Of a stretch of 64,000 nt of DNA, positions 1 through 64,000 are shown one piece after another. The DNA comes from Candidatus Omnitrophota bacterium (GTDB taxonomy: Bacteria > Omnitrophota > Gorgyraeia > Duberdicusellales > 4484-171). The translations under genes and the position numbers were made by a program. The stretch is from positions 5,368-69,367 of the forward strand of contig JBDRIY010000019.1 of NCBI GenBank assembly GCA_043815445.1, written 5' to 3'. How positions within the stretch are numbered: position 1 is the stretch's first letter; each line of letters opens with the position of its first letter. Below the pieces are notes generated by a model, which was given only the letters and a program-made list of their open reading frames with translations, was not told the DNA's origin and did not search any database.

Positions 1-750
1 CTTCTGAAAATAAAAATCGCGCGCTCCCGCGCAATCAATAGTAGCAGTAACTTGAGGAACGCCTATACCTAAAACTCCTCTGGTAGTGCAGGCCGCTCCC
101 GGGCCCACCCCTACTAAAACTCCTGAACAGCCGGTCTCAAATAATTCTAAAGTAACCTCATAAGTAACACAATTACCTAAGATTACCGGTATTTTTCTTT
201 CTTGGCAAAACTTATATAAATCTAAAGGTTTATATAGGCTGGCAATATGTTTGGCGGTAGTTACGGTTGATTGAATAATAAAGCAATCAGCCCCCGCGTT
301 TTCAGCTAAAGGAGCAAACTTAGCGGCATTCTGAGGAATACAGCTTACCGCGGCATACCCCCCAGCTTTTTTTATTTCTTCAACTCTTTTAGCCACTAAT
401 TCTTCTTTGATAGGTTTAGTATACAATTTCTGAATTAGATTAGTTGCTTCTTCAGGTGTTGCCTTGGCAATTTCGCTTAAAACCTCGCTAGGGTTATCAT
501 ATCGAGTTTGCACCCCATCTAAATTTACAGCGGCAATTCCTCCTAACCGCGACATCTCCACAGCAAATTTAACATCCGCGACTCCGTCCATTGCCGCGGC
601 AAATATGGGAACAGCGAAAGCTTTACCGTTAAACTCCCAGCTAACGCCTACCTCTTCAGGGTTTATAGTAATTCTGCCCGGAGCAAGAGCAATTTCATCA
701 AAGCCATAGCATCTGCGCGCCCGTTTACCTATACCAATCCACTCTGCCAT
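1..750 (-). CDS. IMPDH/GMP-reductase family protein (IMPDH-related, no CBS domains seen); C-terminus lies beyond the window start
   Basis: Manual minus-strand translation from ATG at 748-750: MAEWIGIGKRARRCYGFDEIALAPG...VGVGPGAACTTRGVLGIGVPQVTA. This matches the IMPDH/GuaB catalytic-loop signature G-x-G-P-G-S-I-C-T-T-R. The + strand ORF 464..709 lies inside it and is treated as spurious. Confidence 0.55.
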   Translation of the reverse strand, partial: MAEWIGIGKRARRCYGFDEIALAPGRITINPEEVGVSWEFNGKAFAVPIFAAAMDGVADVKFAVEMSRLGGIAAVNLDGVQTRYDNPSEVLSEIAKATPEEATNLIQKLYTKPIKEELVAKRVEEIKKAGGYAAVSCIPQNAAKFAPLAENAGADCFIIQSTVTTAKHIASLYKPLDLYKFCQERKIPVILGNCVTYEVTLELFETGCSGVLVGVGPGAACTTRGVLGIGVPQVTATIDCAGARDFYFQK

Positions 751-1601
751 ATTTCCTCCTTTAAAGTATTATTGACAAAATTTTCAACTTGCTCTTCAAC
801 CACCATGTCCTGCTTATTTACGCTTCCTAAAAGATAAATTCCTTTAAAATCCGTTAAAAATTTTTCTTTAGATATAACTTCCTCTTCGAAAAAATTAAGA
901 TTCGGCATAAATCCGCTGTCTACAAAAAGCAGCTGTGAAGAAAAAACTTTTAAAGGGGAAATCTTAATTGCTTTAATCATACTTTCCCCTACTGCTTCTT
1001 CTATAAAAGAATTAAGGTATAAAACAATATTTTTTTCCCGCAGCTCATTTATTATCGCCTCTTTATCTTCTCCTAAAAAATCAAAACTTTCGCTTACGAC
1101 CTTGACTTCTTTGCCTAAATAATTTAAAGCTCTGGCTAGCCTTATACCCAGCCAAGTAGAAACATAAACTGCTGCCTCGCCAGACACTCTCAACAAATCT
1201 TTTAACTTGAAGGAATCGATCTCCGAAAGATAAAAAAAACCTTCTCTATGTTCGCCCTTAATAGGCAGTTTCTTTGAAACCAATCCTGTTGTAATAACTA
1301 AATTCTCAAAACTTAAAGGTTCGACAGCTTTTCCGCCTAAGGCGGAAAAATAAATCTTTTTACGCTTAGGGTTAATTTTTTCTACCTTAGCGTTTATAAA
1401 TTCAGCCTTCAAGCCTTTAGCTAAGGAAAGAATGTCTTTTCTCCCGCTTATATCTCCGGGATTGGAAACAATAGTTTTTGGACAAAAATAATAAAGATCT
1501 TTATCTATAAGCGTAATCCCACACTCTAAATTTTCTGCCCTTATTTTCCGCACTAATGCCAAGCCCGCGATTCCCGAACCTAAAATGGTAATATTTTTCA
1601 T
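729..1601 (-). CDS. FAD/NAD(P)-binding pyridine nucleotide-disulfide oxidoreductase family protein (short form)
   Basis: N-terminal Rossmann dinucleotide fold ITILGSGIAGLALV; overall layout matches this oxidoreductase family; 290 aa. Confidence 0.55.
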   Translation of the reverse strand: MKNITILGSGIAGLALVRKIRAENLECGITLIDKDLYYFCPKTIVSNPGDISGRKDILSLAKGLKAEFINAKVEKINPKRKKIYFSALGGKAVEPLSFENLVITTGLVSKKLPIKGEHREGFFYLSEIDSFKLKDLLRVSGEAAVYVSTWLGIRLARALNYLGKEVKVVSESFDFLGEDKEAIINELREKNIVLYLNSFIEEAVGESMIKAIKISPLKVFSSQLLFVDSGFMPNLNFFEEEVISKEKFLTDFKGIYLLGSVNKQDMVVEEQVENFVNNTLKEEIWQSGLV

Positions 1602-1640
1602 ATACTCGATACTTGATTTCCGATGCTTGATAGCTGATAT

Positions 1641-2483
1641 TTATTTTTGATAATTTTCCGCGGCTATTATTAAATTATAGTGAAGAAACATTGTAGTAAG
1701 TTTGCCCACGCCTCCGGGAACAGGGGTGATAAAAGAAGCTTTTTCTTTTGCTTTATCAAATTCTACGTCGCCGGTTATTACGCCCTGCTCTTCAACTATA
1801 CCCGCGTCAATTACCACTGCTCCTTGTTTAATCCATTCCCCTTTTATAAGGTTAGGCTTTCCTACTGCTGAAATTATAATATCGGCATTTTTTATGTATT
1901 CTTCCAGGTCACCAGCTTCATAAGTAGCGATATGAGTAATACTAACTGTAGCAAATTCATTTGCCAGCCATAAAGCTAAAGGTTTGCCTATAAGCGATGA
2001 AAAACCGACAACAACTGCTTTCTTAGCATAAGCTTTAACCCCGCAATAGCTAAATAACTTTATAATACTATTTACTGTAGGCGATATGTACATAGGCTCT
2101 CCTATTAAAAACTTTCCTAAGTTAACCGGATGCATCCCTTCAATGTCCTTATTCTCATCAAGCAAAGAAAATACCTCTACATCTTTCCACCCCGAAGGAA
2201 AAGGCTTATTGATAATGATGCCTGTTATACTTTCATCTCTATTTAACTTTACAATTTTTGATTTAAAATCTTCAAAAGAAATGCCTGAAAGCAGCTCAAC
2301 GGAAAGATATTTTATTCCCAACTTATCCGCAGTTTGTTTTTGCGAATTCTGGTAAGTTTGGGCTGAATAATCCTGCCCTATTATAACTGAAGCTAAACAT
2401 AATCCAGGCAAAACCCTAAGCCTTTCCTTAATTTCAGTTTCCAAACCGTTACATATTTCCTTTGAATCAAGTATTTCAGCCAT
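1641..2483 (-). CDS. folD: bifunctional methylenetetrahydrofolate dehydrogenase/methenyl-THF cyclohydrolase
   Basis: 280 aa with the FolD architecture; NAD(P)-binding segment VVVGFSSLIGKPLALWL and C-terminal GGVGKLTTMFL. Confidence 0.9.
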   Translation of the reverse strand: MAEILDSKEICNGLETEIKERLRVLPGLCLASVIIGQDYSAQTYQNSQKQTADKLGIKYLSVELLSGISFEDFKSKIVKLNRDESITGIIINKPFPSGWKDVEVFSLLDENKDIEGMHPVNLGKFLIGEPMYISPTVNSIIKLFSYCGVKAYAKKAVVVGFSSLIGKPLALWLANEFATVSITHIATYEAGDLEEYIKNADIIISAVGKPNLIKGEWIKQGAVVIDAGIVEEQGVITGDVEFDKAKEKASFITPVPGGVGKLTTMFLHYNLIIAAENYQK

Positions 2484-2492
2484 TTTTATATT

Positions 2493-3041
2493 TCATTCTT
2501 TCGTTTTCAATCTGTGTAATCTTTCCTTAATCTGCGTAATCAAAAGCCTATTGGCTTTTAGATTAGCTTCACAACCTTTAGCCGTGCTTTTTATAAAATC
2601 TAGCCCTATATTAAAATCGCTAATTATACTCTTTTTTATACTAGATTCTATCTCTTTGGCAAGAGAAAACACCTTTCGGCAGGCATCTTTAGTATTAAGA
2701 ATAATCTGGTTACTTTCTTTAACAAATCTTGCCCTTTTTTGGCCTTTTGTTAACATTACTTTTTCAAAAATATCACCATCTTTATCTATATAAGGATAAA
2801 TCTTCTTTTTTAAAGCTTCTAAATTAGTTAAGCTTTTTTTCAATTCTTTATTATTGGTTAATTGGCAGGTATCTTTAGATTTCAAACTTATAGAGTACTT
2901 AACTGCTTTCGCGACAAGGCCTACTCCCAGGCAAAAAACTAAACAAACCGCGCTCCCTCCACCCGGAGCCGGCTTTCTATCGCCTAAATCTTGCAAATAA
3001 CCTTTAAAATTATCTTTATAATGTTTCATAAGCAGCAACAC
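2493..3041 (-). CDS. cyclodeaminase/cyclohydrolase family protein (FtcD-like methenyl-THF cyclohydrolase)
   Basis: PAPGGGSAVCLVFCLGVGLVAKA motif typical of the formiminotransferase-cyclodeaminase C-domain family; lies next to folD as is common. Confidence 0.7.
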   Translation of the reverse strand: MLLLMKHYKDNFKGYLQDLGDRKPAPGGGSAVCLVFCLGVGLVAKAVKYSISLKSKDTCQLTNNKELKKSLTNLEALKKKIYPYIDKDGDIFEKVMLTKGQKRARFVKESNQIILNTKDACRKVFSLAKEIESSIKKSIISDFNIGLDFIKSTAKGCEANLKANRLLITQIKERLHRLKTKE

Positions 3042-3111
3042 ATTTTTATTTTTCCCTCTCTCTCCTTCCCATCCCTCTCCCTATCAAGCATCGAGTATCG
3101 AGTATCAAGCA

Positions 3112-3459
3112 TCATTCATCCATATTAAAAGCATCCTTAATAAGATTATAATACAAAATGTCCTTTTTTTGAATAATTTCTAAAACATCAAAACGAAAAA
3201 ACCCTTTAGGGTTCTTAGCACTGTAAAAAAGCGCGGTTTTTCTAATCTTATCTCTTTTCTTCTTATCCACAGCCTCTCGGGGAAGATACTCTGCCTTATA
3301 ATACCTCATTTTAACTTCCACAAAAGAAGTAAATTGTTTATCTCTGGCAATAATATCAATTTCCCCAAACCAACTGCGAAAATTCCTCTTTAAAATCTTG
3401 TAACCCTTTGACTTTAAAAACTTAACCGCCTCACCCTCATAAAACTTCCCTTTATTCAT
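3112..3459 (-). CDS. yraN: YraN-family (UPF0102) endonuclease-like protein
   Basis: 115 aa; GEAVKFLKSKGYKILKRNFRSWFGEIDIIARDKQFTSFVEVKMR matches the UPF0102 core; conserved position next to rnhB. Confidence 0.75.
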   Translation of the reverse strand: MNKGKFYEGEAVKFLKSKGYKILKRNFRSWFGEIDIIARDKQFTSFVEVKMRYYKAEYLPREAVDKKKRDKIRKTALFYSAKNPKGFFRFDVLEIIQKKDILYYNLIKDAFNMDE

Positions 3460-3492
3460 ACAATTCTATACTAACATCCGCGTCCATCCGCG

Positions 3493-4071
3493 TTAATATC
3501 CGCGTTTATCCGCGCCGCCGCAAGGCGAAAAACTTCGGCGGTGAAAAGGTGTCAGAGGCTGTTTTTTTATCAAAGAAAAGTGCTCAGGCGTAGGATAACC
3601 CTTATGCTGAGAAAAATTCCACTGGGGATATAGAAAATCAACCATATCCATAAGATAGTCTCTTGCTACCTTTGCCGCGATTGAGGCGCAGGATACTTCT
3701 TTAATCTTCGCGTCTGCTTTTTCTAAACAAGTATAGTTTAAATTTAAATCGGTACGGAAATGATTACCGTCAATAATAAAATTCGCTGTTTTCAAATGAG
3801 GGACTTTTTTAAGAAGTTTTTTTATCGCTCTGTTAAATGCTAAAAAAGTTGCCTCTAAGATATTAAGCTTGTCTATCTCCTCAGGCCCGGCTAAACCAAC
3901 AGCAAAATCAGCTTGAGCACTAATCCAAGAAAAAGCTTCTTGTCTTTGCCGGCTGGAAAGAACTTTAGAATCTTTAGGCGTCCAAGAGGGCTGTTTTTTA
4001 AGGTGTAAAGCGCAAGCCGTAACTACCCCAGCTAAAGGCCCTCTACCTGCTTCATCTACGCCGACTATCAT
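3493..4071 (-). CDS. rnhB: ribonuclease HII
   Basis: N-terminal MIVGVDEAGRGPLAGVV signature (the DEAGRG active-site motif). The last ~6 codons read into an atccgcgt repeat array, so the true stop may be slightly upstream of 3493. Confidence 0.9.
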   Translation of the reverse strand: MIVGVDEAGRGPLAGVVTACALHLKKQPSWTPKDSKVLSSRQRQEAFSWISAQADFAVGLAGPEEIDKLNILEATFLAFNRAIKKLLKKVPHLKTANFIIDGNHFRTDLNLNYTCLEKADAKIKEVSCASIAAKVARDYLMDMVDFLYPQWNFSQHKGYPTPEHFSLIKKQPLTPFHRRSFSPCGGADKRGY

Positions 4072-4165
4072 ATTAAAATAAACGAAGGATGAAGGACGAC
4101 TGCTTCGCTAGAACGAAGGACGATTCTTTTCGTCCCTCATCCTTCGTCCCTCGTGCTTCGTTAAC
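4072..4165. repeat. cgaagga/tccttcg heptamer-built palindrome (rplS-rnhB spacer)
   Basis: aacgaaggatgaaggacgactgcttcgctagaacgaaggacgattcttttcgtccctcatccttcgtccctcgtgcttcgtt. Confidence 0.7.
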
Positions 4166-4513
4166 TTACGCTACCATTGCCTTCTTGCCAACTCTTGCTC
4201 TTAAGTAATATAAACGCTTCCTACGCGGGTTGCGCCGGCCTTTTTTGGTTACTTCTATTTTTTCAATGTTAGGCGTATAGTAAGGAAAGGTCACCTCATA
4301 AGCCTGGCCGTAAGCAATTCTTCGAACCGTAAAGGTTTTTCTGTGCATCGCGCCCTGGGTTTTGATTACTACCCCTTCTACGGGATGCAGCCGTGTTTTA
4401 TCTTTCTCTCTAATCTTATAGTAAACCTTAATAATATCACCCTGCTTAAATTCAGGATACTCTTTCTTTAAATTTTCCTTTAACTCCTTCTCCACCATCA
4501 TTAGTTTATCCAT
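4166..4513 (-). CDS. rplS: 50S ribosomal protein L19
   Basis: 115 aa; characteristic L19 core [67 protein letters not shown]. Confidence 0.95.
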
Positions 4514-4782
4514 CTTACACCTCCATTATATTTATATAGTATTGTCAAAAGTTTAATCACCAATTACTTTAATAACCAATAACCAAGATACAAACATCAA
4601 ACAATAACCAATGATCAAATTCAAATAACCAAACGGAAACGAAAAGAAGCCAAAAAAAAGAAAAGAACAGAGAAGAATTCGTTTGGTGATTGTATCTTGG
4701 TTATTGGAATTTGTTTGTATCTTGTATCTTGGTTATTGTATCTTTAACTGTATTTTGGTTATTTACTTCCTCCTCTCTCCAT
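4514..4782. repeat. ccaataa/ttggtta heptamer-built palindrome (family Y) between trmD and rplS
   Basis: Left arm accaattactttaataaccaataaccaagatacaaacatcaaacaataaccaatgatcaaattcaaataaccaaac faces right arm ggtgattgtatcttggttattggaatttgtttgtatcttgtatcttggttattgtatc. A related copy lies at 50721-50945. Confidence 0.75.
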
Positions 4783-5478
4783 TTATCTTAATAAATCCGG
4801 CCTTTTCTTTTTAGTCATTTCCAAAGCCTTATTCTTCCTCCACTTTTCTATTTCAGCATGGTTGCCGCTAAGCAGCACCGCGGGAACTTTTAGCCCTCGA
4901 AAATCCTCCGGCCGGGTATAATGAGGAAAATCTAAGAGATTTTCCTCAAAGCTCTCTCTTTTTATAGACTCCTTGTTAGAAACAACTCCGGGAATCAGCC
5001 TTGCCAAACAATCTATAAAAACCATTGCTCCAAGCTCAGCCCCGCTTAAAATATAATCCCCAATTGATACCTCTTCATCAACTAAATACTTGTGTACCCT
5101 TTCATCAACCCCTTCATAACGGGGAGTAAGCAGCACTATTTGCTCATACTTTAAGAATTTTTTTACCATTTTTTGATTTAAAGTTTTACCCTTGGGGCTA
5201 AGCAGCACTACTTTTTTTTTGTTATCTTGCCTAACTTTGGGATATGTTGGACAACCTAATATTTTCTCCACCGCGATGAATAAAGGCTCTGGATTAAATA
5301 CCATTCCTCCCCCTCCATAAGAAGGAGCATCAACTTTTTTATGAAAATCAAGGCTATAGTCCCTTAAATTATGTATATTAATCTTCAACAATCCTTTAGC
5401 TTGCGCCCGCTTGATAATACTTTCTCCTATTACCGGAGAAAACATTTTGGGGAAAATAGTTATGACATCTATAATCAT
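4783..5478 (-). CDS. trmD: tRNA (guanine37-N1)-methyltransferase
   Basis: MIIDVITIFPKMF N-terminus, SPOUT-fold TrmD motifs and the GDYILSGAELGAMVFIDCLARLIPGV loop. Confidence 0.9.
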   Translation of the reverse strand: MIIDVITIFPKMFSPVIGESIIKRAQAKGLLKINIHNLRDYSLDFHKKVDAPSYGGGGMVFNPEPLFIAVEKILGCPTYPKVRQDNKKKVVLLSPKGKTLNQKMVKKFLKYEQIVLLTPRYEGVDERVHKYLVDEEVSIGDYILSGAELGAMVFIDCLARLIPGVVSNKESIKRESFEENLLDFPHYTRPEDFRGLKVPAVLLSGNHAEIEKWRKNKALEMTKKKRPDLLR

Positions 5479-5663
5479 ATCTTTAATAAAATTCGAAGTA
5501 CGAAATTCGAAATTCTAATGTTCAAATTTTCAAAACGGGAAATATTGTTTTGGTCATTTGAATTTTTGTCATTAGGATTTGCCCTTCGACTACGCTCAGG
5601 ATAGTGAACTTGTCGAACCATTTCGGATTTCGATATTCGGATTTCGGATTTTTTAATAGCAAT
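5479..5663. repeat. tcgaaat/atttcgg heptamer-built palindrome (family C), tgt-trmD spacer
   Basis: The terminal segment gtgaacttgtcgaaccatttcggatttcgatattcggatttcggat is the reverse complement of 9788-9836 (cgaatatcgaaatccgaaatggttcgacaagctcac). A third partial copy lies at 59047-59070. Confidence 0.75.
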
Positions 5664-7791
<2,128 letters not shown>

Positions 7792-7852
7792 TTTTTATAC
7801 AAATTTTTATTCGCGTTAATCCGCGTTTCTTCAAAATCAGCGTATATCCGCG

Positions 7853-8563
7853 TCACGCAGAGGTATAAATTTTATCACTACGGGCTATTGATATTGAGCC
7901 AAAAAGCTCCTCTTGAACAGCAACTACCTCCCGCAATTTTATTAATTCCAGTATAGCTAAAAAGGTAACTACAATTTCTAATTTATTCCTAGCTTGGCTG
8001 AAAAGCTCTTTAAGAGCAACCTTTTCTTTAGTTAAAAGTAAGTGAAGTAAATCATGGACTTTTTCTTCTACAGTAAACTCATCTTTAACTACCTCAAAAA
8101 ATACATCTTTAGGTATTTCTTTTAAAGCGGTTTTAAAAGCGCTGATAAGATCAAAGATTGACGCTTCGATATATATCTCGTGAGAACCCTGAACCTGGCT
8201 TTGAGGCCGGCGGTAATATTTATCGCGCTCAAGTTCTTTTTCCCGAAAAAAATCAGCGGCTTCTTTAAATTTTTCATACTCTAGAAGCCTCCTGATTAGC
8301 TCTTCACGCGGGTCTTCTTCAGGAGCCTGCGGCTCTTCTTCCCTAGGCAAAAGCATTTTAGACTTAATATTAATCAAGTTAGCCGCGGTTACTAAATATT
8401 CTGACGCAAGATTTATATCTAAAAGCTTCATCAAATCCAAAAATTGAATATACTGCTCAACAACATCAGCTATAGGTATATCATAAATATTAAGATGATC
8501 TTTTTTTATAAGATAAAGAAGTAAATCTAAAGGGCCTTCAAAAATGTCTAAGTTAATCTTCAT
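7853..8563 (-). CDS. scpA: segregation and condensation protein A
   Basis: N-terminal FEGPLDLLLYLIKKDHLNIYDIPIADVVEQY is typical of ScpA. Confidence 0.85.
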   Translation of the reverse strand: MKINLDIFEGPLDLLLYLIKKDHLNIYDIPIADVVEQYIQFLDLMKLLDINLASEYLVTAANLINIKSKMLLPREEEPQAPEEDPREELIRRLLEYEKFKEAADFFREKELERDKYYRRPQSQVQGSHEIYIEASIFDLISAFKTALKEIPKDVFFEVVKDEFTVEEKVHDLLHLLLTKEKVALKELFSQARNKLEIVVTFLAILELIKLREVVAVQEELFGSISIARSDKIYTSA

Positions 8564-8732
8564 AATTCTTTAAAAAATCTCAAATTCCAAGCATCAAATT
8601 ACAAATAAATCTCAAATCTCAAAATCCAAATTCCAATAGAAAGTTTCTTTATTTGGGATTTGAATATTGGAATTTATTTGTTATTTAGAATTTGTTATTT
8701 GGAATTTTATTTCTTATCTATAATAATATATC
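8564..8732. repeat. attccaa/ttggaat heptamer-built imperfect palindrome (family W, copy 1), in scpA leader
   Basis: Left arm (aaatctcaaattccaagcatcaaatt...ccaaattccaata) is the reverse complement of the right arm (tatttgggatttgaatattggaatttatttgttatttagaatttgttatttggaatt). It shares the core ttggaatttatttgt(t/g)atttggaatttgttatttggaatttcattt with 13494-13645, 18276-18470 and 58025-58304. Confidence 0.8.
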
Positions 8733-9779
8733 TCACAATCCCACTATCTCTTTAACTTCATCCAATGTTTGCGCGGCAGTTTCTTGGGCTTTTTTTCTGC
8801 CTTGTTCTAATATATCCTTTATATAATTCTTTTTGTTCAATATCTCTTGCTTTTTTGCCCTGCGAAGAACAATAAATTCTTCAAGAATTTTTACCAGCTC
8901 TTCTTTGCACTGGCGGCATCCTCTTTGAGCATTAATGCAATCTTTCTTAATTTGAGACAATTGGGGCTTTCCGTCAGAGGCGGATCCGTCTTCGGCGGAG
9001 AAAATAAAATAATAATCAAAAAGATTACAAACATCAGGATGCCCTGGGTCATTCCTTTTTTTTCTTGCCGGGTCGGTAAACATAGATAAAACTTTGCGGT
9101 TAAGTTCCTGACGGCTTTCATCAAGAGCAATATAATTTTGATAGCTTTTGCTCATTTTCCTTCCATCAAGGCCTAAAAAACGGGGAGTTGAAGCAAGGAT
9201 AGGTTTAGGCTCAACAAAAACTTTCTTTTTGTAAATAAAATGGAACTTGCGGACAATCTCCCGGCATAACTCTAAATGCGGAAGCTGGTCTTCACCTACC
9301 GGAACAGAATCAGCTTTATAGAGAAGGATATCCGAAGCTTGGAGAACGGGATAACCTAAGAAAGCGTAAGTATTTATCTCTTTATCTTTTAATTGAGCAA
9401 TCTGCTCTTTAAACGTTGGGCAGCGGTAAAGCCGGCTCAAAGGGACTAAAGCTGAAAGAATTGCCTCTAACTCTAAATGTTCAGGAACCTGAGACTGAAC
9501 AAAAATAACTGACTGATCAGGATCAATACCATAGCTTAACCAATCAGCCGCGTTATCGAAAATAGATTCTTTTATGATACCGGAATTTTTATATTCGCTC
9601 ATAAAAGCATGCCAGTCAGCAATCATAAAAAAGCATTTATACTCTTTTTGCAGCTTAGTCCAGTTCTCAAGCGCTCCCACCCAATGCCCTAGATGCAATT
9701 TACCTGTAGGCCGCATTCCGCTTAATATAATCTTCTTATCCATATTTTTCTTTAAAAATTCGAAATAATTTAAATTCAA
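8733..9779 (-). CDS. trpS: tryptophan--tRNA ligase
   Basis: Class I aaRS signatures: HIGH-like TGKLHLGHWVG and KMSKS; ~340 aa size typical of TrpS. Confidence 0.9.
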   Translation of the reverse strand: MNLNYFEFLKKNMDKKIILSGMRPTGKLHLGHWVGALENWTKLQKEYKCFFMIADWHAFMSEYKNSGIIKESIFDNAADWLSYGIDPDQSVIFVQSQVPEHLELEAILSALVPLSRLYRCPTFKEQIAQLKDKEINTYAFLGYPVLQASDILLYKADSVPVGEDQLPHLELCREIVRKFHFIYKKKVFVEPKPILASTPRFLGLDGRKMSKSYQNYIALDESRQELNRKVLSMFTDPARKKRNDPGHPDVCNLFDYYFIFSAEDGSASDGKPQLSQIKKDCINAQRGCRQCKEELVKILEEFIVLRRAKKQEILNKKNYIKDILEQGRKKAQETAAQTLDEVKEIVGL

Positions 9780-9896
9780 AACTCGAATATCGAAATCCGA
9801 AATGGTTCGACAAGCTCACCATTTCAAATTTCGGATTTCGTATTTCGAATTTTTATACATTTCGATATTCAGATTTCAGATTTATTATTAATATTT
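9780..9896. repeat. family C palindromic repeat (trpS leader)
   Basis: aaattcaaaactcgaatatcgaaatccgaaatggttcgacaagctcaccatttcaaatttcggatttcgtatttcgaattt; internally palindromic and matching 5600-5650 in inverse orientation. Confidence 0.75.
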
Positions 9897-11805
9897 TTAT
9901 TTCAATCTCCTTGCAATAATTTCTTCACTGTAAGCATCTATAAAATCTCCAGCCTGCATCTTATCGTAGCCTACACCTATTCCGCACTCAAAACCCTCAG
10001 CAACTTCTTTTACGTCGTCCTTAAACCTTTTTAAAGTTTTAATTTTTCCTTCAAAAATAATCTCATTAGCGCGCATAAGCTGTACGATTGAACCTCTGGT
10101 AATTTTTCCTTTTTCAACCATACATCCGGCTATTATACCGCTTTTAGAAAGTTTAAAAACCGCTTTAATCTTTGCTCGGCCGCAAAAGGTACGCTTAATC
10201 TGAGGAGTAAGCAAACCTTCTAAGGCTGCTTTAACATCATCAACAAGCTCATAAATTATCTGGTAAGACCTGGTTTCAATTCCTTTTTGCTTAGCCAAAT
10301 CTCTAACCTGAGCGCCTATATCAGCTTTAAACCCTACAATTATGGCATCAGTTACCTCAGCTAAAAGAATGTCTGAGGAATTGACAGCGCCCACACCCTT
10401 ATGAGTTATAACTAGATCAACTTCCTCAGAAGGAATCTTCCCCAAGGCGTCCTCTACCGCTTCCAGAGTTCCGCCTACATCCGCTTTTAGAATGATTTTT
10501 AGCTGCTTTGTGCTGCCTTCTTCTATTCTCTTATACAAATCTTCTAATTTAAAATGAGAAACCGGCACGAGTTTTTTTCTTTTATCGATTTCCCTTCTTT
10601 TTTCTACAATTTCTCTGGCGCTTTTTTCATTAGGAACTACTAATAACTGCTCTCCGGGATTAGGCACACCGTTTAAACCTAAAATCTCTACCGGAAAAGA
10701 GGGCCCAGCCAGCGGGCAATTATCGCCCCTATCATTATGCATTGCTTTTACCCTTCCCCAATAAAGGCCGCAAACGCACCAATCCCCTATTTTTATTACT
10801 CCTTCCTGAATTAGAGCAGCTATCAAAGGCCCTTTGCCTTTAGAAAGCCTTGCTTCAACAACAGCTCCCACAGCAGGCTTTTCATAATCAGCTTTAAGTT
10901 CCATTACATCGGCCTGGAGAACAATTAATTCTAAAAGCTCATCAATCTTTTCACCGGTTTTTGCTGAAACTCCTATAGTAATAGTTTTCCCTCCCCAGTC
11001 TTCAGGAACAAGCTCAGCCTTAGACAATTGCTGTTTAACCATATCTATATTAGCATTAGGCCGGTCAATTTTATTAATTGCCGCGATAATAGGAACTCCC
11101 GCGGCCCGGGCATGGTCAATTGCTTCTACTGTTTGAGGTTTAATTCCTTCATCAGCGGCAATCACTATAACAACAATGTCAGTAATATTAGCTCCTCTTG
11201 ACCGCATTGCTGTAAAAGTTTCATGGCCGGGAGTATCTAAAAAAGTAATTTTTCCCTTATCTAAAGTTACCTGATAAGCCCCCTATATGCTGAGTAATCC
11301 CTCCAGCTTCTTTGTCAACAATCTTGCTTTTCCTGATGCAGTCAAGGATACTCGTTTTCCCATGGTCAATATGGCCCATAAAAGTAACAATAGGAGCGCG
11401 TTCTTTCATATTTTTAGATTGGACTTTTAAAATTTCTTCTTCTTCGGTGAGTTTTTTCTTTAAATTAACCTTATAGCTATAGGCAATATCTGAAGCTATT
11501 TTTTCATTAAGGCTTTGATTTAAAGTAAAAAACTTACCTTGTTTTATCAGATCAGCTAAAAGTTCTGAAGATTTTTTATTTAATTTTACTGCCAGTTCTT
11601 TTACAGTTGTAGGGAAATCAATCTCTATAACGTTACTTTCAATTTCCTTTTTATCCAGTTCGCCAACCTCATGCTTGATAATCTCCGCGGTCTGGGCGTC
11701 TACACTGGACATATGATTTTTTACTGGAAATTTAAGGTTCTTAAGCTTTTTAATCAGCTCCTTACTATCTATCCCCAGCTCTTTAGCAAGTTCATGGATT
11801 CTCAT
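9897..11805 (-). CDS. infB: translation initiation factor IF-2, reading frame broken by a +1 frameshift at a C5 homopolymer (plus-strand 11279..11283)
   Basis: ORF 11257..11805 encodes the IF-2 N-domain and G1 motif [12 protein letters not shown], ending [18 protein letters not shown] 9897..11207 resumes at [30 protein letters not shown]. Deleting one G from the minus-strand GGGGG run restores the canonical connecting segment [24 protein letters not shown]. Confidence 0.85.
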
Positions 11806-12949
11806 TTTCAGCCACCGCCTTTTTTGCTTCTTCGATTATACTTAAAGCCTTTTTCTGTCCCAGGCCTTTGAGCTTGGCCAGAGCTTTCACATCCTGTTTT
11901 GCCAGGATATTTAAGTCTCCATAACCAGCTTCAGTTAATATTGAAGCCACTTTATTACCAATACTTTTCAGCTTCATTAAATTTTTAACATTCTCCTCTA
12001 TACTCTCTTTTGAACGGACATCTATTTCCCAACTTACTAATTTAGAGGCAAGCCTAACATTTTGCCCTTTACGGCCTATAGCTAAAGAAAGCTGGTCTGC
12101 CGCTACCAAAACCTTTGCCCGCTTATACTCTCTATCTAAACTTATCATAGATATAACTGCCGGGCTAAGCGCTGCTTTTATATATTCTTTAATATCCTCA
12201 CTCCACCTGATAATATCAATCTTTTCACCCCTAAGCTCTTCTATGATATTTTTAACTCTTGAACCTCTTATGCCCACACAAGCTCCTACACAATCTACCT
12301 TATCGTCTTTAGAAACAACCGCTATTTTAGTTCTTTCACCAGCGCTGCGGGCAATAGCTTTTATCTCCACGATTCCTTCGCCAATTTCAGGCACCTCAAG
12401 GTCAAAAAGCTTTCTTACCAATCCTTCATGCTTTCGGGAAAGAATTATTTGAACTCCTCTTTCCTTTTTGACTTCATAAACAAAAGCCTTTACTCTTTCC
12501 TTAACCCTAAATCTATCTAAAGGAGAAAGAAAAGAATGAGGAATAATTCCTTCTGCTTTTCCCATAAGATCCAAAATAACCGCTTTTTTTTCCAAACGCT
12601 GAACTAATCCTCCTACTATGGTGCCTTCTTTAACCTTATAATCATCGTAAATATTATCCTTCTCAGCCTCTCTTATCTTCTGAATAATAACCTGCCTGGC
12701 GGTTTGAGCCGCAATCCGGCCGAATTCCTTGGATACAACTTCTTTGTTATTAATATAGATAAGAATATCGCCTCGAACAGAATCTATTTCAACTTTTACT
12801 TCCGCGTCTTCAATATCCGGATAAGTTATCTTAGCAACTTTTTTTGCCGCTATAGTTAAAGCTGACTGAACCGCTTCAATAATAATACTCCTATCTAGCC
12901 CTTTTTCCCTTTCTAACTGCGCGAGTACACTTAAAAATTCTTTTCTCAC
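11792..12949 (-). CDS. nusA: transcription termination/antitermination factor NusA (short form without C-terminal acidic repeats)
   Basis: N-terminal domain, S1 domain and two KH domains ([14 protein letters not shown] and [16 protein letters not shown]). Confidence 0.9.
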
Positions 12950-13009
12950 TTTTAACCCCCTGATATAACCTTTGGCTATACCTCATTACACAAAATCATC
13001 TACAACCCG

Positions 13010-13050
13010 AGTAATCAAAACATCCTGATTCTTACAGGATGCCTATTTTT
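13010..13050 (-). terminator. hairpin plus U-run overlapping the rimP stop codon (terminator or attenuator between rimP and nusA)
   Basis: catcctgattcttacaggatg hairpin at 13021-13041, followed by ttttgatt on the minus strand and cctattttttc on the plus strand. Confidence 0.4.
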
Positions 13051-13493
13051 TCTTTCCCTACCTTAATCTTACCAAAATCTATCTTTAAAACTTCTTTTTT
13101 ATTCAACAAAGACAATATATCTTCATTTACCCCTAAGACTTCTCCTTCAAAATAGGTTTTATCATTAACAGGCTCACTCAGCCATAAAAGTATTGTTCTT
13201 CCTTGGGCCCTTAAGAAATCTTTGCTACTCTTAAGCGGCCGGTCCAAGCCCGGAGAATTCACCTCTACCGTAAAATCATCGCCCAAAAGCCTACTTTCAT
13301 CTAAATAAGCAAATATACTTTTGTTAATTTTCGCGCAAACAATCACAGTTATTCCGCCCTGAGAATAATCTACGATACAGCGCGCGATATTCTTAGTCCG
13401 AGAAAAAAAAACTTTAAAGTCTATAAGCTCAGCACCCTCTGCCTCAACAATTTCTTCCACTTTAATTTTAACTTTTTCTTGATTGGTTAACAT
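13032..13493 (-). CDS. rimP: ribosome maturation factor RimP
   Basis: RimP-like sequence from MLTNQEKVKIKVEEIVEAEGAELIDF. The ORF-track start at 13547 runs into the attccaa repeat array, so I use the internal ATG at 13491-13493. Confidence 0.8.
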   Translation of the reverse strand: MLTNQEKVKIKVEEIVEAEGAELIDFKVFFSRTKNIARCIVDYSQGGITVIVCAKINKSIFAYLDESRLLGDDFTVEVNSPGLDRPLKSSKDFLRAQGRTILLWLSEPVNDKTYFEGEVLGVNEDILSLLNKKEVLKIDFGKIKVGKEKIGIL

Positions 13494-13645
13494 ATCTATC
13501 CTTCTAAAATTCCAAATCCCAAGCACCAAATTCCAAATAAATCTCAAATCTCAAAATCCAAATTCCAATAAAGAATTTCTCCGTTTGGAATTTGTATATT
13601 GGAATTTATTTGTGATTTGGAATTTGTTATTTGGAATTTCATTTC
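13494..13645. repeat. family W palindromic repeat, copy 2 (rimP leader)
   Basis: aaattccaaatcccaagcaccaaattccaaataaatctcaaatctcaaaatccaaattccaata...attggaatttatttgtgatttggaatttgttatttggaatttcatttc; near-identical segments to copies 1, 3 and 4. Confidence 0.8.
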
Positions 13646-14797
13646 TTATTCGCCTTTTAAGAATTTTATCAAAGCCTCTTTTTTAAAGCTTTCTTTCTCC
13701 CCTGTTTTCCTCACTTCCAAATCTATAGTTTTATCTTTTAAATACTTTTTACCCATAATCAATATGTAAGGATTTCCTATTAAATAAGCATCATTAAATT
13801 TAACTCCAGCGCCTGATTCTCTATCATCAATTAAAACAGAAAATCCTTGTTTTTCCAGGTTATCTCCCAAAATAAGTGCTTCCTTTAGCAGCTTTGAGTC
13901 CAAAACAACTAAGCTTAAATCAAAAGGACTAATATTTTTAGGCCAAACTAAACCTTTTTCATCCGAACTTACTTCGGCAACTGCTGAAAGTATCCTACTG
14001 ACGCCTATGCCATAGCAACCCATTATCACCGGCCCGCGCTCGCCTTTTTCATCAAGAAAAAACGCTTCCTGAGCTGATGAATACTTTGTGCCCAGCTTAA
14101 ATATATGCCCAATTTCAATCATCCTTTTTTCTTCAACAATATCCTCACCTATATCAGCCGGAACCATAAACTCATGTGAAAGGCCAGCCCCCATAAACCC
14201 TGGATCTGCTTTAAATTTCATACAATTAAGCCCGCAATCTTTAAATATATCTTCATAACAAGCAAGCATCTTTTCGTAGTTTTCATTCAAACCTTTTTCA
14301 TCTTTATCAAAACTGTAAGCATCTTTCATAATAAACTCACAGCTCCTCATAAGCCCAAAACGCGGCCTTAATTCATCTCTGAATTTAGTTTGTATTTGAT
14401 AGAGAATAAAAGGAAGCTGTTTATAGGAAGACAAATGACGGCGGACAAGCTCAGTGATTTCTTCTTCATGAGTAGGCCCTAAAACCAATTCTCTGCGCTT
14501 TCGATCTTTGAATTTAAACATAACCTCTTCTAAATCTTTATCCCGTCCGGTTTTTTTCCACATCTCTATAGGCTGTAAAGCGCTCATAAACAATTCTTGA
14601 GCGCCGTAAGAATTCATATGTTTCCTAATGATATTATTTATATTATTTAAAACCTTCCAGCCTAAAGGAAGATAAGAATATATTCCCGAAGAAATCATAG
14701 AAAGAAAACACCCCTGGAGCAAAAGCTTATGGCTCCTGCATTCAGCAATTTTTGGTGCTTCTCTTAAAGTAAAAATAAAACTCTTTGAGAATAACAT
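13646..14797 (-). CDS. proS: proline--tRNA ligase (short bacterial form without editing insertion)
   Basis: Class II aaRS motifs from MLFSKSFIFTLREAPK... The first 30 ORF-track codons are repeat-derived, so I use the ATG at 14795-14797. Confidence 0.85.
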   Translation of the reverse strand: MLFSKSFIFTLREAPKIAECRSHKLLLQGCFLSMISSGIYSYLPLGWKVLNNINNIIRKHMNSYGAQELFMSALQPIEMWKKTGRDKDLEEVMFKFKDRKRRELVLGPTHEEEITELVRRHLSSYKQLPFILYQIQTKFRDELRPRFGLMRSCEFIMKDAYSFDKDEKGLNENYEKMLACYEDIFKDCGLNCMKFKADPGFMGAGLSHEFMVPADIGEDIVEEKRMIEIGHIFKLGTKYSSAQEAFFLDEKGERGPVIMGCYGIGVSRILSAVAEVSSDEKGLVWPKNISPFDLSLVVLDSKLLKEALILGDNLEKQGFSVLIDDRESGAGVKFNDAYLIGNPYILIMGKKYLKDKTIDLEVRKTGEKESFKKEALIKFLKGE

Positions 14798-14819
14798 AAT
14801 TATATTATAAATAGATATC

Positions 14820-14942
14820 GTTATGCGTTGAAAGGTCGCGTAGCTGGAAACGGGCAACGTTAAACGTTGAACGTATTTTAGACGCAACCGATAGACGTAT
14901 GACGATTCGAGCTACGCAACCGAAAAACGGTTAACGCAACCC
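14820..14942. repeat. acgttga/gcaacg heptamer-built palindrome in proS leader
   Basis: gcgttgaaaggtcgcgtagctggaaacgggcaacgttaaacgttgaacgtattttagacgcaaccgatagacgtatgacgattcgagctacgcaaccgaaaaacggttaacgcaac. Confidence 0.7.
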
Positions 14943-15977
14943 TTACTTTTTTATCAAATCTACTAAATTTTCTATTATCTTCTCTTCACTACTATACCCT
15001 AAAATCTTATCTTTTTTAAAAATTACCGCTTTTTTCTTTCCAAACGCCGCTCCAATGTCAGCCTGATAAGCTTCTCCCGGGCCGTTTACGATACAGCCCA
15101 TAACAGCGACACGTAAAGGTTTATTTATCTTTGAATTTTCTAATTTTTTCTTTAGCTTGCCTACTATACCCGCGATGTTAACTTCACACCTTGAACAGGT
15201 TGGGCAAGAAATAATTTCCGGGCCGAATTTTCTTAAATTAAGAGCTTGTAATATATATTTAGCAATTCTTACCTCCTGAAAAGAAGGCCCGGCTAAAGAT
15301 ACCCTAATAACGTCTCCGATACCTTGGTTTAAAAGGCTTCCCAACCCTATTGAAGATTTAACTATCCCTTCTAAAAAAGGGCCGGTAGCAGTAACCCCTA
15401 AATGAAGAGGATAGTCAGATTCTTTAGAAAACATTCTATTAGCAACAATAGTAGCGATAACATCAGCGCCTTTTAAAGAAACCATTATATCAAAAAAACC
15501 TTGGCTCTCCAAGATTTTAAGGTAATCCTGAACTTTCTTAACCATTTGACGGGCCAAGCCCTCAGGAGAAGAAAAATCTTTCTTAAACCCTCCCGAGTTA
15601 ACTCCAACCCTTATAGATACACCTTTATCTTTAGCAGCTTTAGCGATTTTTTTCAGATCATTTTTTTTATAAATATTCAAAGGGTTTAAACGAATACTAT
15701 TAAACCCCTGTTCTATAGCTGCTAAAGCAATTTGAGGACAAAAATGGATATCCGCGACTAAGGGGACTTTTACGTGTTTGCTTAAAAGATTTGCCAGCTT
15801 AGCGTCTTTATTTTCTTGAACAGCAACTCTTATAGCTTCCGCACCCTCTTTTTCTAATCTTTTGGCTTCTTTAATCAGAGCCTTGGTATCACTAACAGAG
15901 CTTTTAAGCATCCCCTTAATTCGAACCGGATTATTTCCCCCTATCTCAAGTTTACCTATTTTTACGACTCTTTTCAT
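14943..15977 (-). CDS. ispG: 4-hydroxy-3-methylbut-2-en-1-yl diphosphate synthase (flavodoxin), MEP pathway
   Basis: GcpE TIM-barrel N-domain and C-terminal 4Fe-4S cysteine motifs CPTCSRC...GCIVNGPGE. Confidence 0.9.
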   Translation of the reverse strand: MKRVVKIGKLEIGGNNPVRIKGMLKSSVSDTKALIKEAKRLEKEGAEAIRVAVQENKDAKLANLLSKHVKVPLVADIHFCPQIALAAIEQGFNSIRLNPLNIYKKNDLKKIAKAAKDKGVSIRVGVNSGGFKKDFSSPEGLARQMVKKVQDYLKILESQGFFDIMVSLKGADVIATIVANRMFSKESDYPLHLGVTATGPFLEGIVKSSIGLGSLLNQGIGDVIRVSLAGPSFQEVRIAKYILQALNLRKFGPEIISCPTCSRCEVNIAGIVGKLKKKLENSKINKPLRVAVMGCIVNGPGEAYQADIGAAFGKKKAVIFKKDKILGYSSEEKIIENLVDLIKK

Positions 15978-16014
15978 GTTTTATCGTTTTAACGGGCGGA
16001 CAACCGTCCGGCCC

Positions 16015-17118
16015 CTACGGCAAAGCCTTTTCCTCGTTCTTCGTTGAAATATTCTTTCCGTTTTTTAAAATCTTAGGGCCAAACCTTAAAATATCATTAT
16101 AGAAAACAAATATAATCAGTAAAATAAGAAAAGTAAATCCTACGCGGGTTAAAATATCTTCTGTTTTTTCCCTTAAGGGTTTCTTTCGCATTTTCTCCAT
16201 AAAGAAAAAGAAAAGGTGTCCGCCGTCTAAGACAGGAATAGGAAATAAATTAACTATACATAAGCTTACACTTAAAACCGCCATAAGCTGTAGAACCGCT
16301 GTCCCTCCAATTTTAGCAGCTTCAGAAGTAATATAATAAATACCAATAGGCCCGGCCATAGCTTCTTTAAAAGGAATAAGCCCTAAAATAATAAAAACAA
16401 ATCCTTTAATGACAAGAAAAGTTAGATTAAACAAAGCTTGAGCGCCTTGAACAAAACCCCTAAAAAAACCATAGCTGATAATTTCAACCTCTGATGAAGC
16501 TGATATTCCTATCACCGATATATTTTTCTTTCTGCCAAAATCATCGATAATTTCCTTTTCACGCAAAGGAACTTCTATGGATATATTTTCTCCTTCTCTC
16601 TCAACTTCAAGATTAACCTTTTCTTTCGCGGTATAAATTATCCTTGCCATATCTACCCAGGTAGTAACATTTTTGTTATTTACCGCTAAAATTTTATCTC
16701 CTTCCTTAACACCGGCTTGAGCGGCAGGATAACCCTCCGAAACCTTTCCTACTACAGCTGCCGGATAAGAAAAGCCAACCATTGCTATAATCCAAAATAT
16801 AATTAAAGCTAATAAATAATTAAATAAAGGCCCCGCGAAAACAATTCTCATCCGCACGCCCGGAGCTTTAGAAAAAAACTCGTTGTTAAATCCTTTATGC
16901 TCAAGCCGGCTATCCCCCGCTAATTTTACATATCCGCCTAAAGGAAAAAGACAAACTGAAAACTCGGTTTCCCGTCCTTTTATCTTAAACAAGGCCGGGC
17001 CGAAACCAATAGCAAATTTTTCTACTTTAACTCCAGCTTGCTTAGCGGCAATAAAATGGCCTAATTCATGGATAACAACCAAAATACTAAAAACAATTAT
17101 TACGATTAAAACGCTCAT
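16015..17118 (-). CDS. rseP: RIP zinc metalloprotease RseP (site-2 protease)
   Basis: HELGHF zinc motif at the N-terminus, PDZ domain, multiple TM segments and the C-terminal LDGGH motif. Confidence 0.85.
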   Translation of the reverse strand: MSVLIVIIVFSILVVIHELGHFIAAKQAGVKVEKFAIGFGPALFKIKGRETEFSVCLFPLGGYVKLAGDSRLEHKGFNNEFFSKAPGVRMRIVFAGPLFNYLLALIIFWIIAMVGFSYPAAVVGKVSEGYPAAQAGVKEGDKILAVNNKNVTTWVDMARIIYTAKEKVNLEVEREGENISIEVPLREKEIIDDFGRKKNISVIGISASSEVEIISYGFFRGFVQGAQALFNLTFLVIKGFVFIILGLIPFKEAMAGPIGIYYITSEAAKIGGTAVLQLMAVLSVSLCIVNLFPIPVLDGGHLFFFFMEKMRKKPLREKTEDILTRVGFTFLILLIIFVFYNDILRFGPKILKNGKNISTKNEEKALP

Positions 17119-18275
17119 AATTTATTTAAATACTCCTTTGTTTTCTCCCTAGCCCAGCTATCCCAGAAAAAGATATCAGCCTCATTCTTTATTTTATTTT
17201 GAGGATAATGGCTATATATATATTCCACAGCTTTGTAAATATCAGAAAATTTTATCTTCTTTTTTAAAAAATAATCTATGGCTATTTCATCGCAAGCATT
17301 TAAAACTACGAGAGAATTATCCTTTTTTTTCGCGGCTTCTAAAACTATTTTTAGAAGAGGGTAACGATTATAATTTATGGGTTCAAAAGTATAAGAAAAA
17401 TTGTTTTTAAAATTAATGCCGCTGTTAAAATTACTCCTCTGAGGATAATACAGAGCAAAGGAAATCGGAACTTTCATGTCCGCGGGATAAATACAAGCAA
17501 ACAAAGTATTATCTTTACATTCAACCATAGCGTGAACCATAGATTCTTTATGTATCAAAATATTAATTTTCTCAAAAGCAAGGCCAAAGAAAAAATGAGT
17601 TTCAATAACTTCAAAACCTTTATTAACTAAGGTAGCGCTGTCAACAGTAATGCGCCTTCCCATATTCCAGTTAGGATGATCTAAAACCTTTTGGACGCTA
17701 ACCTTGGCAAAATCCCTTTTGCCGCAATTTGCCAGAGAACCTCCGGAAGCAGTAATATGAACCCTACGAAAACAATCGTTTGAATTCTGCCAGTTTTTAT
17801 TCATTTCAATGAGCTGAAAAAAAGCGTTTATTTCACTATCTACCGGTAAAATCTCAGTATTATATTTTTTCGCTTGCTTAAAGACTAAAGCGCCTGCTGT
17901 TACTATTGATTCTTTGTTAGCTAAGGCAATTCTTTTAGTATGCCTTATATTTATAAGTAAAGGCTTTAAACAAGAAATTCCTGAAATTGCCATAAGTGAA
18001 ATATCACAATCCAAAGCTGAAAACTCTTCTAAGCCTTCCTCTCCTTTGAATAACTTTATCCGCCCGGTTAACTCTTTTTGTAATTTTTTTGCCTGTTTTT
18101 GATCTCTTAAACAAACGTATAAAGGCTTAAATTCTTTTATTTGGCTTAAAAGAGTTTTTATATCCCTATCCGCGCAAAGGCCTAAAATCTTGAATTCCTT
18201 TCTATCCCGCCTTATTACTTCTAAAGCGCTTCTTCCTATTGAACCTGTTGAGCCGAATACTAAGACCTTTTTCAT
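17115..18275 (-). CDS. dxr: 1-deoxy-D-xylulose 5-phosphate reductoisomerase
   Basis: MKKVLVFGSTGSIGRSALEVI NADPH-binding N-terminus characteristic of Dxr; 386 aa. Confidence 0.9.
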   Translation of the reverse strand: MKKVLVFGSTGSIGRSALEVIRRDRKEFKILGLCADRDIKTLLSQIKEFKPLYVCLRDQKQAKKLQKELTGRIKLFKGEEGLEEFSALDCDISLMAISGISCLKPLLINIRHTKRIALANKESIVTAGALVFKQAKKYNTEILPVDSEINAFFQLIEMNKNWQNSNDCFRRVHITASGGSLANCGKRDFAKVSVQKVLDHPNWNMGRRITVDSATLVNKGFEVIETHFFFGLAFEKINILIHKESMVHAMVECKDNTLFACIYPADMKVPISFALYYPQRSNFNSGINFKNNFSYTFEPINYNRYPLLKIVLEAAKKKDNSLVVLNACDEIAIDYFLKKKIKFSDIYKAVEYIYSHYPQNKIKNEADIFFWDSWAREKTKEYLNKL

Positions 18276-18470
18276 AAATTAATAAGCTATTATTAAAATC
18301 CCAAATTTCAAGCACCAAATAACAAATAAGCTCCAAATTTCAAGCACCAAATTCCAAATAAATCTCAAATTTCAAATTCCAAAAATTCCCCATTGGAATT
18401 TGGATATTGAGTATTGGAATTTATTTGTTATTTGGAATTTGTTATTTGGAATTTCATTTTTATCTATGCC
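18276..18470. repeat. family W palindromic repeat, copy 3 (dxr leader)
   Basis: ccaaatttcaagcaccaaataacaaataagctccaaatttcaagcaccaaattccaaataaatctcaaatttcaaattccaaa...attggaatttatttgttatttggaatttgttatttggaatttcattt. Confidence 0.8.
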
Positions 18471-19274
18471 TTATCTCATCATAGTAACATATAAATACAA
18501 AATAGGGGCGGTAAAAATTAAGCTGTCAATAACGTCAAGAGCTCCCCCCATACCCCATAAGATTCTTCCTGAATCTTTTACCCCGCAGTCCCTTTTTATA
18601 AGAGATTCAAAAAGGTCCCCCATTTGAGATATTATAGCTAAAATAATTATTAAAAAAAACTTTTCCCAAAAATCAATGCTGTCTATAAATAAAGAAAATA
18701 TAAGCCCTACACTTAAACTGGTAAAAAAACCGCCCATGGAACCTTCTAATGATTTTTTAGGGCTTATTTTTTTAATAAGGGGAGTTTTTCCAAATTTTTT
18801 GCCCCATAAATAAGCGCCTACATCTGAAGATTTAGTGACTAGAACTAAGAACCCTGTCAGCATTGCCCCTTCAGGCAGCTGCCTCACTCTTATTAGAAAA
18901 CTAAAGCACCAGGAAATATAGATTACGCCGAATATCGTTGCTGATATTGAAAGAACTGAATGATGCGTTTCTTTTTTTCTAAACTCAAGAAGAAAAAGAA
19001 CAAATAACCCTATAATAACAAATAAAAACTGCCAACCTTCTTTTATAGGAAAACGAAAATAAATAGTTATAGGAATAAGTAAACCAAGTAAAAGGCCTAA
19101 GGGCTTAAATAGCCTAACTCCTTTTTTCTCTACCATATGGAAAAATTCATATAACCCCGCGAGGATAAGAAAACAGGTAGCTATACCGCATAAAGGATAA
19201 TAAATTACCGCGAACACAGCGCAAAAGCCTAAAACAGTCGCGGGAATAATTCTCTCATTCATATATTCCTCCAA
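18471..19274 (-). CDS. cdsA: phosphatidate cytidylyltransferase
   Basis: Polytopic membrane protein with the CTP_transf_1 signature SLEGSMGGFFTSL...GDLFESLIKRDCGVKDSG. Confidence 0.85.
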   Translation of the reverse strand: MEEYMNERIIPATVLGFCAVFAVIYYPLCGIATCFLILAGLYEFFHMVEKKGVRLFKPLGLLLGLLIPITIYFRFPIKEGWQFLFVIIGLFVLFLLEFRKKETHHSVLSISATIFGVIYISWCFSFLIRVRQLPEGAMLTGFLVLVTKSSDVGAYLWGKKFGKTPLIKKISPKKSLEGSMGGFFTSLSVGLIFSLFIDSIDFWEKFFLIIILAIISQMGDLFESLIKRDCGVKDSGRILWGMGGALDVIDSLIFTAPILYLYVTMMR

Positions 19275-19959
19275 ATTTCCTTACTCTATTAGAATATACT
19301 TCTACGGCTTTATAAAGTTCTTTTTTGCTAAAGCTAGGCCAAAAAACAGGGCTGAAATAAAACTCACTATATGCTAAATTCCAAATCAAAAAATTGCTTA
19401 TCCTTTGCTCTCCGGAAGTTCTTATAAGAAAATCAGGCTCCAGGCCGCTGCCCAAAGAAAGATAACGGCTAAATAATTTTTCATCTAAATCCTGCCGAGA
19501 TATTTTCTTGCTATCGTAATCTTTAATAATTTGCTGGGCCGCGTTAACTATGTCCCATCTTCCGCCATAGTCTAAAGCAATATTAAAAATAAAATCCTTA
19601 TTGCCGGAAGTGACATTTTCTAAATCCTCTATCTTTCCGATAACATCTTTGGATATACGGTCTCTTCTGCCGATAGCTTTAAACTTTATGCCTTCTTTTA
19701 CTAACTCTTTTTTATTATCTTTGATAAAATTCTTAAGATAAAAAAAAAGAAACTCTACTTCTTTTTTGGGCCGGTTCCAGTTTTCAGTTGAAAAGGCAAA
19801 AATGGTAAGAGCGCTAACCCCTATCTTTTTTACTTCTTTCATTATTTCTTTTATCCTTTGAACCCCTTTTCTGTGCCCGGCAGTACGAGGTAAACCCCGT
19901 TTCTTTGCCCACCTCCCGTTGCCATCCATTATTATGGCTATATGTTTAGGAATATTCAT
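19255..19959 (-). CDS. uppS: isoprenyl transferase (undecaprenyl diphosphate synthase)
   Basis: HIAIIMDGNGRWAKKRGLPRTAGHRKG signature. The ORF-track start at 20001 lies inside the caattag repeat array, so I use the ATG at 19957-19959. Confidence 0.9.
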   Translation of the reverse strand: MNIPKHIAIIMDGNGRWAKKRGLPRTAGHRKGVQRIKEIMKEVKKIGVSALTIFAFSTENWNRPKKEVEFLFFYLKNFIKDNKKELVKEGIKFKAIGRRDRISKDVIGKIEDLENVTSGNKDFIFNIALDYGGRWDIVNAAQQIIKDYDSKKISRQDLDEKLFSRYLSLGSGLEPDFLIRTSGEQRISNFLIWNLAYSEFYFSPVFWPSFSKKELYKAVEVYSNRVRKFGGIYE

Positions 19960-20050
19960 ATCTCCTCGCTTCGCTCGCATTGCAAAATGCAAAATTAGCA
20001 ATTAGCAATTAGCAATTAGCAATGTAAAATGTTTAATGTATTGCTTCAGC
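19960..20050. repeat. caattag heptamer tandem repeat (family Q), uppS leader
   Basis: tgcaaaatgcaaaattagcaattagcaattagcaattagcaatgtaaaatg (4 perfect units); a related array caattagcaattaacaattaacaattt lies at 54265-54300. Confidence 0.75.
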
Positions 20051-20127
20051 CGAAGGCTGATCCGCCTTTGGCGGAAATTTTAAAATGCTAAATTTGCATT
20101 GTTAATTTTTAAATTGTTGAATCTAAA

Positions 20128-20156
20128 AGTAAAGGGGGCCTACGCCCCCTTTTAGA
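20128..20156 (-). terminator. rho-independent terminator after the coiled-coil protein gene
   Basis: GC hairpin gggggcctacgccccc flanked by aaa/ttt, immediately 3' of the stop at 20181. Confidence 0.55.
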
Positions 20157-20180
20157 AATACAACACTGCCTTGAACTCTA

Positions 20181-20591
20181 TTATTCTTGTTCTGAAAGCT
20201 TCTTATTGATAGATTCTTCTTCTGAGTTCTCTTCCAGTTTTGTCTCTTGTTCTGAAAGCCTCTTATTCATAAGTTCTTCTTTTAAGTTCTCTTCCAGCTT
20301 TATCTTTAGTTCTTCAAGCTTTATATTTTCTTTTGTGAGGTTCCCTATCTTACTCACGCTTTCAATCTTAAAATTATCCAGCTGCTCATTCAATTCTTTA
20401 AAATCTTTTTTCAACTTTAAATTATCTTCTTTTAAGCTCTCAACATCTCTTTCGGAATTTATATTTTTTGCCAACTGCTGTTTATAGCTGCCCGATAAAG
20501 AATTCATCTTTACTAGAAGAGAAACTCCACCAATAACCAAAACTACAATCAATCCTATAAGTAAACTTATTATTAAAGAGCTATCTTTCAT
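20181..20591 (-). CDS. membrane-anchored coiled-coil protein (FtsB/DivIC-like or periplasmic linker, unassigned)
   Basis: N-terminal TM helix LIISLLIGLIVVLVIGGVSLLV followed by a K/E/L-rich coiled coil; the 3' part contains a 2 x 60-bp tandem DNA repeat. Confidence 0.45.
   Translation of the reverse strand: MKDSSLIISLLIGLIVVLVIGGVSLLVKMNSLSGSYKQQLAKNINSERDVESLKEDNLKLKKDFKELNEQLDNFKIESVSKIGNLTKENIKLEELKIKLEENLKEELMNKRLSEQETKLEENSEEESINKKLSEQE
20185..20304. repeat. 2 x 60-bp direct tandem repeat inside the coiled-coil protein gene
   Basis: 20185-20244 and 20245-20304 are ~85% identical (tcttgttctgaaagc(t/c)tcttatt(g/c)ata(g/a)(a/g)ttcttct(tc/tt)(tg/aa)agttctcttccag(t/c)ttt(g/a)tc) and encode two 20-aa coiled-coil repeats. 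Confidence 0.8.
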
Positions 20592-21244
20592 TTCAATTCC
20601 TCCTCTTGATCCTCAATAGCTTCCTCTTGTCCAGCCTTTTCTTCTTCAACTGTTTCCATTTTTTTTACTATTTTAGGTAGAATAACAACTTCAACCCGCC
20701 GGTTAAACTGTCTCCCCTCAATAGTGTCATTAGAGGCAACGGGTTTATACTGGCCATACCCAGCTGCTGAAAGCCTTAAAGGATTAACCCCACCGCTTTC
20801 TAAATGATAAAGAACGCTAAGCGCCCTTTGAGTAGATAGCTCCCAATTAGTTTTCCAGCGCGAATACTTTATCGGCTCATTATCAGTATGGCCTTCAACC
20901 ATAATATTGTTGCCGGGAACTTCTTCTTTAAGGATTTTCACTACTTTATTTAAAACAGGTAAACTTTGCTCTTTTAAATCAGCTTTTCCTGAATCATAAA
21001 GAACTTCAGCCACAAAAGTAATAACCAAGCCTTTCTGAGCCATCTCCAGCCGAACCTGCTTATCTTTTATCTCTTGTGACAGCTGTTGGGTTAAAATATC
21101 TTTGGCGTTTTTAAACGTTTGCAGTTCATTCTCTAAAGACTGTATTTTTTCAATATCCGAACGCCTGCCTTTTTGTAAAACAACAGCGCAGCCATTAATA
21201 AAAAAAACAAAAATAATTAACAGCAAAAAAAGGTTTCTACACAT
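20588..21244 (-). CDS. OmpA/MotB-family peptidoglycan-binding lipoprotein
   Basis: Signal peptide with lipobox (FINGC), coiled-coil segment, and C-terminal OmpA-like domain with GHTDNEP...NRRVEVVI. Confidence 0.8.
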   Translation of the reverse strand: MCRNLFLLLIIFVFFINGCAVVLQKGRRSDIEKIQSLENELQTFKNAKDILTQQLSQEIKDKQVRLEMAQKGLVITFVAEVLYDSGKADLKEQSLPVLNKVVKILKEEVPGNNIMVEGHTDNEPIKYSRWKTNWELSTQRALSVLYHLESGGVNPLRLSAAGYGQYKPVASNDTIEGRQFNRRVEVVILPKIVKKMETVEEEKAGQEEAIEDQEEELK

Positions 21245-21461
21245 AATTGCCTCCTGGTATAAATTAAACTTTAAATCCTGATCTCCAAGTTAATATTTTT
21301 GACATTTTATCTTTTGTAACAGACAGATCACGGCCTGTCCCTACATATTTTGTTATTATAATATTTCTAATAAAATAATCTTGTTATGTAGGGGAGGGTC
21401 GAGACCCTCCCGCTAATTTATTGTTTTTTAAAGGTTTTATTCTAATCTACTTTTTAGCTTA

Positions 21462-22256
21462 TCACAACCCCTCTTGAGCGTCAAGAGAAAAACCAGAAAT
21501 AACTATTTCTCTTACCTTGCTGTATGCCGCTTTATTGGAAGCAATATAACCGATGTCTTTATAGCTAAGCGGCGCGCCTTTAAGGGTAGATAACCTGCCT
21601 CCAGCTTCTTCTATTATACAAGCCCCGCCGGCAAAATCCCAGGGACGATCATGAAACTCTACGGCAAAATCAAGTTTTCCCTCAGCAACATAAGATAGAA
21701 TTCGGACTGATGACCCTAACATTCGGACATTAAATACTTCCTTAGCCAATTTTCCTAAAACATCAAGCATAATTTTAGGAGAATACCTTATGCTGGAATC
21801 AAAAGAAATAGAGCAGTCATTTAAATCACCGTTAGAAGAAACCTTAATCTTTTTACCGTTTTTATAAGCTCCCGACCCTTTTTCTCCTAGATATAATTCA
21901 TCTTCTTTGGGCATATAGATAACTCCGGCCGCGAATTCTCCTTTATGTATTATTCCTATAGATACACCAAAAATATCTATATCGCGCATAAAATTATGCG
22001 TGCCGTCAAGAGGATCAATTATCCACAAATAATCTTTATCAGGATTATCCTTGCCGCTTTCTTCAGCTATGATTCCATGCTGAGGAAAAACGCTTTTAAT
22101 CTTTTTAATAATCATATTTTCCGCTTCTTTATCCAAATTAGTAGCAAAATCCCTGTCGCCTTTTTTTTCAATTCGGCTGATTTTACCAAAATTCTCTAAC
22201 AAAAAGATTCCTGCTTCCTTAGCTGCTTCTGAGGCTATGCTTATAATTTTACTCAT
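21462..22256 (-). CDS. suhB: inositol monophosphatase family protein
   Basis: IMPase motifs WIIDPLDGT and the WDFAGG metal/substrate site. Confidence 0.85.
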   Translation of the reverse strand: MSKIISIASEAAKEAGIFLLENFGKISRIEKKGDRDFATNLDKEAENMIIKKIKSVFPQHGIIAEESGKDNPDKDYLWIIDPLDGTHNFMRDIDIFGVSIGIIHKGEFAAGVIYMPKEDELYLGEKGSGAYKNGKKIKVSSNGDLNDCSISFDSSIRYSPKIMLDVLGKLAKEVFNVRMLGSSVRILSYVAEGKLDFAVEFHDRPWDFAGGACIIEEAGGRLSTLKGAPLSYKDIGYIASNKAAYSKVREIVISGFSLDAQEGL

Positions 22257-22289
22257 TATTAATCTCCTGATCTTTATAGTATGTCTATT

Positions 22290-22748
22290 TTAATGAAATT
22301 TCTTTAAGGCTCTTTGGGTTTCTTTTTGGACTGCTTTTTCCTTGAGTTTTTTTCTCTTATCAAAGGTATGTTTGCCCTTAGCTAAAGCAACTTCCACTTT
22401 AGCAAGGCCCTTATCATTAAAATAAATCTTCAGAGGGATAATAGTCAGCCCCTTCTGAGTGGTGAATCCTATAAGCTTTTTTATTTCTTTTTTATGGACT
22501 AAAAGCTTTCTTATTCTTTTAGGCTCAGTTTTAAAAAATGAACTTTTTTCAAATTCAGGAATATGCATATTATATAAAAAAAGTTCTTCCCTTTCTACGC
22601 GGGCAAAGCTATCATCAAGAGAACAGCTTTTGGCGCGCAAAGACTTAACCTCATTGCCCCTAAGCTCTATCCCAGCTTCAAAAGCTTCCATAATATGATA
22701 ATTCCTTCCCGCCTTTTTATTCGCCGCCACTATTTTCATTCGCTTCAC
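22290..22748 (-). CDS. smpB: SsrA-binding protein
   Basis: 152 aa; KIVAANKKAGRNYHIMEAFEAGIELRGNEVKSLR is a near-canonical SmpB N-terminus. Confidence 0.9.
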   Translation of the reverse strand: MKRMKIVAANKKAGRNYHIMEAFEAGIELRGNEVKSLRAKSCSLDDSFARVEREELFLYNMHIPEFEKSSFFKTEPKRIRKLLVHKKEIKKLIGFTTQKGLTIIPLKIYFNDKGLAKVEVALAKGKHTFDKRKKLKEKAVQKETQRALKKFH

Positions 22749-22771
22749 TCATTACACAGATCATCTGTGCC

Positions 22772-23719
22772 TTAAAAAGAGAATCCCGATAATTTCAAAT
22801 ACAACCCTAACCATATAGGAATTGTAACTATGCTTAAAAGATGCGTAAGAAATACTCCTTGGGAAACAAACTCACTATCAGCGCCGCGCATATTAGCTAT
22901 AATAGGCAGCGACGCCGCTGAAGGCATAGCCGCCTGAAGAACTATAAACAAACCTAAAAGAGAAAAAATCTCCAGTCTTATCACTCCAATTAAAAATAAA
23001 AGAGGCAAAATTATTAATTTTAAAAAAGAAGCTTCTCCCACAAAAAATAATTTTTTAGATATACCTTTAAGTTTAATTTTTGCTAACCAAGAACCTAAAA
23101 TTATCGCGGACAGCACAAAGCTCACTTCTCCAATCATTTTAATAGGCTCAACTATTATCGAAGGAATAAATCCTGTTGTCTTAGTGTGTACTAATAGCAA
23201 AGCGATAATAGTGCCTGTTATTGGCGGAGTGAAAATAGACTTGAGGTTAAACTTTTCTCCTTTCTTTTTAAAAATAAAAAAACTTCCTACCGACCACATA
23301 ATAATATTAAAGCCTAAAAGGTTAAGAAAGGTGAATACTAAGAATTTTTCCCGAAGCCCTTGGGGAAAAAGAAAAAAAGCTATACTTATCGGCAAATATC
23401 CCGCATTTTGAAAGCTTATCAAGCTAATAAATTCCCTTTTAAACTCACGCCCGCGCCAAAAACAAGCTATAAACCCTAAAAAACAGCCGGCAGCAAACAA
23501 ACCTATACTTAAAATAATAAAAAACCAAAGCGAATAACCTAATACTATTTCAGAATTTTCAACAAGCTGAGTAAATATCAAAAAAGGTATAGCAAGGTTT
23601 ATAACAAAAAAAGTTAAAAACCGCAGAGTCTCTTCATTAATAATGGCTTTTTTATAAAAATAAAACCCTAAAAGAGCCACCAACGAAAGTTTTATAACTG
23701 CTAAGGAAACTATATCCAT
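22772..23719 (-). CDS. AEC (auxin efflux carrier) family transporter
   Basis: About 10 TM segments with AEC-type layout from MDIVSLAVIKLSLV. The upstream 25 ORF-track codons are tcgagta-repeat derived, so I use the ATG at 23717-23719. Confidence 0.7.
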   Translation of the reverse strand: MDIVSLAVIKLSLVALLGFYFYKKAIINEETLRFLTFFVINLAIPFLIFTQLVENSEIVLGYSLWFFIILSIGLFAAGCFLGFIACFWRGREFKREFISLISFQNAGYLPISIAFFLFPQGLREKFLVFTFLNLLGFNIIMWSVGSFFIFKKKGEKFNLKSIFTPPITGTIIALLLVHTKTTGFIPSIIVEPIKMIGEVSFVLSAIILGSWLAKIKLKGISKKLFFVGEASFLKLIILPLLFLIGVIRLEIFSLLGLFIVLQAAMPSAASLPIIANMRGADSEFVSQGVFLTHLLSIVTIPIWLGLYLKLSGFSF

Positions 23720-23830
23720 ATTCTTGTTCCTTGATACTGGATACTCGATTCTCGATGATAGATACTCGATACTAGATATTTTACGAGTTATCAAGTATCG
23801 AGTATAGGCTTATCGAGGATTAACACCCCT
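23720..23830. repeat. tcgagta/atcgagt heptamer tandem-palindrome (family S), AEC-transporter leader
   Basis: gatactggatactcgattctcgatgatagatactcgatactagatattttacgagttatcaagtatcgagtataggcttatcgaggat. Related arrays lie at 26269-26383, 3042-3111 and 1602-1640. Confidence 0.75.
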
Positions 23831-23899
23831 ATTTATACCAATAATTAGCCTAAAAAGCAACAGAATTATAGCTGGAGTTTCCCCATATTTTTGACTAAT

Positions 23900-24128
23900 C
23901 AACTCCAGTTAAATTTAAAAATTAAAATGCAAAAATCAAAACGACATATCAAAATTTAAAATGATTTAATATCTAATGTTTTCAATGCTTTTCAAACATA
24001 CGAAAAAATATAGGCTATTTTTTGCGGCTTAAAAAACATTTTTATTTTTAAATTGTCATTTTAATGTTTGATATTTAATTTTTGATTTTAGTTTTTCTAT
24101 CCGTCTGTATATGCGGCGGCTTATTTTT
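23900..24128. repeat. AT-rich aaaatg/attttga palindrome (family AT), comEC 3' side
   Basis: aaattaaaatgcaaaaatcaaaacgacatatcaaaatttaaaatgatttaat...aaattgtcattttaatgtttgatatttaatttttgattttag. It is homologous to 59085-59280 (...atttgtcattttgatatttaatttttaatttt). Confidence 0.65.
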
Positions 24129-25622
24129 TTATTCTACTATTTGAATCGCGGTTCTAAAATATCTTCGCGATAAAAATATAATGATGCTAAGAGCAAAATA
24201 ATATACAAATACGGCCCATGCCTCAAAAGTATAAGTGATAAAAGAAAAATTAATATGGCTTAAACTCCTGGTGAGAGCTATAAAATAAGAGATAACTGCC
24301 GATAGAATTTCTCCTATGCCTAAAGCCGCGAAAGTAAAGGGCGAAAAAATAATTAAAATAAAGTTGATTATAAGAATAAAAGTAAATAAAGGAATTAAAA
24401 TTATATTATAGAGCGGGCTTAAAATATACACTTTTCCAAAATAATATGAGACTAAGGGAGTTGAAAATACTCCGATAAAAATAGAACAGCTAAGAATCTG
24501 CTTCAAATAATTCAAAACCATATTTTTGGCTGGCCTTATATTAAAAATTTTAAGTCCTAAAATTATGGCAAAGCAGGCTGTAAATGACAACTGAAAACCT
24601 ACGCTAAAAAGTACTGAGGGATCGATCATGAGAGCGATTATTCCCGCCAAACCTAAAGAATTTAATAAATGGGCCTTTCTTTTGGCGAAAAAACCTAAAA
24701 CAAATACTGAATACATAATTGCCGCCCGCAAAGTAGAAGGGCTTATTCCGGTAAGCAAAGTATAAAACCAAAGGAAAATTAAAGAAATAATAAGGCGAAC
24801 CTCAAATTTCAGGCCAAAAAACCTTAAAATAAAAAATAAAATCAAAGAAGTAAGCCCTAAATGCAGGCCGCTTATAGCTAAAAAGTGGCTTGTCCCAGTG
24901 TCAGAAAAATACTTTTTTTCCTCACCCAAAAGCTCCCTTCTTCCCAAAAATACTGAGCTTAAAAACTTATACCCCTGAACACTGCAATTTTTCTTAAAAA
25001 CATTAAAAATATATAAGGCTGTATTTCGGGTAAAAGAGCTCCCTATCCCTCTGGGAAGTTCAACAATCGGCTCTTTGGCTTTAGCCCAAAGGTAATAAAC
25101 CCCGTTAGAGGCAATCCGCCTCGGGCGGATGCCGCGAAGCGGGCCTCTAACGGGGTAAAAAGACCTTTGCTGATAATCCTTTTTGATTAATTTTCCTCTA
25201 AATTGATAAGATTTCAAATATTCCATTGATTTAGAATAATCTCTAACTCTTACTTTTATTTTTAAAGGTAAAGAATTTACTTTTTGTACGCGGGCGGTAA
25301 AACTATTAGCCAAGCTTGACTCTTTAGGGAGGGAAATAACCTGCAAGCAAATATCATTTCTTTTATCTAAAAATTCTTCAACTCTGGAGAGATTAAAAGA
25401 ACTTATCAGGCAAGCGCCGATAAAGAAAAAAGAAACTAAAATAAAAACATCAGAAACTAAAAACTTGTTTTTTTTATAAAAAAAATAAACAGCTCCTGAA
25501 GAAAATAAACAAAGGAAAAAACTTAAAAAATAAAAAGAAAACCCTCGGCCAAAAATAACCCCTAACCCCAAAGCCAAAAAAACCCAAAAATTCAACAACC
25601 CCGCCAAACACCTCTTTTCCAT
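24129..25622 (-). CDS. comEC: ComEC/Rec2-family DNA internalisation competence protein (no C-terminal metallo-beta-lactamase domain)
   Basis: Polytopic membrane protein with the competence-domain signature FSDTGTSHFLAISGLHLGL. Confidence 0.8.
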   Translation of the reverse strand: MEKRCLAGLLNFWVFLALGLGVIFGRGFSFYFLSFFLCLFSSGAVYFFYKKNKFLVSDVFILVSFFFIGACLISSFNLSRVEEFLDKRNDICLQVISLPKESSLANSFTARVQKVNSLPLKIKVRVRDYSKSMEYLKSYQFRGKLIKKDYQQRSFYPVRGPLRGIRPRRIASNGVYYLWAKAKEPIVELPRGIGSSFTRNTALYIFNVFKKNCSVQGYKFLSSVFLGRRELLGEEKKYFSDTGTSHFLAISGLHLGLTSLILFFILRFFGLKFEVRLIISLIFLWFYTLLTGISPSTLRAAIMYSVFVLGFFAKRKAHLLNSLGLAGIIALMIDPSVLFSVGFQLSFTACFAIILGLKIFNIRPAKNMVLNYLKQILSCSIFIGVFSTPLVSYYFGKVYILSPLYNIILIPLFTFILIINFILIIFSPFTFAALGIGEILSAVISYFIALTRSLSHINFSFITYTFEAWAVFVYYFALSIIIFLSRRYFRTAIQIVE

Positions 25623-25730
25623 TACAACATAACCGATTTAAAAGCAGGTAACCTAATTTATATAATATATTTTAAAAGCCAAGAAAAGTTCTTGTAGCGA
25701 TATAGCGATTTTTAATAAAAAAATACCGTT

Positions 25731-25786
25731 AAAAAAGCACATTTGTTTGAGTCTCGGTTAAGCCGAGACGAGTTATGTGCTTTTAG
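25731..25786 (-). terminator. rho-independent terminator downstream of comEA (bidirectional hairpin)
   Basis: Nested hairpin gcacatttgtttgagtctcggttaagccgagacgagttatgtgc flanked by aaaaaa upstream and ttttaggtattttttt downstream, so it gives a U-run on either strand. Confidence 0.6.
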
Positions 25787-25860
25787 GTATTTTTTTATGT
25801 GCCGAAGGCAAAAATTGCGTCTAGAGAAAGAACCTTTCTTGGCTTTTAAAATATACTACC

Positions 25861-26268
25861 TTATTTAAAACAAATATATTCCCCAATAACCCTGGCTTTT
25901 TTCTCCCCAATCCCCTTAACCTCCTCCAAATCCTCAACCACCTTAAATTCCCCAAACTGCTCGCGATATTCAGCTATCCGTCGGGCAGTAACTTCCCCTA
26001 TTCCTTTAATCTCCTGTAATTGCTGAATTGAAGCGCTATTAATATTTACCCCGTTAGAAATCCGTGCCGCAGGCGCGGCAGGCATCTTCGATGACTTGTT
26101 GCTAACGGGGTTTATCTTTTTTGAGCTAGAAATACTTTCCGCGGAATAAATAATCAAATTTGAATTGGCCGGAACAGAGGTTTTAAAATACCTTATCAAG
26201 CTGCCGATCAAAATTAAAACAGCAACAGCTAAAAGAACCTTCCTTTCCTGGTGGGTAAGGCAAAACAT
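25861..26268 (-). CDS. comEA: ComEA-family helix-hairpin-helix DNA-binding protein
   Basis: N-terminal TM helix and C-terminal tandem HhH motifs INSASIQQLQEIKGIGEVTARRI and LEEVKGIGEKKARVI. Confidence 0.85.
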   Translation of the reverse strand: MFCLTHQERKVLLAVAVLILIGSLIRYFKTSVPANSNLIIYSAESISSSKKINPVSNKSSKMPAAPAARISNGVNINSASIQQLQEIKGIGEVTARRIAEYREQFGEFKVVEDLEEVKGIGEKKARVIGEYICFK

Positions 26269-26383
26269 ATTCTCGATTCTCGATTCTCGATTCTCGATTC
26301 TCGATACTAGATACTAGATGCTCGATATATTACGAATTATCGAGAATCGTGTATCGAGTATCGAGAATTATCGAGTATCATTT
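26269..26383. repeat. family S tandem-palindrome (leuS leader / comEA start)
   Basis: (ttctcga)x4 ctcgatactagatactagatgctcgatatattacgaattatcgagaatcgtgtatcgagtatcgagaattatcgagtatc: four perfect 7-bp tandem units followed by their inverted complement units. Confidence 0.8.
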
Positions 26384-28840
26384 TTAAGTTACTATATTAA
26401 CTATTTTTCTCTCAATATAGATAATTTTTTTAGGCGGTTTTTGAGAAATTATTTTTTTGATTTTTTCTAAGGCAAGAGCTTTTTGTTTAACTTCTTCTTC
26501 AGGCCAGGCAGTATTCACCTTAAGCCTATCTTTAACTTTACCATTGATTAAGACCGCTATTTCTACTACTTCTTCTTTTAAATATTTATCCTCTGTCTGG
26601 GGCCAGGAATGTTCAAGAATAGACACCTTATTACCTAAAACTTCGTTAACTTCTTCGCTTATATGAGGCATAAAAGGCGCTAAAAGCAGGAAAATTGTCT
26701 CCACCGCAGTTTTAAAAATCTCTTTTTTTAATTCACCGCAAGCTACCCCTTTATAAGTTTGATTTACCAACTCCATGATTCTGCTTATAGCAGTATTAAA
26801 TTGAAAATTTCCTTCTAAATCCTTAGTGACTTCTTTGATAGTCGAATGAATTTTTTTCAAAAGTTCTTTTTCTTCTTGATTATATTCTTTTTCTTCGTTA
26901 GAACAGCCTTTATATTCTTTAAGTATATCAACCAACTTTAAAGCTCTTTGAATAAAACGCCAACACCCCCGCAAACCTTCATCCTGCCATTCAGCGTCTT
27001 TATGCGGCGGGCCCATGAATAAAATATAAAGACGCATTGTATCTGCCCCATATTTCTCAAGTATATAATCAGGAGCAACAACATTACCTTTTGATTTAGA
27101 CATCTTTGCCCCGTCTTTAACAATCATCCCTTGAGTAAATAAGCGCTTGAAAGGTTCGGAAAAATTAATATAGCCTTGATCCTTAAGAAATTTATTTATA
27201 AATCTTGAGTACATAAGATGAAGGATAGCATGTTCAACCCCGCCGATATATTGATCTACCGGAAGCCATTCATTTACATCCTCAGAAAAAAAAGGGCTAT
27301 TTTCTTCTTTAGAGGAAATAAAACGTAGAAAATACCAGCTTGAATCCACAAAAGTATCCATAGTATCGGTTTCACGTCTCGCTTTTTTTCCACACTTAGG
27401 GCATTCAGTATTGATAAACTTTTCAATATAAGTTAAAGGTGACTGTCCTGTAGGCAAAAATTCCTTAATTTCAGGTAATAAAACCGGCGAATCCTTTTCA
27501 GGAACAGGGACCTGTCCGCAGTTATCACAATAAATAATCGGAATAGGCGCTCCCCAATAACGCTGGCGGGAAACCAGCCAATCTCTCAGCTTATAATTAA
27601 CAGCTCTTTTTCCAATATTATTCTTCTCCATATAATCGGCAATTTTTTCCCTTGCCTCTTCCGAAACCATTCCGTTAAACTTCTCAGAATTAACCAAAAA
27701 CCCCTCTCCCTCATAACCCCCCTCAACCAAATCGGACGTCAGACGTCCGATTTTTTCAATAACTTCGACAATCGGCAAATCATACTTTTTAGCAAATTCA
27801 AGATCCCTGCTATCGTGGGCCGGAACGCACATTATCGCCCCAGTTCCATAACCAGAAAGAATATAGTTAGCAATCCAAATAGGTATTTTTTTACCGGTCA
27901 TAGGATTAATAGCGTATTTACCGGTAAAAATACCCTGTTTTTCAAAATTATCTATTAACCGCGCTGATATATCCTGATTTTTTACTTTTTTAATAAACTC
28001 TTGAATATCTCTTTTGTTAGGCGCTTCTTTTATCAGCGCGTCTATACAAGAATGCTCCCAGTTTAAAGCTACAAAAGTTGCCCCGAAAATAGTATCAACT
28101 CGGGTAGTAAAACATTTCAATTCTTCTTTTAAGCCCTCAACTTTAAAATCTATTTCAACTCCGGTTGATTCGCCTATCCAGTTATTCTGCATAAGCTTAA
28201 CTCTCTGAGGCCATTCTTCTAAAAACTCTAAATCATTTAAAAGCCTTTTAGCATAATCAGTTATTTTAAAAAACCACTGTTCTAAGCTTTTCTGTTCAAC
28301 CTCTGTTGAACAGCGTTCGCATTTACCATCAATAACCTGTTCATTGGCCAAGACTGTTTTGCATGATTCACACCAGTTAACTCCTGCTTTTTTACGGTAA
28401 GCCAGGCCCTTTTCGTAAAGCTTTAAAAATATCCACTGAGTCCATTTATAGTAATCCGGCAAGCAAGTAGTGATTTCTCTTTGCCAATCATAGCCAATAC
28501 CCCAGCTTTTTAACTGCTCAGTTATTCTTTTTATATTTTTTAAAGTCCACTCTCGAGGATGAATTTTATGTTTAATAGCCTGGTTTTCCGCCGGAAGCCC
28601 AAAAGCATCCCAACCCATAGGGCTTAAAACATAAAATCCCCGCATTTTTTTATAGCGGGCAACCGCGTCACCAATTACATAATTACGGGCATGGCCGACA
28701 TGAAGCTCACTGGAAGGATAAGGAAACATAACTAAGCAGTAATATTTAGGTTTAGAAGCGCCTTTGGTGTCAACCTTAAAAGTCCCCTGTTCTTCCCAGA
28801 AATTCTGCCATTTTTTATCGATTTCTTTTGTATAAATCAT
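26384..28840 (-). CDS. leuS: leucine--tRNA ligase
   Basis: 818 aa class I aaRS with HVGHARNY (HIGH) and KMSKSKGN, CP1 editing insertion and Zn-finger cysteines. Confidence 0.95.
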   Translation of the reverse strand: MIYTKEIDKKWQNFWEEQGTFKVDTKGASKPKYYCLVMFPYPSSELHVGHARNYVIGDAVARYKKMRGFYVLSPMGWDAFGLPAENQAIKHKIHPREWTLKNIKRITEQLKSWGIGYDWQREITTCLPDYYKWTQWIFLKLYEKGLAYRKKAGVNWCESCKTVLANEQVIDGKCERCSTEVEQKSLEQWFFKITDYAKRLLNDLEFLEEWPQRVKLMQNNWIGESTGVEIDFKVEGLKEELKCFTTRVDTIFGATFVALNWEHSCIDALIKEAPNKRDIQEFIKKVKNQDISARLIDNFEKQGIFTGKYAINPMTGKKIPIWIANYILSGYGTGAIMCVPAHDSRDLEFAKKYDLPIVEVIEKIGRLTSDLVEGGYEGEGFLVNSEKFNGMVSEEAREKIADYMEKNNIGKRAVNYKLRDWLVSRQRYWGAPIPIIYCDNCGQVPVPEKDSPVLLPEIKEFLPTGQSPLTYIEKFINTECPKCGKKARRETDTMDTFVDSSWYFLRFISSKEENSPFFSEDVNEWLPVDQYIGGVEHAILHLMYSRFINKFLKDQGYINFSEPFKRLFTQGMIVKDGAKMSKSKGNVVAPDYILEKYGADTMRLYILFMGPPHKDAEWQDEGLRGCWRFIQRALKLVDILKEYKGCSNEEKEYNQEEKELLKKIHSTIKEVTKDLEGNFQFNTAISRIMELVNQTYKGVACGELKKEIFKTAVETIFLLLAPFMPHISEEVNEVLGNKVSILEHSWPQTEDKYLKEEVVEIAVLINGKVKDRLKVNTAWPEEEVKQKALALEKIKKIISQKPPKKIIYIERKIVNIVT

Positions 28841-28872
28841 CTTCTATCATTTTATTAATGAAACGGGCATAC

Positions 28873-29751
28873 TTATGCCTGTTGGGGTGCCCGTTTCTTA
28901 TCTAAATATAATTTCCTCACAACATTCAAATTTTTCTTTCCGCCATCCTCATCTTTATTAGGTGTTTCTAAGATAAAAGGCAGATTCTTTAGCTTAGGGT
29001 GGTTAAAGACAAGAGATAAACCTTTTTTGCCTATTAATCCTTGGCCTATATCAGCATGGCGGTCAATTTTTGAACCAAGTTCTTCTTTAGTATCATTAAG
29101 ATGAATTACTTTTAAACGCTCTAAGCCAACCTCTTTATCAATTTCTTTTAAAAGGCTGTTTAGGCCTACAGCATCATTTATTTTATACCCTGCGGCCCAA
29201 GCATGAGCAGTATCTAAACAAATTCCAATCCGCTCAGGATTATTCAGCTTTTCCATAATAAACTTAAAATGAGAGAAATTATAACCCAACCAGCATCCGC
29301 TTCCTGAAGTATTTTCTAAAGCAACAAGTGTTTTAACGCCTTTGGTTTCTTTTAAAATTTTATTTAAAGCATTAGCTATCCTTAAAAGCCCTCCCTCTTC
29401 AGTAGTGCCCTTGTAAGAACCCATATGAGTTACAAGATAATCCGCGCCTATGCTGTCGGCTTCAACAAGATCAGCTATAAATTCTTTTATAGTTATTTTA
29501 TGAAAACTATGCTTAGGCGAAGCTAAGTTAAGAATATAAGGAATATGAATTACTACCGGGCTTATTTTTTCTTTTCTTATTCTTTCCTTGAATATCTTTA
29601 TATCTTCTTTACTTAAAGAGGACGTTCTCCATTGCCGAGGATTGCGGGAAAAAATCTGCATTGTATTACAACCCAGCTTTTTAGCCCGTTCTACAGAATC
29701 ATAAATCTTGCCGGCAATAGACACATGTATCCCTAACTTTAACAAAATCAA
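28873..29751 (-). CDS. nfo: deoxyribonuclease IV (endonuclease IV)
   Basis: TIM-barrel AP-endonuclease 2 family; LGIHVSIAG N-terminus and metal-binding His/Asp/Glu positions (HxxY...DT.H). Confidence 0.9.
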   Translation of the reverse strand: MILLKLGIHVSIAGKIYDSVERAKKLGCNTMQIFSRNPRQWRTSSLSKEDIKIFKERIRKEKISPVVIHIPYILNLASPKHSFHKITIKEFIADLVEADSIGADYLVTHMGSYKGTTEEGGLLRIANALNKILKETKGVKTLVALENTSGSGCWLGYNFSHFKFIMEKLNNPERIGICLDTAHAWAAGYKINDAVGLNSLLKEIDKEVGLERLKVIHLNDTKEELGSKIDRHADIGQGLIGKKGLSLVFNHPKLKNLPFILETPNKDEDGGKKNLNVVRKLYLDKKRAPQQA

Positions 29752-30019
29752 ACTCCAAAGTCCGTCATATGTATTTTAAAACACCTCCAAACCCTGCCCT
29801 TAAACCATTCTATAAGCATTCTCACCTCCGAAGTTTGCCGCAGGCAATCCTCGAAAGTGAGAAATAGTTTTCATTGAAAATTATATACCAAAAAACTAAA
29901 AAATAAAGTAGTATCTATCAAACCGCCGCCTACCCCCCTGAATTTCTTTTTAGCGCGCGTGCTTTTTAAAAATACTCGTATTTGTTTCTAAGGGCTTGTT
30001 AATCAAAAATTTGAATCTA

Positions 30020-30823
30020 TTACCTTATACCTTTTGTGCTTGCTATTTTCTCTCCCATTCGAACCAAATCTTCTAAAAAAAGCTTTCCCATTGGCTTCAC
30101 ATAAAAACCTTTTATCTCTTTAATACCGAGTTTATCCTTCTCTTTATATTGAATATTAATAATATCGAACCAAGCAAACGGAACTAATATACAATGTTTT
30201 ATCCCCCATTCCATACCGCTACAAGCCCAATCTTGCGACTGCGCGTTCCATTTAAGATTTAAATTTGTTATTAATTTTTTCGTAAATTTTTTAAAATCTA
30301 TCCCGCGCTCAATGCCGCTTATTTCTTTTATGTAAGGTATTAATTCCAGTATTTTATCTTGAATCATCTGCCCAAAATCTCCTTCCGGCATCCAGTTATT
30401 CCAATCCATGCTAAACCACCATGCCAAAATAAGCCATAGTTTTTTCTTGCCTCCATCCATATTGAAAAAATTATCATACTCTGCCCCGGAAAATAAAACA
30501 TCTTTATCATTTACGGCAATACATTCGCTGGCTTCCGCTAATAAATCCATAAAATATATCCTGGGAAAACAATACTCTTCGCGAATTCTGTATATTTTAT
30601 CTCCTATTTTATCTTCCACACGCAAAGGGGTTTTAAGCAAAGCGTTAATCGCGTAAAGATGTTTAACCGGAATCCATCTACACTTAGGTGTTAACTTTAT
30701 TTTATGGCTATTAACATAAGATAAAAATTCTTTAAAATCGCATAGAAAATCTTCTTTTTCAAAACGTTTGTTGAGATCTTCCATAAAAGCGTCAACATCA
30801 AGGAATAAAGGCTCTGTTTTCAT
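30020..30823 (-). CDS. hypothetical protein (first gene of the accessory island; W-rich; no motif recognised)
   Basis: 267-aa ORF sitting 80 bp downstream of the PIF1-like helicase gene; no recognisable catalytic motif. Confidence 0.4.
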   Translation of the reverse strand: MKTEPLFLDVDAFMEDLNKRFEKEDFLCDFKEFLSYVNSHKIKLTPKCRWIPVKHLYAINALLKTPLRVEDKIGDKIYRIREEYCFPRIYFMDLLAEASECIAVNDKDVLFSGAEYDNFFNMDGGKKKLWLILAWWFSMDWNNWMPEGDFGQMIQDKILELIPYIKEISGIERGIDFKKFTKKLITNLNLKWNAQSQDWACSGMEWGIKHCILVPFAWFDIINIQYKEKDKLGIKEIKGFYVKPMGKLFLEDLVRMGEKIASTKGIR

Positions 30824-30903
30824 AAATATTATATTGTTATTTTCAAGAGTCTCTGACTCTCTTTAGAAAAAAAATAGGTGTGCCCCTTTCTTTCTTAGAA
30901 GCT

Positions 30904-32328
30904 TTATACCTGAATAATTGCTTCATAAAATCGTTTGATCCGTTGATCGCATTTTATTTCATTCTTTTCAATAGGCCGGGCTAAAGTAATATCCCGTAAT
31001 GATCTACACCTACTTAAAGCAACGTAAACTTGTCCTGATGCAAAGGCGCCATTTCCTAAATCTACTCTAACTTTCTCCAAAGTTTTCCCCTGACTTTTAT
31101 GTATCGTAACAGCCCATGCAAGCATCAAGGGAAACTGTGTATATTTTCCAACAACAACTGGCTTGATTTTGTCTTTTGAATAGTCATATGCGTATTTAAA
31201 TGACTCCCAACTTACCCTATGTACATCAAGAACTTCTCTTGATTGATCAGAAACTAATTCCACCTGTATCAATTCATTTTTAAAATTTACAACACGGCCG
31301 ATAGTTCCATTAACCCATCTCTTTTGTTCATCATTCTTCGTAAACATTACTTGCGCACCTGGCTTCAATTGCAAATTCAAAGGTGACGGAAGCTTTTCTT
31401 CTTGAACAGCGAACTTCCCGGAAATTTCTCCGATAAACGAACTCACTTCTCCCGGCAATTGCTGGAGTTTTAAGTTATTGATTTTATCAGCGGCAGTATT
31501 AGTACATGTAAGAGTTATTAACGACGGGGCTTCATCTTTTTCATCTATACAACGCTTATTAATTTGATGAATAACCGCGCAGCATTGTTCAGCTACCCGT
31601 ATTCGATTTAACATTTCTGTAAATTTAGAGTCAGTTTGCCTAAATATTTTACACAACTCAATCGGAACAAATTCACAATTCTGCAATACTTTGGCGCTAA
31701 AGAAAAAAGGGCTTTCATATCTTCTGGCCGCAAGAATTTTCTCCTCTTGTTTTTTAACAACCGGCGGTAATTGAAACAGGTCGCCGACAAATAAAACTTG
31801 TATACCGCCAAAAGGTTGGTTAGAACGCGGCCCGTTTAAACGCAGAAATTGATCCATAGCATCAATCAAATCAGCGCGTACCATAGAAACCTCATCAACG
31901 ATTAACACATCAATCTTTTCATAAACCGTCCGGCTCCTTACTCCTTTTATATCCTCATTAGTAATAATTCTCGGCGGTAAACGAAAAAAAGAATGAATTG
32001 TTGCTCCTTTGGCATTTAACGCGGCCACTCCGGTAGGAGCGACAACCACCACATTTTTATTTAATTTCTCTCTAAGATAATGGATTAAAGTCGTCTTGCC
32101 TGTGCCTGCTTTCCCGCTTACAAATAAAATGGGTAAATTATTATTTAATAATTTTTCAATATTTTCATATTCCTCAGTTACCTCTATATCCGCAAGAATA
32201 TCGAGATTGTCTTTCTTTAAATCCTTTGATTGACAAAAACTTCCGGCAGCATGACGGTTTAGCCTCCCAATATTAACCGGCTTAACTCCCAATATCCCTT
32301 TCAATGAATCTAAGATACTCATGTCCAT
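30904..32328 (-). CDS. PIF1/RecD-family (SF1B) helicase-like ATPase
   Basis: Walker A SGKAGTGKTT, Walker B LIVDEVSMV and the C-terminal YVALSRCRSL motif typical of Pif1/RecD/TraA-like helicases. Confidence 0.75.
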   Translation of the reverse strand: MDMSILDSLKGILGVKPVNIGRLNRHAAGSFCQSKDLKKDNLDILADIEVTEEYENIEKLLNNNLPILFVSGKAGTGKTTLIHYLREKLNKNVVVVAPTGVAALNAKGATIHSFFRLPPRIITNEDIKGVRSRTVYEKIDVLIVDEVSMVRADLIDAMDQFLRLNGPRSNQPFGGIQVLFVGDLFQLPPVVKKQEEKILAARRYESPFFFSAKVLQNCEFVPIELCKIFRQTDSKFTEMLNRIRVAEQCCAVIHQINKRCIDEKDEAPSLITLTCTNTAADKINNLKLQQLPGEVSSFIGEISGKFAVQEEKLPSPLNLQLKPGAQVMFTKNDEQKRWVNGTIGRVVNFKNELIQVELVSDQSREVLDVHRVSWESFKYAYDYSKDKIKPVVVGKYTQFPLMLAWAVTIHKSQGKTLEKVRVDLGNGAFASGQVYVALSRCRSLRDITLARPIEKNEIKCDQRIKRFYEAIIQV

Positions 32329-32367
32329 TTAATTTTTGTGGTTCAGCCTGCTTTGGCCTACTTTATT

Positions 32368-33069
32368 TTACTTTATAAATAGTAACTCTAATCTATCTTT
32401 TCTTTTTTCCCAATCAGGTATAATCTTTGTCAATAAGTCATAAAATCTTTTATTATGATGTTTATATTTCACATGGCATAATTCATGAGTGATAACATAA
32501 TCAATGCAATATTTTGGGGCATGAATTAACAAAGGATTTAGAACAACAGTATCCTTATTAACAAAACTCCCCCATCTTTTATTCATTTTTCTAATCGATA
32601 ATTTAAAGGTTTTTAGATAATTAAAACACTCAAGAACCCCGACAAAACGCTCCTGGAAAATAACATTCGCACGTTTTCTGTACCACACATCAATTAACTT
32701 CCGATTATAATCTCCGTTGGAAACTTTAGCCTGAGTATCAAGCAATAAACGTCCTTTCGCAAGAGAGACATTATCATCTTTTGCCCTCTTAACTATCAGC
32801 TTATACTGACGCCCTAAATATAAAAAACTCTCCCCTGATATGTATTCTTTCTCATATCTCTCCCTCTGAAACCTCTTAAAGAAACTAAGCTGTTTATTAA
32901 GCCATTTCCACTTCTTCTTTAAAAACGCTTCAATACGATCTTCCTTTGCCTCAATCGGACACCGGAGGACAATACCCATATCTGGACATACGGTCAAACT
33001 AAGAGTTTTTCTTTCTTGCCTCAAAAACTCATACTCATATCTATATTGACCGTAAGTAAATACTTTCAT
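32368..33069 (-). CDS. YgjP/DUF45-family (M48/SprT-like) zinc metallopeptidase; hsdR-associated
   Basis: HExxH zinc motif VITHELCHVKYKHH near the C-terminus. It is paralogous to ORF 53460..54164 (shared FLYLG(R/Q)(Q)YKL block). It overlaps the hsdR stop by 4 nt. Confidence 0.75.
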   Translation of the reverse strand: MKVFTYGQYRYEYEFLRQERKTLSLTVCPDMGIVLRCPIEAKEDRIEAFLKKKWKWLNKQLSFFKRFQRERYEKEYISGESFLYLGRQYKLIVKRAKDDNVSLAKGRLLLDTQAKVSNGDYNRKLIDVWYRKRANVIFQERFVGVLECFNYLKTFKLSIRKMNKRWGSFVNKDTVVLNPLLIHAPKYCIDYVITHELCHVKYKHHNKRFYDLLTKIIPDWEKRKDRLELLFIK

Positions 33070-36000
33070 TTAAAGATCTCGTAATTATTTTCAGCTAATT
33101 CCATTGCCTTATCTATGATATCCTTCATTTCCTCATTTGACAAATCAATACCACGCTCACCCTTAACAACATCATAAACATAATCATCAATTTTATTACG
33201 CATTATTCGCTTAACCTCAGCGTTTTTATACCAATCGACTATGCTTTCCTGATGTAGAATTGAATATATATCAAGAATTATCTGCTCAAAATCAGGCCTA
33301 TTTAGTTTATGCGACTGAAAGATAGGGCACAAATTACGATAAAATATATCCGCGCCTTCTTTTTGGCTAATCTTTTCAGGAATGCTCTCATCACGCTTTT
33401 GAACAACACTGTTTTTTATATCCTTCAATTCCTTTAACGCCGCGATATCTGCCATTTTCTCTTGACGCATTTTCTCTAAGATTTCATGTATTTTCTCTGA
33501 AAATCTTTTATAAAATTCAGGATCAGAATTGTATTTTTCTTTAATTGTACGTTCTGTCTGCGCTGCAATAGCCTCCGCTTTTGATTTATTAGAGCCTAAA
33601 GATTCAATAGCTTTCTCAAACTGCTCACTATCAGTAATGTTAATCTGTTTTGTTAATAATTCAACACCCTGAGCGTCAACATAATCATCAAGGATACTAA
33701 CAAGCGAACGCTTATACTTAGTCAAATCTACTTTATCAGCATACCTCAAACTTGCCGCTTTGCGGATTTCAACCATTTTTTTTATCTCTTTCTTGTAAAC
33801 ATCGATATGTTTAAACTCCTTCACGAAATCCTGTAATGCCAAACATTCGTTGAAATTCCGCAGAAACTTATTCAATACTTCATAGAAGACCACTCTTCTT
33901 TGTTCGCCATCTTCCTTAGTATCACCACCCAAAACGGTCAAGTATTCCTCACTATCACTTTTGTTCTTTATCTCTTTGAATAAATCATGAACCTCAGCAT
34001 AACTCTGTTCAAGCTCGTTAATCTTTTCCCCAACATCAATTAACGCTCCTTTAACGTCTTCTTCGTCATAATTACCAAATAATTTCATAGCCGTATCTAT
34101 ATTTTTAGCATTCTCAGAATAGTCTATAATGAATCCCGCTGTCTTTGGCAGTTCTTTATTATCATAAAGCCTATTAACACGCGCTATTGCCTGCAATAAA
34201 CTATGATCTCTTAAATCTTTTGCCAGATAAAGGACGGTATTGCATGGGGCGTCAAATCCAGTTAATAATTTATCTACAACTATTAGTATCTCGATCCCGT
34301 CAGGATTATACTTAAAACTGTCGATAACATCTTTTTCGTAAGATTCCAGGCTTCTATACTTTTCTTTCGTTTTATCTAAATATTCAATAACCTCTTTTTT
34401 ATGCGCGTCATCTTCGTCAACAATGCCATTTTCACCGGATATAACAATTGCCGTTTGAATTTTACCGCTAGACTCAAAAGCTTTCTGCATCAACACAGCC
34501 GAAAATTTTGAAGGCGAAACAATTTGCGCCTTCAAGCCTGTCCCCTGAAATTGACCACAATAATGATTCTCTATATCAACAGCAATATCCGCAATGCGCT
34601 GAGGATTATCTTTAATTATTTTTGTATTAACCAGCTTCTGTAATTCTCTTTTAGCCTTATCATCTAAATCCTTGATTATCGCGTCAACCCGCCGATCAAT
34701 CTGTTCTTTATTTTCAATCAAATCAACATAACGCCCTTCATAAATAAGAGGTAATATAATCTCATCTTTTAACGCGTCATCAATTGTATATTTATCGATA
34801 TACCCGCCAAATTTCTTCCAACTTTCACGGTCTTTCTTTAACAAAGGTGTACCCGTAAACCCAATGTAGCAAGCGTTGGGCATTACGCGGTTCATTTCAA
34901 GATTAGCAATCCCGGTTTGTGTTCGATGAGCTTCATCAATAAGCACAAATATATTTTTATCTGTATCACGAAAATTCATACGCTTCTTAGATACTGAATC
35001 AAATTTATGAACCAATGTCGTAATCACCTTGAGATTTTTTTCTTGAATAAGATCTAACAAATGCTGGCCGCTAGTAGCTTTTATCACGCCTTTTTTTAAG
35101 CCACAATTCTTGAACGTTTCAGCAATCTGCTTATCTAAATCTTTTCGATCAGTTACAATAATAACGCGTGGGTTTAATATATACGGATGTTCAATCAACG
35201 CCTTAACAAACAAAACCATGGTGAGCGATTTCCCGCTACCTTGGGTATGCCATAAAAGCCCCCCGCAACGCTTATTTCCCTCAACCCCTTTCTGCTCTTC
35301 TTCAACACGCATCAACATCTTAGCAATCGCGAAATATTGCTGATATCTCATTATTTTTTTTATCCCGGCGTCATAAATAATATAATTCTTTGTAAAATCA
35401 AGCAACCGTTTAGGAGCAAGTAACGAAACAATTCCCCTATCTTGTTCCGTGGCTAACCGGGTTTTTCTCTGGTTATAGTCTTGTGAAACTCCTAAATCTT
35501 CGCGCACTTGCGAATAAGCCGATGAATCAAGCGGTTTTTCAATATAGCGTTTTACATAACTTTCTAACTCTTTCTTAGCAATCCCCTTTTCTTTCCAAAT
35601 AGAATAAAACTTAGCCTGAGTTAGTGTAGTTCCGTATCGAAATTCCGATCCATTGGTCGCAATCAATAGTTGAGAATAAACAAAAAACTTGGGACAATAC
35701 TCCGCCCGCTGATTACGCGACATCTGAAAGATAGCTTCTTTTATATCCACACCGGCTTTTTTATTCTCAATAACTACAAAAGGAATACCGTTTACAAAAC
35801 AAACAATGTCCGGACGAATATGCCTCTTACCGTTGGCTTCATATTCAACCGTTACGTGAAAAACATTGTTTTCAGGGTGAGCAAAATCAATAAACCTAAA
35901 GCTTCTAGATATATTTTTGCCCTCATGGAAAACTTTGATTGTCTTTCCTCCTGTCTTAGGCATAATCATATTGTATACCAATCGCGAGGTGTCAATTAAT

Positions 36001-36269
36001 CCCTCAAGAGGAAGGCTTTCAAGCTCTTCTACCACGTCATATACATTTTTTTCGCTAAACTTATATATTTGCCCATAATACTCATATCCGTTTATTGCCA
36101 TAAGCGCTTTTGCCGCGATTTTTTTAAGTATAAATTTTGAAGCATCGCCATTACGCTGACGCATCACCTCCTCAGATGAAATATAGGAATACCCCATGCT
36201 TATTAGTACTTCAACAAAAGGAAGTTGCGATTGCCTTATTTCATCAAAATCAGCTTTAATATTATTCAT
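33066..36269 (-). CDS. hsdR: type I restriction enzyme R subunit
   Basis: 1067 aa; N-terminal PD-(D/E)xK nuclease DIVCFVNGIPFVVIENKK, SF2 motif I HTQGSGKSLTMV and DEAH box VLIDEAHR. Confidence 0.95.
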   Translation of the reverse strand: MNNIKADFDEIRQSQLPFVEVLISMGYSYISSEEVMRQRNGDASKFILKKIAAKALMAINGYEYYGQIYKFSEKNVYDVVEELESLPLEGLIDTSRLVYNMIMPKTGGKTIKVFHEGKNISRSFRFIDFAHPENNVFHVTVEYEANGKRHIRPDIVCFVNGIPFVVIENKKAGVDIKEAIFQMSRNQRAEYCPKFFVYSQLLIATNGSEFRYGTTLTQAKFYSIWKEKGIAKKELESYVKRYIEKPLDSSAYSQVREDLGVSQDYNQRKTRLATEQDRGIVSLLAPKRLLDFTKNYIIYDAGIKKIMRYQQYFAIAKMLMRVEEEQKGVEGNKRCGGLLWHTQGSGKSLTMVLFVKALIEHPYILNPRVIIVTDRKDLDKQIAETFKNCGLKKGVIKATSGQHLLDLIQEKNLKVITTLVHKFDSVSKKRMNFRDTDKNIFVLIDEAHRTQTGIANLEMNRVMPNACYIGFTGTPLLKKDRESWKKFGGYIDKYTIDDALKDEIILPLIYEGRYVDLIENKEQIDRRVDAIIKDLDDKAKRELQKLVNTKIIKDNPQRIADIAVDIENHYCGQFQGTGLKAQIVSPSKFSAVLMQKAFESSGKIQTAIVISGENGIVDEDDAHKKEVIEYLDKTKEKYRSLESYEKDVIDSFKYNPDGIEILIVVDKLLTGFDAPCNTVLYLAKDLRDHSLLQAIARVNRLYDNKELPKTAGFIIDYSENAKNIDTAMKLFGNYDEEDVKGALIDVGEKINELEQSYAEVHDLFKEIKNKSDSEEYLTVLGGDTKEDGEQRRVVFYEVLNKFLRNFNECLALQDFVKEFKHIDVYKKEIKKMVEIRKAASLRYADKVDLTKYKRSLVSILDDYVDAQGVELLTKQINITDSEQFEKAIESLGSNKSKAEAIAAQTERTIKEKYNSDPEFYKRFSEKIHEILEKMRQEKMADIAALKELKDIKNSVVQKRDESIPEKISQKEGADIFYRNLCPIFQSHKLNRPDFEQIILDIYSILHQESIVDWYKNAEVKRIMRNKIDDYVYDVVKGERGIDLSNEEMKDIIDKAMELAENNYEIFK

Positions 36270-36951
36270 AGTTAACCTCTAAACGAAATTGATTACCAAT
36301 AAAAGCAAATGCTCCGCCCATTTCAATTAGAAATCGATTTATCCTAAGCATGAGCCCACGCTCAAGCTCTTTTTCGCTATGTTCTTCCCCTAATTCCAAA
36401 AAATCAAAAGCATATTCATCTTTTATCGCTAACTTTGCCTGATTGTGAATTTTCGCGGGAAGTGTTTTCTTGAAATTAGTCTGGTTCATAACCGTTTTTT
36501 CATAACTCTGATTCTCAATCTGATGAACCAAAACATTCTTTGTCCATCCCATTCTCTTTGTCATACGGATATAAAATTCACGTTCTAAATAATCCTTACA
36601 CCGCTCCAAAATCATAATATTGTGCGACCAGCCAATTTCTCGCACCAATGGTGCGAGTTTTTCACTTTTGCCGTAAGCTAAATAAAAATTACGCATTCTC
36701 CAAAGCCCAGATGATGAAAACCCTAAAATTCCGACAAACTCTACCTGCAAATCTTTTGACAAATTGTCAACAATTGCCTTCCCCCATCCATGCTCCTTCT
36801 GTTGCGCGACAATCATTTTCCCAATATCCCAATACAAGTTAATAAGCTCTTTATTAACCTTCTTAAGCGCTTGATACTGCGCGGAACGAATACGTTCTTT
36901 AATCTCACTAATAAATTTAGTATATTCTAATGTACTCTTAATTTTTTTCAT
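36262..36951 (-). CDS. DUF1016 (YhcG-like) family protein, apparently C-terminally truncated before the PD-(D/E)xK core
   Basis: Matches the YhcG N-terminal region (GWSHNIMILERCKD...GGAFAFIGNQFRLEV) but stops at ...EVNYE*. The stop overlaps the hsdR start (ctATGAAtaa) where the nuclease block normally follows. Confidence 0.65.
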   Translation of the reverse strand: MKKIKSTLEYTKFISEIKERIRSAQYQALKKVNKELINLYWDIGKMIVAQQKEHGWGKAIVDNLSKDLQVEFVGILGFSSSGLWRMRNFYLAYGKSEKLAPLVREIGWSHNIMILERCKDYLEREFYIRMTKRMGWTKNVLVHQIENQSYEKTVMNQTNFKKTLPAKIHNQAKLAIKDEYAFDFLELGEEHSEKELERGLMLRINRFLIEMGGAFAFIGNQFRLEVNYE

Positions 36952-38233
36952 AATTTTTAACCTTATCCAATAAATCCTCAGGAGTACGAATCTCCCCTGT
37001 GATAAGTTTATTTAAAAGATATTTCTTTTGCGCAGCAACTACACCCCTCTTCTTCTCCAGCGCCTCAATCTCAGCATCTGCTTTAGTAAGAATGTCGGCA
37101 ATAGCATCTTGTTCTTTTTTAAGTTTGGGAACATTTAATCTTAAATCAGAAAAATCATTTTTATTTAAAATTGGCATCGCTCCTGCTCCAGCAAATTTCC
37201 TTAATAACGTCAATGAGTTATTTATTAAATAAAATAAAAATTCATTATTATATTTCTCATTAACAATTATTGAATTAATTTGCTGATTTGTTGCTAATGG
37301 CACAGCCGCAATTGCATTTTTACCTATCGACGCAATACAAGTAATTAGTAAACTGCCCTTTGGTAACCATCTCGAAAGATTTTTACCAATCTCGGAAAGT
37401 TTCACCTCAGTATTCTTAATATATTTTGATTTAAAATCATCCGCAGTTGCCCAGCAATAATCTGACCCATAATTACTTTTGTCTTTCATTGGCGGCGTAT
37501 TGCCCGTCACAATCTCACCCATACTTTTTAACTTTATAATTTCCCATTTCTCACAAAACCCTTTTAATCGTTTTTTGCCAGTCAACAGTTGCTGCATTAA
37601 TCCTTTTTTAATATTCTTCTTAATCTCAATCTTACGATCAAGCCCTCGCAAATAACCATCCCACGCCTCAAGTACTGCTACTATGCGTTTTTGTTCTGGG
37701 AGGGGTGGAAGAAGTAGTTGAACTTTCGATACTTCATATTTTGAAATACTATACACTGAGACGCCATTAGCTACTTTTTGCAGGTGCCTCCTAATAGTAG
37801 GGTTGCTAAAAATATATTGACGAAATGATTTAAGCGTAGCATCAGGTTTTCCGCGAAGCACAAAAGTATGCAATCCACCCACAACTTTCTTGCTATTTAA
37901 TCCACGAACAAGAACATTAGTGGCAACGCCTTCGTAGTCCTCAGAAGCATCTGCCATAACAAGATCACCGTCTTTTAGCAAATCCTCTGTGCTTGGGTGA
38001 AAAGTATTTTCTACAACTATTGGTACAAGTGTGTCATCCAAAGAAATGATAGAGCTATTAAAAGTCGAATGAATATCACCATAATGAATATTGCCTACAT
38101 TTCCGATAGATACTAAACCATAGTTTAATTTTTCTCGCGACAATGCATATGATTTAACATACGAAAAAATTTTACCAACTGGAACAATCGACCAACCACA
38201 TGGTATAGGTTGTGCTTTTTTATTTTTTACCAT
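36938..38233 (-). CDS. hsdS: type I restriction-modification specificity subunit (two target-recognition domains)
   Basis: 431 aa with two variable TRDs separated and followed by conserved coiled-coil repeats (LPPLPEQKRIVAVLEAWD...; EQDAIADILTKADAEIEALEKK). Confidence 0.9.
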   Translation of the reverse strand: MVKNKKAQPIPCGWSIVPVGKIFSYVKSYALSREKLNYGLVSIGNVGNIHYGDIHSTFNSSIISLDDTLVPIVVENTFHPSTEDLLKDGDLVMADASEDYEGVATNVLVRGLNSKKVVGGLHTFVLRGKPDATLKSFRQYIFSNPTIRRHLQKVANGVSVYSISKYEVSKVQLLLPPLPEQKRIVAVLEAWDGYLRGLDRKIEIKKNIKKGLMQQLLTGKKRLKGFCEKWEIIKLKSMGEIVTGNTPPMKDKSNYGSDYCWATADDFKSKYIKNTEVKLSEIGKNLSRWLPKGSLLITCIASIGKNAIAAVPLATNQQINSIIVNEKYNNEFLFYLINNSLTLLRKFAGAGAMPILNKNDFSDLRLNVPKLKKEQDAIADILTKADAEIEALEKKRGVVAAQKKYLLNKLITGEIRTPEDLLDKVKNYEKN

Positions 38234-38726
38234 AATTGTCTCTTATATTAACTGCTTCTTCGACCCATTTTTCTATATTTTTGGCAATATGGTCATATAC
38301 ATTTTTACTAAACTCATAAGGTGAATTATATAGCTTAACCACACTGGACAGCTTCTTTTGACCTTCTTTTAATGTAAATTTTTCAAAAGGATTATCACCT
38401 TGCGTGGATTTATTCCCATTTGAATCCTTTAAATTGTGTATTCTGATTCCGACAATACCTTTTTTTGCATTCCAAGCCTTCTCTATCTCCTTACGAACCC
38501 ATTTCCTTGAAGCCGTACTAGAACCAACTAGAACTACAGCACAAGATTTACCCTTAAGCTGATCTTCAATCCAGTTTTCAACAGCTGTATCACCTTTTTT
38601 CTTTATTTTTTCCCAATCGTTATCCGATATAGGCTTATTGCCTTCAACTACGCCTATGTTTCTGACTTGACTGGTTCGCCAACAATCATTTTTAAAATGA
38701 AAACTATAAAATACTTTTCTTACCAT
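38220..38726 (-). CDS. TIR-like domain protein of the ThsB/DUF1863 type
   Basis: 168 aa. The block pattern KVFYSFHFKND..VRN / AVVLVGSSTASRKWVRKEIEKA / GIVGIRIHNLKDSNGNKSTQGDNPF follows the Thoeris ThsB TIR-like family (my recollection of B. cereus ThsB; no HMM run). It overlaps the hsdS start by 14 nt. Confidence 0.7.
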   Translation of the reverse strand: MVRKVFYSFHFKNDCWRTSQVRNIGVVEGNKPISDNDWEKIKKKGDTAVENWIEDQLKGKSCAVVLVGSSTASRKWVRKEIEKAWNAKKGIVGIRIHNLKDSNGNKSTQGDNPFEKFTLKEGQKKLSSVVKLYNSPYEFSKNVYDHIAKNIEKWVEEAVNIRDNYGKK

Positions 38727-38737
38727 AATAAATCTCC

Positions 38738-39232
38738 TTATTTACAAAAATATTCACAACATATAGGTTTTAGTACCTCAAACGCCCGTGGAAACACATT
38801 AATAAAAAACACAAGAATCACCATAGCAATAGGGATCAAGTAAAACGGCTTTAACGTAATGGAAAACATAACATCACGAATAGTACCAACATCATCTAAA
38901 TTTATATTGCCTCTTTTCCTATGAGGATTTAAATCATATAAATGCTCTTCATTACCTTTCTTTCTTTCTACTATAACCCACTCGTAAATTTTTCTATACT
39001 TTTTCTCTGTGTGAAGGAAAAAGGCATCTAAATACCAAAAACTAATAATTGGTATTAACAAAATAAAGCTCAACAGTGATATATTGGCAACCTTATCACC
39101 TAAAGCTAAAACAACAGCGACTAGCGAAATAGTCCAACCTTTTATTAAAAAAGAATTATGTGCCATGCGAGAAATACATGCTTGAATCAAATCAATTTCC
39201 TTGTGTAAAACTTCATTAGATATCTGTGCCAT
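38738..39232 (-). CDS. small three-TM membrane protein (candidate effector; possibly SLATT-like)
   Basis: 164 aa. Predicted TM helices at ~30-46, 52-72 and 126-146, a basic cytosolic loop (KKYRKIYEWVIVERKKGNEEH) and a C-terminal CCEYFCK. It lies 12 and 14 bp from the flanking TIR genes. Confidence 0.5.
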   Translation of the reverse strand: MAQISNEVLHKEIDLIQACISRMAHNSFLIKGWTISLVAVVLALGDKVANISLLSFILLIPIISFWYLDAFFLHTEKKYRKIYEWVIVERKKGNEEHLYDLNPHRKRGNINLDDVGTIRDVMFSITLKPFYLIPIAMVILVFFINVFPRAFEVLKPICCEYFCK

Positions 39233-39246
39233 AGAACACCTCTTAT

Positions 39247-39945
39247 TTAATTGACCACCTTACAAATATTATAACTATTAATATCATCGTTTATATCTTG
39301 TGCTATGCCCAAATAGCTATTAACATTTAAGACAAAATCAGACCATTTTACCGTATAGATATAACTAGGATATCCACTATAGATGGTGGTACGATTATGG
39401 CAAGCCTGGTAAACAGGATTGATAGTATTAAACATATTATCCCTAAGTATAGGGAATAAGCGAGCTGTATTATATAAAGTACAGCCTGGCAGACAACAAG
39501 AATAAGAATTAACAAAATAACTATAACTACCGATAGAATCAGGAAGAATCACTGCAAGAACAGCGTTTGTCTGGCTTGCTCTATCATTTCTTGCATGCTC
39601 CTTCAAAGAATATGAGATTTCCCACGGAATCCATTGATCTGAATCGGGAACGCTTGACTCACGCATATTAGGAGAAATTAAAACTATAGTTACACTGCTA
39701 TCGTAAATTTTATCCCTCAACTTATACTTAATCGTTTCATCTTTTAGATGACTAATATCTTCTTGATCTCTCTCCCCTTTATAAACATCATCACCGTGTT
39801 CCATGTATGTTTCAATTTTATCCACATAATCTCTTGCTGTTGTAGGATTAAGCGCCTCCTGGAAACTACCGTCTCGCAAAGATAAAACATCTTGATCTTT
39901 ATGTTTATATGATACAAAAATTTTCTTACCCAAAATAACCTCCAA
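39247..39945 (-). CDS. second TIR-like (DUF1863/ThsB-like) domain protein with C-terminal Cys/Tyr-rich extension
   Basis: N-terminal KIFVSYKHKDQD, central SVTIVLISPNMRESS and WIPWEISYSL blocks in the same order as the ThsB-like gene; 232 aa. Confidence 0.55.
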   Translation of the reverse strand: MEVILGKKIFVSYKHKDQDVLSLRDGSFQEALNPTTARDYVDKIETYMEHGDDVYKGERDQEDISHLKDETIKYKLRDKIYDSSVTIVLISPNMRESSVPDSDQWIPWEISYSLKEHARNDRASQTNAVLAVILPDSIGSYSYFVNSYSCCLPGCTLYNTARLFPILRDNMFNTINPVYQACHNRTTIYSGYPSYIYTVKWSDFVLNVNSYLGIAQDINDDINSYNICKVVN

Positions 39946-40042
39946 AAAGATTAAATTCCATTATTCTATCTCCAATTCCTTAAGATAAACCGACATCTCT
40001 TTCTTAAACTCCTCAAGAACAAATTTTTCACCATAAACATTT

Positions 40043-40897
40043 TCAGGCGATTCTTTTCTTTTTCCCTTCAATCTGCTTAACTTTTTTATTTGATATCAAT
40101 AGCTTCATCTGCGTAATTGCTATTTGATTTAATTTCATTAATCTCTCAGCTTGAGATTTTCCTTCACTGATAAATAAAGCGTTCAGATTTTCCAGATTAG
40201 AAAGGCAAATAAGCTGTGCTATGTTGGCGTAATCACGAATATTTCCTTTATTATCTTTGTTTTTATCTCTCCACCGCTTAGCCGTCATCCCAAATAATGC
40301 CATATTTAACACATCCGCTTCACTGGCATACACACATTGCTGTTGTTTCTTTGTAACTTGCGCGGGAATTAAATGTTCTTTAATTGCGTCAGTATGTATC
40401 AGATAATTTATTTTTGTTAAATTCCTTTTAATATCCCAGCCGAGTTGCTTTTGCTCATACTCTTTTAGCCGCTGAAATTCCTTGATTAAATATAATTTAA
40501 ATTCTGAAGAAATCCATGACGCGAATTCAAAAGCAATATCCTTATGAGCATATGTTCCGCCGTATCGTCCTGACTTAGAAACAAGGCCTATAGCATTTGT
40601 GTTTTCTATCCACTTTTTAGGAGACAATACAAATGAATTTAAACCTGCCTCGTTTTTAAACCAGTCGAATTCGACCCCTTTAAAACTTCGATTGTTTAAC
40701 TTTTCCCACAAACCTAAAAACTCAATTGTATTTTTACTCCGCATCCAGTTTTTGACAACATCTTTAGGCTCCTCAGGATTTCTATATCGGGCAATGTCAG
40801 TAATACAAATATAATCACCCTTCTTTGTGCTATAAATATCTACTTTTCTTTGCAAAACATTAATAGTACCCATAGATTGGCTATCTCTCATAATCAT
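40043..40897 (-). CDS. KilA-N domain-containing protein
   Basis: N-terminal block ICITDIARYRNPEEPKDVVKNWMRSKNTIEFLGLWEKLNN...SKSGRYGGTYAHKDIAFEFASWIS is the typical KilA-N domain, frequently embedded in type I R-M loci. Confidence 0.8.
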   Translation of the reverse strand: MIMRDSQSMGTINVLQRKVDIYSTKKGDYICITDIARYRNPEEPKDVVKNWMRSKNTIEFLGLWEKLNNRSFKGVEFDWFKNEAGLNSFVLSPKKWIENTNAIGLVSKSGRYGGTYAHKDIAFEFASWISSEFKLYLIKEFQRLKEYEQKQLGWDIKRNLTKINYLIHTDAIKEHLIPAQVTKKQQQCVYASEADVLNMALFGMTAKRWRDKNKDNKGNIRDYANIAQLICLSNLENLNALFISEGKSQAERLMKLNQIAITQMKLLISNKKVKQIEGKKKRIA

Positions 40898-40904
40898 ATC
40901 TCCT

Positions 40905-42413
40905 TTACTTAATCCCTAATTCTTTCAAATAAGCCGCCATCTCTTTCTCAAGCTTCTCAAGTTTTGGCTCAAGCTCAGCCAACTCTTTAAGATTAGCTGA
41001 TATATCAATCTCAGTATCTTCCACAAAAGTATCAACATATCTTGTAATATTAAGGTTAAAGTCGTTTTCTTCAATTTCTTTAAAATTAACTTTACGAGAA
41101 AACTTATCAATATCTTTTCTCTTAATGTAAGTGTTATAAATCTTTTTAATATTATCGTCAGTTAAGGAATTTTGAGCTTTGCCCGGCTTAAACTCTTTAG
41201 ACGCTTCAATAAAAAGAATGCTCTTTTTTTTCTCATTAGCCCCGCCTGCCTCACGAGAACGATCTATAATAAGTATGGCAACCGGTATCCCTGTTGTCTG
41301 AAAAAGCCCCGCAGGTAAGCCAATGACAGCGTCAATAATGTTTTCTTCTAAAAGCTGTTGGCGAATTTTACCTTCAGCGCCGCCCCTAAACAATACCCCG
41401 TGCGGAACAATAACCGCGACACGGCCTGTTTTAGGTTTTGCTACTTCTATCATATGAGAGACAAATGCATAATCACCCTTATCTTTAGGCGGAACACCTC
41501 TAAAAAATCTATTATACCTATCATGCTCAGCACTTTCTGCTCCCCATTTTTTTAAACTAAAAGGAGGATTAGCAATAACCACATCAAATTTCATCAGCTT
41601 ATCATTCTCAACAAGCAAAGGATTGTTAAGCGTATCACCCCATTCAAGTCTCGCTGAATCTTTACCATGAAGAAACATATTCATGCGCGCAAGCTGATAG
41701 GTGCTTCCTGTTGACTCTTGGCCATATAAGGCATAATTTTTTGTATCCTGTTTCTCAACTTCTTTACCGGCTAATAAAAGAAGGCCGCCTGAGCCCATCG
41801 CCGGGTCACAAATACGATCGCCTTCTTTGGGTTGAGACAACATCGCAACCAGGGTTGCTACTGTTTTGGTAGTAAAAAATTCGCCCGCTTTCTTACCGGC
41901 ATCAGCACCAAACTTTTCAATCATATACATATAAGAGTTACCAATAATATCTTCATCGGTGTCACTTAAATCAATTTTATAAAAATCATTAATCAAATGG
42001 CGTAACATCTTATTCCGTTGTTCCTGTCTACCAAGAACAGCCTCTGAATTAAAATCAACACTAAAAACGCCTTCTAATTTACTCTTATTAATATCCTCAA
42101 TTTTATGCAGAACCTTATTTATTTCCTCACCGATATTGTCTTGTTCATGAATACTATAAATATAATCAAAAGATGTTTTAGCTGGTAAGTAGAAACGATC
42201 TGCTTTCATCTTCTCGGCAATACGCTTTTCGTCATCCCCAAAACGTTTTTTATACTTTTGGTGCTGTTTTTTTGATAAATCGCTAAGGTACTTAAAAAAC
42301 AACATTGATAAAGCATAATCCTTATAAACATCCGCATTAACCGCAGTGCGGGAAGAATCGGCCGCTTTCCATAAAACAACATTTAAATCTTCTTGCGTAT
42401 ATTTTTTTGTCAT
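40905..42413 (-). CDS. hsdM: type I restriction-modification N6-adenine DNA methyltransferase subunit
   Basis: HsdM N-terminal domain, AdoMet motif I DPAMGSGGLL and catalytic motif IV VIANPPFS. Confidence 0.95.
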   Translation of the reverse strand: MTKKYTQEDLNVVLWKAADSSRTAVNADVYKDYALSMLFFKYLSDLSKKQHQKYKKRFGDDEKRIAEKMKADRFYLPAKTSFDYIYSIHEQDNIGEEINKVLHKIEDINKSKLEGVFSVDFNSEAVLGRQEQRNKMLRHLINDFYKIDLSDTDEDIIGNSYMYMIEKFGADAGKKAGEFFTTKTVATLVAMLSQPKEGDRICDPAMGSGGLLLLAGKEVEKQDTKNYALYGQESTGSTYQLARMNMFLHGKDSARLEWGDTLNNPLLVENDKLMKFDVVIANPPFSLKKWGAESAEHDRYNRFFRGVPPKDKGDYAFVSHMIEVAKPKTGRVAVIVPHGVLFRGGAEGKIRQQLLEENIIDAVIGLPAGLFQTTGIPVAILIIDRSREAGGANEKKKSILFIEASKEFKPGKAQNSLTDDNIKKIYNTYIKRKDIDKFSRKVNFKEIEENDFNLNITRYVDTFVEDTEIDISANLKELAELEPKLEKLEKEMAAYLKELGIK

Positions 42414-42415
42414 AG

Positions 42416-43045
42416 TTATTCCCCCACTATTTTATTTAATAATCCATTAATAATATTTTTTTTAATGGCACACTTTTTTTCTAACAAAGTTATCTGCATC
42501 GAGATATTCAAGTAAAGATCCACAAGCTTGCGCTGATCTTCCACCGAGAGCAAGTTGATCTTGATATTTTCGATATCTTTACGCAATATATATTTGATAG
42601 CGGCTCCGGTCATAAGATGACTAAACTTCTGTTGGCCAATCGGAGAATTAAGATATAGCGCCAAATAATCAGGTAAAATTATGTTGTTGTCTTTAGCGCG
42701 CAATATATATACGGAAGAAGACGCTAATATTTTTTTATTTGACCTAACCACAGCAGAACGAAAAACACCTTTGTTTGAGATAACAACATCATTGGGCTCA
42801 ATAAAAGCCTTAGTGTGAGAAGTATCACAATTAGTAGCCACTAAACCAGATACATCAATAGATAAAGCATCTTTTTTAATATTTTTAGCTTGTAAGGCAA
42901 ATAAGGAGCTGCCAAAATGCTCTTCTATGGCACCACGAAAAGTGTACCCTGCGATAATGTCAACTATGTGCTTTAGCTTTATTTTATTTTTCATACGGGA
43001 AGTATACTGCAAAAAACAAAAGCTGTCAAGTATTTTTTTACGCAT
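42416..43045 (-). CDS. hsdS: half-size type I specificity subunit (single TRD)
   Basis: 209 aa with one TRD plus the conserved C-terminal coiled-coil repeat (LSVEDQRKLVDLYLNISMQITLLEKK); lies 2 bp upstream of hsdM. Confidence 0.75.
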   Translation of the reverse strand: MRKKILDSFCFLQYTSRMKNKIKLKHIVDIIAGYTFRGAIEEHFGSSLFALQAKNIKKDALSIDVSGLVATNCDTSHTKAFIEPNDVVISNKGVFRSAVVRSNKKILASSSVYILRAKDNNIILPDYLALYLNSPIGQQKFSHLMTGAAIKYILRKDIENIKINLLSVEDQRKLVDLYLNISMQITLLEKKCAIKKNIINGLLNKIVGE

Positions 43046-43526
43046 ACTGCAAGCATACTGTAAAATAGGCAGGATTTGTAGCGAATTTATTTGATTCTCA
43101 CAATCTGTAATTCAGTCCACACGTTACTTAATTAGGTATCATGTGTCCCCGGAATTTCCGGGCTTTACCCCCCCCATTAGATTTCGGTCTGTGAAGCTGA
43201 AATATTTGCTGTTTCCTAAAATACTTCCTTTTTTAAATCTCTCATTCTGATTAAAAATATATCAGCGGCGTCTTTTTTCAGCTCCGTCATCGTTCATCCC
43301 TCCTAAAAATAAAAAAACCTCCACGTTTTATTCGCGAAGGTTTTATCCGCCTGAGGCGGATAGTTCGGGATTTAGCCTTCTTAACTCGGGACTTTTGCCT
43401 AATTGTAATTATGCTTTATCTCGAAAAACAAAGTTGTCAATGGTTTCTTATAAAACCTTACTCTTCTACGCCTTCGCTTTGCTCTTGGCTTCGAAGCAGC
43501 ACCAAATCTTTGCTTCAGCAAAAATT

Positions 43527-43600
43527 TGGTGGAGCCGACGGGAATCGAACCCGTGATACCACAATGCCATTGTGGTGTGATCCCGCTTCACCACGGCCCC
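43527..43600 (-). tRNA. tRNA-Ala (anticodon GGC)
   Basis: Reverse complement folds as GGGGCCG-TG-GTGA-AGCGGGA-TCAC-A-CCACA-ATGGCAT-TGTGG-TATC-ACGGG-TTCGATT-CCCGT-CGGCTCC-A-CCA. It has the G3:U70 Ala identity pair, anticodon GGC and an encoded CCA. Confidence 0.85.
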
Positions 43601-43812
43601 GCAGAAACAAGAAGATTCTTCGCTCTGCTCAGGATTAATTCAACTAAGGGCTTTTGTGCGCAGAGTTTATCCTGAGTATTTCGAAGGGCTTCAAAAGCCT
43701 AAGTTTCATTGAATATTACCATTCATAAAGGAAATTGTCAATTGACAAAGAAAATTAGTAATGTTATGATTGAAGAAATCGTATCAATATTACTTTAATA
43801 TTATTACATTTT

Positions 43813-43895
43813 GCCGGAGTGGCGGAATGGCAGACGCGCTGGATTCAAAATCCAGTCTCCGCAAGGAGGTGAGGGTTCAAGTCCCTCCTCCGGCA
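43813..43895 (+). tRNA. tRNA-Leu (anticodon CAA)
   Basis: GCCGGAG acceptor, anticodon stem CTGGA/TCCAG with loop TTCAAAA, long variable arm and T-loop GTTCAAGTC; no CCA encoded. Confidence 0.85.
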
Positions 43896-43904
43896 TTAAA
43901 TTAA

Positions 43905-45842
43905 ATGGCACACTTCCAACTAGATAGATTTCAAGAAGAGGCGATTGAATATTCCCGCAAAGAGCATTCAGTCATTGTTAGCGCGCCTACTGGAGCGGGA
44001 AAAACTCTTATTGCTGAACATATAATTCAAGATTGTATAGACAATAATAAAGGTGTTATCTACACCGCTCCTATAAAAGCTCTTAGTAATCAAAAATTCC
44101 GTGACTTCTGCAAAAAATACCCTCAGAAAACCGGAATCCTTACCGGCGACGTAAACATAAATCGAGACGCGCCTATTTTAATTATGACTACGGAAATATT
44201 CCGTAATGCCATCATGGTTGATCCTCAAAGCTTTGAGCACCGGGAATGGGTTATCTTCGACGAAATTCATTATCTTGACGATATTGAACGGGGCACAGTT
44301 TGGGAAGAAGCAATTATTCTTTTACCTCCTAAAATGAAAATGCTGGCTTTAAGCGCTACTATTCCTAATCTTAAAGAACTGGTTTGCTGGCTTGAACAAA
44401 TCCACAACTTTCCCATAAAAACAATAATAGAAAAGGACCGCCCTGTTCCCCTTCACTTTTTGTTTCACTGCAATAATGAAATATTTTATAACTTTGAGGA
44501 ATTAAACAAATCTGACCAGTTGCGAAAAAGCCTTAAAAATCCTTCTTATCAAGAAAGTTATTTTTTTTCCAAACCTAACCAGATAAAAACTCTCTTAGAG
44601 AATATTAATGAGAATAAGGCTTCTCCTTGCGTTTATTTTTCTTTTTCGCGAAAAAGGTGTGAAATTCTAGCTCAGGAAGCCGGATATTTTAACTTCCTTT
44701 CTCCCAATGAAAAAAAGAAAATAACTGAAACTTTTGATCAACTTTTAGACAAATTTGATATCTCCGGTTCTCCTCACATAAGCTTTCTGGCATCCTTAAT
44801 TAATAAAGGTATTGCTTACCACCACGCCGGGCTTCTGCCCTCTTTAAAAGAAATAATTGAAAGACTGTTTACAACCGGCTTAATAAAACTAATTTTTACC
44901 ACTGAAACCTTTGCCTTAGGGATAAATATGCCGGCAAGAACAGTTGTCTTTGATACTATGAGCAAATTTTACGGAAGCTATCACGGTTATCTTAAAACCC
45001 GCGACTTTTACCAGATGGCCGGCAGAGCCGGAAGACGGGGTATTGATAAAGAAGGGTTTGTATTTTCTCGAATAAACCCTTCTCATATAGACATTAAATC
45101 TTTAGAAAAAATAATCTACGGAGACTACGAACCAATCAAAAGCCAGCTTAATTCCTGTTACGCGACTATCTTAAACCTTTACAGAATAATGGGAGATAAA
45201 ATTTACGATATTTATCCTAAATCATTTCACTTTTATCAAAGCAAAGCCTGGGAAAAAAAACAAGTTTTAGGGCTGCTTAAAAGAAAAATCGCTCTGCTGG
45301 AAGAGCTGGGCTACATTTCCGGTTTAAATATAACTCCTAAAGCTGAGCTTGCCGCTAAAGTTTATAGTTTTGAGTTGGCTATTGGAGAATTATTTAATCA
45401 AGGTTTCTTAGACAACCTCGATGAAGAAATCTTATTTATATTCATAATTGCTCTAGTATATGAACCGAGAAAAGGAGAAAAAAGGCCGAAATTAAATAAA
45501 AGGATAAGAGCCTTAAAAAGAGACTTGGATCGGTTTGTCCGAATTATACATGATACAGAAAAAAAATTTCATATTCTTCCCTTAAGCAAAAAGTTTTTCT
45601 TTTATCTTGCTGATGCTTCCAAAATGTGGTTTGAGGGGGCTGAGTTTTCCAGCTTAAAAAAATTCTCCAGCGTTGATGAAGGCGAGATAGTCCGTTACTT
45701 TAGAATGGGAATACAAGTGCTAAGAGAAATGTCTTCCTCCCCGATAATAAACCCTTATTTAAGAAAGAAAATTCTAAACTGCTTGAGAAAAGTAAACCGC
45801 GGCGTAGTAGACGCCCGTCAACAGTTAACCCAGGAAATCTAA
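43905..45842 (+). CDS. Ski2-like DEAD/DEAH-box (SF2) helicase
   Basis: Q-motif-like FQLDRFQEEAI, Walker A APTGAGKT, DEIH box (VIFDEIHYL), SAT motif LSATIPN and helicase C HHAGL...QMAGRAGRRG. Confidence 0.8.
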   Translation: MAHFQLDRFQEEAIEYSRKEHSVIVSAPTGAGKTLIAEHIIQDCIDNNKGVIYTAPIKALSNQKFRDFCKKYPQKTGILTGDVNINRDAPILIMTTEIFRNAIMVDPQSFEHREWVIFDEIHYLDDIERGTVWEEAIILLPPKMKMLALSATIPNLKELVCWLEQIHNFPIKTIIEKDRPVPLHFLFHCNNEIFYNFEELNKSDQLRKSLKNPSYQESYFFSKPNQIKTLLENINENKASPCVYFSFSRKRCEILAQEAGYFNFLSPNEKKKITETFDQLLDKFDISGSPHISFLASLINKGIAYHHAGLLPSLKEIIERLFTTGLIKLIFTTETFALGINMPARTVVFDTMSKFYGSYHGYLKTRDFYQMAGRAGRRGIDKEGFVFSRINPSHIDIKSLEKIIYGDYEPIKSQLNSCYATILNLYRIMGDKIYDIYPKSFHFYQSKAWEKKQVLGLLKRKIALLEELGYISGLNITPKAELAAKVYSFELAIGELFNQGFLDNLDEEILFIFIIALVYEPRKGEKRPKLNKRIRALKRDLDRFVRIIHDTEKKFHILPLSKKFFFYLADASKMWFEGAEFSSLKKFSSVDEGEIVRYFRMGIQVLREMSSSPIINPYLRKKILNCLRKVNRGVVDARQQLTQEI

Positions 45843-45960
45843 CAGGCTTCAAGCTGCAAGCTACAGGCTGCATACTTCAGACTTCAGCTTCAAGTTTAAA
45901 ATGCACACTTGAAGCTTGCAGCCTGCGGCCTGAATTCGGCCTAAACAAAAAATTTCTTGA
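45843..45960. repeat. cttcaag/gctgcaa palindrome between helicase and rpmB
   Basis: ggcttcaagctgcaagctacaggctgcatacttcagacttcagcttcaagtttaaaatgcacacttgaagcttgcagcctgcggcc. Confidence 0.7.
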
Positions 45961-45994
45961 CAATAATTTATTTGCCAGTATAGTAAATAGCACT

Positions 45995-46240
45995 ATGAGT
46001 AGAAGATGTGAAATATGCGGAAAAAAGGCTTTAACGGGAACTAGTATCAGTCGAAGAGGCTTAGCTAAGAAAAAAGGCGGTGTTGGGCTAAAGACAACCG
46101 GTATAACCAAAAGGAAGTTCTTCCCTAACCTCCAGCCTAAAAAAGCGTTTATAAACGGTAAGGTTAAAAAAATCCTCGTCTGCGCGAAGTGCCTAAAAGC
46201 TCAAAAAGTAACTCTGCCTACGAAACCCGGCAATCTCTAA
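45995..46240 (+). CDS. rpmB: 50S ribosomal protein L28
   Basis: 81 aa with MSRRCEICGKKALTGTSISRRG...; zinc-ribbon cysteines C-x2-C...C-x2-C. Confidence 0.85.
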   Translation: MSRRCEICGKKALTGTSISRRGLAKKKGGVGLKTTGITKRKFFPNLQPKKAFINGKVKKILVCAKCLKAQKVTLPTKPGNL

Positions 46241-47948
46241 TTACTAATCTAGGAATATTGTGATAGCGGTTTTTTTCCAGGGAAAATGCTATGTCAAAGG
46301 TTTCGGCGTAGTTTAAAACCTCTAAAACATCTTTATCGTAAACAATACCCTCAAATACTCTATTGTTGTCACTGAGCCAAATAGAAAAACCTGAACGTAT
46401 TTTTTGAGGAGCGCTTTTCTTAAAAATATTAAAACAAGAAAAAAGCGGCTTAGAATTTCCTTCTCCGTAAGGGCCTAATTTTTCTATATCCTCAACTAAA
46501 CCCAATTCTATATCTTCAAAATTTAATGACGCGTCTATATCAACTATGGGAATAAAATCTTCCGGAGATGAACTCTCTTTTATAAGTAAATTAATCTTTT
46601 CTTTAAAGCCCTCTAATTGGCCTTTTATAAGGCTTACCCCCGCGGCTCGAGCATGCCCGCCGTATAGAACAAGAAAATCCGAACACTTATTCAAAACTTC
46701 TAATAAATGGACACTATAGATGGAACGGGCTGAACCTTTCCCTTTATGCTCATCAAAGGAAATAACAAAACAAGGCCTAAAATATTTATCTGCCAAGCGC
46801 GAAGCTACAATTCCTAAAACTCCCTGGTGCCAACCTTCTCCTGAAACAACAATGGCATAATCACCTTTTATATTACCCTTGACATCTTCTTCTGCCGCCC
46901 GTAAGATTTGGGCTTCAATATCTTTCCTTAACAAGTTATATTCATTTAGCTTGAAAGCGTAGCTCCGGGCTTCCAAGGCATCTTTTGTTAAAAAAAGCTT
47001 AAAAGAATCAATAGCATGAGCTACTCTTCCTGAAGCATTAATCCGCGGGCCTAAAACAAATCCAATATGAAAAATATCAATATTTTCTTGTTTAATTCTA
47101 CCTACGTCACAAAGAGCTTTTATCGCCAGCCTGTTGGTTTTTCTAATTACCTCAAGGCCTTTTTTAAGCAAAATCCTATTTTCTCCTCTTAAGGGAGCAA
47201 CATCACAAACTAATGATAAAGCCACCAAATCCAAAACTTCATAACAATCAGAACCGGTTAAAGCCTGGAGAAATTTAAAAGAAAGAGCGCCGGCGCTTAA
47301 ATCCGGAAAAGGATAATTAGAATCTTTTCTTTTAGGATTTATAAAAGCAAAAGACTCAGTTATTTGATCCTTAGGGAGATGATGATCAATTATAACTACG
47401 TCTATATTTAATGAGCCGGCAAACTCCACCTCTTCATAAGCGTTTGTGCCGCAGTCAAAAGCAATAAGCAAGCTTACCCCTTCTTCAGCCGCTTTTTTGA
47501 TAGTTTTTTTATTTAAACCATAGCCTTCTTCACAACGATGAGGAATATGAAAAGAAAAAATGTCAGGATGTTTAAAGGAAAACTCATAAAATATGGCCAA
47601 AGAAGTGATACCGTCAACATCATAATCGCCGAAAACAAGAACCTTTTCTTTCCCGGTAACCGCGGCATTTACCCTTTGAACAGCTTTTTTAATATCAGGA
47701 AGTAAGTTCGGCGAATGAAGAACAGGGTGGGTTAAACCTAAAAAACAAGAAAAATCCTCTTCTTTTATCCAGCGGTTAAGAAAAATCTGGGCTAAAAAAA
47801 TCGATATATTATGTTTTTTTGCCAGCAAAGCAGCGCGGGGGTTTAGCTCTTTAATCTTCCAAAGTTTTCTTCTCATACTTCGCTCCGCTTCGTAACGCTG
47901 AAATACGCGGATATTTTTCGCGTCTATCTGTGCCTCACATTTTCTCAA
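46218..47948 (-). CDS. recJ: single-stranded-DNA-specific exonuclease RecJ
   Basis: DHH motifs VLVFGDYDVDGITSLAI and VVIIDHH, DHHA1 domain GGHARAAG and C-terminal OB-like domain. Confidence 0.9.
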   Translation of the reverse strand: MRKCEAQIDAKNIRVFQRYEAERSMRRKLWKIKELNPRAALLAKKHNISIFLAQIFLNRWIKEEDFSCFLGLTHPVLHSPNLLPDIKKAVQRVNAAVTGKEKVLVFGDYDVDGITSLAIFYEFSFKHPDIFSFHIPHRCEEGYGLNKKTIKKAAEEGVSLLIAFDCGTNAYEEVEFAGSLNIDVVIIDHHLPKDQITESFAFINPKRKDSNYPFPDLSAGALSFKFLQALTGSDCYEVLDLVALSLVCDVAPLRGENRILLKKGLEVIRKTNRLAIKALCDVGRIKQENIDIFHIGFVLGPRINASGRVAHAIDSFKLFLTKDALEARSYAFKLNEYNLLRKDIEAQILRAAEEDVKGNIKGDYAIVVSGEGWHQGVLGIVASRLADKYFRPCFVISFDEHKGKGSARSIYSVHLLEVLNKCSDFLVLYGGHARAAGVSLIKGQLEGFKEKINLLIKESSSPEDFIPIVDIDASLNFEDIELGLVEDIEKLGPYGEGNSKPLFSCFNIFKKSAPQKIRSGFSIWLSDNNRVFEGIVYDKDVLEVLNYAETFDIAFSLEKNRYHNIPRLVIRDCRVS

Positions 47949-49575
47949 CTGGAGTTATTCCTAAAAGTCCTAAGCCGCTGTGAAAAACTATTTTCAAGGC
48001 TTGAAGAAGATTAAGCCGAGCCTGAGTTATATTTTCATCTTCGGTTAATACCCTTGTTCCTTCATAAAACCTATGAAAAGCAGATGCTAAATTTCTTAAA
48101 TATTCAATAATAAATATTGGTTCTAAAGTAGAATAAGCCTTATCCAAACAATAAGAGAATTGCAATAAGGTTCTTAAAAGATTAAGTTCTTCAGGGTTCG
48201 TTAGCAATTTGCTAAATTCACTGTTGAAAGAAGGAGCCTTAGCTTTTTTAAAAATACTCTCAACCCGGGCACAAACATACTGGATATAATATAAAGGATT
48301 ATTAAAAGACATTTCTTTGGCTAAATCAATATCAAACTCTAAATGAGAAGAGTTTCTGCGAGTAAGATAATAAAATCTGGCTGTATCTTTACCTACATCT
48401 CTGATCAAATTTGAAAGTAATACCATCTGGCCTGACCTTTTCGACATCTTTTCTTTAGTCTTTAAAGTTACCAGCTGAATTATGATAATTTTTAAGATAT
48501 CTTTTTTATGTTTTAAAGCCCCGGCGTGACGTCGGGGTAAAGCCGATATGGCTGATTCTACTCTTTTAATATAACCGTGATGATCCGGGCCCCATAAATT
48601 TATTAATTTTGTGAATTTACGTTCAATTTTATCTTTATGATAAGCAATATCAGAAGCAAAATAAGTAAGTTCCCCGTCTTCCTTCCTAATGACCCTGTCC
48701 TTGTCGTCTCCGAATTTAGTGGAAGAGAACCACAAAGCGCCTTGTTTCTCGTAAATTAAGCCTTTTTCATTTAAATACTCAACCGCGGCTTCAACCTCTT
48801 TTTTATCAATAATCTTTTGCTGACTTATCCAACTATCGAATTTTATCCCTAAAGAATTTAAATCTTTTTTTATAAAATCATTAAGAATATGTTCAATGAT
48901 AAATTCCTTTAAGCTAAGCTTGTTTGGCTTCTCTAATTTATCTTTATTTTTAAGAACTTCATCGGCGATATCTTTAACGTATTCCCCGTGATAACCTCCC
49001 TCAGGAATCTTAGCTTCTTGGCCTTCAGGTGCTTGAAGCCAAGCTTGAACTGAAGAAACTAACAAATCCATCTGTTTTCCAGCATCATTTACATAATATT
49101 CTTTAACCACATCGTTTCCAAAAAATTTTAAAATATTGCCGATAGTATCCCCAACTACTGCCTGACGGCCATGAGCTATAGAAAGAGGCCCTGTTGGATT
49201 GGCGCTTAAAAATTCAAGAAGCACTCTTCTTTTTATTTTAGCTCGAAAAAAATCATCCTTATCTTGAAGTATTTTATTTAAAGAGTTTATAAGCACTTCT
49301 TGGGAAAAAAATATATTTACAAAACCCGGGCGCAATATTTCTATTCTCTCCACATCAGCCAATAACGTTTTTTCTAAAGAAGCTTTTAGCTGAGTAGCTA
49401 TTTCTAAAGGTTCTTTTTTAAGCTTTGAGGCAAGCTTTAAAGCAGCCATAGACGATAAATCACCGAACTCTTGTTTTTGAGGAAGCTCCCATAAAGGGTG
49501 TTCTAAAATTTCAGCGTAGTTGTCTTTTATGGCGTTTTCTAAAGCCTGGCTAACTTTGTCGTAAAAGCTTTTCAC
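47935..49575 (-). CDS. argS: arginine--tRNA ligase
   Basis: Class I aaRS with HIGH-equivalent SANPTGPLSIAHGR, KMSKRSG and C-terminal DALR anticodon-binding domain. Confidence 0.95.
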   Translation of the reverse strand: MKSFYDKVSQALENAIKDNYAEILEHPLWELPQKQEFGDLSSMAALKLASKLKKEPLEIATQLKASLEKTLLADVERIEILRPGFVNIFFSQEVLINSLNKILQDKDDFFRAKIKRRVLLEFLSANPTGPLSIAHGRQAVVGDTIGNILKFFGNDVVKEYYVNDAGKQMDLLVSSVQAWLQAPEGQEAKIPEGGYHGEYVKDIADEVLKNKDKLEKPNKLSLKEFIIEHILNDFIKKDLNSLGIKFDSWISQQKIIDKKEVEAAVEYLNEKGLIYEKQGALWFSSTKFGDDKDRVIRKEDGELTYFASDIAYHKDKIERKFTKLINLWGPDHHGYIKRVESAISALPRRHAGALKHKKDILKIIIIQLVTLKTKEKMSKRSGQMVLLSNLIRDVGKDTARFYYLTRRNSSHLEFDIDLAKEMSFNNPLYYIQYVCARVESIFKKAKAPSFNSEFSKLLTNPEELNLLRTLLQFSYCLDKAYSTLEPIFIIEYLRNLASAFHRFYEGTRVLTEDENITQARLNLLQALKIVFHSGLGLLGITPVEKM

Positions 49576-49643
49576 AATAACTCCTTTATCATTCCCGTAA
49601 AACTTATCCCCGTAAAAACGAAGAGCGGGAATCTAAAAAATCT

Positions 49644-50720
49644 TTAAATCCTTACTGCCTTCAGTACTTCCTTTATTTTGGCTTTAACAATCGTCGGGGA
49701 TTTTATATTTTTTATAGCAATTTGAGGATCTTTGAGGCCGTGGCCGGTAAGAGTGCAGATAATTATTATTTCTCTTTTCTCTTTCTTATAGCTATCAAAA
49801 AAACCTTTCTCATTCATCATAAATAACCCAGCCAGCGAAGCCGCTGAAGCCGGTTCAACAAAAACTCCTTCTTGTTTAGCCAAAAATTTATAAGCCGAAA
49901 GTATCTTAGCATCACTTACAGCATCAATCAACCCCTTGGATTCTTCTTTGGCGCCAAGCGCTTGATCCCAGCTTGCGGGATTGCCTATCTTGATTGCTGT
50001 AGCAATAGTCTTCGGATTTTTAACAGGATGCCCTTTAACAATAGGCGCGGACCCTTTTGCCTGAAAACCAAGCATACGCGGCAATGAATTTATTTTTTTA
50101 TAAGAATAATATTCTTTATAGCCCTTCCAATAAGCAGTAATATTGCCGGCATTGCCTACAGGCAAACAATGAAAATCAGGAGCTTTATCTAGATAATCAC
50201 AAATTTCAAAAGAAGCGGTTTTTTGGCCTTCAATACGATAAGGATTTATTGAGTTCACTAACTCTACCGGATATTTTTCGGAAATTTCCCTAACTATCTT
50301 CAAGGCCTGATCAAAATTTCCTTGAACTGCTACAACTTTAGCATTATGAATAAGAGCTTGAGATAGCTTTCCTAAAGCAATTGCTCCATCTGGTATTACA
50401 ACAATACATTTTAAATCTGCTTTTGCTGAAAAAGCTGCTGCCGAAGCCGAAGTATTCCCTGTAGAAGCGCAGATAACCGCCTTAGCTCCTTTTTCTTTTG
50501 CCTTGGAAATAGCCATAGTCATACCTCGATCCTTAAAAGAACCGGTAGGATTAAGCCCTTCATACTTAAGATAAACTCTAAAGTTAACGCCTATAACATT
50601 TGAAATTTTACGCGCGAGTATCAAAGGAGTATCCCCTTCCTGCAAGGTTATGATAGGAGTCTTATCCGTAACCGGAAGAAACCTCTTATACCTGTCAATT
50701 ACCCCATTGTACTGTTTCAT
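49644..50720 (-). CDS. thrC: threonine synthase
   Basis: PLP-lysine motif NPTGSFKDRG and fold-type II layout. The ORF-track start at 50813 extends into the ggttatt repeat array, so I use the ATG at 50718-50720. Confidence 0.9.
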   Translation of the reverse strand: MKQYNGVIDRYKRFLPVTDKTPIITLQEGDTPLILARKISNVIGVNFRVYLKYEGLNPTGSFKDRGMTMAISKAKEKGAKAVICASTGNTSASAAAFSAKADLKCIVVIPDGAIALGKLSQALIHNAKVVAVQGNFDQALKIVREISEKYPVELVNSINPYRIEGQKTASFEICDYLDKAPDFHCLPVGNAGNITAYWKGYKEYYSYKKINSLPRMLGFQAKGSAPIVKGHPVKNPKTIATAIKIGNPASWDQALGAKEESKGLIDAVSDAKILSAYKFLAKQEGVFVEPASAASLAGLFMMNEKGFFDSYKKEKREIIIICTLTGHGLKDPQIAIKNIKSPTIVKAKIKEVLKAVRI

Positions 50721-50945
50721 CTTTGCACCTTCTCGTATAATATATTTAAATAACCAATAAAAATGAATAACCAAGAAACAAGATACAAGATACAAACAAA
50801 TTCCAATCACCAATAATCAATCACCAAACAATTTAATTTGTTGTATTCTTTGGTTATTGGAATTTGATTTCATTGGTTATTGTTTGGTTATTGTATCTTG
50901 GTGTTTGGTTATTTTTCATTTTACTCCATTACTTTAATCCGCGTC
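50721..50945. repeat. family Y palindromic repeat, second copy (thrC leader)
   Basis: aataaccaataaaaatgaataaccaagaaacaagatacaagatacaaacaaattccaatcaccaataatcaatcaccaaac...ttggttattggaatttgatttcattggttattgtttggttattgtatcttggtg. Confidence 0.75.
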
Positions 50946-52217
50946 TTAAAGGTTTTCAATTCTTATCACCTGAGAAGGTATTTTTATTTCTTTAAAACCA
51001 TTAATCTCAGCAATAGCTTTTTCTATATGTTCCTCTTTAGCTTCATGAGTAATCATAATAATGGGAACAATTTTACCCCTTTTTCTCTGTTTTTGGGTAA
51101 CCGAAGCAATACTAATATTAAAAGATCCTAAAACCTTAGAAATTTTTGATAATACTCCAGGGCTATCATGAGCCATAAACCTTATATAATAACGAGTCTT
51201 AATATCTTTTATATTTCCAATAATAATCCCTTCACTTTCTTTTCTTGCTAATCCGGAACTGCCGCAAGCAATATCAACTATATCTGAAATAACCGCCGAA
51301 GAAGTAGGAACCCCCCCTGCTCCTTGTCCATAAAAAAGAAGCTCACCCGCGGGCTGAGTATCAAGATATATAGCGTTATAGGCTAAAGATACCTGCGATA
51401 AAGGATGTTCAACAGGAATCAGAGTTGGGTGCACGCGTAAATCAAGGGTTCGGCCTTTTTTCTTAGCAATTGCTAAAAGCTTAATACTATAGTTCATTTG
51501 AGCCGCATAAATAGTATCTAACAACGATATCCTTGAAATTCCCTGAGTATAAACTTTTTCCAATGAAGGCCATACTCCATAACAAAGATAACTTAAAATA
51601 CATAATTTATGGCAAGAATCTATTCCTTCAATATCTAAATCAGGCTTTTTTTCAGCTATACCCTTTGCCTGAGCTTGGCCAAGAGCAATTTTAAAATCAA
51701 TATTTTCTTTGGCCATTTTATAAAGAATATAGTTTGTTGTTCCATTAAGAATACCGTAAATCTTTTCTACATCACAGCAAATAAGCCCTTGAGATATGCT
51801 TTTTATAATAGGTATCGCCCCGCTAACACTAGCTTCAAAGCCAATATGCCTATCCTCAGATTTTGCCAAAGAAAAAATCTCACGGCCGCAAGATGCAAGA
51901 AGAGCTTTATTAGCTGTTACTACATCTTTACCTTTTTTTAAAGACTCTTTAATCAAAGCGCGGGCAGGCTCAATTCCTCCAATAAGCTCTACAATAATAT
52001 CAATTTGAGGATCATTTATCAATTCATAAGGATTAAGAGTGAAGGGCAGCTTTAATTTATCGGCAATTTTCTTTTTAGATTTATCAGCATCACAAACTTT
52101 TTTTATTTCTATCTTCGAAGATACACGGCGGCTAACTATAGATGAGTACTTTTTAAAAGACTTTATAGTTGCTTCTCCTACCGTTCCCATACCGATTATA
52201 CCTACTTTTTTTATCAT
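50946..52217 (-). CDS. hom: homoserine dehydrogenase with C-terminal ACT domain
   Basis: NAD-binding IGMGTVG, catalytic domain and C-terminal regulatory ACT domain. Confidence 0.9.
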   Translation of the reverse strand: MIKKVGIIGMGTVGEATIKSFKKYSSIVSRRVSSKIEIKKVCDADKSKKKIADKLKLPFTLNPYELINDPQIDIIVELIGGIEPARALIKESLKKGKDVVTANKALLASCGREIFSLAKSEDRHIGFEASVSGAIPIIKSISQGLICCDVEKIYGILNGTTNYILYKMAKENIDFKIALGQAQAKGIAEKKPDLDIEGIDSCHKLCILSYLCYGVWPSLEKVYTQGISRISLLDTIYAAQMNYSIKLLAIAKKKGRTLDLRVHPTLIPVEHPLSQVSLAYNAIYLDTQPAGELLFYGQGAGGVPTSSAVISDIVDIACGSSGLARKESEGIIIGNIKDIKTRYYIRFMAHDSPGVLSKISKVLGSFNISIASVTQKQRKRGKIVPIIMITHEAKEEHIEKAIAEINGFKEIKIPSQVIRIENL

Positions 52218-52567
52218 TGTTTTAAATTCTCCTCAACAAATCGGCCCAGCTTTTTAAAAAATTCCTTATCCAAATCTAAAAATTTAACTCTGGTTTCATA
52301 AATCAAATTCTTGACGATCTCTCTAGAACCAACAACTTCTCCGATAATTTCTATTTTCTGCTCTATAAAAGGAAATCTCATAACTATCACTAACTGATTG
52401 CCTTGGTCAAATTCCCTATTAGTAGTAAGCAGCATTCCGCCGTTGCTAATATTTCTTGTCTGAGTAAGATCACAATCTTCAAGCTTTTTACCAACCCTGT
52501 AGCTAGCCACAAAACTAGCCTTTATTCTCAAATGCCTTCTTTTTTCTTTACCTTCATATTCACCCAT
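52214..52567 (-). CDS. PilZ domain protein (c-di-GMP binding)
   Basis: RRHLRIK (RxxxR) and D-x-S-x-x-G (NISNGGMLL) PilZ signatures. Confidence 0.7.
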   Translation of the reverse strand: MGEYEGKEKRRHLRIKASFVASYRVGKKLEDCDLTQTRNISNGGMLLTTNREFDQGNQLVIVMRFPFIEQKIEIIGEVVGSREIVKNLIYETRVKFLDLDKEFFKKLGRFVEENLKQ

Positions 52568-52702
52568 CCTACCCCCTTTACTAAATTTTCAATACTTGAT
52601 TTTCGATAATCCTTTTATCCAATCCGAAATTTTCTTTCCCTTCTAACAATTAATTTGTGTAGGGGCGGGTCACGACCTGCCCGTTACTATTTATTAATAT
52701 TC

Positions 52703-52721
52703 ATCGGGAGAGTGGGATTCG
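52703..52721. repeat. 19-bp direct repeat of the tRNA-Pro 3' end (att-like scar)
   Basis: atcgggagagtgggattcg at 52703-52721 is identical to 52834-52852, the 3' end of tRNA-Pro including T-loop and acceptor arm; the two copies are 112 bp apart and the sequence after the copy diverges. Confidence 0.7.
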
Positions 52722-52834
52722 TATGCAATCTCCGGTAAAACCGGAGCGTCCGAAGAACTCTTCATTGCATCCGAAGCCTTCTCACCTTGCCAAAAACTAA
52801 ATTAAAAAACTATCACTCTTACTTGAGCTGAATA

Positions 52835-52910
52835 TCGGGAGAGTGGGATTCGAACCCACGGCCCCTTGCACCCCATGCAAGTGCGCTAATCCAAGCTGCG
52901 CCACCTCCCG
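52835..52910 (-). tRNA. tRNA-Pro (anticodon GGG)
   Basis: Reverse complement CGGGAGG...anticodon stem CTTGC/GCAAG with loop ATGGGGT...T-loop GGTTCGAATCC...CCTCCCG-A; no CCA encoded. Confidence 0.85.
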
Positions 52911-52978
52911 GCAGTCAAAAAAACTAATTTATTAAGGAATTCTAACATGGTTTAAGGCAGGTATCAAGCGCGATTTTG

Positions 52979-53425
52979 CTATTCCCCCGCATCCTTATCC
53001 AGCGCGGGTCCTTCTTCATCCTTAATTTCTCTTACCTTACCATCAAAAAAATGCACAAACAAACATTCATCTTCCTCAAAATAATAGCTCCAAACCTCAT
53101 TCTTGCCCTTAGAAAAAATATAATCAGGAGTGCCCCAAATATCCATAACCGTGGTTACAGTAGAGCCTTTTTCAATATCTCCATAAGGAGTACAGATAAT
53201 AGTAGGTTTATCAGCCTTACCTTGAAACTTCTCAAGAAAAGTAGGAATATTTTTTTCTTCTGTTATTTCAGAAAAACAAACCGGCAGAAAAAAAGCTAAA
53301 ATCAAACTCAATAAAAAAATAAACCCCGTTAGAAAATTTAGAAGGGACTTTGAGCCCCTTCCAAATTGTTCTTCTTTTAACTCTCCCCTGAAGGAAAGAG
53401 CCTTTTCTAACAGGGTAAACTTCAT
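52979..53425 (-). CDS. hypothetical membrane-anchored/secreted protein
   Basis: N-terminal hydrophobic anchor LLNFLTGFIFLLSLILAFFLPV; no recognised domain. Confidence 0.4.
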   Translation of the reverse strand: MKFTLLEKALSFRGELKEEQFGRGSKSLLNFLTGFIFLLSLILAFFLPVCFSEITEEKNIPTFLEKFQGKADKPTIICTPYGDIEKGSTVTTVMDIWGTPDYIFSKGKNEVWSYYFEEDECLFVHFFDGKVREIKDEEGPALDKDAGE

Positions 53426-53459
53426 ACTAAAGTAATTATAACAGAAAATTAATTATTAG

Positions 53460-54164
53460 TTAAGCAGGTTTTTGAGGTTGCATTACAAGCAAATGGCCGT
53501 TATCTTTTAGCCATTTTCTGGATTTTTGATAATTAGGATACATTATTTTAACTATATTCCAGAAACTTTTAGAGTGATTTCTTTCTCTTAAGTGGGCAAT
53601 TTCATGCACTACTACATAATCAATAATCTCTAAAGGAGCCATAATCAGCCGCCAGCTAAAGTTTAAATTCCCTCTGCTGCTGCAAGAACCCCAGCGATAT
53701 TGAGCAGAAGTAATATTTATTTTATTATACGAAGCTTCTCCCGCCGAAACATAAAAATTTACCCGTTGTTTTAATTTTTCATAAGCATTTTCGCGGTACC
53801 AACTAGTAAAAAGGCCCTCACGAGAGCCTAAATAATATTTAGACAAAAAAAATCCATTATTTAAGATTAAATTAGGTTTTTTTATCTCGCTTAAGTATAG
53901 TTTATACTTTTGCCCCAAATACAAAAATTCTTCTCCCGGTATAAACTCCTTTTTAACTATAGCTTTATTCTTACGCTCAATTAGCTCTTTCTTTTTTAAA
54001 ATCCAAAATCTTTTTTCAAAAATTACCCTATTAAGGCGGGTTTTACTGACAAAAAAAGGAGCCCGCACTATTAAACAGCCGTCGGGCTTAATTTGTAAAG
54101 CAACGGTCTTGCGGCTAGTTCTGATAATTTTTGCTATTTTTAAGGAATTTTTGCTTGAAAACAT
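53460..54164 (-). CDS. YgjP/DUF45-family (M48-like) zinc metallopeptidase
   Basis: HEIAH zinc motif (VVVHEIAHLRERNH) near the C-terminus; paralog of island ORF 32368..33069. Confidence 0.75.
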   Translation of the reverse strand: MFSSKNSLKIAKIIRTSRKTVALQIKPDGCLIVRAPFFVSKTRLNRVIFEKRFWILKKKELIERKNKAIVKKEFIPGEEFLYLGQKYKLYLSEIKKPNLILNNGFFLSKYYLGSREGLFTSWYRENAYEKLKQRVNFYVSAGEASYNKINITSAQYRWGSCSSRGNLNFSWRLIMAPLEIIDYVVVHEIAHLRERNHSKSFWNIVKIMYPNYQKSRKWLKDNGHLLVMQPQKPA

Positions 54165-54239
54165 ACCTGATTCTATGGTATATTAAAATTATAAAAGGGT
54201 TTGAGGATTCAATTCAACCAAACCAAGGGGGTGAAGAAC

Positions 54240-54329
54240 CCCCTATTTTTTTTAAAAATCACTTAACAATTTTCAATTAGCAATTAACAATTAACAATTT
54301 AAAATGTTAATTGATAATTGCTAAATTAT
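54240..54329. repeat. family Q caattag/caattaa repeat with inverted partner (gpsA leader)
   Basis: cacttaacaattttcaattagcaattaacaattaacaatttaaaatgttaattgataattgctaaatt. Confidence 0.7.
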
Positions 54330-55337
54330 CTATGTAATTCTTTCCGCTTTCAGAGGCCTTGTCATCAAATCTGCTACAGCTTTCTTGGGAGATTTATCTT
54401 TATAAAGAACGTTATAAACTTCTCTTGTGATGGGCATATCTATATTTAGTTTTTTACTTAAAAGATAAGCTGATTTTATGGTTTCAACCCCCTCCGCCAC
54501 CATCTTCATTTTACTTATAATTTCAGTTAACTTCTTGCCTTTGCCTATCTGTTCTCCTACCGACCTATTGCGCGAATATGGAGAAAAACAAGTCGTCACT
54601 AAGTCTCCTAAGCCGCTTATCCCCCAAAAAGTTGAAGAAACCGCCCCTAATTTTTTTCCTAAGCGGGTAATTTCCGTTAATCCTCTGGTTACTAACGCGG
54701 CTTTAGTATTAGCTCCGAAGCCCAAGCCATCTGAAATACCGCAAGCAATAGCAATTATATTTTTAAGCGCGCCTCCCAGCTCCGTACCCGTGATATCACC
54801 GCATAAATAAACTCTGAATACAGGATTAGTGAATAATACCTGTAGTTTTTCGCCGAAATTCTTATTTGAACAAGCTAAAATGGCGGCGGAAGGTACACCT
54901 GCTAATACTTCTTTAGCGATATTAGGGCCGGATAGAACAGCGATTGCCGGAGCACTTAACTCTTCTTTTATTATTTGAGACACTCTTTTTAAAGATTTAG
55001 CTTCTATGCCTTTGCTTATACTGACAATAATCTTGTTTTTAAAAGAGATCTTTTGCGCTTTAATTTTTTTTAATGAACTTCGGAGATATTTAACGGGAAT
55101 CGCGATTATTATTACTTCATTTTTTAGCGTTTCTTTTAGGCAAGGATTTACAGATAAAGTAGAAGGAAATTTCGCGCCTTTTAAAAAAAGACGATTTTGC
55201 CTCTCCTTTCGCATTTGGAGGTTATGTTCGGCGAACATACTGTGGAGTTCTACGGCTATGCCTTTTTTAGAAAGAACAATCGCTAAAGTAGTCCCCCAAC
55301 TCCCCGCGCCGATTATAGAGATTTTTTCTCTCACCAT
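54330..55337 (-). CDS. gpsA: NAD(P)H-dependent glycerol-3-phosphate dehydrogenase
   Basis: N-terminal Rossmann KISIIGAGSWGTTLA and GpsA catalytic-domain motifs. Confidence 0.9.
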   Translation of the reverse strand: MVREKISIIGAGSWGTTLAIVLSKKGIAVELHSMFAEHNLQMRKERQNRLFLKGAKFPSTLSVNPCLKETLKNEVIIIAIPVKYLRSSLKKIKAQKISFKNKIIVSISKGIEAKSLKRVSQIIKEELSAPAIAVLSGPNIAKEVLAGVPSAAILACSNKNFGEKLQVLFTNPVFRVYLCGDITGTELGGALKNIIAIACGISDGLGFGANTKAALVTRGLTEITRLGKKLGAVSSTFWGISGLGDLVTTCFSPYSRNRSVGEQIGKGKKLTEIISKMKMVAEGVETIKSAYLLSKKLNIDMPITREVYNVLYKDKSPKKAVADLMTRPLKAERIT

Positions 55338-55409
55338 ATTATACTGAGTATTTCTTCTCTATCCTCCTAAAACAAACTGCGAACTACAAACAACAAACTA
55401 CAATTTAAA

Positions 55410-55480
55410 AGCGGGCGATCGGGATCGAACCGACATAACAGGCTTGGAAGGCCTATATTCTACCATTGAACTACGCCCGC
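55410..55480 (-). tRNA. tRNA-Gly (anticodon TCC)
   Basis: Reverse complement GCGGGCG-TA-GTTC-AATGGTA-GAAT-A-TAGGC-CTTCCAA-GCCTG-TTAT-GTCGG-TTCGATC-CCGAT-CGCCCGC-T. Confidence 0.85.
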
Positions 55481-55535
55481 AATTTTATTTTTAGTTAAAA
55501 ACTACAACATTCTTCAGCTGAATTTTTACAAAGAA

Positions 55536-56354
55536 TTATACCGAATCTTCTATAGGCCTGACTGTAACCAATACTACATTCTCTTCTTTTGAATACTTAC
55601 TCATTTCGTACTTTCCAGTATCTTTAAGCTCTTCGGCCACCTGCTGTATTTTATCTTTATTGTCTTCCCCTATCCCGTGTATATTGATGAATTTACTACC
55701 ATATCTTTTACGTTTTTCTATCTCCAATTTTATATCATCTACTGACATGCGATAATTCACAAAAATCGTGAAAGGTAGCTCGTTAACTATTAGCTCATAA
55801 GCTACTCTAAATTTCTCCGTTGCTAAATTGACATCCTTGTGAAATTGCTTAAAGGCGTTATACAAAGGAATTAGAAAATCTTTTACATAATTTTCAGAAC
55901 ATAAATTTGCTATATTTCTACCTTTCTCTCCATATTTCTGCATAATCTCATATTTAAGCTTTTTAACTTCCTCTCGCCTACCAGTGTTATGCTTGCTCCT
56001 TAAATATAAAGCTGCTCTCCAAATATTTATCTCTTCTGCTGATATTTTAGGCCTTAAAAAGGCTAATATTTCTTTAGCTTCTACAGAACCGCTCTCTTTT
56101 TTAAAATCCTCTGCTTTTAATTTAGTATCTTCAGTAAGCAAAGTATAGTTTTCTTTTAAGGCCAAAGGAAGTATTTCTTTTAATCCTTGCTCTTCTTCTT
56201 TGCTTAAACTATTTAGATTAACTATAGTTTTCGAAGAATCATTATGTATAATCTTCTTACTATTATCTAGCTTTCCAATATGTATTAAGGATATATGTTC
56301 GGGGAGTTTAATATTGATGGGGAAGATTTTCTTTAGAATCTCTAAGAAGGTCAT
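55536..56354 (-). CDS. hypothetical protein (tRNA-flanked islet, gene 2)
   Basis: 272-aa ORF with no recognised motif; lies between tRNA-Gly and tRNA-Tyr together with ORF 56367..56603. Confidence 0.4.
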   Translation of the reverse strand: MTFLEILKKIFPINIKLPEHISLIHIGKLDNSKKIIHNDSSKTIVNLNSLSKEEEQGLKEILPLALKENYTLLTEDTKLKAEDFKKESGSVEAKEILAFLRPKISAEEINIWRAALYLRSKHNTGRREEVKKLKYEIMQKYGEKGRNIANLCSENYVKDFLIPLYNAFKQFHKDVNLATEKFRVAYELIVNELPFTIFVNYRMSVDDIKLEIEKRKRYGSKFINIHGIGEDNKDKIQQVAEELKDTGKYEMSKYSKEENVVLVTVRPIEDSV

Positions 56355-56366
56355 ACATATATAAAT

Positions 56367-56603
56367 TTACTGATTCATGGAATCGACTAATTCTATAATA
56401 GAGTTTATGTCAGATTTAACAAAAACTAAGGAACCTCTCCTTATCCCCGCAAAATGCTCAAATTCTACTGGCTCACCATCAGATCCCGGAATTCTCTCAC
56501 CAGTATCCTTTTCAATGATATAGCCGTCTCTATCCACATCTTTATTGAAAAAATGAAGAATTTCAATCTTCGCTTCTTTACTAAAAGTTATCACTTTTTC
56601 CAT
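56367..56603 (-). CDS. hypothetical small protein (tRNA-flanked islet, gene 1)
   Basis: 78-aa ORF 12 bp upstream of ORF 55536..56354; no recognised motif. Confidence 0.35.
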   Translation of the reverse strand: MEKVITFSKEAKIEILHFFNKDVDRDGYIIEKDTGERIPGSDGEPVEFEHFAGIRRGSLVFVKSDINSIIELVDSMNQ

Positions 56604-56677
56604 AATTTACTCAAATTCCTTAATATTATTTTACCACAAAATGATACATTCAACAGGAACAATTGTCAAGAAAAAAA

Positions 56678-56760
56678 TGGGCAGGGAAGGATTTGAACCT
56701 TCGAAGCGCAAGCGCAACAGATTTACAGTCTGTCCCCTTTGGCCACTTGGGTACCTGCCC
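56678..56760 (-). tRNA. tRNA-Tyr (anticodon GTA)
   Basis: Reverse complement GGGCAGG...anticodon stem CAGA/TCTG with loop CTGTAAA, long variable arm (bacterial Tyr type), T-loop GGTTCAAATCC; discriminator A. Confidence 0.85.
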
Positions 56761-56785
56761 ATATTTCAATTTTATATTATAAAAA

Positions 56786-56858
56786 AGCCGGCGAGAGGGA
56801 TCGAACCCCCGACAACAGGTTTACAAAACCCGTGCTCTACCAACTGAGCTACGCCGGC
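56786..56858 (-). tRNA. tRNA-Thr (anticodon TGT)
   Basis: Reverse complement GCCGGCG-TA-GCTC-AGTTGGTA-GAGC-A-CGGGT-TTTGTAA-ACCTG-TTGTC-GGGGG-TTCGATC-CCTCT-CGCCGGC-T. Confidence 0.85.
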
Positions 56859-56859
56859 A

Positions 56860-57717
56860 TTATTTACTTTTCTTTATTGCCTCAGGCAAGTATTCAATTA
56901 CGTCTGAAGCGATAAGACAATTTTGAGTTTTATCCTTTACGGCTAAATCAGCAGATAGCCCGTGTAAATAAACTCCGAATTTCGCGGCCTCAAAACAACT
57001 TAACCCCTGAGAAACTAAACCGGAAATCATTCCTGCTAAAACGTCTCCTGTGCCGGCTGTTGCCATACCTGGATTCCCGGTTGTATTTTTATAGAGCTTT
57101 TTACCGTCACTTACCAAAGTGTGCCAACCCTTAAGGACAAGAGTTAGATTATATCTGAGAGCAAACTTTTTGACAAGTTCTTTTCTTCTCTTTCCAATCT
57201 CGCTCTTGTCTATTTTTATCAGCCGGGAAAATTCGCCCGGATGCGGAGTTAAGATAAGCTTACTTGTCTTTCTTTTATTTAAAATATCTATATTTGAAGC
57301 CAAAGCGGTTATTCCATCAGCATCAACTATTATAGGCTTATCTATTTCTTTTATTATCTTAATAGCTAAATTTTGAGTACCAAGTTTAAGCCCCGCCCCC
57401 GGCCCTAAAACAATAACATCAATTTTATCTAAAATATCAATAACCTTCTCGAAAGCCCCTAAAGCAAGGCTGTCTTCAGCTTCTTCCAAAGGTAAACTCA
57501 TCACTTCAGTAAGCTTAATTTCAAGAATACTATTTAAGCTTCGAGGTACTCCCGCTGTTACCAGCCCTGCTCCTATCCTTAAACCTGCTTTAGCCGCGAG
57601 GCATACCGCTCCGGTTAAGCCTGGTGAGCCTCCTAAAACTAAAATATGTCCGTAATCCCCTTTATGGGTATCAGATTTTCTTTTGAGCAACCGCGCAGGC
57701 AACCGCATAATCTTCAA
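56860..57717 (-). CDS. ADP-dependent NAD(P)H-hydrate dehydratase (YjeF C-terminal/Nnr family)
   Basis: GDYGHILVLGGSPGLTGAVCLAAKAGLRIGAG and C-terminal GNPGMATAGTGDVLAG motifs. Confidence 0.85.
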   Translation of the reverse strand: MKIMRLPARLLKRKSDTHKGDYGHILVLGGSPGLTGAVCLAAKAGLRIGAGLVTAGVPRSLNSILEIKLTEVMSLPLEEAEDSLALGAFEKVIDILDKIDVIVLGPGAGLKLGTQNLAIKIIKEIDKPIIVDADGITALASNIDILNKRKTSKLILTPHPGEFSRLIKIDKSEIGKRRKELVKKFALRYNLTLVLKGWHTLVSDGKKLYKNTTGNPGMATAGTGDVLAGMISGLVSQGLSCFEAAKFGVYLHGLSADLAVKDKTQNCLIASDVIEYLPEAIKKSK

Positions 57718-58024
57718 TATGAGTTATAGAAAGAAAAATGTCTATATTTATATTTTTTTTGAACTTACAATAAGGCGCGCCATTGGCTTTATTAAGTATT
57801 AAGATATCAGTTAAGGCGAGAGGCTGTTCTTTAGAGATAGCTTTTATTACCGCTTCTTTAGCGGCAAAGCGGGCCGCGATACGCTGATAATACATCTTAG
57901 CCTGAGGAATATTCTTAAGTTCTTCATGATTAAACACACGCTCAAGAAACCTCTCCCCCAATTTCTCTATAGAACTTTTAATCTTTTCTATTTTTATTAT
58001 ATCTATTCCTACACCAATAATCAT
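57671..58024 (-). CDS. acpS: holo-[acyl-carrier-protein] synthase
   Basis: 117 aa; MIIGVGIDIIKIEKI N-terminus and 4'-phosphopantetheinyl transferase fold. Confidence 0.85.
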   Translation of the reverse strand: MIIGVGIDIIKIEKIKSSIEKLGERFLERVFNHEELKNIPQAKMYYQRIAARFAAKEAVIKAISKEQPLALTDILILNKANGAPYCKFKKNINIDIFLSITHIEDYAVACAVAQKKI

Positions 58025-58304
58025 AATTAATTATTTCTAAAATTCCTAATCGGCCTAATTACTCTAATTTCTAACCGTCAGGCCTACTTGGTCAAATTCC
58101 AAAATATAATATATTAAAAATTAAAATTCCAAGCTCCAAGCACCAAATCCCAAATAAATTCCAATAATCAAATTCCAAACAAAGAATTCTTTGTTTCGAT
58201 CATTGGAGCTTTGGTAATTGGAATTTATTTGTCCTTTGGAATTTGTTATTTGGAATTTCATTTCTTTAGGTTAATTAGAGCAATTAGAAGTTATTAATTG
58301 AACC
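58025..58304. repeat. family W palindromic repeat, copy 4 (pdxJ leader)
   Basis: attccaagctccaagcaccaaatcccaaataaattccaataatcaaattccaaac...ggtaattggaatttatttgtcctttggaatttgttatttggaatttcatttc. Confidence 0.8.
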
Positions 58305-59018
58305 TTATCTTTTAATTAAAGTAATCATTTCTTCCACCGCCGATACTACCCCTATATAGATAGCATGGCAAATTATAGAATGGCCTATATTAAGCTCTTC
58401 TATTCCTTTTATCCGGGCTATTTTTCGCGTGTTATCATAATCAAGCCCATGCCCGGCAGCAGTAAGAAAACCTATTTTTTGAGCAAACCTTACCGCCTCT
58501 TTTATCTTTATAATTTCCTTTTCTTCTGATGCCGGCGTTTTTGCTTCTGAAAACTGCCCGGTATTAATTTCAACAAAATCCGCTCCTATATCTTTAGCCG
58601 CCTTAATTTTTACTTTTATAGGATCAATGAACAAACTTACTTTTATTCCCGCTTTTTTTAATCTTTTTACCGCTTGTTCAACTTTTCTGTAATTTTTCAC
58701 AAGATTAAGCCCGCCTTCAGTAGTAAGCTCCTGTCTTTTTTCAGGAACTAAAGTTGCTTGATAAGGCTTTAATTCCTGAGCAAAAGCGACAATATTCTTA
58801 TTAACAGACATCTCTAAATTTAAAGGAATCTTTATTGCCTTTTTAATAAGAATAACGTCATGCTCTTTTATATGCCTCCTGTCTTCCCTTAAATGAACAA
58901 CTATTGAATCACAGCCCGCGTATTCAGCAAGTAGAGCCCCCATTACCGGCTCGGGATACTTCGTGCCCCGAGCCTCCCGTAAAGTCGCTACATGATCGAC
59001 ATTAACTCCTAATTTCAT
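58305..59018 (-). CDS. pdxJ: pyridoxine 5'-phosphate synthase
   Basis: MKLGVNVDHVATLREARGTKYPEP N-terminus is diagnostic for PdxJ. Confidence 0.9.
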   Translation of the reverse strand: MKLGVNVDHVATLREARGTKYPEPVMGALLAEYAGCDSIVVHLREDRRHIKEHDVILIKKAIKIPLNLEMSVNKNIVAFAQELKPYQATLVPEKRQELTTEGGLNLVKNYRKVEQAVKRLKKAGIKVSLFIDPIKVKIKAAKDIGADFVEINTGQFSEAKTPASEEKEIIKIKEAVRFAQKIGFLTAAGHGLDYDNTRKIARIKGIEELNIGHSIICHAIYIGVVSAVEEMITLIKR

Positions 59019-59084
59019 CTAAATAAATCTCCATCTAAAAAATCTAAAATTCGAATATCGAAATCCGAAACAAACTCCATAATT

Positions 59085-59280
59085 TAAATCAAAGATTAAA
59101 ATGTAAAATGCAAAATGACAAATTAAAATTCAAAAAGAAATTCAAGGCGTTTAAGGAGAAAAATATTTTTACATTTTTATTTGTCATTTTGATATTTAAT
59201 TTTTAATTTTATAATATAGATTTCAATATTCTGATTTATTTATATTCCTATTCCCTTAGTAATTTCTCCGCTAACATAAA
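59085..59280. repeat. family AT palindromic repeat, second copy (cdaA/pdxJ spacer)
   Basis: aaatcaaagattaaaatgtaaaatgcaaaatgacaaattaaaattcaaaaag...catttttatttgtcattttgatatttaatttttaatttt. Confidence 0.65.
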
Positions 59281-59392
59281 ACCATATTACTGCCGCTATA
59301 ATCAGCGAAATGATCTTTAACCAAAAATTATTGGCAACCGCCGCTTTGATATTTATTTTTTTTAAAAACTTTAAATATTTCATCTTAAAAAA

Positions 59393-60160
59393 TTACTGTT
59401 TCGCCTTAGGCATTGTTAACTGGCCCTTTAAAATAGTTAGCAAGTCATTCGACGCGAGATTACGGGTAAGCTGGCCGTTGATAGCTAAAGATATGGACCC
59501 ATTTTCTTCAGAAACAGCAATAACCAAAGCATCCGAATTCTCAGAAAGCCCTACTGCCGCCCTGTGGCGCATGCCTAAACCTCTTTCTATATCCTGATTT
59601 TCGCTAAGGGGAAAAAGGCAAGACGCGGCAACAACCCTTGTTCCTTCTACTATAGCTCCTCCATCATGCAAAGGAGCTGAAGGATAGAAAATACTCTGTA
59701 AAAGTTCTGAAGTAATATCAGCGTTTAAAAGTACTCCGCTTTCAATATATCTTTTAAGCCCTATTTCCCTTCTTATAGCTATAAGGGCTCCCTGCTTCTT
59801 GCGGGCAAGAGAACTCACCGCTGAAACCATCTCTCTTAAAACTTTTTCCATTGCTTCTCTTTCCGGCTCAATATAAAAAATATGCCTTTTACCTAAGTGT
59901 ATTAAACCCTCTCTTAATTCAGGCTGAAAAATTATAACTATAAGAATAAGAAAAAAAGCAAAGAAATAAGTAAGCAAGCGGGTTAATACCGGCAAGCCGA
60001 GCATCTGAAAAACAAAAAGAGAAATGATCAAGATAACTATTCCTCTTAAGAGATAAACTGCTTTTGTTCCTTTAAGGAAAAGAAAAATGCGATAAACCAC
60101 CGCCCAAAGAATTAATATCTCTAAAATAGTTTTCCAGTTTAAAAGCCTTGCTAAATCCAT
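59393..60160 (-). CDS. cdaA: diadenylate cyclase CdaA (membrane-anchored DAC domain)
   Basis: Three N-terminal TM helices followed by a DAC domain with GALIAIRRE, LHDGGAIV and RHRAAVGLSE motifs. Confidence 0.85.
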   Translation of the reverse strand: MDLARLLNWKTILEILILWAVVYRIFLFLKGTKAVYLLRGIVILIISLFVFQMLGLPVLTRLLTYFFAFFLILIVIIFQPELREGLIHLGKRHIFYIEPEREAMEKVLREMVSAVSSLARKKQGALIAIRREIGLKRYIESGVLLNADITSELLQSIFYPSAPLHDGGAIVEGTRVVAASCLFPLSENQDIERGLGMRHRAAVGLSENSDALVIAVSEENGSISLAINGQLTRNLASNDLLTILKGQLTMPKAKQ

Positions 60161-60210
60161 TAATTATCCCCTAAATTCCCTTTCTTTCTCAACTAACTGC
60201 AAACTTCTAA

Positions 60211-61431
60211 CTACGAACAACTATCTATTGCTGAAGCCATCTTTAGCGCTTCCACAGCCGCGGGCACATCATGTACTCTTAAAATGTCAGCGCCTCTGAT
60301 AAAAGAAACAACATTAGCGGCAATAGTTCCATTAAGGCGCCTATCTATATCTCTATTAAGTATCTTACCAATAAAAGCCTTTTTGGACAAGCCTAAAAAA
60401 ATAGGCCTGCCAAAAATCTTTAATTTATAAAGCTGGTTAATAATCTTAAGATTGTCTTCAACTCTCTTACCAAAGCCTATGCCCGGATCAATAAAAAGCT
60501 GTTCCTTTACCACCCCTCTTTGAGCGCAAAAATTTAACCTTTCCTGAAAAAAATCAATTTCCTCCTCCATAACATCTTTATATTCCGGATTTATCTGCAT
60601 AGTCTTAGGAGTCCCCTTCATATGCATCAATATACATCCTAATTTATATTTCTTAATTAAAAAAGTAATGTTAGGGCTATGCCTTAAAGCAGTAATATCA
60701 TTTATAATGTCAGCTCCGGCTCCAGCCGCTTCCTTAGCAACATTATACTTATAAGTATCCACAGATATTAAAATATTTTTATGCCTTTTTCTTAAGGCTT
60801 TCAGCAGAGGAATAATTCTTTTAATTTCTTCTTTCTCATTTACCGGTTTAGAAAAAGGCCGTGAAGACTCTCCTCCTAAATCTATAATTTTTGCTCCGGC
60901 CCTTATCATAGCCCCAGCCTTATCCAAAATTAAATCTTTAATTTTTGGCTCTAAGCCTTTTGCCCTGCTGAGCGCGCCGTCGCCGGAAAAAGAATCATCA
61001 GTTATATTAATAATTCCGCAGACAAGAGGTTTTTTTATCTTCAATGTTTTGCCCTTTATTAAAAATTTAAACTCCTCTTTTTGCAATTCGTCTAAACAGG
61101 ACAAAATACCTTCTGAAATTTTTTTTAAATTAAAAGGCTGAATTTTAAGTTTTCGGCATAATTCTTTCAACTGGCTAACATTAGCAAAAATAAAAACAGA
61201 GGTTTTAATATCCTTGATTAAAGCTTTTCTCTCTATTGCCGCGTCAGCGCCTAAAGAAAGTAAATGCTGTTTTATTATATTCGCTTCCCAAGATTTAATA
61301 CCCTCGATTTTAAAAACCGAATAAACACTTTTAGGGGAAAGAATTTTTATCCCTTCAGGGCTTACCCCTAAGCCGGACATCAATCCTTCTGCTTGCTTTT
61401 GATTTTTTATCTTTAAAGGAATTATTTTCAT
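60211..61431 (-). CDS. folP: dihydropteroate synthase with ~135-aa N-terminal extension domain
   Basis: The pterin-binding domain begins at VCGIINITDDSFSGDG, with DxGGES, GLSKK and other DHPS motifs. It sits immediately downstream of ftsH in the conserved ftsH-folP arrangement. Confidence 0.85.
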   Translation of the reverse strand: MKIIPLKIKNQKQAEGLMSGLGVSPEGIKILSPKSVYSVFKIEGIKSWEANIIKQHLLSLGADAAIERKALIKDIKTSVFIFANVSQLKELCRKLKIQPFNLKKISEGILSCLDELQKEEFKFLIKGKTLKIKKPLVCGIINITDDSFSGDGALSRAKGLEPKIKDLILDKAGAMIRAGAKIIDLGGESSRPFSKPVNEKEEIKRIIPLLKALRKRHKNILISVDTYKYNVAKEAAGAGADIINDITALRHSPNITFLIKKYKLGCILMHMKGTPKTMQINPEYKDVMEEEIDFFQERLNFCAQRGVVKEQLFIDPGIGFGKRVEDNLKIINQLYKLKIFGRPIFLGLSKKAFIGKILNRDIDRRLNGTIAANVVSFIRGADILRVHDVPAAVEALKMASAIDSCS

Positions 61432-63353
61432 CCCTGCGGAGGATTTTCAGGCAAGAGCCCGCTTTCATTGCTTGCAAGGCCGGTTATACGCTTAACTTCT
61501 ACGACATCAAGAACTTCTTTTTCAATCAAAACCTCAGCCAAAGCTTTTAGCTTATCTTGATTTTCCTGAATAAGTTTTTTAGCTCTTTCATAGCAGTCGC
61601 CAATAATACTTTTTATTTCATCATCAATAATCTTAGCTGTTTCTTCACTATAATCTTTCTCTCTAACCATATCCCGGCCTAAAAATATCGGGCCGCAGCT
61701 TTGGCCTAAAGTATAATTTCCTAATTTTTCGCTCATTCCATAATCGCAAATCATATGGCGGGCTATTTGCGTAACCTGAGCTAAATCATTCATAGCTCCG
61801 GTAGTAATGTCTTTTAAATTAATTTCCTCAGACGCTCTGCCCCCTAAAGCAACTGTAATATCGCCTAAAAGCTCTTTTTTAGAACGGTAGCGCCTATCTT
61901 CTGTAGGCGGTATGAAAGTATAACCCCCTGCCATTCCTCTGGATATAATTGAAACTTTACTCATAGAATCAACTTCAGAAATCAATAAAGATAAAAGAGC
62001 ATGCCCAGCTTCATGGTAAGCAGTTAATTTTTTCTCCCGTTTTGAAATCACTCTGCTTTTTTTCTCCGGGCCCATAACAACTCTTTCTACAGCTTCTTCT
62101 AATTCCGGCTGTTCAACCGATTCTTTATTACGCCTGGCCGCGAGAAGAGCTGCTTCATTGCAAAGATTTTCCAAATCCGCTCCGGAAAACCCCGGAGTCC
62201 TTTTGGCAATTTCTTCCAAATTAACTTTTTCGGACAATTTAATCTTTTCAGTATGAACTTTTAAGATTGCTTCCCGGCCCTTTATATCCGGAGTATAAAT
62301 AACAATATGACGGTCAAATCTTCCCGGACGAAGAAGCGCCGGGTCTAAGACATCCGGCCGGTTAGTAGCAGCTACAACAATTATTCCCACCTCAGTTTGA
62401 AACCCGTCCATCTCAGTAAGAAGCTGATTCAAAGTCTGTTCTCTTTCATCATGCCCGCCGCCGATTCCGGCAAAACGCTGGCGGCCTACAGCATCTATTT
62501 CATCAATAAAAATAATACAGCCTTTCTTCTCTATCTTTGCCGATTTCTTAGCTTCCTGGAATAAATTTCGTACCCGGCTAGCGCCGACTCCTACAAACAT
62601 TTCAACAAAATCCGAGCCGCTTATGCTGTAAAAAGGGACCTCAGCTTCACCGGCGACAGCCTTAGCTAATAAAGTTTTTCCGCAGCCCGGCGGGCCTACC
62701 AATAAAACTCCTTTAGGAAATCTTCCGCCTAAACGCTGAAATTTCTTAGGGTCTTTTAAAAATTCTATCACTTCCTGCAACTCTTCTTTTGCCTCATCTA
62801 TTCCGGCAACATTATCAAAAGTAATTTTAACCGCTTTTTCTTTATCTAAAATTACAGCCCGGGACTTTCCCAAACCTAGAATATGAGTACCCATTTGGCT
62901 TCCTTTATTGGAAAAATACCATAGAAAAGCTATAAAAAGAATCATCGGGCCCAAGGAATAAAAAAGATTAGCCCAAACAGTGCGGGGAGGCTCTATCTCA
63001 AATTTGCTTACATTCTTACGCAAAAGTTCAACAGCTTTTTCGTCATCATGAGGGATATAAAGATAAAACCTGCCGGATCCTTTAGCTTGAGTAAAAGTGC
63101 CTTGGACAAAATTCTCAGTTAATCTAACTTCTTCTATAACCGGATCTTCGGTGTTACGCTCGAGAATATGATAAAATTCATTATAAGAAAGCTTCTTAAC
63201 TGCCCCGCCCACGCCGGCGTTCAACAAATTAATAAACCACATCACGCCTAAAAAAAGGGCCATTAGTATAAAGGTATTCCGGATAAAGCTGGGATTCGGA
63301 GGCTTTTGAAGCTGAGGGTTATTAGGATTAGAAGGTTTTGGCTGTTCTTTCAT
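61428..63353 (-). CDS. ftsH: ATP-dependent zinc metalloprotease FtsH
   Basis: Two N-terminal TM helices, AAA Walker A GPPGCGKT, Walker [13 protein letters not shown] segment and the HEAGHA zinc motif. Confidence 0.95.
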
Positions 63354-63376
63354 TGTAGCTATTATACTGTGCCTGA

Positions 63377-64000
63377 TTATAAAATCAAGGATTGAATAAG
63401 AAGATTTTTTTCATCTTTTTTAACCGTGAGCAAAGGCAAATCTACAATGCTTTGCGAAGGCCGGATATAAACTAAATCTTTTATCTCAGTTAAATGTTTT
63501 GTTTCAATTCTTCGGGTATCGCCTTTAACGCTTTCAATAGCGATTATAAGAACATTATTAAATATTGCTTCAGGAAGCTCTTTTAAATCTTTTAAGTCTA
63601 AATAAACAGATTGTTTTGTTTCTTTTCTTCTTAAGGCAAGAAATTTACGATAAGAAAAAGTATAAATAAAATCATAATCCAAAGAAATATTGCGCGCTAA
63701 ATTATGCAAATTCGCGTTAATACCCGGGTTCAACTCTTCAAGCAAAGGTATAAGCTTAAGCCGGACGCGATTACGTAAAAACTTTTCCTCGAAATTGCTC
63801 TTGTCTGTGCAAAAAGATACTTTTTCTTGTCCCAACCACTCAAAAATTTCTTTTTTTCTAATTTCTATCAAAGGCCGAATAATAGTTAAACTTTTAAACT
63901 TAGACTTAGGCAAAAATCCTCTTAAGCCTTTTAAGCCTGAACCTCTTATTAATCTCATCAAAATCGTTTCTACAAGGTCATCCTCGTGATGAGCAAGAGC
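63377..64000 (-). CDS. tilS: tRNA(Ile)-lysidine synthetase, C-terminal portion (N-terminal PP-loop domain beyond window end)
   Basis: MRLIRGSGLKGLRGF...IRPLIEIRKKEIFEWL matches the TilS region downstream of the PP-loop. The ORF has no start codon within the window (only an artefactual M-M at 63961). Confidence 0.65.
   Translation of the reverse strand, partial: ALAHHEDDLVETILMRLIRGSGLKGLRGFLPKSKFKSLTIIRPLIEIRKKEIFEWLGQEKVSFCTDKSNFEEKFLRNRVRLKLIPLLEELNPGINANLHNLARNISLDYDFIYTFSYRKFLALRRKETKQSVYLDLKDLKELPEAIFNNVLIIAIESVKGDTRRIETKHLTEIKDLVYIRPSQSIVDLPLLTVKKDEKNLLIQSLIL

What the first reader, a model, noticed from the sequence alone, without database searches (positions are those of the whole stretch)
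38220..39945. TIR / small 3-TM protein / TIR cassette embedded in a type I R-M operon: candidate Thoeris-like system with a minimal membrane effector
Three co-directional genes are separated by only 12 and 14 bp. The first, 38220-38726, has the ThsB/DUF1863 TIR-like block pattern (VFYSFHFKND ... VLVGSSTASRKWVRKEIEKA ... GIVGIRIHNLKD..GN...GDNPF). The second, 39247-39945, is a more divergent protein of the same fold (KIFVSYKHKD ... TIVLISPNMRESS ... WIPWEISYSL) with a Cys/Tyr-rich tail. Between them lies a 164-aa protein with three predicted TM helices, a basic cytosolic loop and no enzymatic domain. No SIR2, SLOG or Macro (ThsA-type) protein is present in the window. In Thoeris the TIR protein (ThsB) senses infection and produces a nucleotide signal that activates ThsA. 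Here the only candidate effector is the small TM protein, possibly a SLATT-like 2TM pore of the kind predicted to partner with TIR domains. The module sits between hsdM/KilA-N and hsdS, so it is probably co-transcribed with the R-M genes.
Basis: partly seen in the sequence, partly recalled or inferred. Interest (0 to 1): 0.85.

Follow-up and report, generated by a model that had tools for sequence, protein, structure and literature searches.

The report
Type V Thoeris cassette inside restriction operon
The three genes are a real anti-phage signalling module (two TIR sensor proteins flanking a small three-helix membrane effector), but this kind of system was named and tested in late 2025 as "type V Thoeris", so this is a new example of a known system.

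Summary
Three tightly packed minus-strand genes, 39933-39247, 39232-38738 and 38726-38220, encode a ThsB-type TIR protein, a 164-aa three-TM protein and a second ThsB-type TIR protein. They sit inside a co-directional type I R-M operon. [quoted passage not shown] Both proteins hit the same PADLOC candidate profile, PDC-M50A. Both TIRs are 49-57% identical to TIRs that the paper lists as type V partners, and both keep the catalytic glutamate. In 64 of 78 related genomic loci the TM gene has a co-directional TIR gene within 2.6 kb, and in 28 it is flanked by TIR genes on both sides. About 10 of 80 loci lie inside type I R-M operons, a position already exploited by the "guilt-by-embedding" study that produced PDC-M50. 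The SLATT suggestion is not supported. The likely mechanism is inferred from the homologue: phage-triggered ThsB makes a cADPR-type signal (3'cADPR in Bacillus) that activates an oligomeric ThsF membrane channel. Verdict: new member of a known kind, low interest.

The parts
39247..39933 (-). thsB (TIR-B): 228-aa ThsB-type TIR protein with a conserved Cys-rich C-terminal extension. The mechanical ORF call starts at 39945; the TTG at 39933 after GGAGG is the likelier start.
   Evidence: Pfam PF08937 1.6e-7. PADLOC ThsB PDLC00428 4.4e-78, full length. 49% identity over 220 aa to IMG 2512524509, listed as 'DUF2270 - Type V' TIR. Catalytic-position Glu E105 in WIPWE.
38738..39232 (-). thsF: 164-aa three-TM effector of type V Thoeris (PADLOC PDC-M50A)
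   Evidence: 37% identity, E 3e-24 to ThsF of B. thuringiensis DAR 81934. Same PADLOC profile PDLC04686: 4.5e-38 here, 1.8e-48 for Bt ThsF. Three hydrophobic segments and three long helices. All family-core residues retained.
38220..38726 (-). thsB (TIR-A): 168-aa ThsB-type TIR protein (PADLOC ThsB / PDC-M50B)
   Evidence: Pfam PF08937 7.3e-27. PADLOC PDLC00433 2.9e-75 and PDC-M50B 8.2e-65. 57% identity to IMG 2509429074, listed as 'DUF2270 - Type V' TIR. E80 in WVRKE aligns with the WVRYE glutamate of B. cereus MSX-D12 ThsB.
40905..43045 (-). Context: half-size hsdS (42416-43045) and hsdM (40905-42413) of the host type I R-M operon
   Evidence: Pfam Methylase_S / PADLOC Specificity_I hits for the 209-aa protein. 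ORF map. I named the 502-aa ORF hsdM from its sequence and from hits to HsdM-position ORFs in related loci; it was not scanned against Pfam.
40043..40897 (-). Context: KilA-N domain protein, another R-M-embedded defence candidate (PADLOC PDC-S22)
   Evidence: Pfam KilA-N 2.1e-22. PDC-S22 3.1e-134.
33066..38233 (-). Context: hsdS (36938-38233), truncated DUF1016/YhcG (36262-36951) and hsdR (33066-36269), each overlapping its neighbour by 8-14 nt
   Evidence: ORF map. DUF1016_N 2.5e-45 and YhcG_C covering only 55 of 157 positions. PDC-S02 hits.

Best explanation
The cassette is a type V Thoeris anti-phage system with gene order thsB-thsF-thsB, carried as a passenger inside a type I restriction-modification operon of a Candidatus Omnitrophota genome. 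Shown here: the three proteins are homologues of the components of a validated type V system, they are intact, and their family-defining and catalytic residues are retained. Inferred from the validated homologue and from general Thoeris biology: each ThsB TIR protein senses phage infection and converts NAD+ into an ADP-ribose-derived second messenger, most probably 3'cADPR as in B. thuringiensis. The messenger binds positively charged pockets between protomers of a ring-shaped ThsF oligomer in the membrane. ThsF then breaches membrane integrity, stopping growth or killing the cell before the phage completes replication. The two divergent ThsBs probably widen the range of phages sensed and converge on one effector. 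The tight spacing, the overlapping stop/start with hsdS and the absence of terminator-like sites suggest transcription together with the R-M genes.
For: - Effector homology: the TM protein is 37% identical to Bt ThsF, E 3e-24. The Bt locus was fetched by exact match to the published TIR sequence.
- Same PADLOC PDC-M50A profiles hit both proteins.
- Both TIRs hit PF08937 and full-length ThsB profiles. They are 57% and 49% identical to TIRs the paper labels 'DUF2270 - Type V'.
- The catalytic-position Glu is kept in both TIRs.
- The family core shared with Bt ThsF is kept: Q17, R22, N26, S27, K31, W33, W66, D69, E76, R80, Y83, R90.
- Gene linkage: 64 of 78 ThsF loci have a co-directional TIR gene within 2.6 kb, 60 of them directly adjacent, 28 flanked on both sides, 38 with two or more TIR genes.
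- Other ThsF neighbours are also TIR proteins of varied architecture.
- The paper reports protection, 3'cADPR production, 3'cADPR-induced toxicity and an AF3 heptameric channel model for type V. It also lists a three-gene Thoeris_V (ThsF plus 2 ThsB) in another Omnitrophica genome.
- Operon context: 12 co-directional genes with gaps of -14 to +109 nt. The only terminator-like sites between the operon start (43045) and hsdR are weak short-stem consensus matches inside coding sequences.
Against: - No experiment exists on this locus or on any Omnitrophota system.
- The window ThsF is only 37% identical to the validated one. In the paper a second type V system (Bacillus sp. 1NLA3E) was not triggered by 3'cADPR, so the signal may differ.
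- TIR-A-like proteins share a sequence cluster with type XI TIRs, whose product is unknown.
- The published Pfam label DUF2270 (PF10028) cannot be reproduced with hmmscan, either for this protein or for Bt ThsF.
- Co-transcription is inferred. A 97-109 nt gap precedes the cassette, and the promoter scan is uninformative (22 sites found against 29.5 expected).
Confidence: 0.85

Rival explanations
1. Same components, different chemistry. This ThsF clade (HKEIDLIQ / LYDLNP motifs) responds to a signal other than 3'cADPR, for example another cADPR isomer or an undescribed ADPR conjugate made by the TIR-A-type ThsB. Alternatively, the two ThsBs make different molecules.
For: TIR-A-like TIRs fall in the paper's cluster 2661146773, together with type XI TIRs whose product was not identified. 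One validated type V system was not activated by 3'cADPR. The window ThsF is only 37% identical to Bt ThsF.
Against: The residues conserved between Bt ThsF and the window protein include the basic and polar positions flanking the TM helices: R22, K31, R80, R90. TIR-B-type proteins also sit next to SIR2 ThsA in B. cereus plasmid Thoeris loci, where 3'cADPR is the usual signal according to established Thoeris type I knowledge.
Confidence: 0.25
2. Only one TIR pairs with ThsF. The other is a stand-alone NAD+-depleting TIR effector, or belongs functionally to the R-M system.
For: Stand-alone and effector TIRs exist in bacteria (paper). 32 of 78 ThsF loci have a directly adjacent TIR on one side only.
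Against: Both TIR families are listed as type V partners in the paper. 28 loci have TIR genes on both sides of thsF and 38 have two or more. TIR-A matches PDC-M50B, the profile defined as the partner of the TM protein. Multiple thsB genes per effector are a known Thoeris trait.
Confidence: 0.08
3. The TM protein is a SLATT-type 2-TM pore (type VII Thoeris-like).
For: It is a small membrane protein next to TIR genes. SLATT-TIR pairs exist as type VII Thoeris.
Against: No SLATT model hits any of 26 family members at E<=10. The protein has three, not two, hydrophobic helices. It shows direct, significant homology to ThsF instead.
Confidence: 0.02
4. The cassette is a decaying, non-functional passenger in the R-M operon.
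For: The neighbouring embedded gene DUF1016/YhcG is truncated within its nuclease domain. The sequence comes from a MAG, so expression is unknown.
Against: All three ORFs are full length against their profiles. Each has its own Shine-Dalgarno sequence. Catalytic and family-core residues are intact.
Confidence: 0.07

Closest known systems
Type V Thoeris (ThsB + ThsF), Yirmiya et al., bioRxiv 10.64898/2025.12.03.692087; validated systems from B. thuringiensis DAR 81934 and Bacillus sp. 1NLA3E
   Same: The effector is a homologous small 3-TM protein (37% identity, same PADLOC profile). ThsB-type TIR genes are adjacent and co-directional. The TIR families are the same as those listed for type V. 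A three-gene ThsF + 2 ThsB form is also recorded in another Omnitrophica genome.
   Different: The Bacillus systems tested are two-gene (one Bt-type 'MFxGFNL...FISHSH' TIR plus ThsF). This one has two different short ThsBs flanking ThsF and sits inside a type I R-M operon in Omnitrophota. Its signal and its activity are untested.
PADLOC-DB v2 candidate system PDC-M50 (M50A TM protein + M50B TIR), from the 'guilt-by-embedding' screen of Payne et al., bioRxiv 10.1101/2024.01.29.577857
   Same: The window proteins hit PDC-M50A (4.5e-38) and PDC-M50B (8.2e-65). The candidate class was derived from cassettes embedded in BREX/DISARM/type I R-M loci, which is exactly the situation here.
   Different: PDC-M50 is a bioinformatic candidate with no mechanism attached, and the name does not appear in any searchable paper text. 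The window has an extra ThsB of another subfamily (PDLC00428).
Type I Thoeris (ThsA SIR2-SLOG + ThsB)
   Same: ThsB-type TIR sensors with the catalytic Glu. TIR-B homologues sit beside SIR2 ThsA in a B. cereus plasmid. Multiple thsB genes per effector.
   Different: There is no SIR2-SLOG effector. The effector is a membrane protein with no recognisable nucleotide-binding domain.
Type II (Macro-TM ThsC) and type VII (SLATT ThsH) Thoeris
   Same: TIR signal activates a membrane-disrupting effector.
   Different: No Macro or SLATT domain is detectable. The fold family differs, and so do the signals (His-ADPR and canonical cADPR respectively).

Membership tests
Type V Thoeris | Effector homologous to experimentally validated ThsF | tested here: met
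   BLASTP against Bt DAR 81934 ThsF (L083:4773-5198): 37% identity over 138 aa, E 3e-24. Both hit PADLOC PDLC04686/04685/04684/04687.
Type V Thoeris | Effector has three membrane-spanning helices and no enzymatic domain | tested here: met
   Three Kyte-Doolittle segments. AF2 helices 6-47, 51-91 and 127-162. No Pfam or NCBIfam domain.
Type V Thoeris | Adjacent co-directional TIR-domain (ThsB) gene | tested here: met
   Two such genes, 14 and 11 nt from thsF. PF08937 above gathering score for both. 49-57% identity to TIRs labelled type V in the paper's Table S1.
Type V Thoeris | TIR catalytic glutamate present | tested here: met
   E80 (WVRKE) and E105 (WIPWE). E80 aligns with the WVRYE Glu of B. 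cereus ThsB. That this Glu is the catalytic E85 is from my own knowledge of Ofir et al. 2021.
Type V Thoeris | Effector annotated as Pfam PF10028 (DUF2270) | tested here: not met
   No PF10028 hit at E<=10 for the window protein, for 25 homologues, or for the validated Bt ThsF itself. The published label therefore rests on a more sensitive method and does not discriminate members with hmmscan.
Type V Thoeris | ThsB makes 3'cADPR on infection and ThsF toxicity is triggered by it | not testable with these tools
   Needs LC-MS and growth assays. Reported for the Bt system only.
Type V Thoeris | ThsF forms a ring-shaped homo-oligomer with basic inter-protomer pockets | not testable with these tools
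   Only a monomer could be modelled. Conserved R22, K31, R80 and R90 are compatible with it but not proof.
Type V Thoeris | Confers phage defence | not testable with these tools
PADLOC PDC-M50 | M50A and M50B profile hits in adjacent genes | tested here: met
   PDC-M50A 4.5e-38 and PDC-M50B 8.2e-65.
SLATT effectors (type VII Thoeris / CBASS) | SLATT domain, 2 TM helices | tested here: not met
   No SLATT family among Pfam hits at E<=10 for 26 members. Three TM segments.
Type I / II Thoeris | SIR2-SLOG ThsA or Macro-TM effector next to thsB | tested here: not met
   The neighbouring genes are hsd, KilA-N and DUF1016. phmmer with a B. cereus SIR2 ThsA-like protein and a Priestia Macro protein found nothing in the window ORFs (a limited test).

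The most novel reading that the evidence does not exclude
This widespread ThsF clade, flanked by two different short ThsBs and repeatedly nested in type I R-M operons, may use a TIR-derived signal other than 3'cADPR. Its TIR-A partner clusters with type XI TIRs whose product is still unknown. Its nesting might also reflect functional coupling with restriction, such as shared transcription so that Thoeris backs up R-M failure, and not mere hitch-hiking.
Probability: 0.2. Interest if true: 0.5.

Novelty: new member of a known kind. Interest (0 to 1): 0.2.

Why it matters
The result mainly serves annotation. Current Pfam and NCBIfam leave the effector blank, so automated pipelines would call it hypothetical and the two TIRs orphan ThsBs. 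Recognising ThsF turns the locus into a complete, named defence system in a poorly studied phylum, Omnitrophota. It also adds a clean example, with about ten parallels in other phyla, of Thoeris cassettes riding inside type I R-M operons. The open questions belong to the family and not to this locus: the ThsF structure and ligand site, whether all ThsF clades read 3'cADPR, and what the paired ThsBs sense.

Tried and rejected
- Pfam and NCBIfam scans of the TM protein, and of 26 homologues at E<=10, found no SLATT, no DUF2270 and nothing consistent. DUF3278 appeared in 8 of 26 members at 0.008 or worse, which I treated as noise.
- A full-text search for 'PDC-M50' found nothing.
- Foldseek against afdb50 was unavailable.
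- I tried to reach ThsF through plasmid hits to the Bt-type TIR. The best Bacillus/Priestia plasmid loci turned out to be type I/II Thoeris neighbourhoods without ThsF. The direct route through the exact Bt TIR protein worked instead.
- Organism-name look-ups in the paper's tables found nothing.
- A search for a repeat of the tRNA-Ala 3' end, to delimit a mobile island, found none.
- The sigma-70 promoter scan was not enriched over shuffles and gave no site in the gap upstream of the cassette.
- phmmer with SIR2 and Macro ThsA-like queries found nothing in the window.
Full report
**1. What is in the sequence**

All genes between about 30.0 and 43.05 kb lie on the minus strand. In transcription order they are:
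- a half-size hsdS (42416-43045)
- hsdM (40905-42413)
- a KilA-N protein (40043-40897)
- a TIR protein (mechanical ORF 39247-39945)
- a 164-aa protein (38738-39232)
- a 168-aa TIR protein (38220-38726)
- hsdS (36938-38233)
- a short DUF1016/YhcG protein (36262-36951)
- hsdR (33066-36269)
- a YgjP-like metallopeptidase, a PIF1-like helicase and an unassigned 267-aa ORF

Within the cassette the gaps are 14 and 11 nt. The last TIR gene overlaps the hsdS start by 14 nt. A gap of 97-109 nt precedes the cassette. The upstream TIR most likely starts at the TTG at 39933, giving 228 aa. That codon follows a GGAGG, and the full-length PADLOC profile starts aligning at residue 5 of the longer ORF. Each of the three genes has its own Shine-Dalgarno-like sequence. 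GC content dips slightly over the cassette, to 0.32-0.33 against 0.35-0.38 in the flanking R-M genes. An exact protein match identifies the contig as a Candidatus Omnitrophota MAG.

**2. The TIR proteins**

Both proteins pass the Pfam gathering score for ThsB_TIR (PF08937), at 7.3e-27 and 1.6e-7. Both match full-length PADLOC ThsB profiles:
- The 168-aa protein matches PDLC00433 at 2.9e-75 and also PDC-M50B at 8.2e-65.
- The 228-aa protein matches PDLC00428 at 4.4e-78. That match includes its Cys-rich C-terminal half, so the 'tail' is a conserved part of a ThsB subfamily and not an oddity.

Both keep the glutamate at the catalytic position: E80 in WVRKE and E105 in WIPWE. E80 aligns with the WVRYE glutamate of B. 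cereus MSX-D12 ThsB. That this residue is the catalytic E85 comes from my own knowledge.

**3. The small membrane protein**

The decisive lead was PADLOC: the protein matches four PDC-M50A profiles, the best at 4.5e-38. The family is large, with 780 proteins at E<=1e-3 among the word-sharing candidates, all unnamed. It is strikingly conserved. Motifs include HKEIDLIQxCIxRMAxNSFLxKGW, SFWYLDAFFLxTEKxYRKMYEWV and LYDLNP.

**4. Gene neighbourhood**

A pattern scan of one genome per species returned 80 loci from many bacterial phyla and from Methanocorpusculum. I called ORFs and searched them with iterated HMMs seeded on the window's two TIRs and on a third TIR type. Of 78 loci with a usable TM gene:
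- 64 have a co-directional TIR gene within 2.6 kb.
- 60 have one directly adjacent (within 150 nt).
- 28 are flanked by TIR genes on both sides.
- 38 have two or more TIR genes.

Neighbours that my HMMs missed were still TIR proteins by Pfam: LRR-Roc-COR-TIR, EAD11-TIR-AAA, and a 457-aa TIR protein.

One caveat applies. The scan used the peptides HKEIDLIQ and SFWYLDAF, so these loci sample the clade nearest the window protein.

**5. Identification with a named system**

[quoted passage not shown] The paper defines Thoeris types V-XI. Type V pairs a ThsB TIR with ThsF, a protein with three membrane-spanning helices that the authors annotate as DUF2270.

- phage protection in B. subtilis
- infection-dependent 3'cADPR synthesis by the TIR
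- toxicity on addition of 3'cADPR but not of 2'cADPR or cADPR
- inhibition by the 3'cADPR sponge Tad1
- an AF3 homo-heptameric channel-like model with basic pockets between protomers

The paper's Table S1 gives that TIR's sequence. It belongs to the same 'MFxGFNL...DWFPxIxADIFISHSH' family that I had found next to the TM gene in several loci. I retrieved the exact protein (P0121, 100% identity) and its contig. The gene immediately downstream (L083:4773-5198, 141 aa) is therefore ThsF. I take this from its position and from the consecutive IMG gene IDs in Table S2.

It is 37% identical to the window protein over 138 residues, E 3e-24. It hits the same four PDC-M50A profiles, the best at 1.8e-48. 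In a 77-sequence alignment the residues shared with Bt ThsF are all present in the window protein: I16, Q17, I20, R22, M23, A24, N26, S27, F28, K31, G32, W33, F65, W66, L68, D69, F71-L73, E76, R80, Y83, R90, S124, T126, L127, F130, Y131.

Table S1 also lists TIRs labelled 'DUF2270 - Type V' that are 57% identical to the 168-aa TIR and 49% identical to the 228-aa TIR, the latter including the CCLxGC motif. Table S3 records a three-gene Thoeris_V (ThsF plus two ThsB) in Candidatus Omnitrophus fodinae.

The cassette is thus a type V Thoeris system.

**6. What does not fit, or is not shown**

The Pfam label DUF2270 (PF10028) is not recoverable by hmmscan at E<=10 for the window protein, for 25 relatives, or for Bt ThsF itself. 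Bt ThsF shows only a weak full-length match to PF24838, '8xMP' (0.012). I therefore rest membership on homology to the validated protein and not on the Pfam name.

The SLATT idea is rejected. There are no SLATT hits, the protein has three helices and not two, and SLATT effectors define type VII.

The signal for this particular system is unknown:
- One validated type V system did not respond to 3'cADPR.
- The 168-aa TIR's relatives share a cluster with type XI TIRs, whose product the authors could not identify.
- Relatives of the 228-aa TIR sit next to SIR2 ThsA in a B. cereus plasmid. That is compatible with 3'cADPR chemistry.

**7. The R-M context**

Twelve co-directional genes run with spacings from -14 to +109 nt. 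Between the operon start (43045) and hsdR the only terminator-like sites are weak short-stem consensus matches inside coding sequences. The best promoter-like sites lie upstream of the first gene, at 43741-43713 and 43029-43001 on the minus strand. None lies in the gap before the cassette, although the scan as a whole is not enriched over shuffles. Co-transcription is plausible but inferred.

The nesting is recurrent. About 10 of the 80 loci carry the TIR/ThsF cassette co-directionally between hsdM/hsdS and hsdR. These include Akkermansia, Brocadiaceae, Fibrobacterales, Gemmatimonadota, Cyanobacteria, Rodentibacter and Chitinophagaceae. L006 shares the window's order: hsdS-half, hsdM..., TIR, ThsF, TIR, hsdS.

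This is a described phenomenon. Payne et al. (bioRxiv 10.1101/2024.01.29.577857) mined genes embedded in BREX, DISARM and type I R-M loci to define the PADLOC 'PDC' candidates. Two other passengers in this operon are such candidates: KilA-N is PDC-S22 (3.1e-134) and DUF1016 is PDC-S02.

The whole island lies between housekeeping genes (an AP-endonuclease-2-fold gene and leuS) and tRNA-Ala(ggc) at 43527-43600. The window contains no repeat of the tRNA 3' end.

**8. Verdict**

The most likely mechanism has four steps: phage-triggered ThsB(s), then a cADPR-type messenger (3'cADPR most likely), then activation of an oligomeric ThsF membrane channel, then abortive infection or growth arrest. Component identity is shown here. 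Every biochemical step is inferred from a 37%-identical validated homologue.

This is a new member of a known kind. Interest is low, about 0.2. The residual value is in annotation and in the family-level open questions: the signal specificity of this ThsF clade, the role of the paired ThsBs, and any functional link with restriction.

Noticed in passing
window 40043-40897 (-): The KilA-N domain protein between hsdM and the Thoeris cassette matches the PADLOC single-gene defence candidate PDC-S22 almost full length (3.1e-134). It is a second embedded passenger in the same R-M operon.
   Followed up: partly
window 36262-36951 (-): The DUF1016/YhcG (PADLOC PDC-S02) gene is only 229 aa. Its PDDEXK nuclease domain stops at position 55 of 157, and the ORF overlaps the hsdR start. 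It is probably a truncated remnant.
   Followed up: partly
window 30020-43600: The roughly 13-kb defence island (R-M, Thoeris, KilA-N, DUF1016, YgjP-like, PIF1-like helicase and an unassigned 267-aa ORF) lies between housekeeping genes (AP_endonuc_2-fold gene 28873-29751, leuS 26384-28840) and tRNA-Ala(ggc) 43527-43600(-). A strong terminator-like hairpin lies at 43344-43314. The window holds no direct repeat of the tRNA 3' end.
   Followed up: partly
L060:3216-5996, L068:6452-9511, L029:1353-3548, L070:6416-7789: ThsF homologues are also adjacent to large TIR proteins of very different architecture: LRR-Roc-COR-TIR, EAD11-TIR-AAA_15/21, and a 457-aa TIR protein. This suggests ThsF is a promiscuous effector module for many TIR sensors.
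   Followed up: partly
L052:190-3470: In one Bacteroidota contig a Bt-type TIR plus ThsF pair lies directly downstream of a nucleotidyltransferase-like gene (weak, sub-threshold Pfam NTP_transf_2 hit) and a TIR-STING (CAP12-PCTIR_TIR + prok_STING) gene. That is a CBASS-like pair next to type V Thoeris.
   Followed up: no
L065 and L067 (Methanocorpusculum), L019, L064/L017/L066: Some ThsF homologues have no detectable TIR neighbour. The archaeal copies sit between an AAA_15/DUF2813 ATPase pair and an 823-aa SIR2_2 protein. Others sit next to an nSTAND1-LRR protein or to thymidylate-synthase-like genes. ThsF may have partners other than TIR.
   Followed up: partly
L085-L102 (IMG/VR contigs): Eighteen viral contigs encode ThsF homologues (32-52% identity), so the effector is also carried by phages or prophages.
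   Followed up: no
L083:4773-5198 and window 38738-39232: The published Pfam label for ThsF (DUF2270, PF10028) is not reproduced by hmmscan at E<=10 for either protein. The validated Bt ThsF instead gives a weak but full-length match to PF24838, 'Octameric membrane protein family (8xMP)', E 0.012.
   Followed up: partly
window 39247-39933 (-), residues ~140-180: The C-terminal half of TIR-B carries a conserved Cys pattern (SCCLPGC ... ACHN). It recurs in type V-listed TIRs (NCCLSGC ... ACN) and in a B. cereus plasmid ThsB (SCQICNC ... DCDNH). It could be a metal-binding sensor module.
   Followed up: no
L081:4537-6244 (B. cereus plasmid NZ_CP053657.2): A close relative of TIR-B (226 aa, same motifs) sits directly next to a SIR2-family ThsA-like gene. 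The same ThsB subfamily is therefore shared between SIR2-type and ThsF-type Thoeris loci.
   Followed up: no
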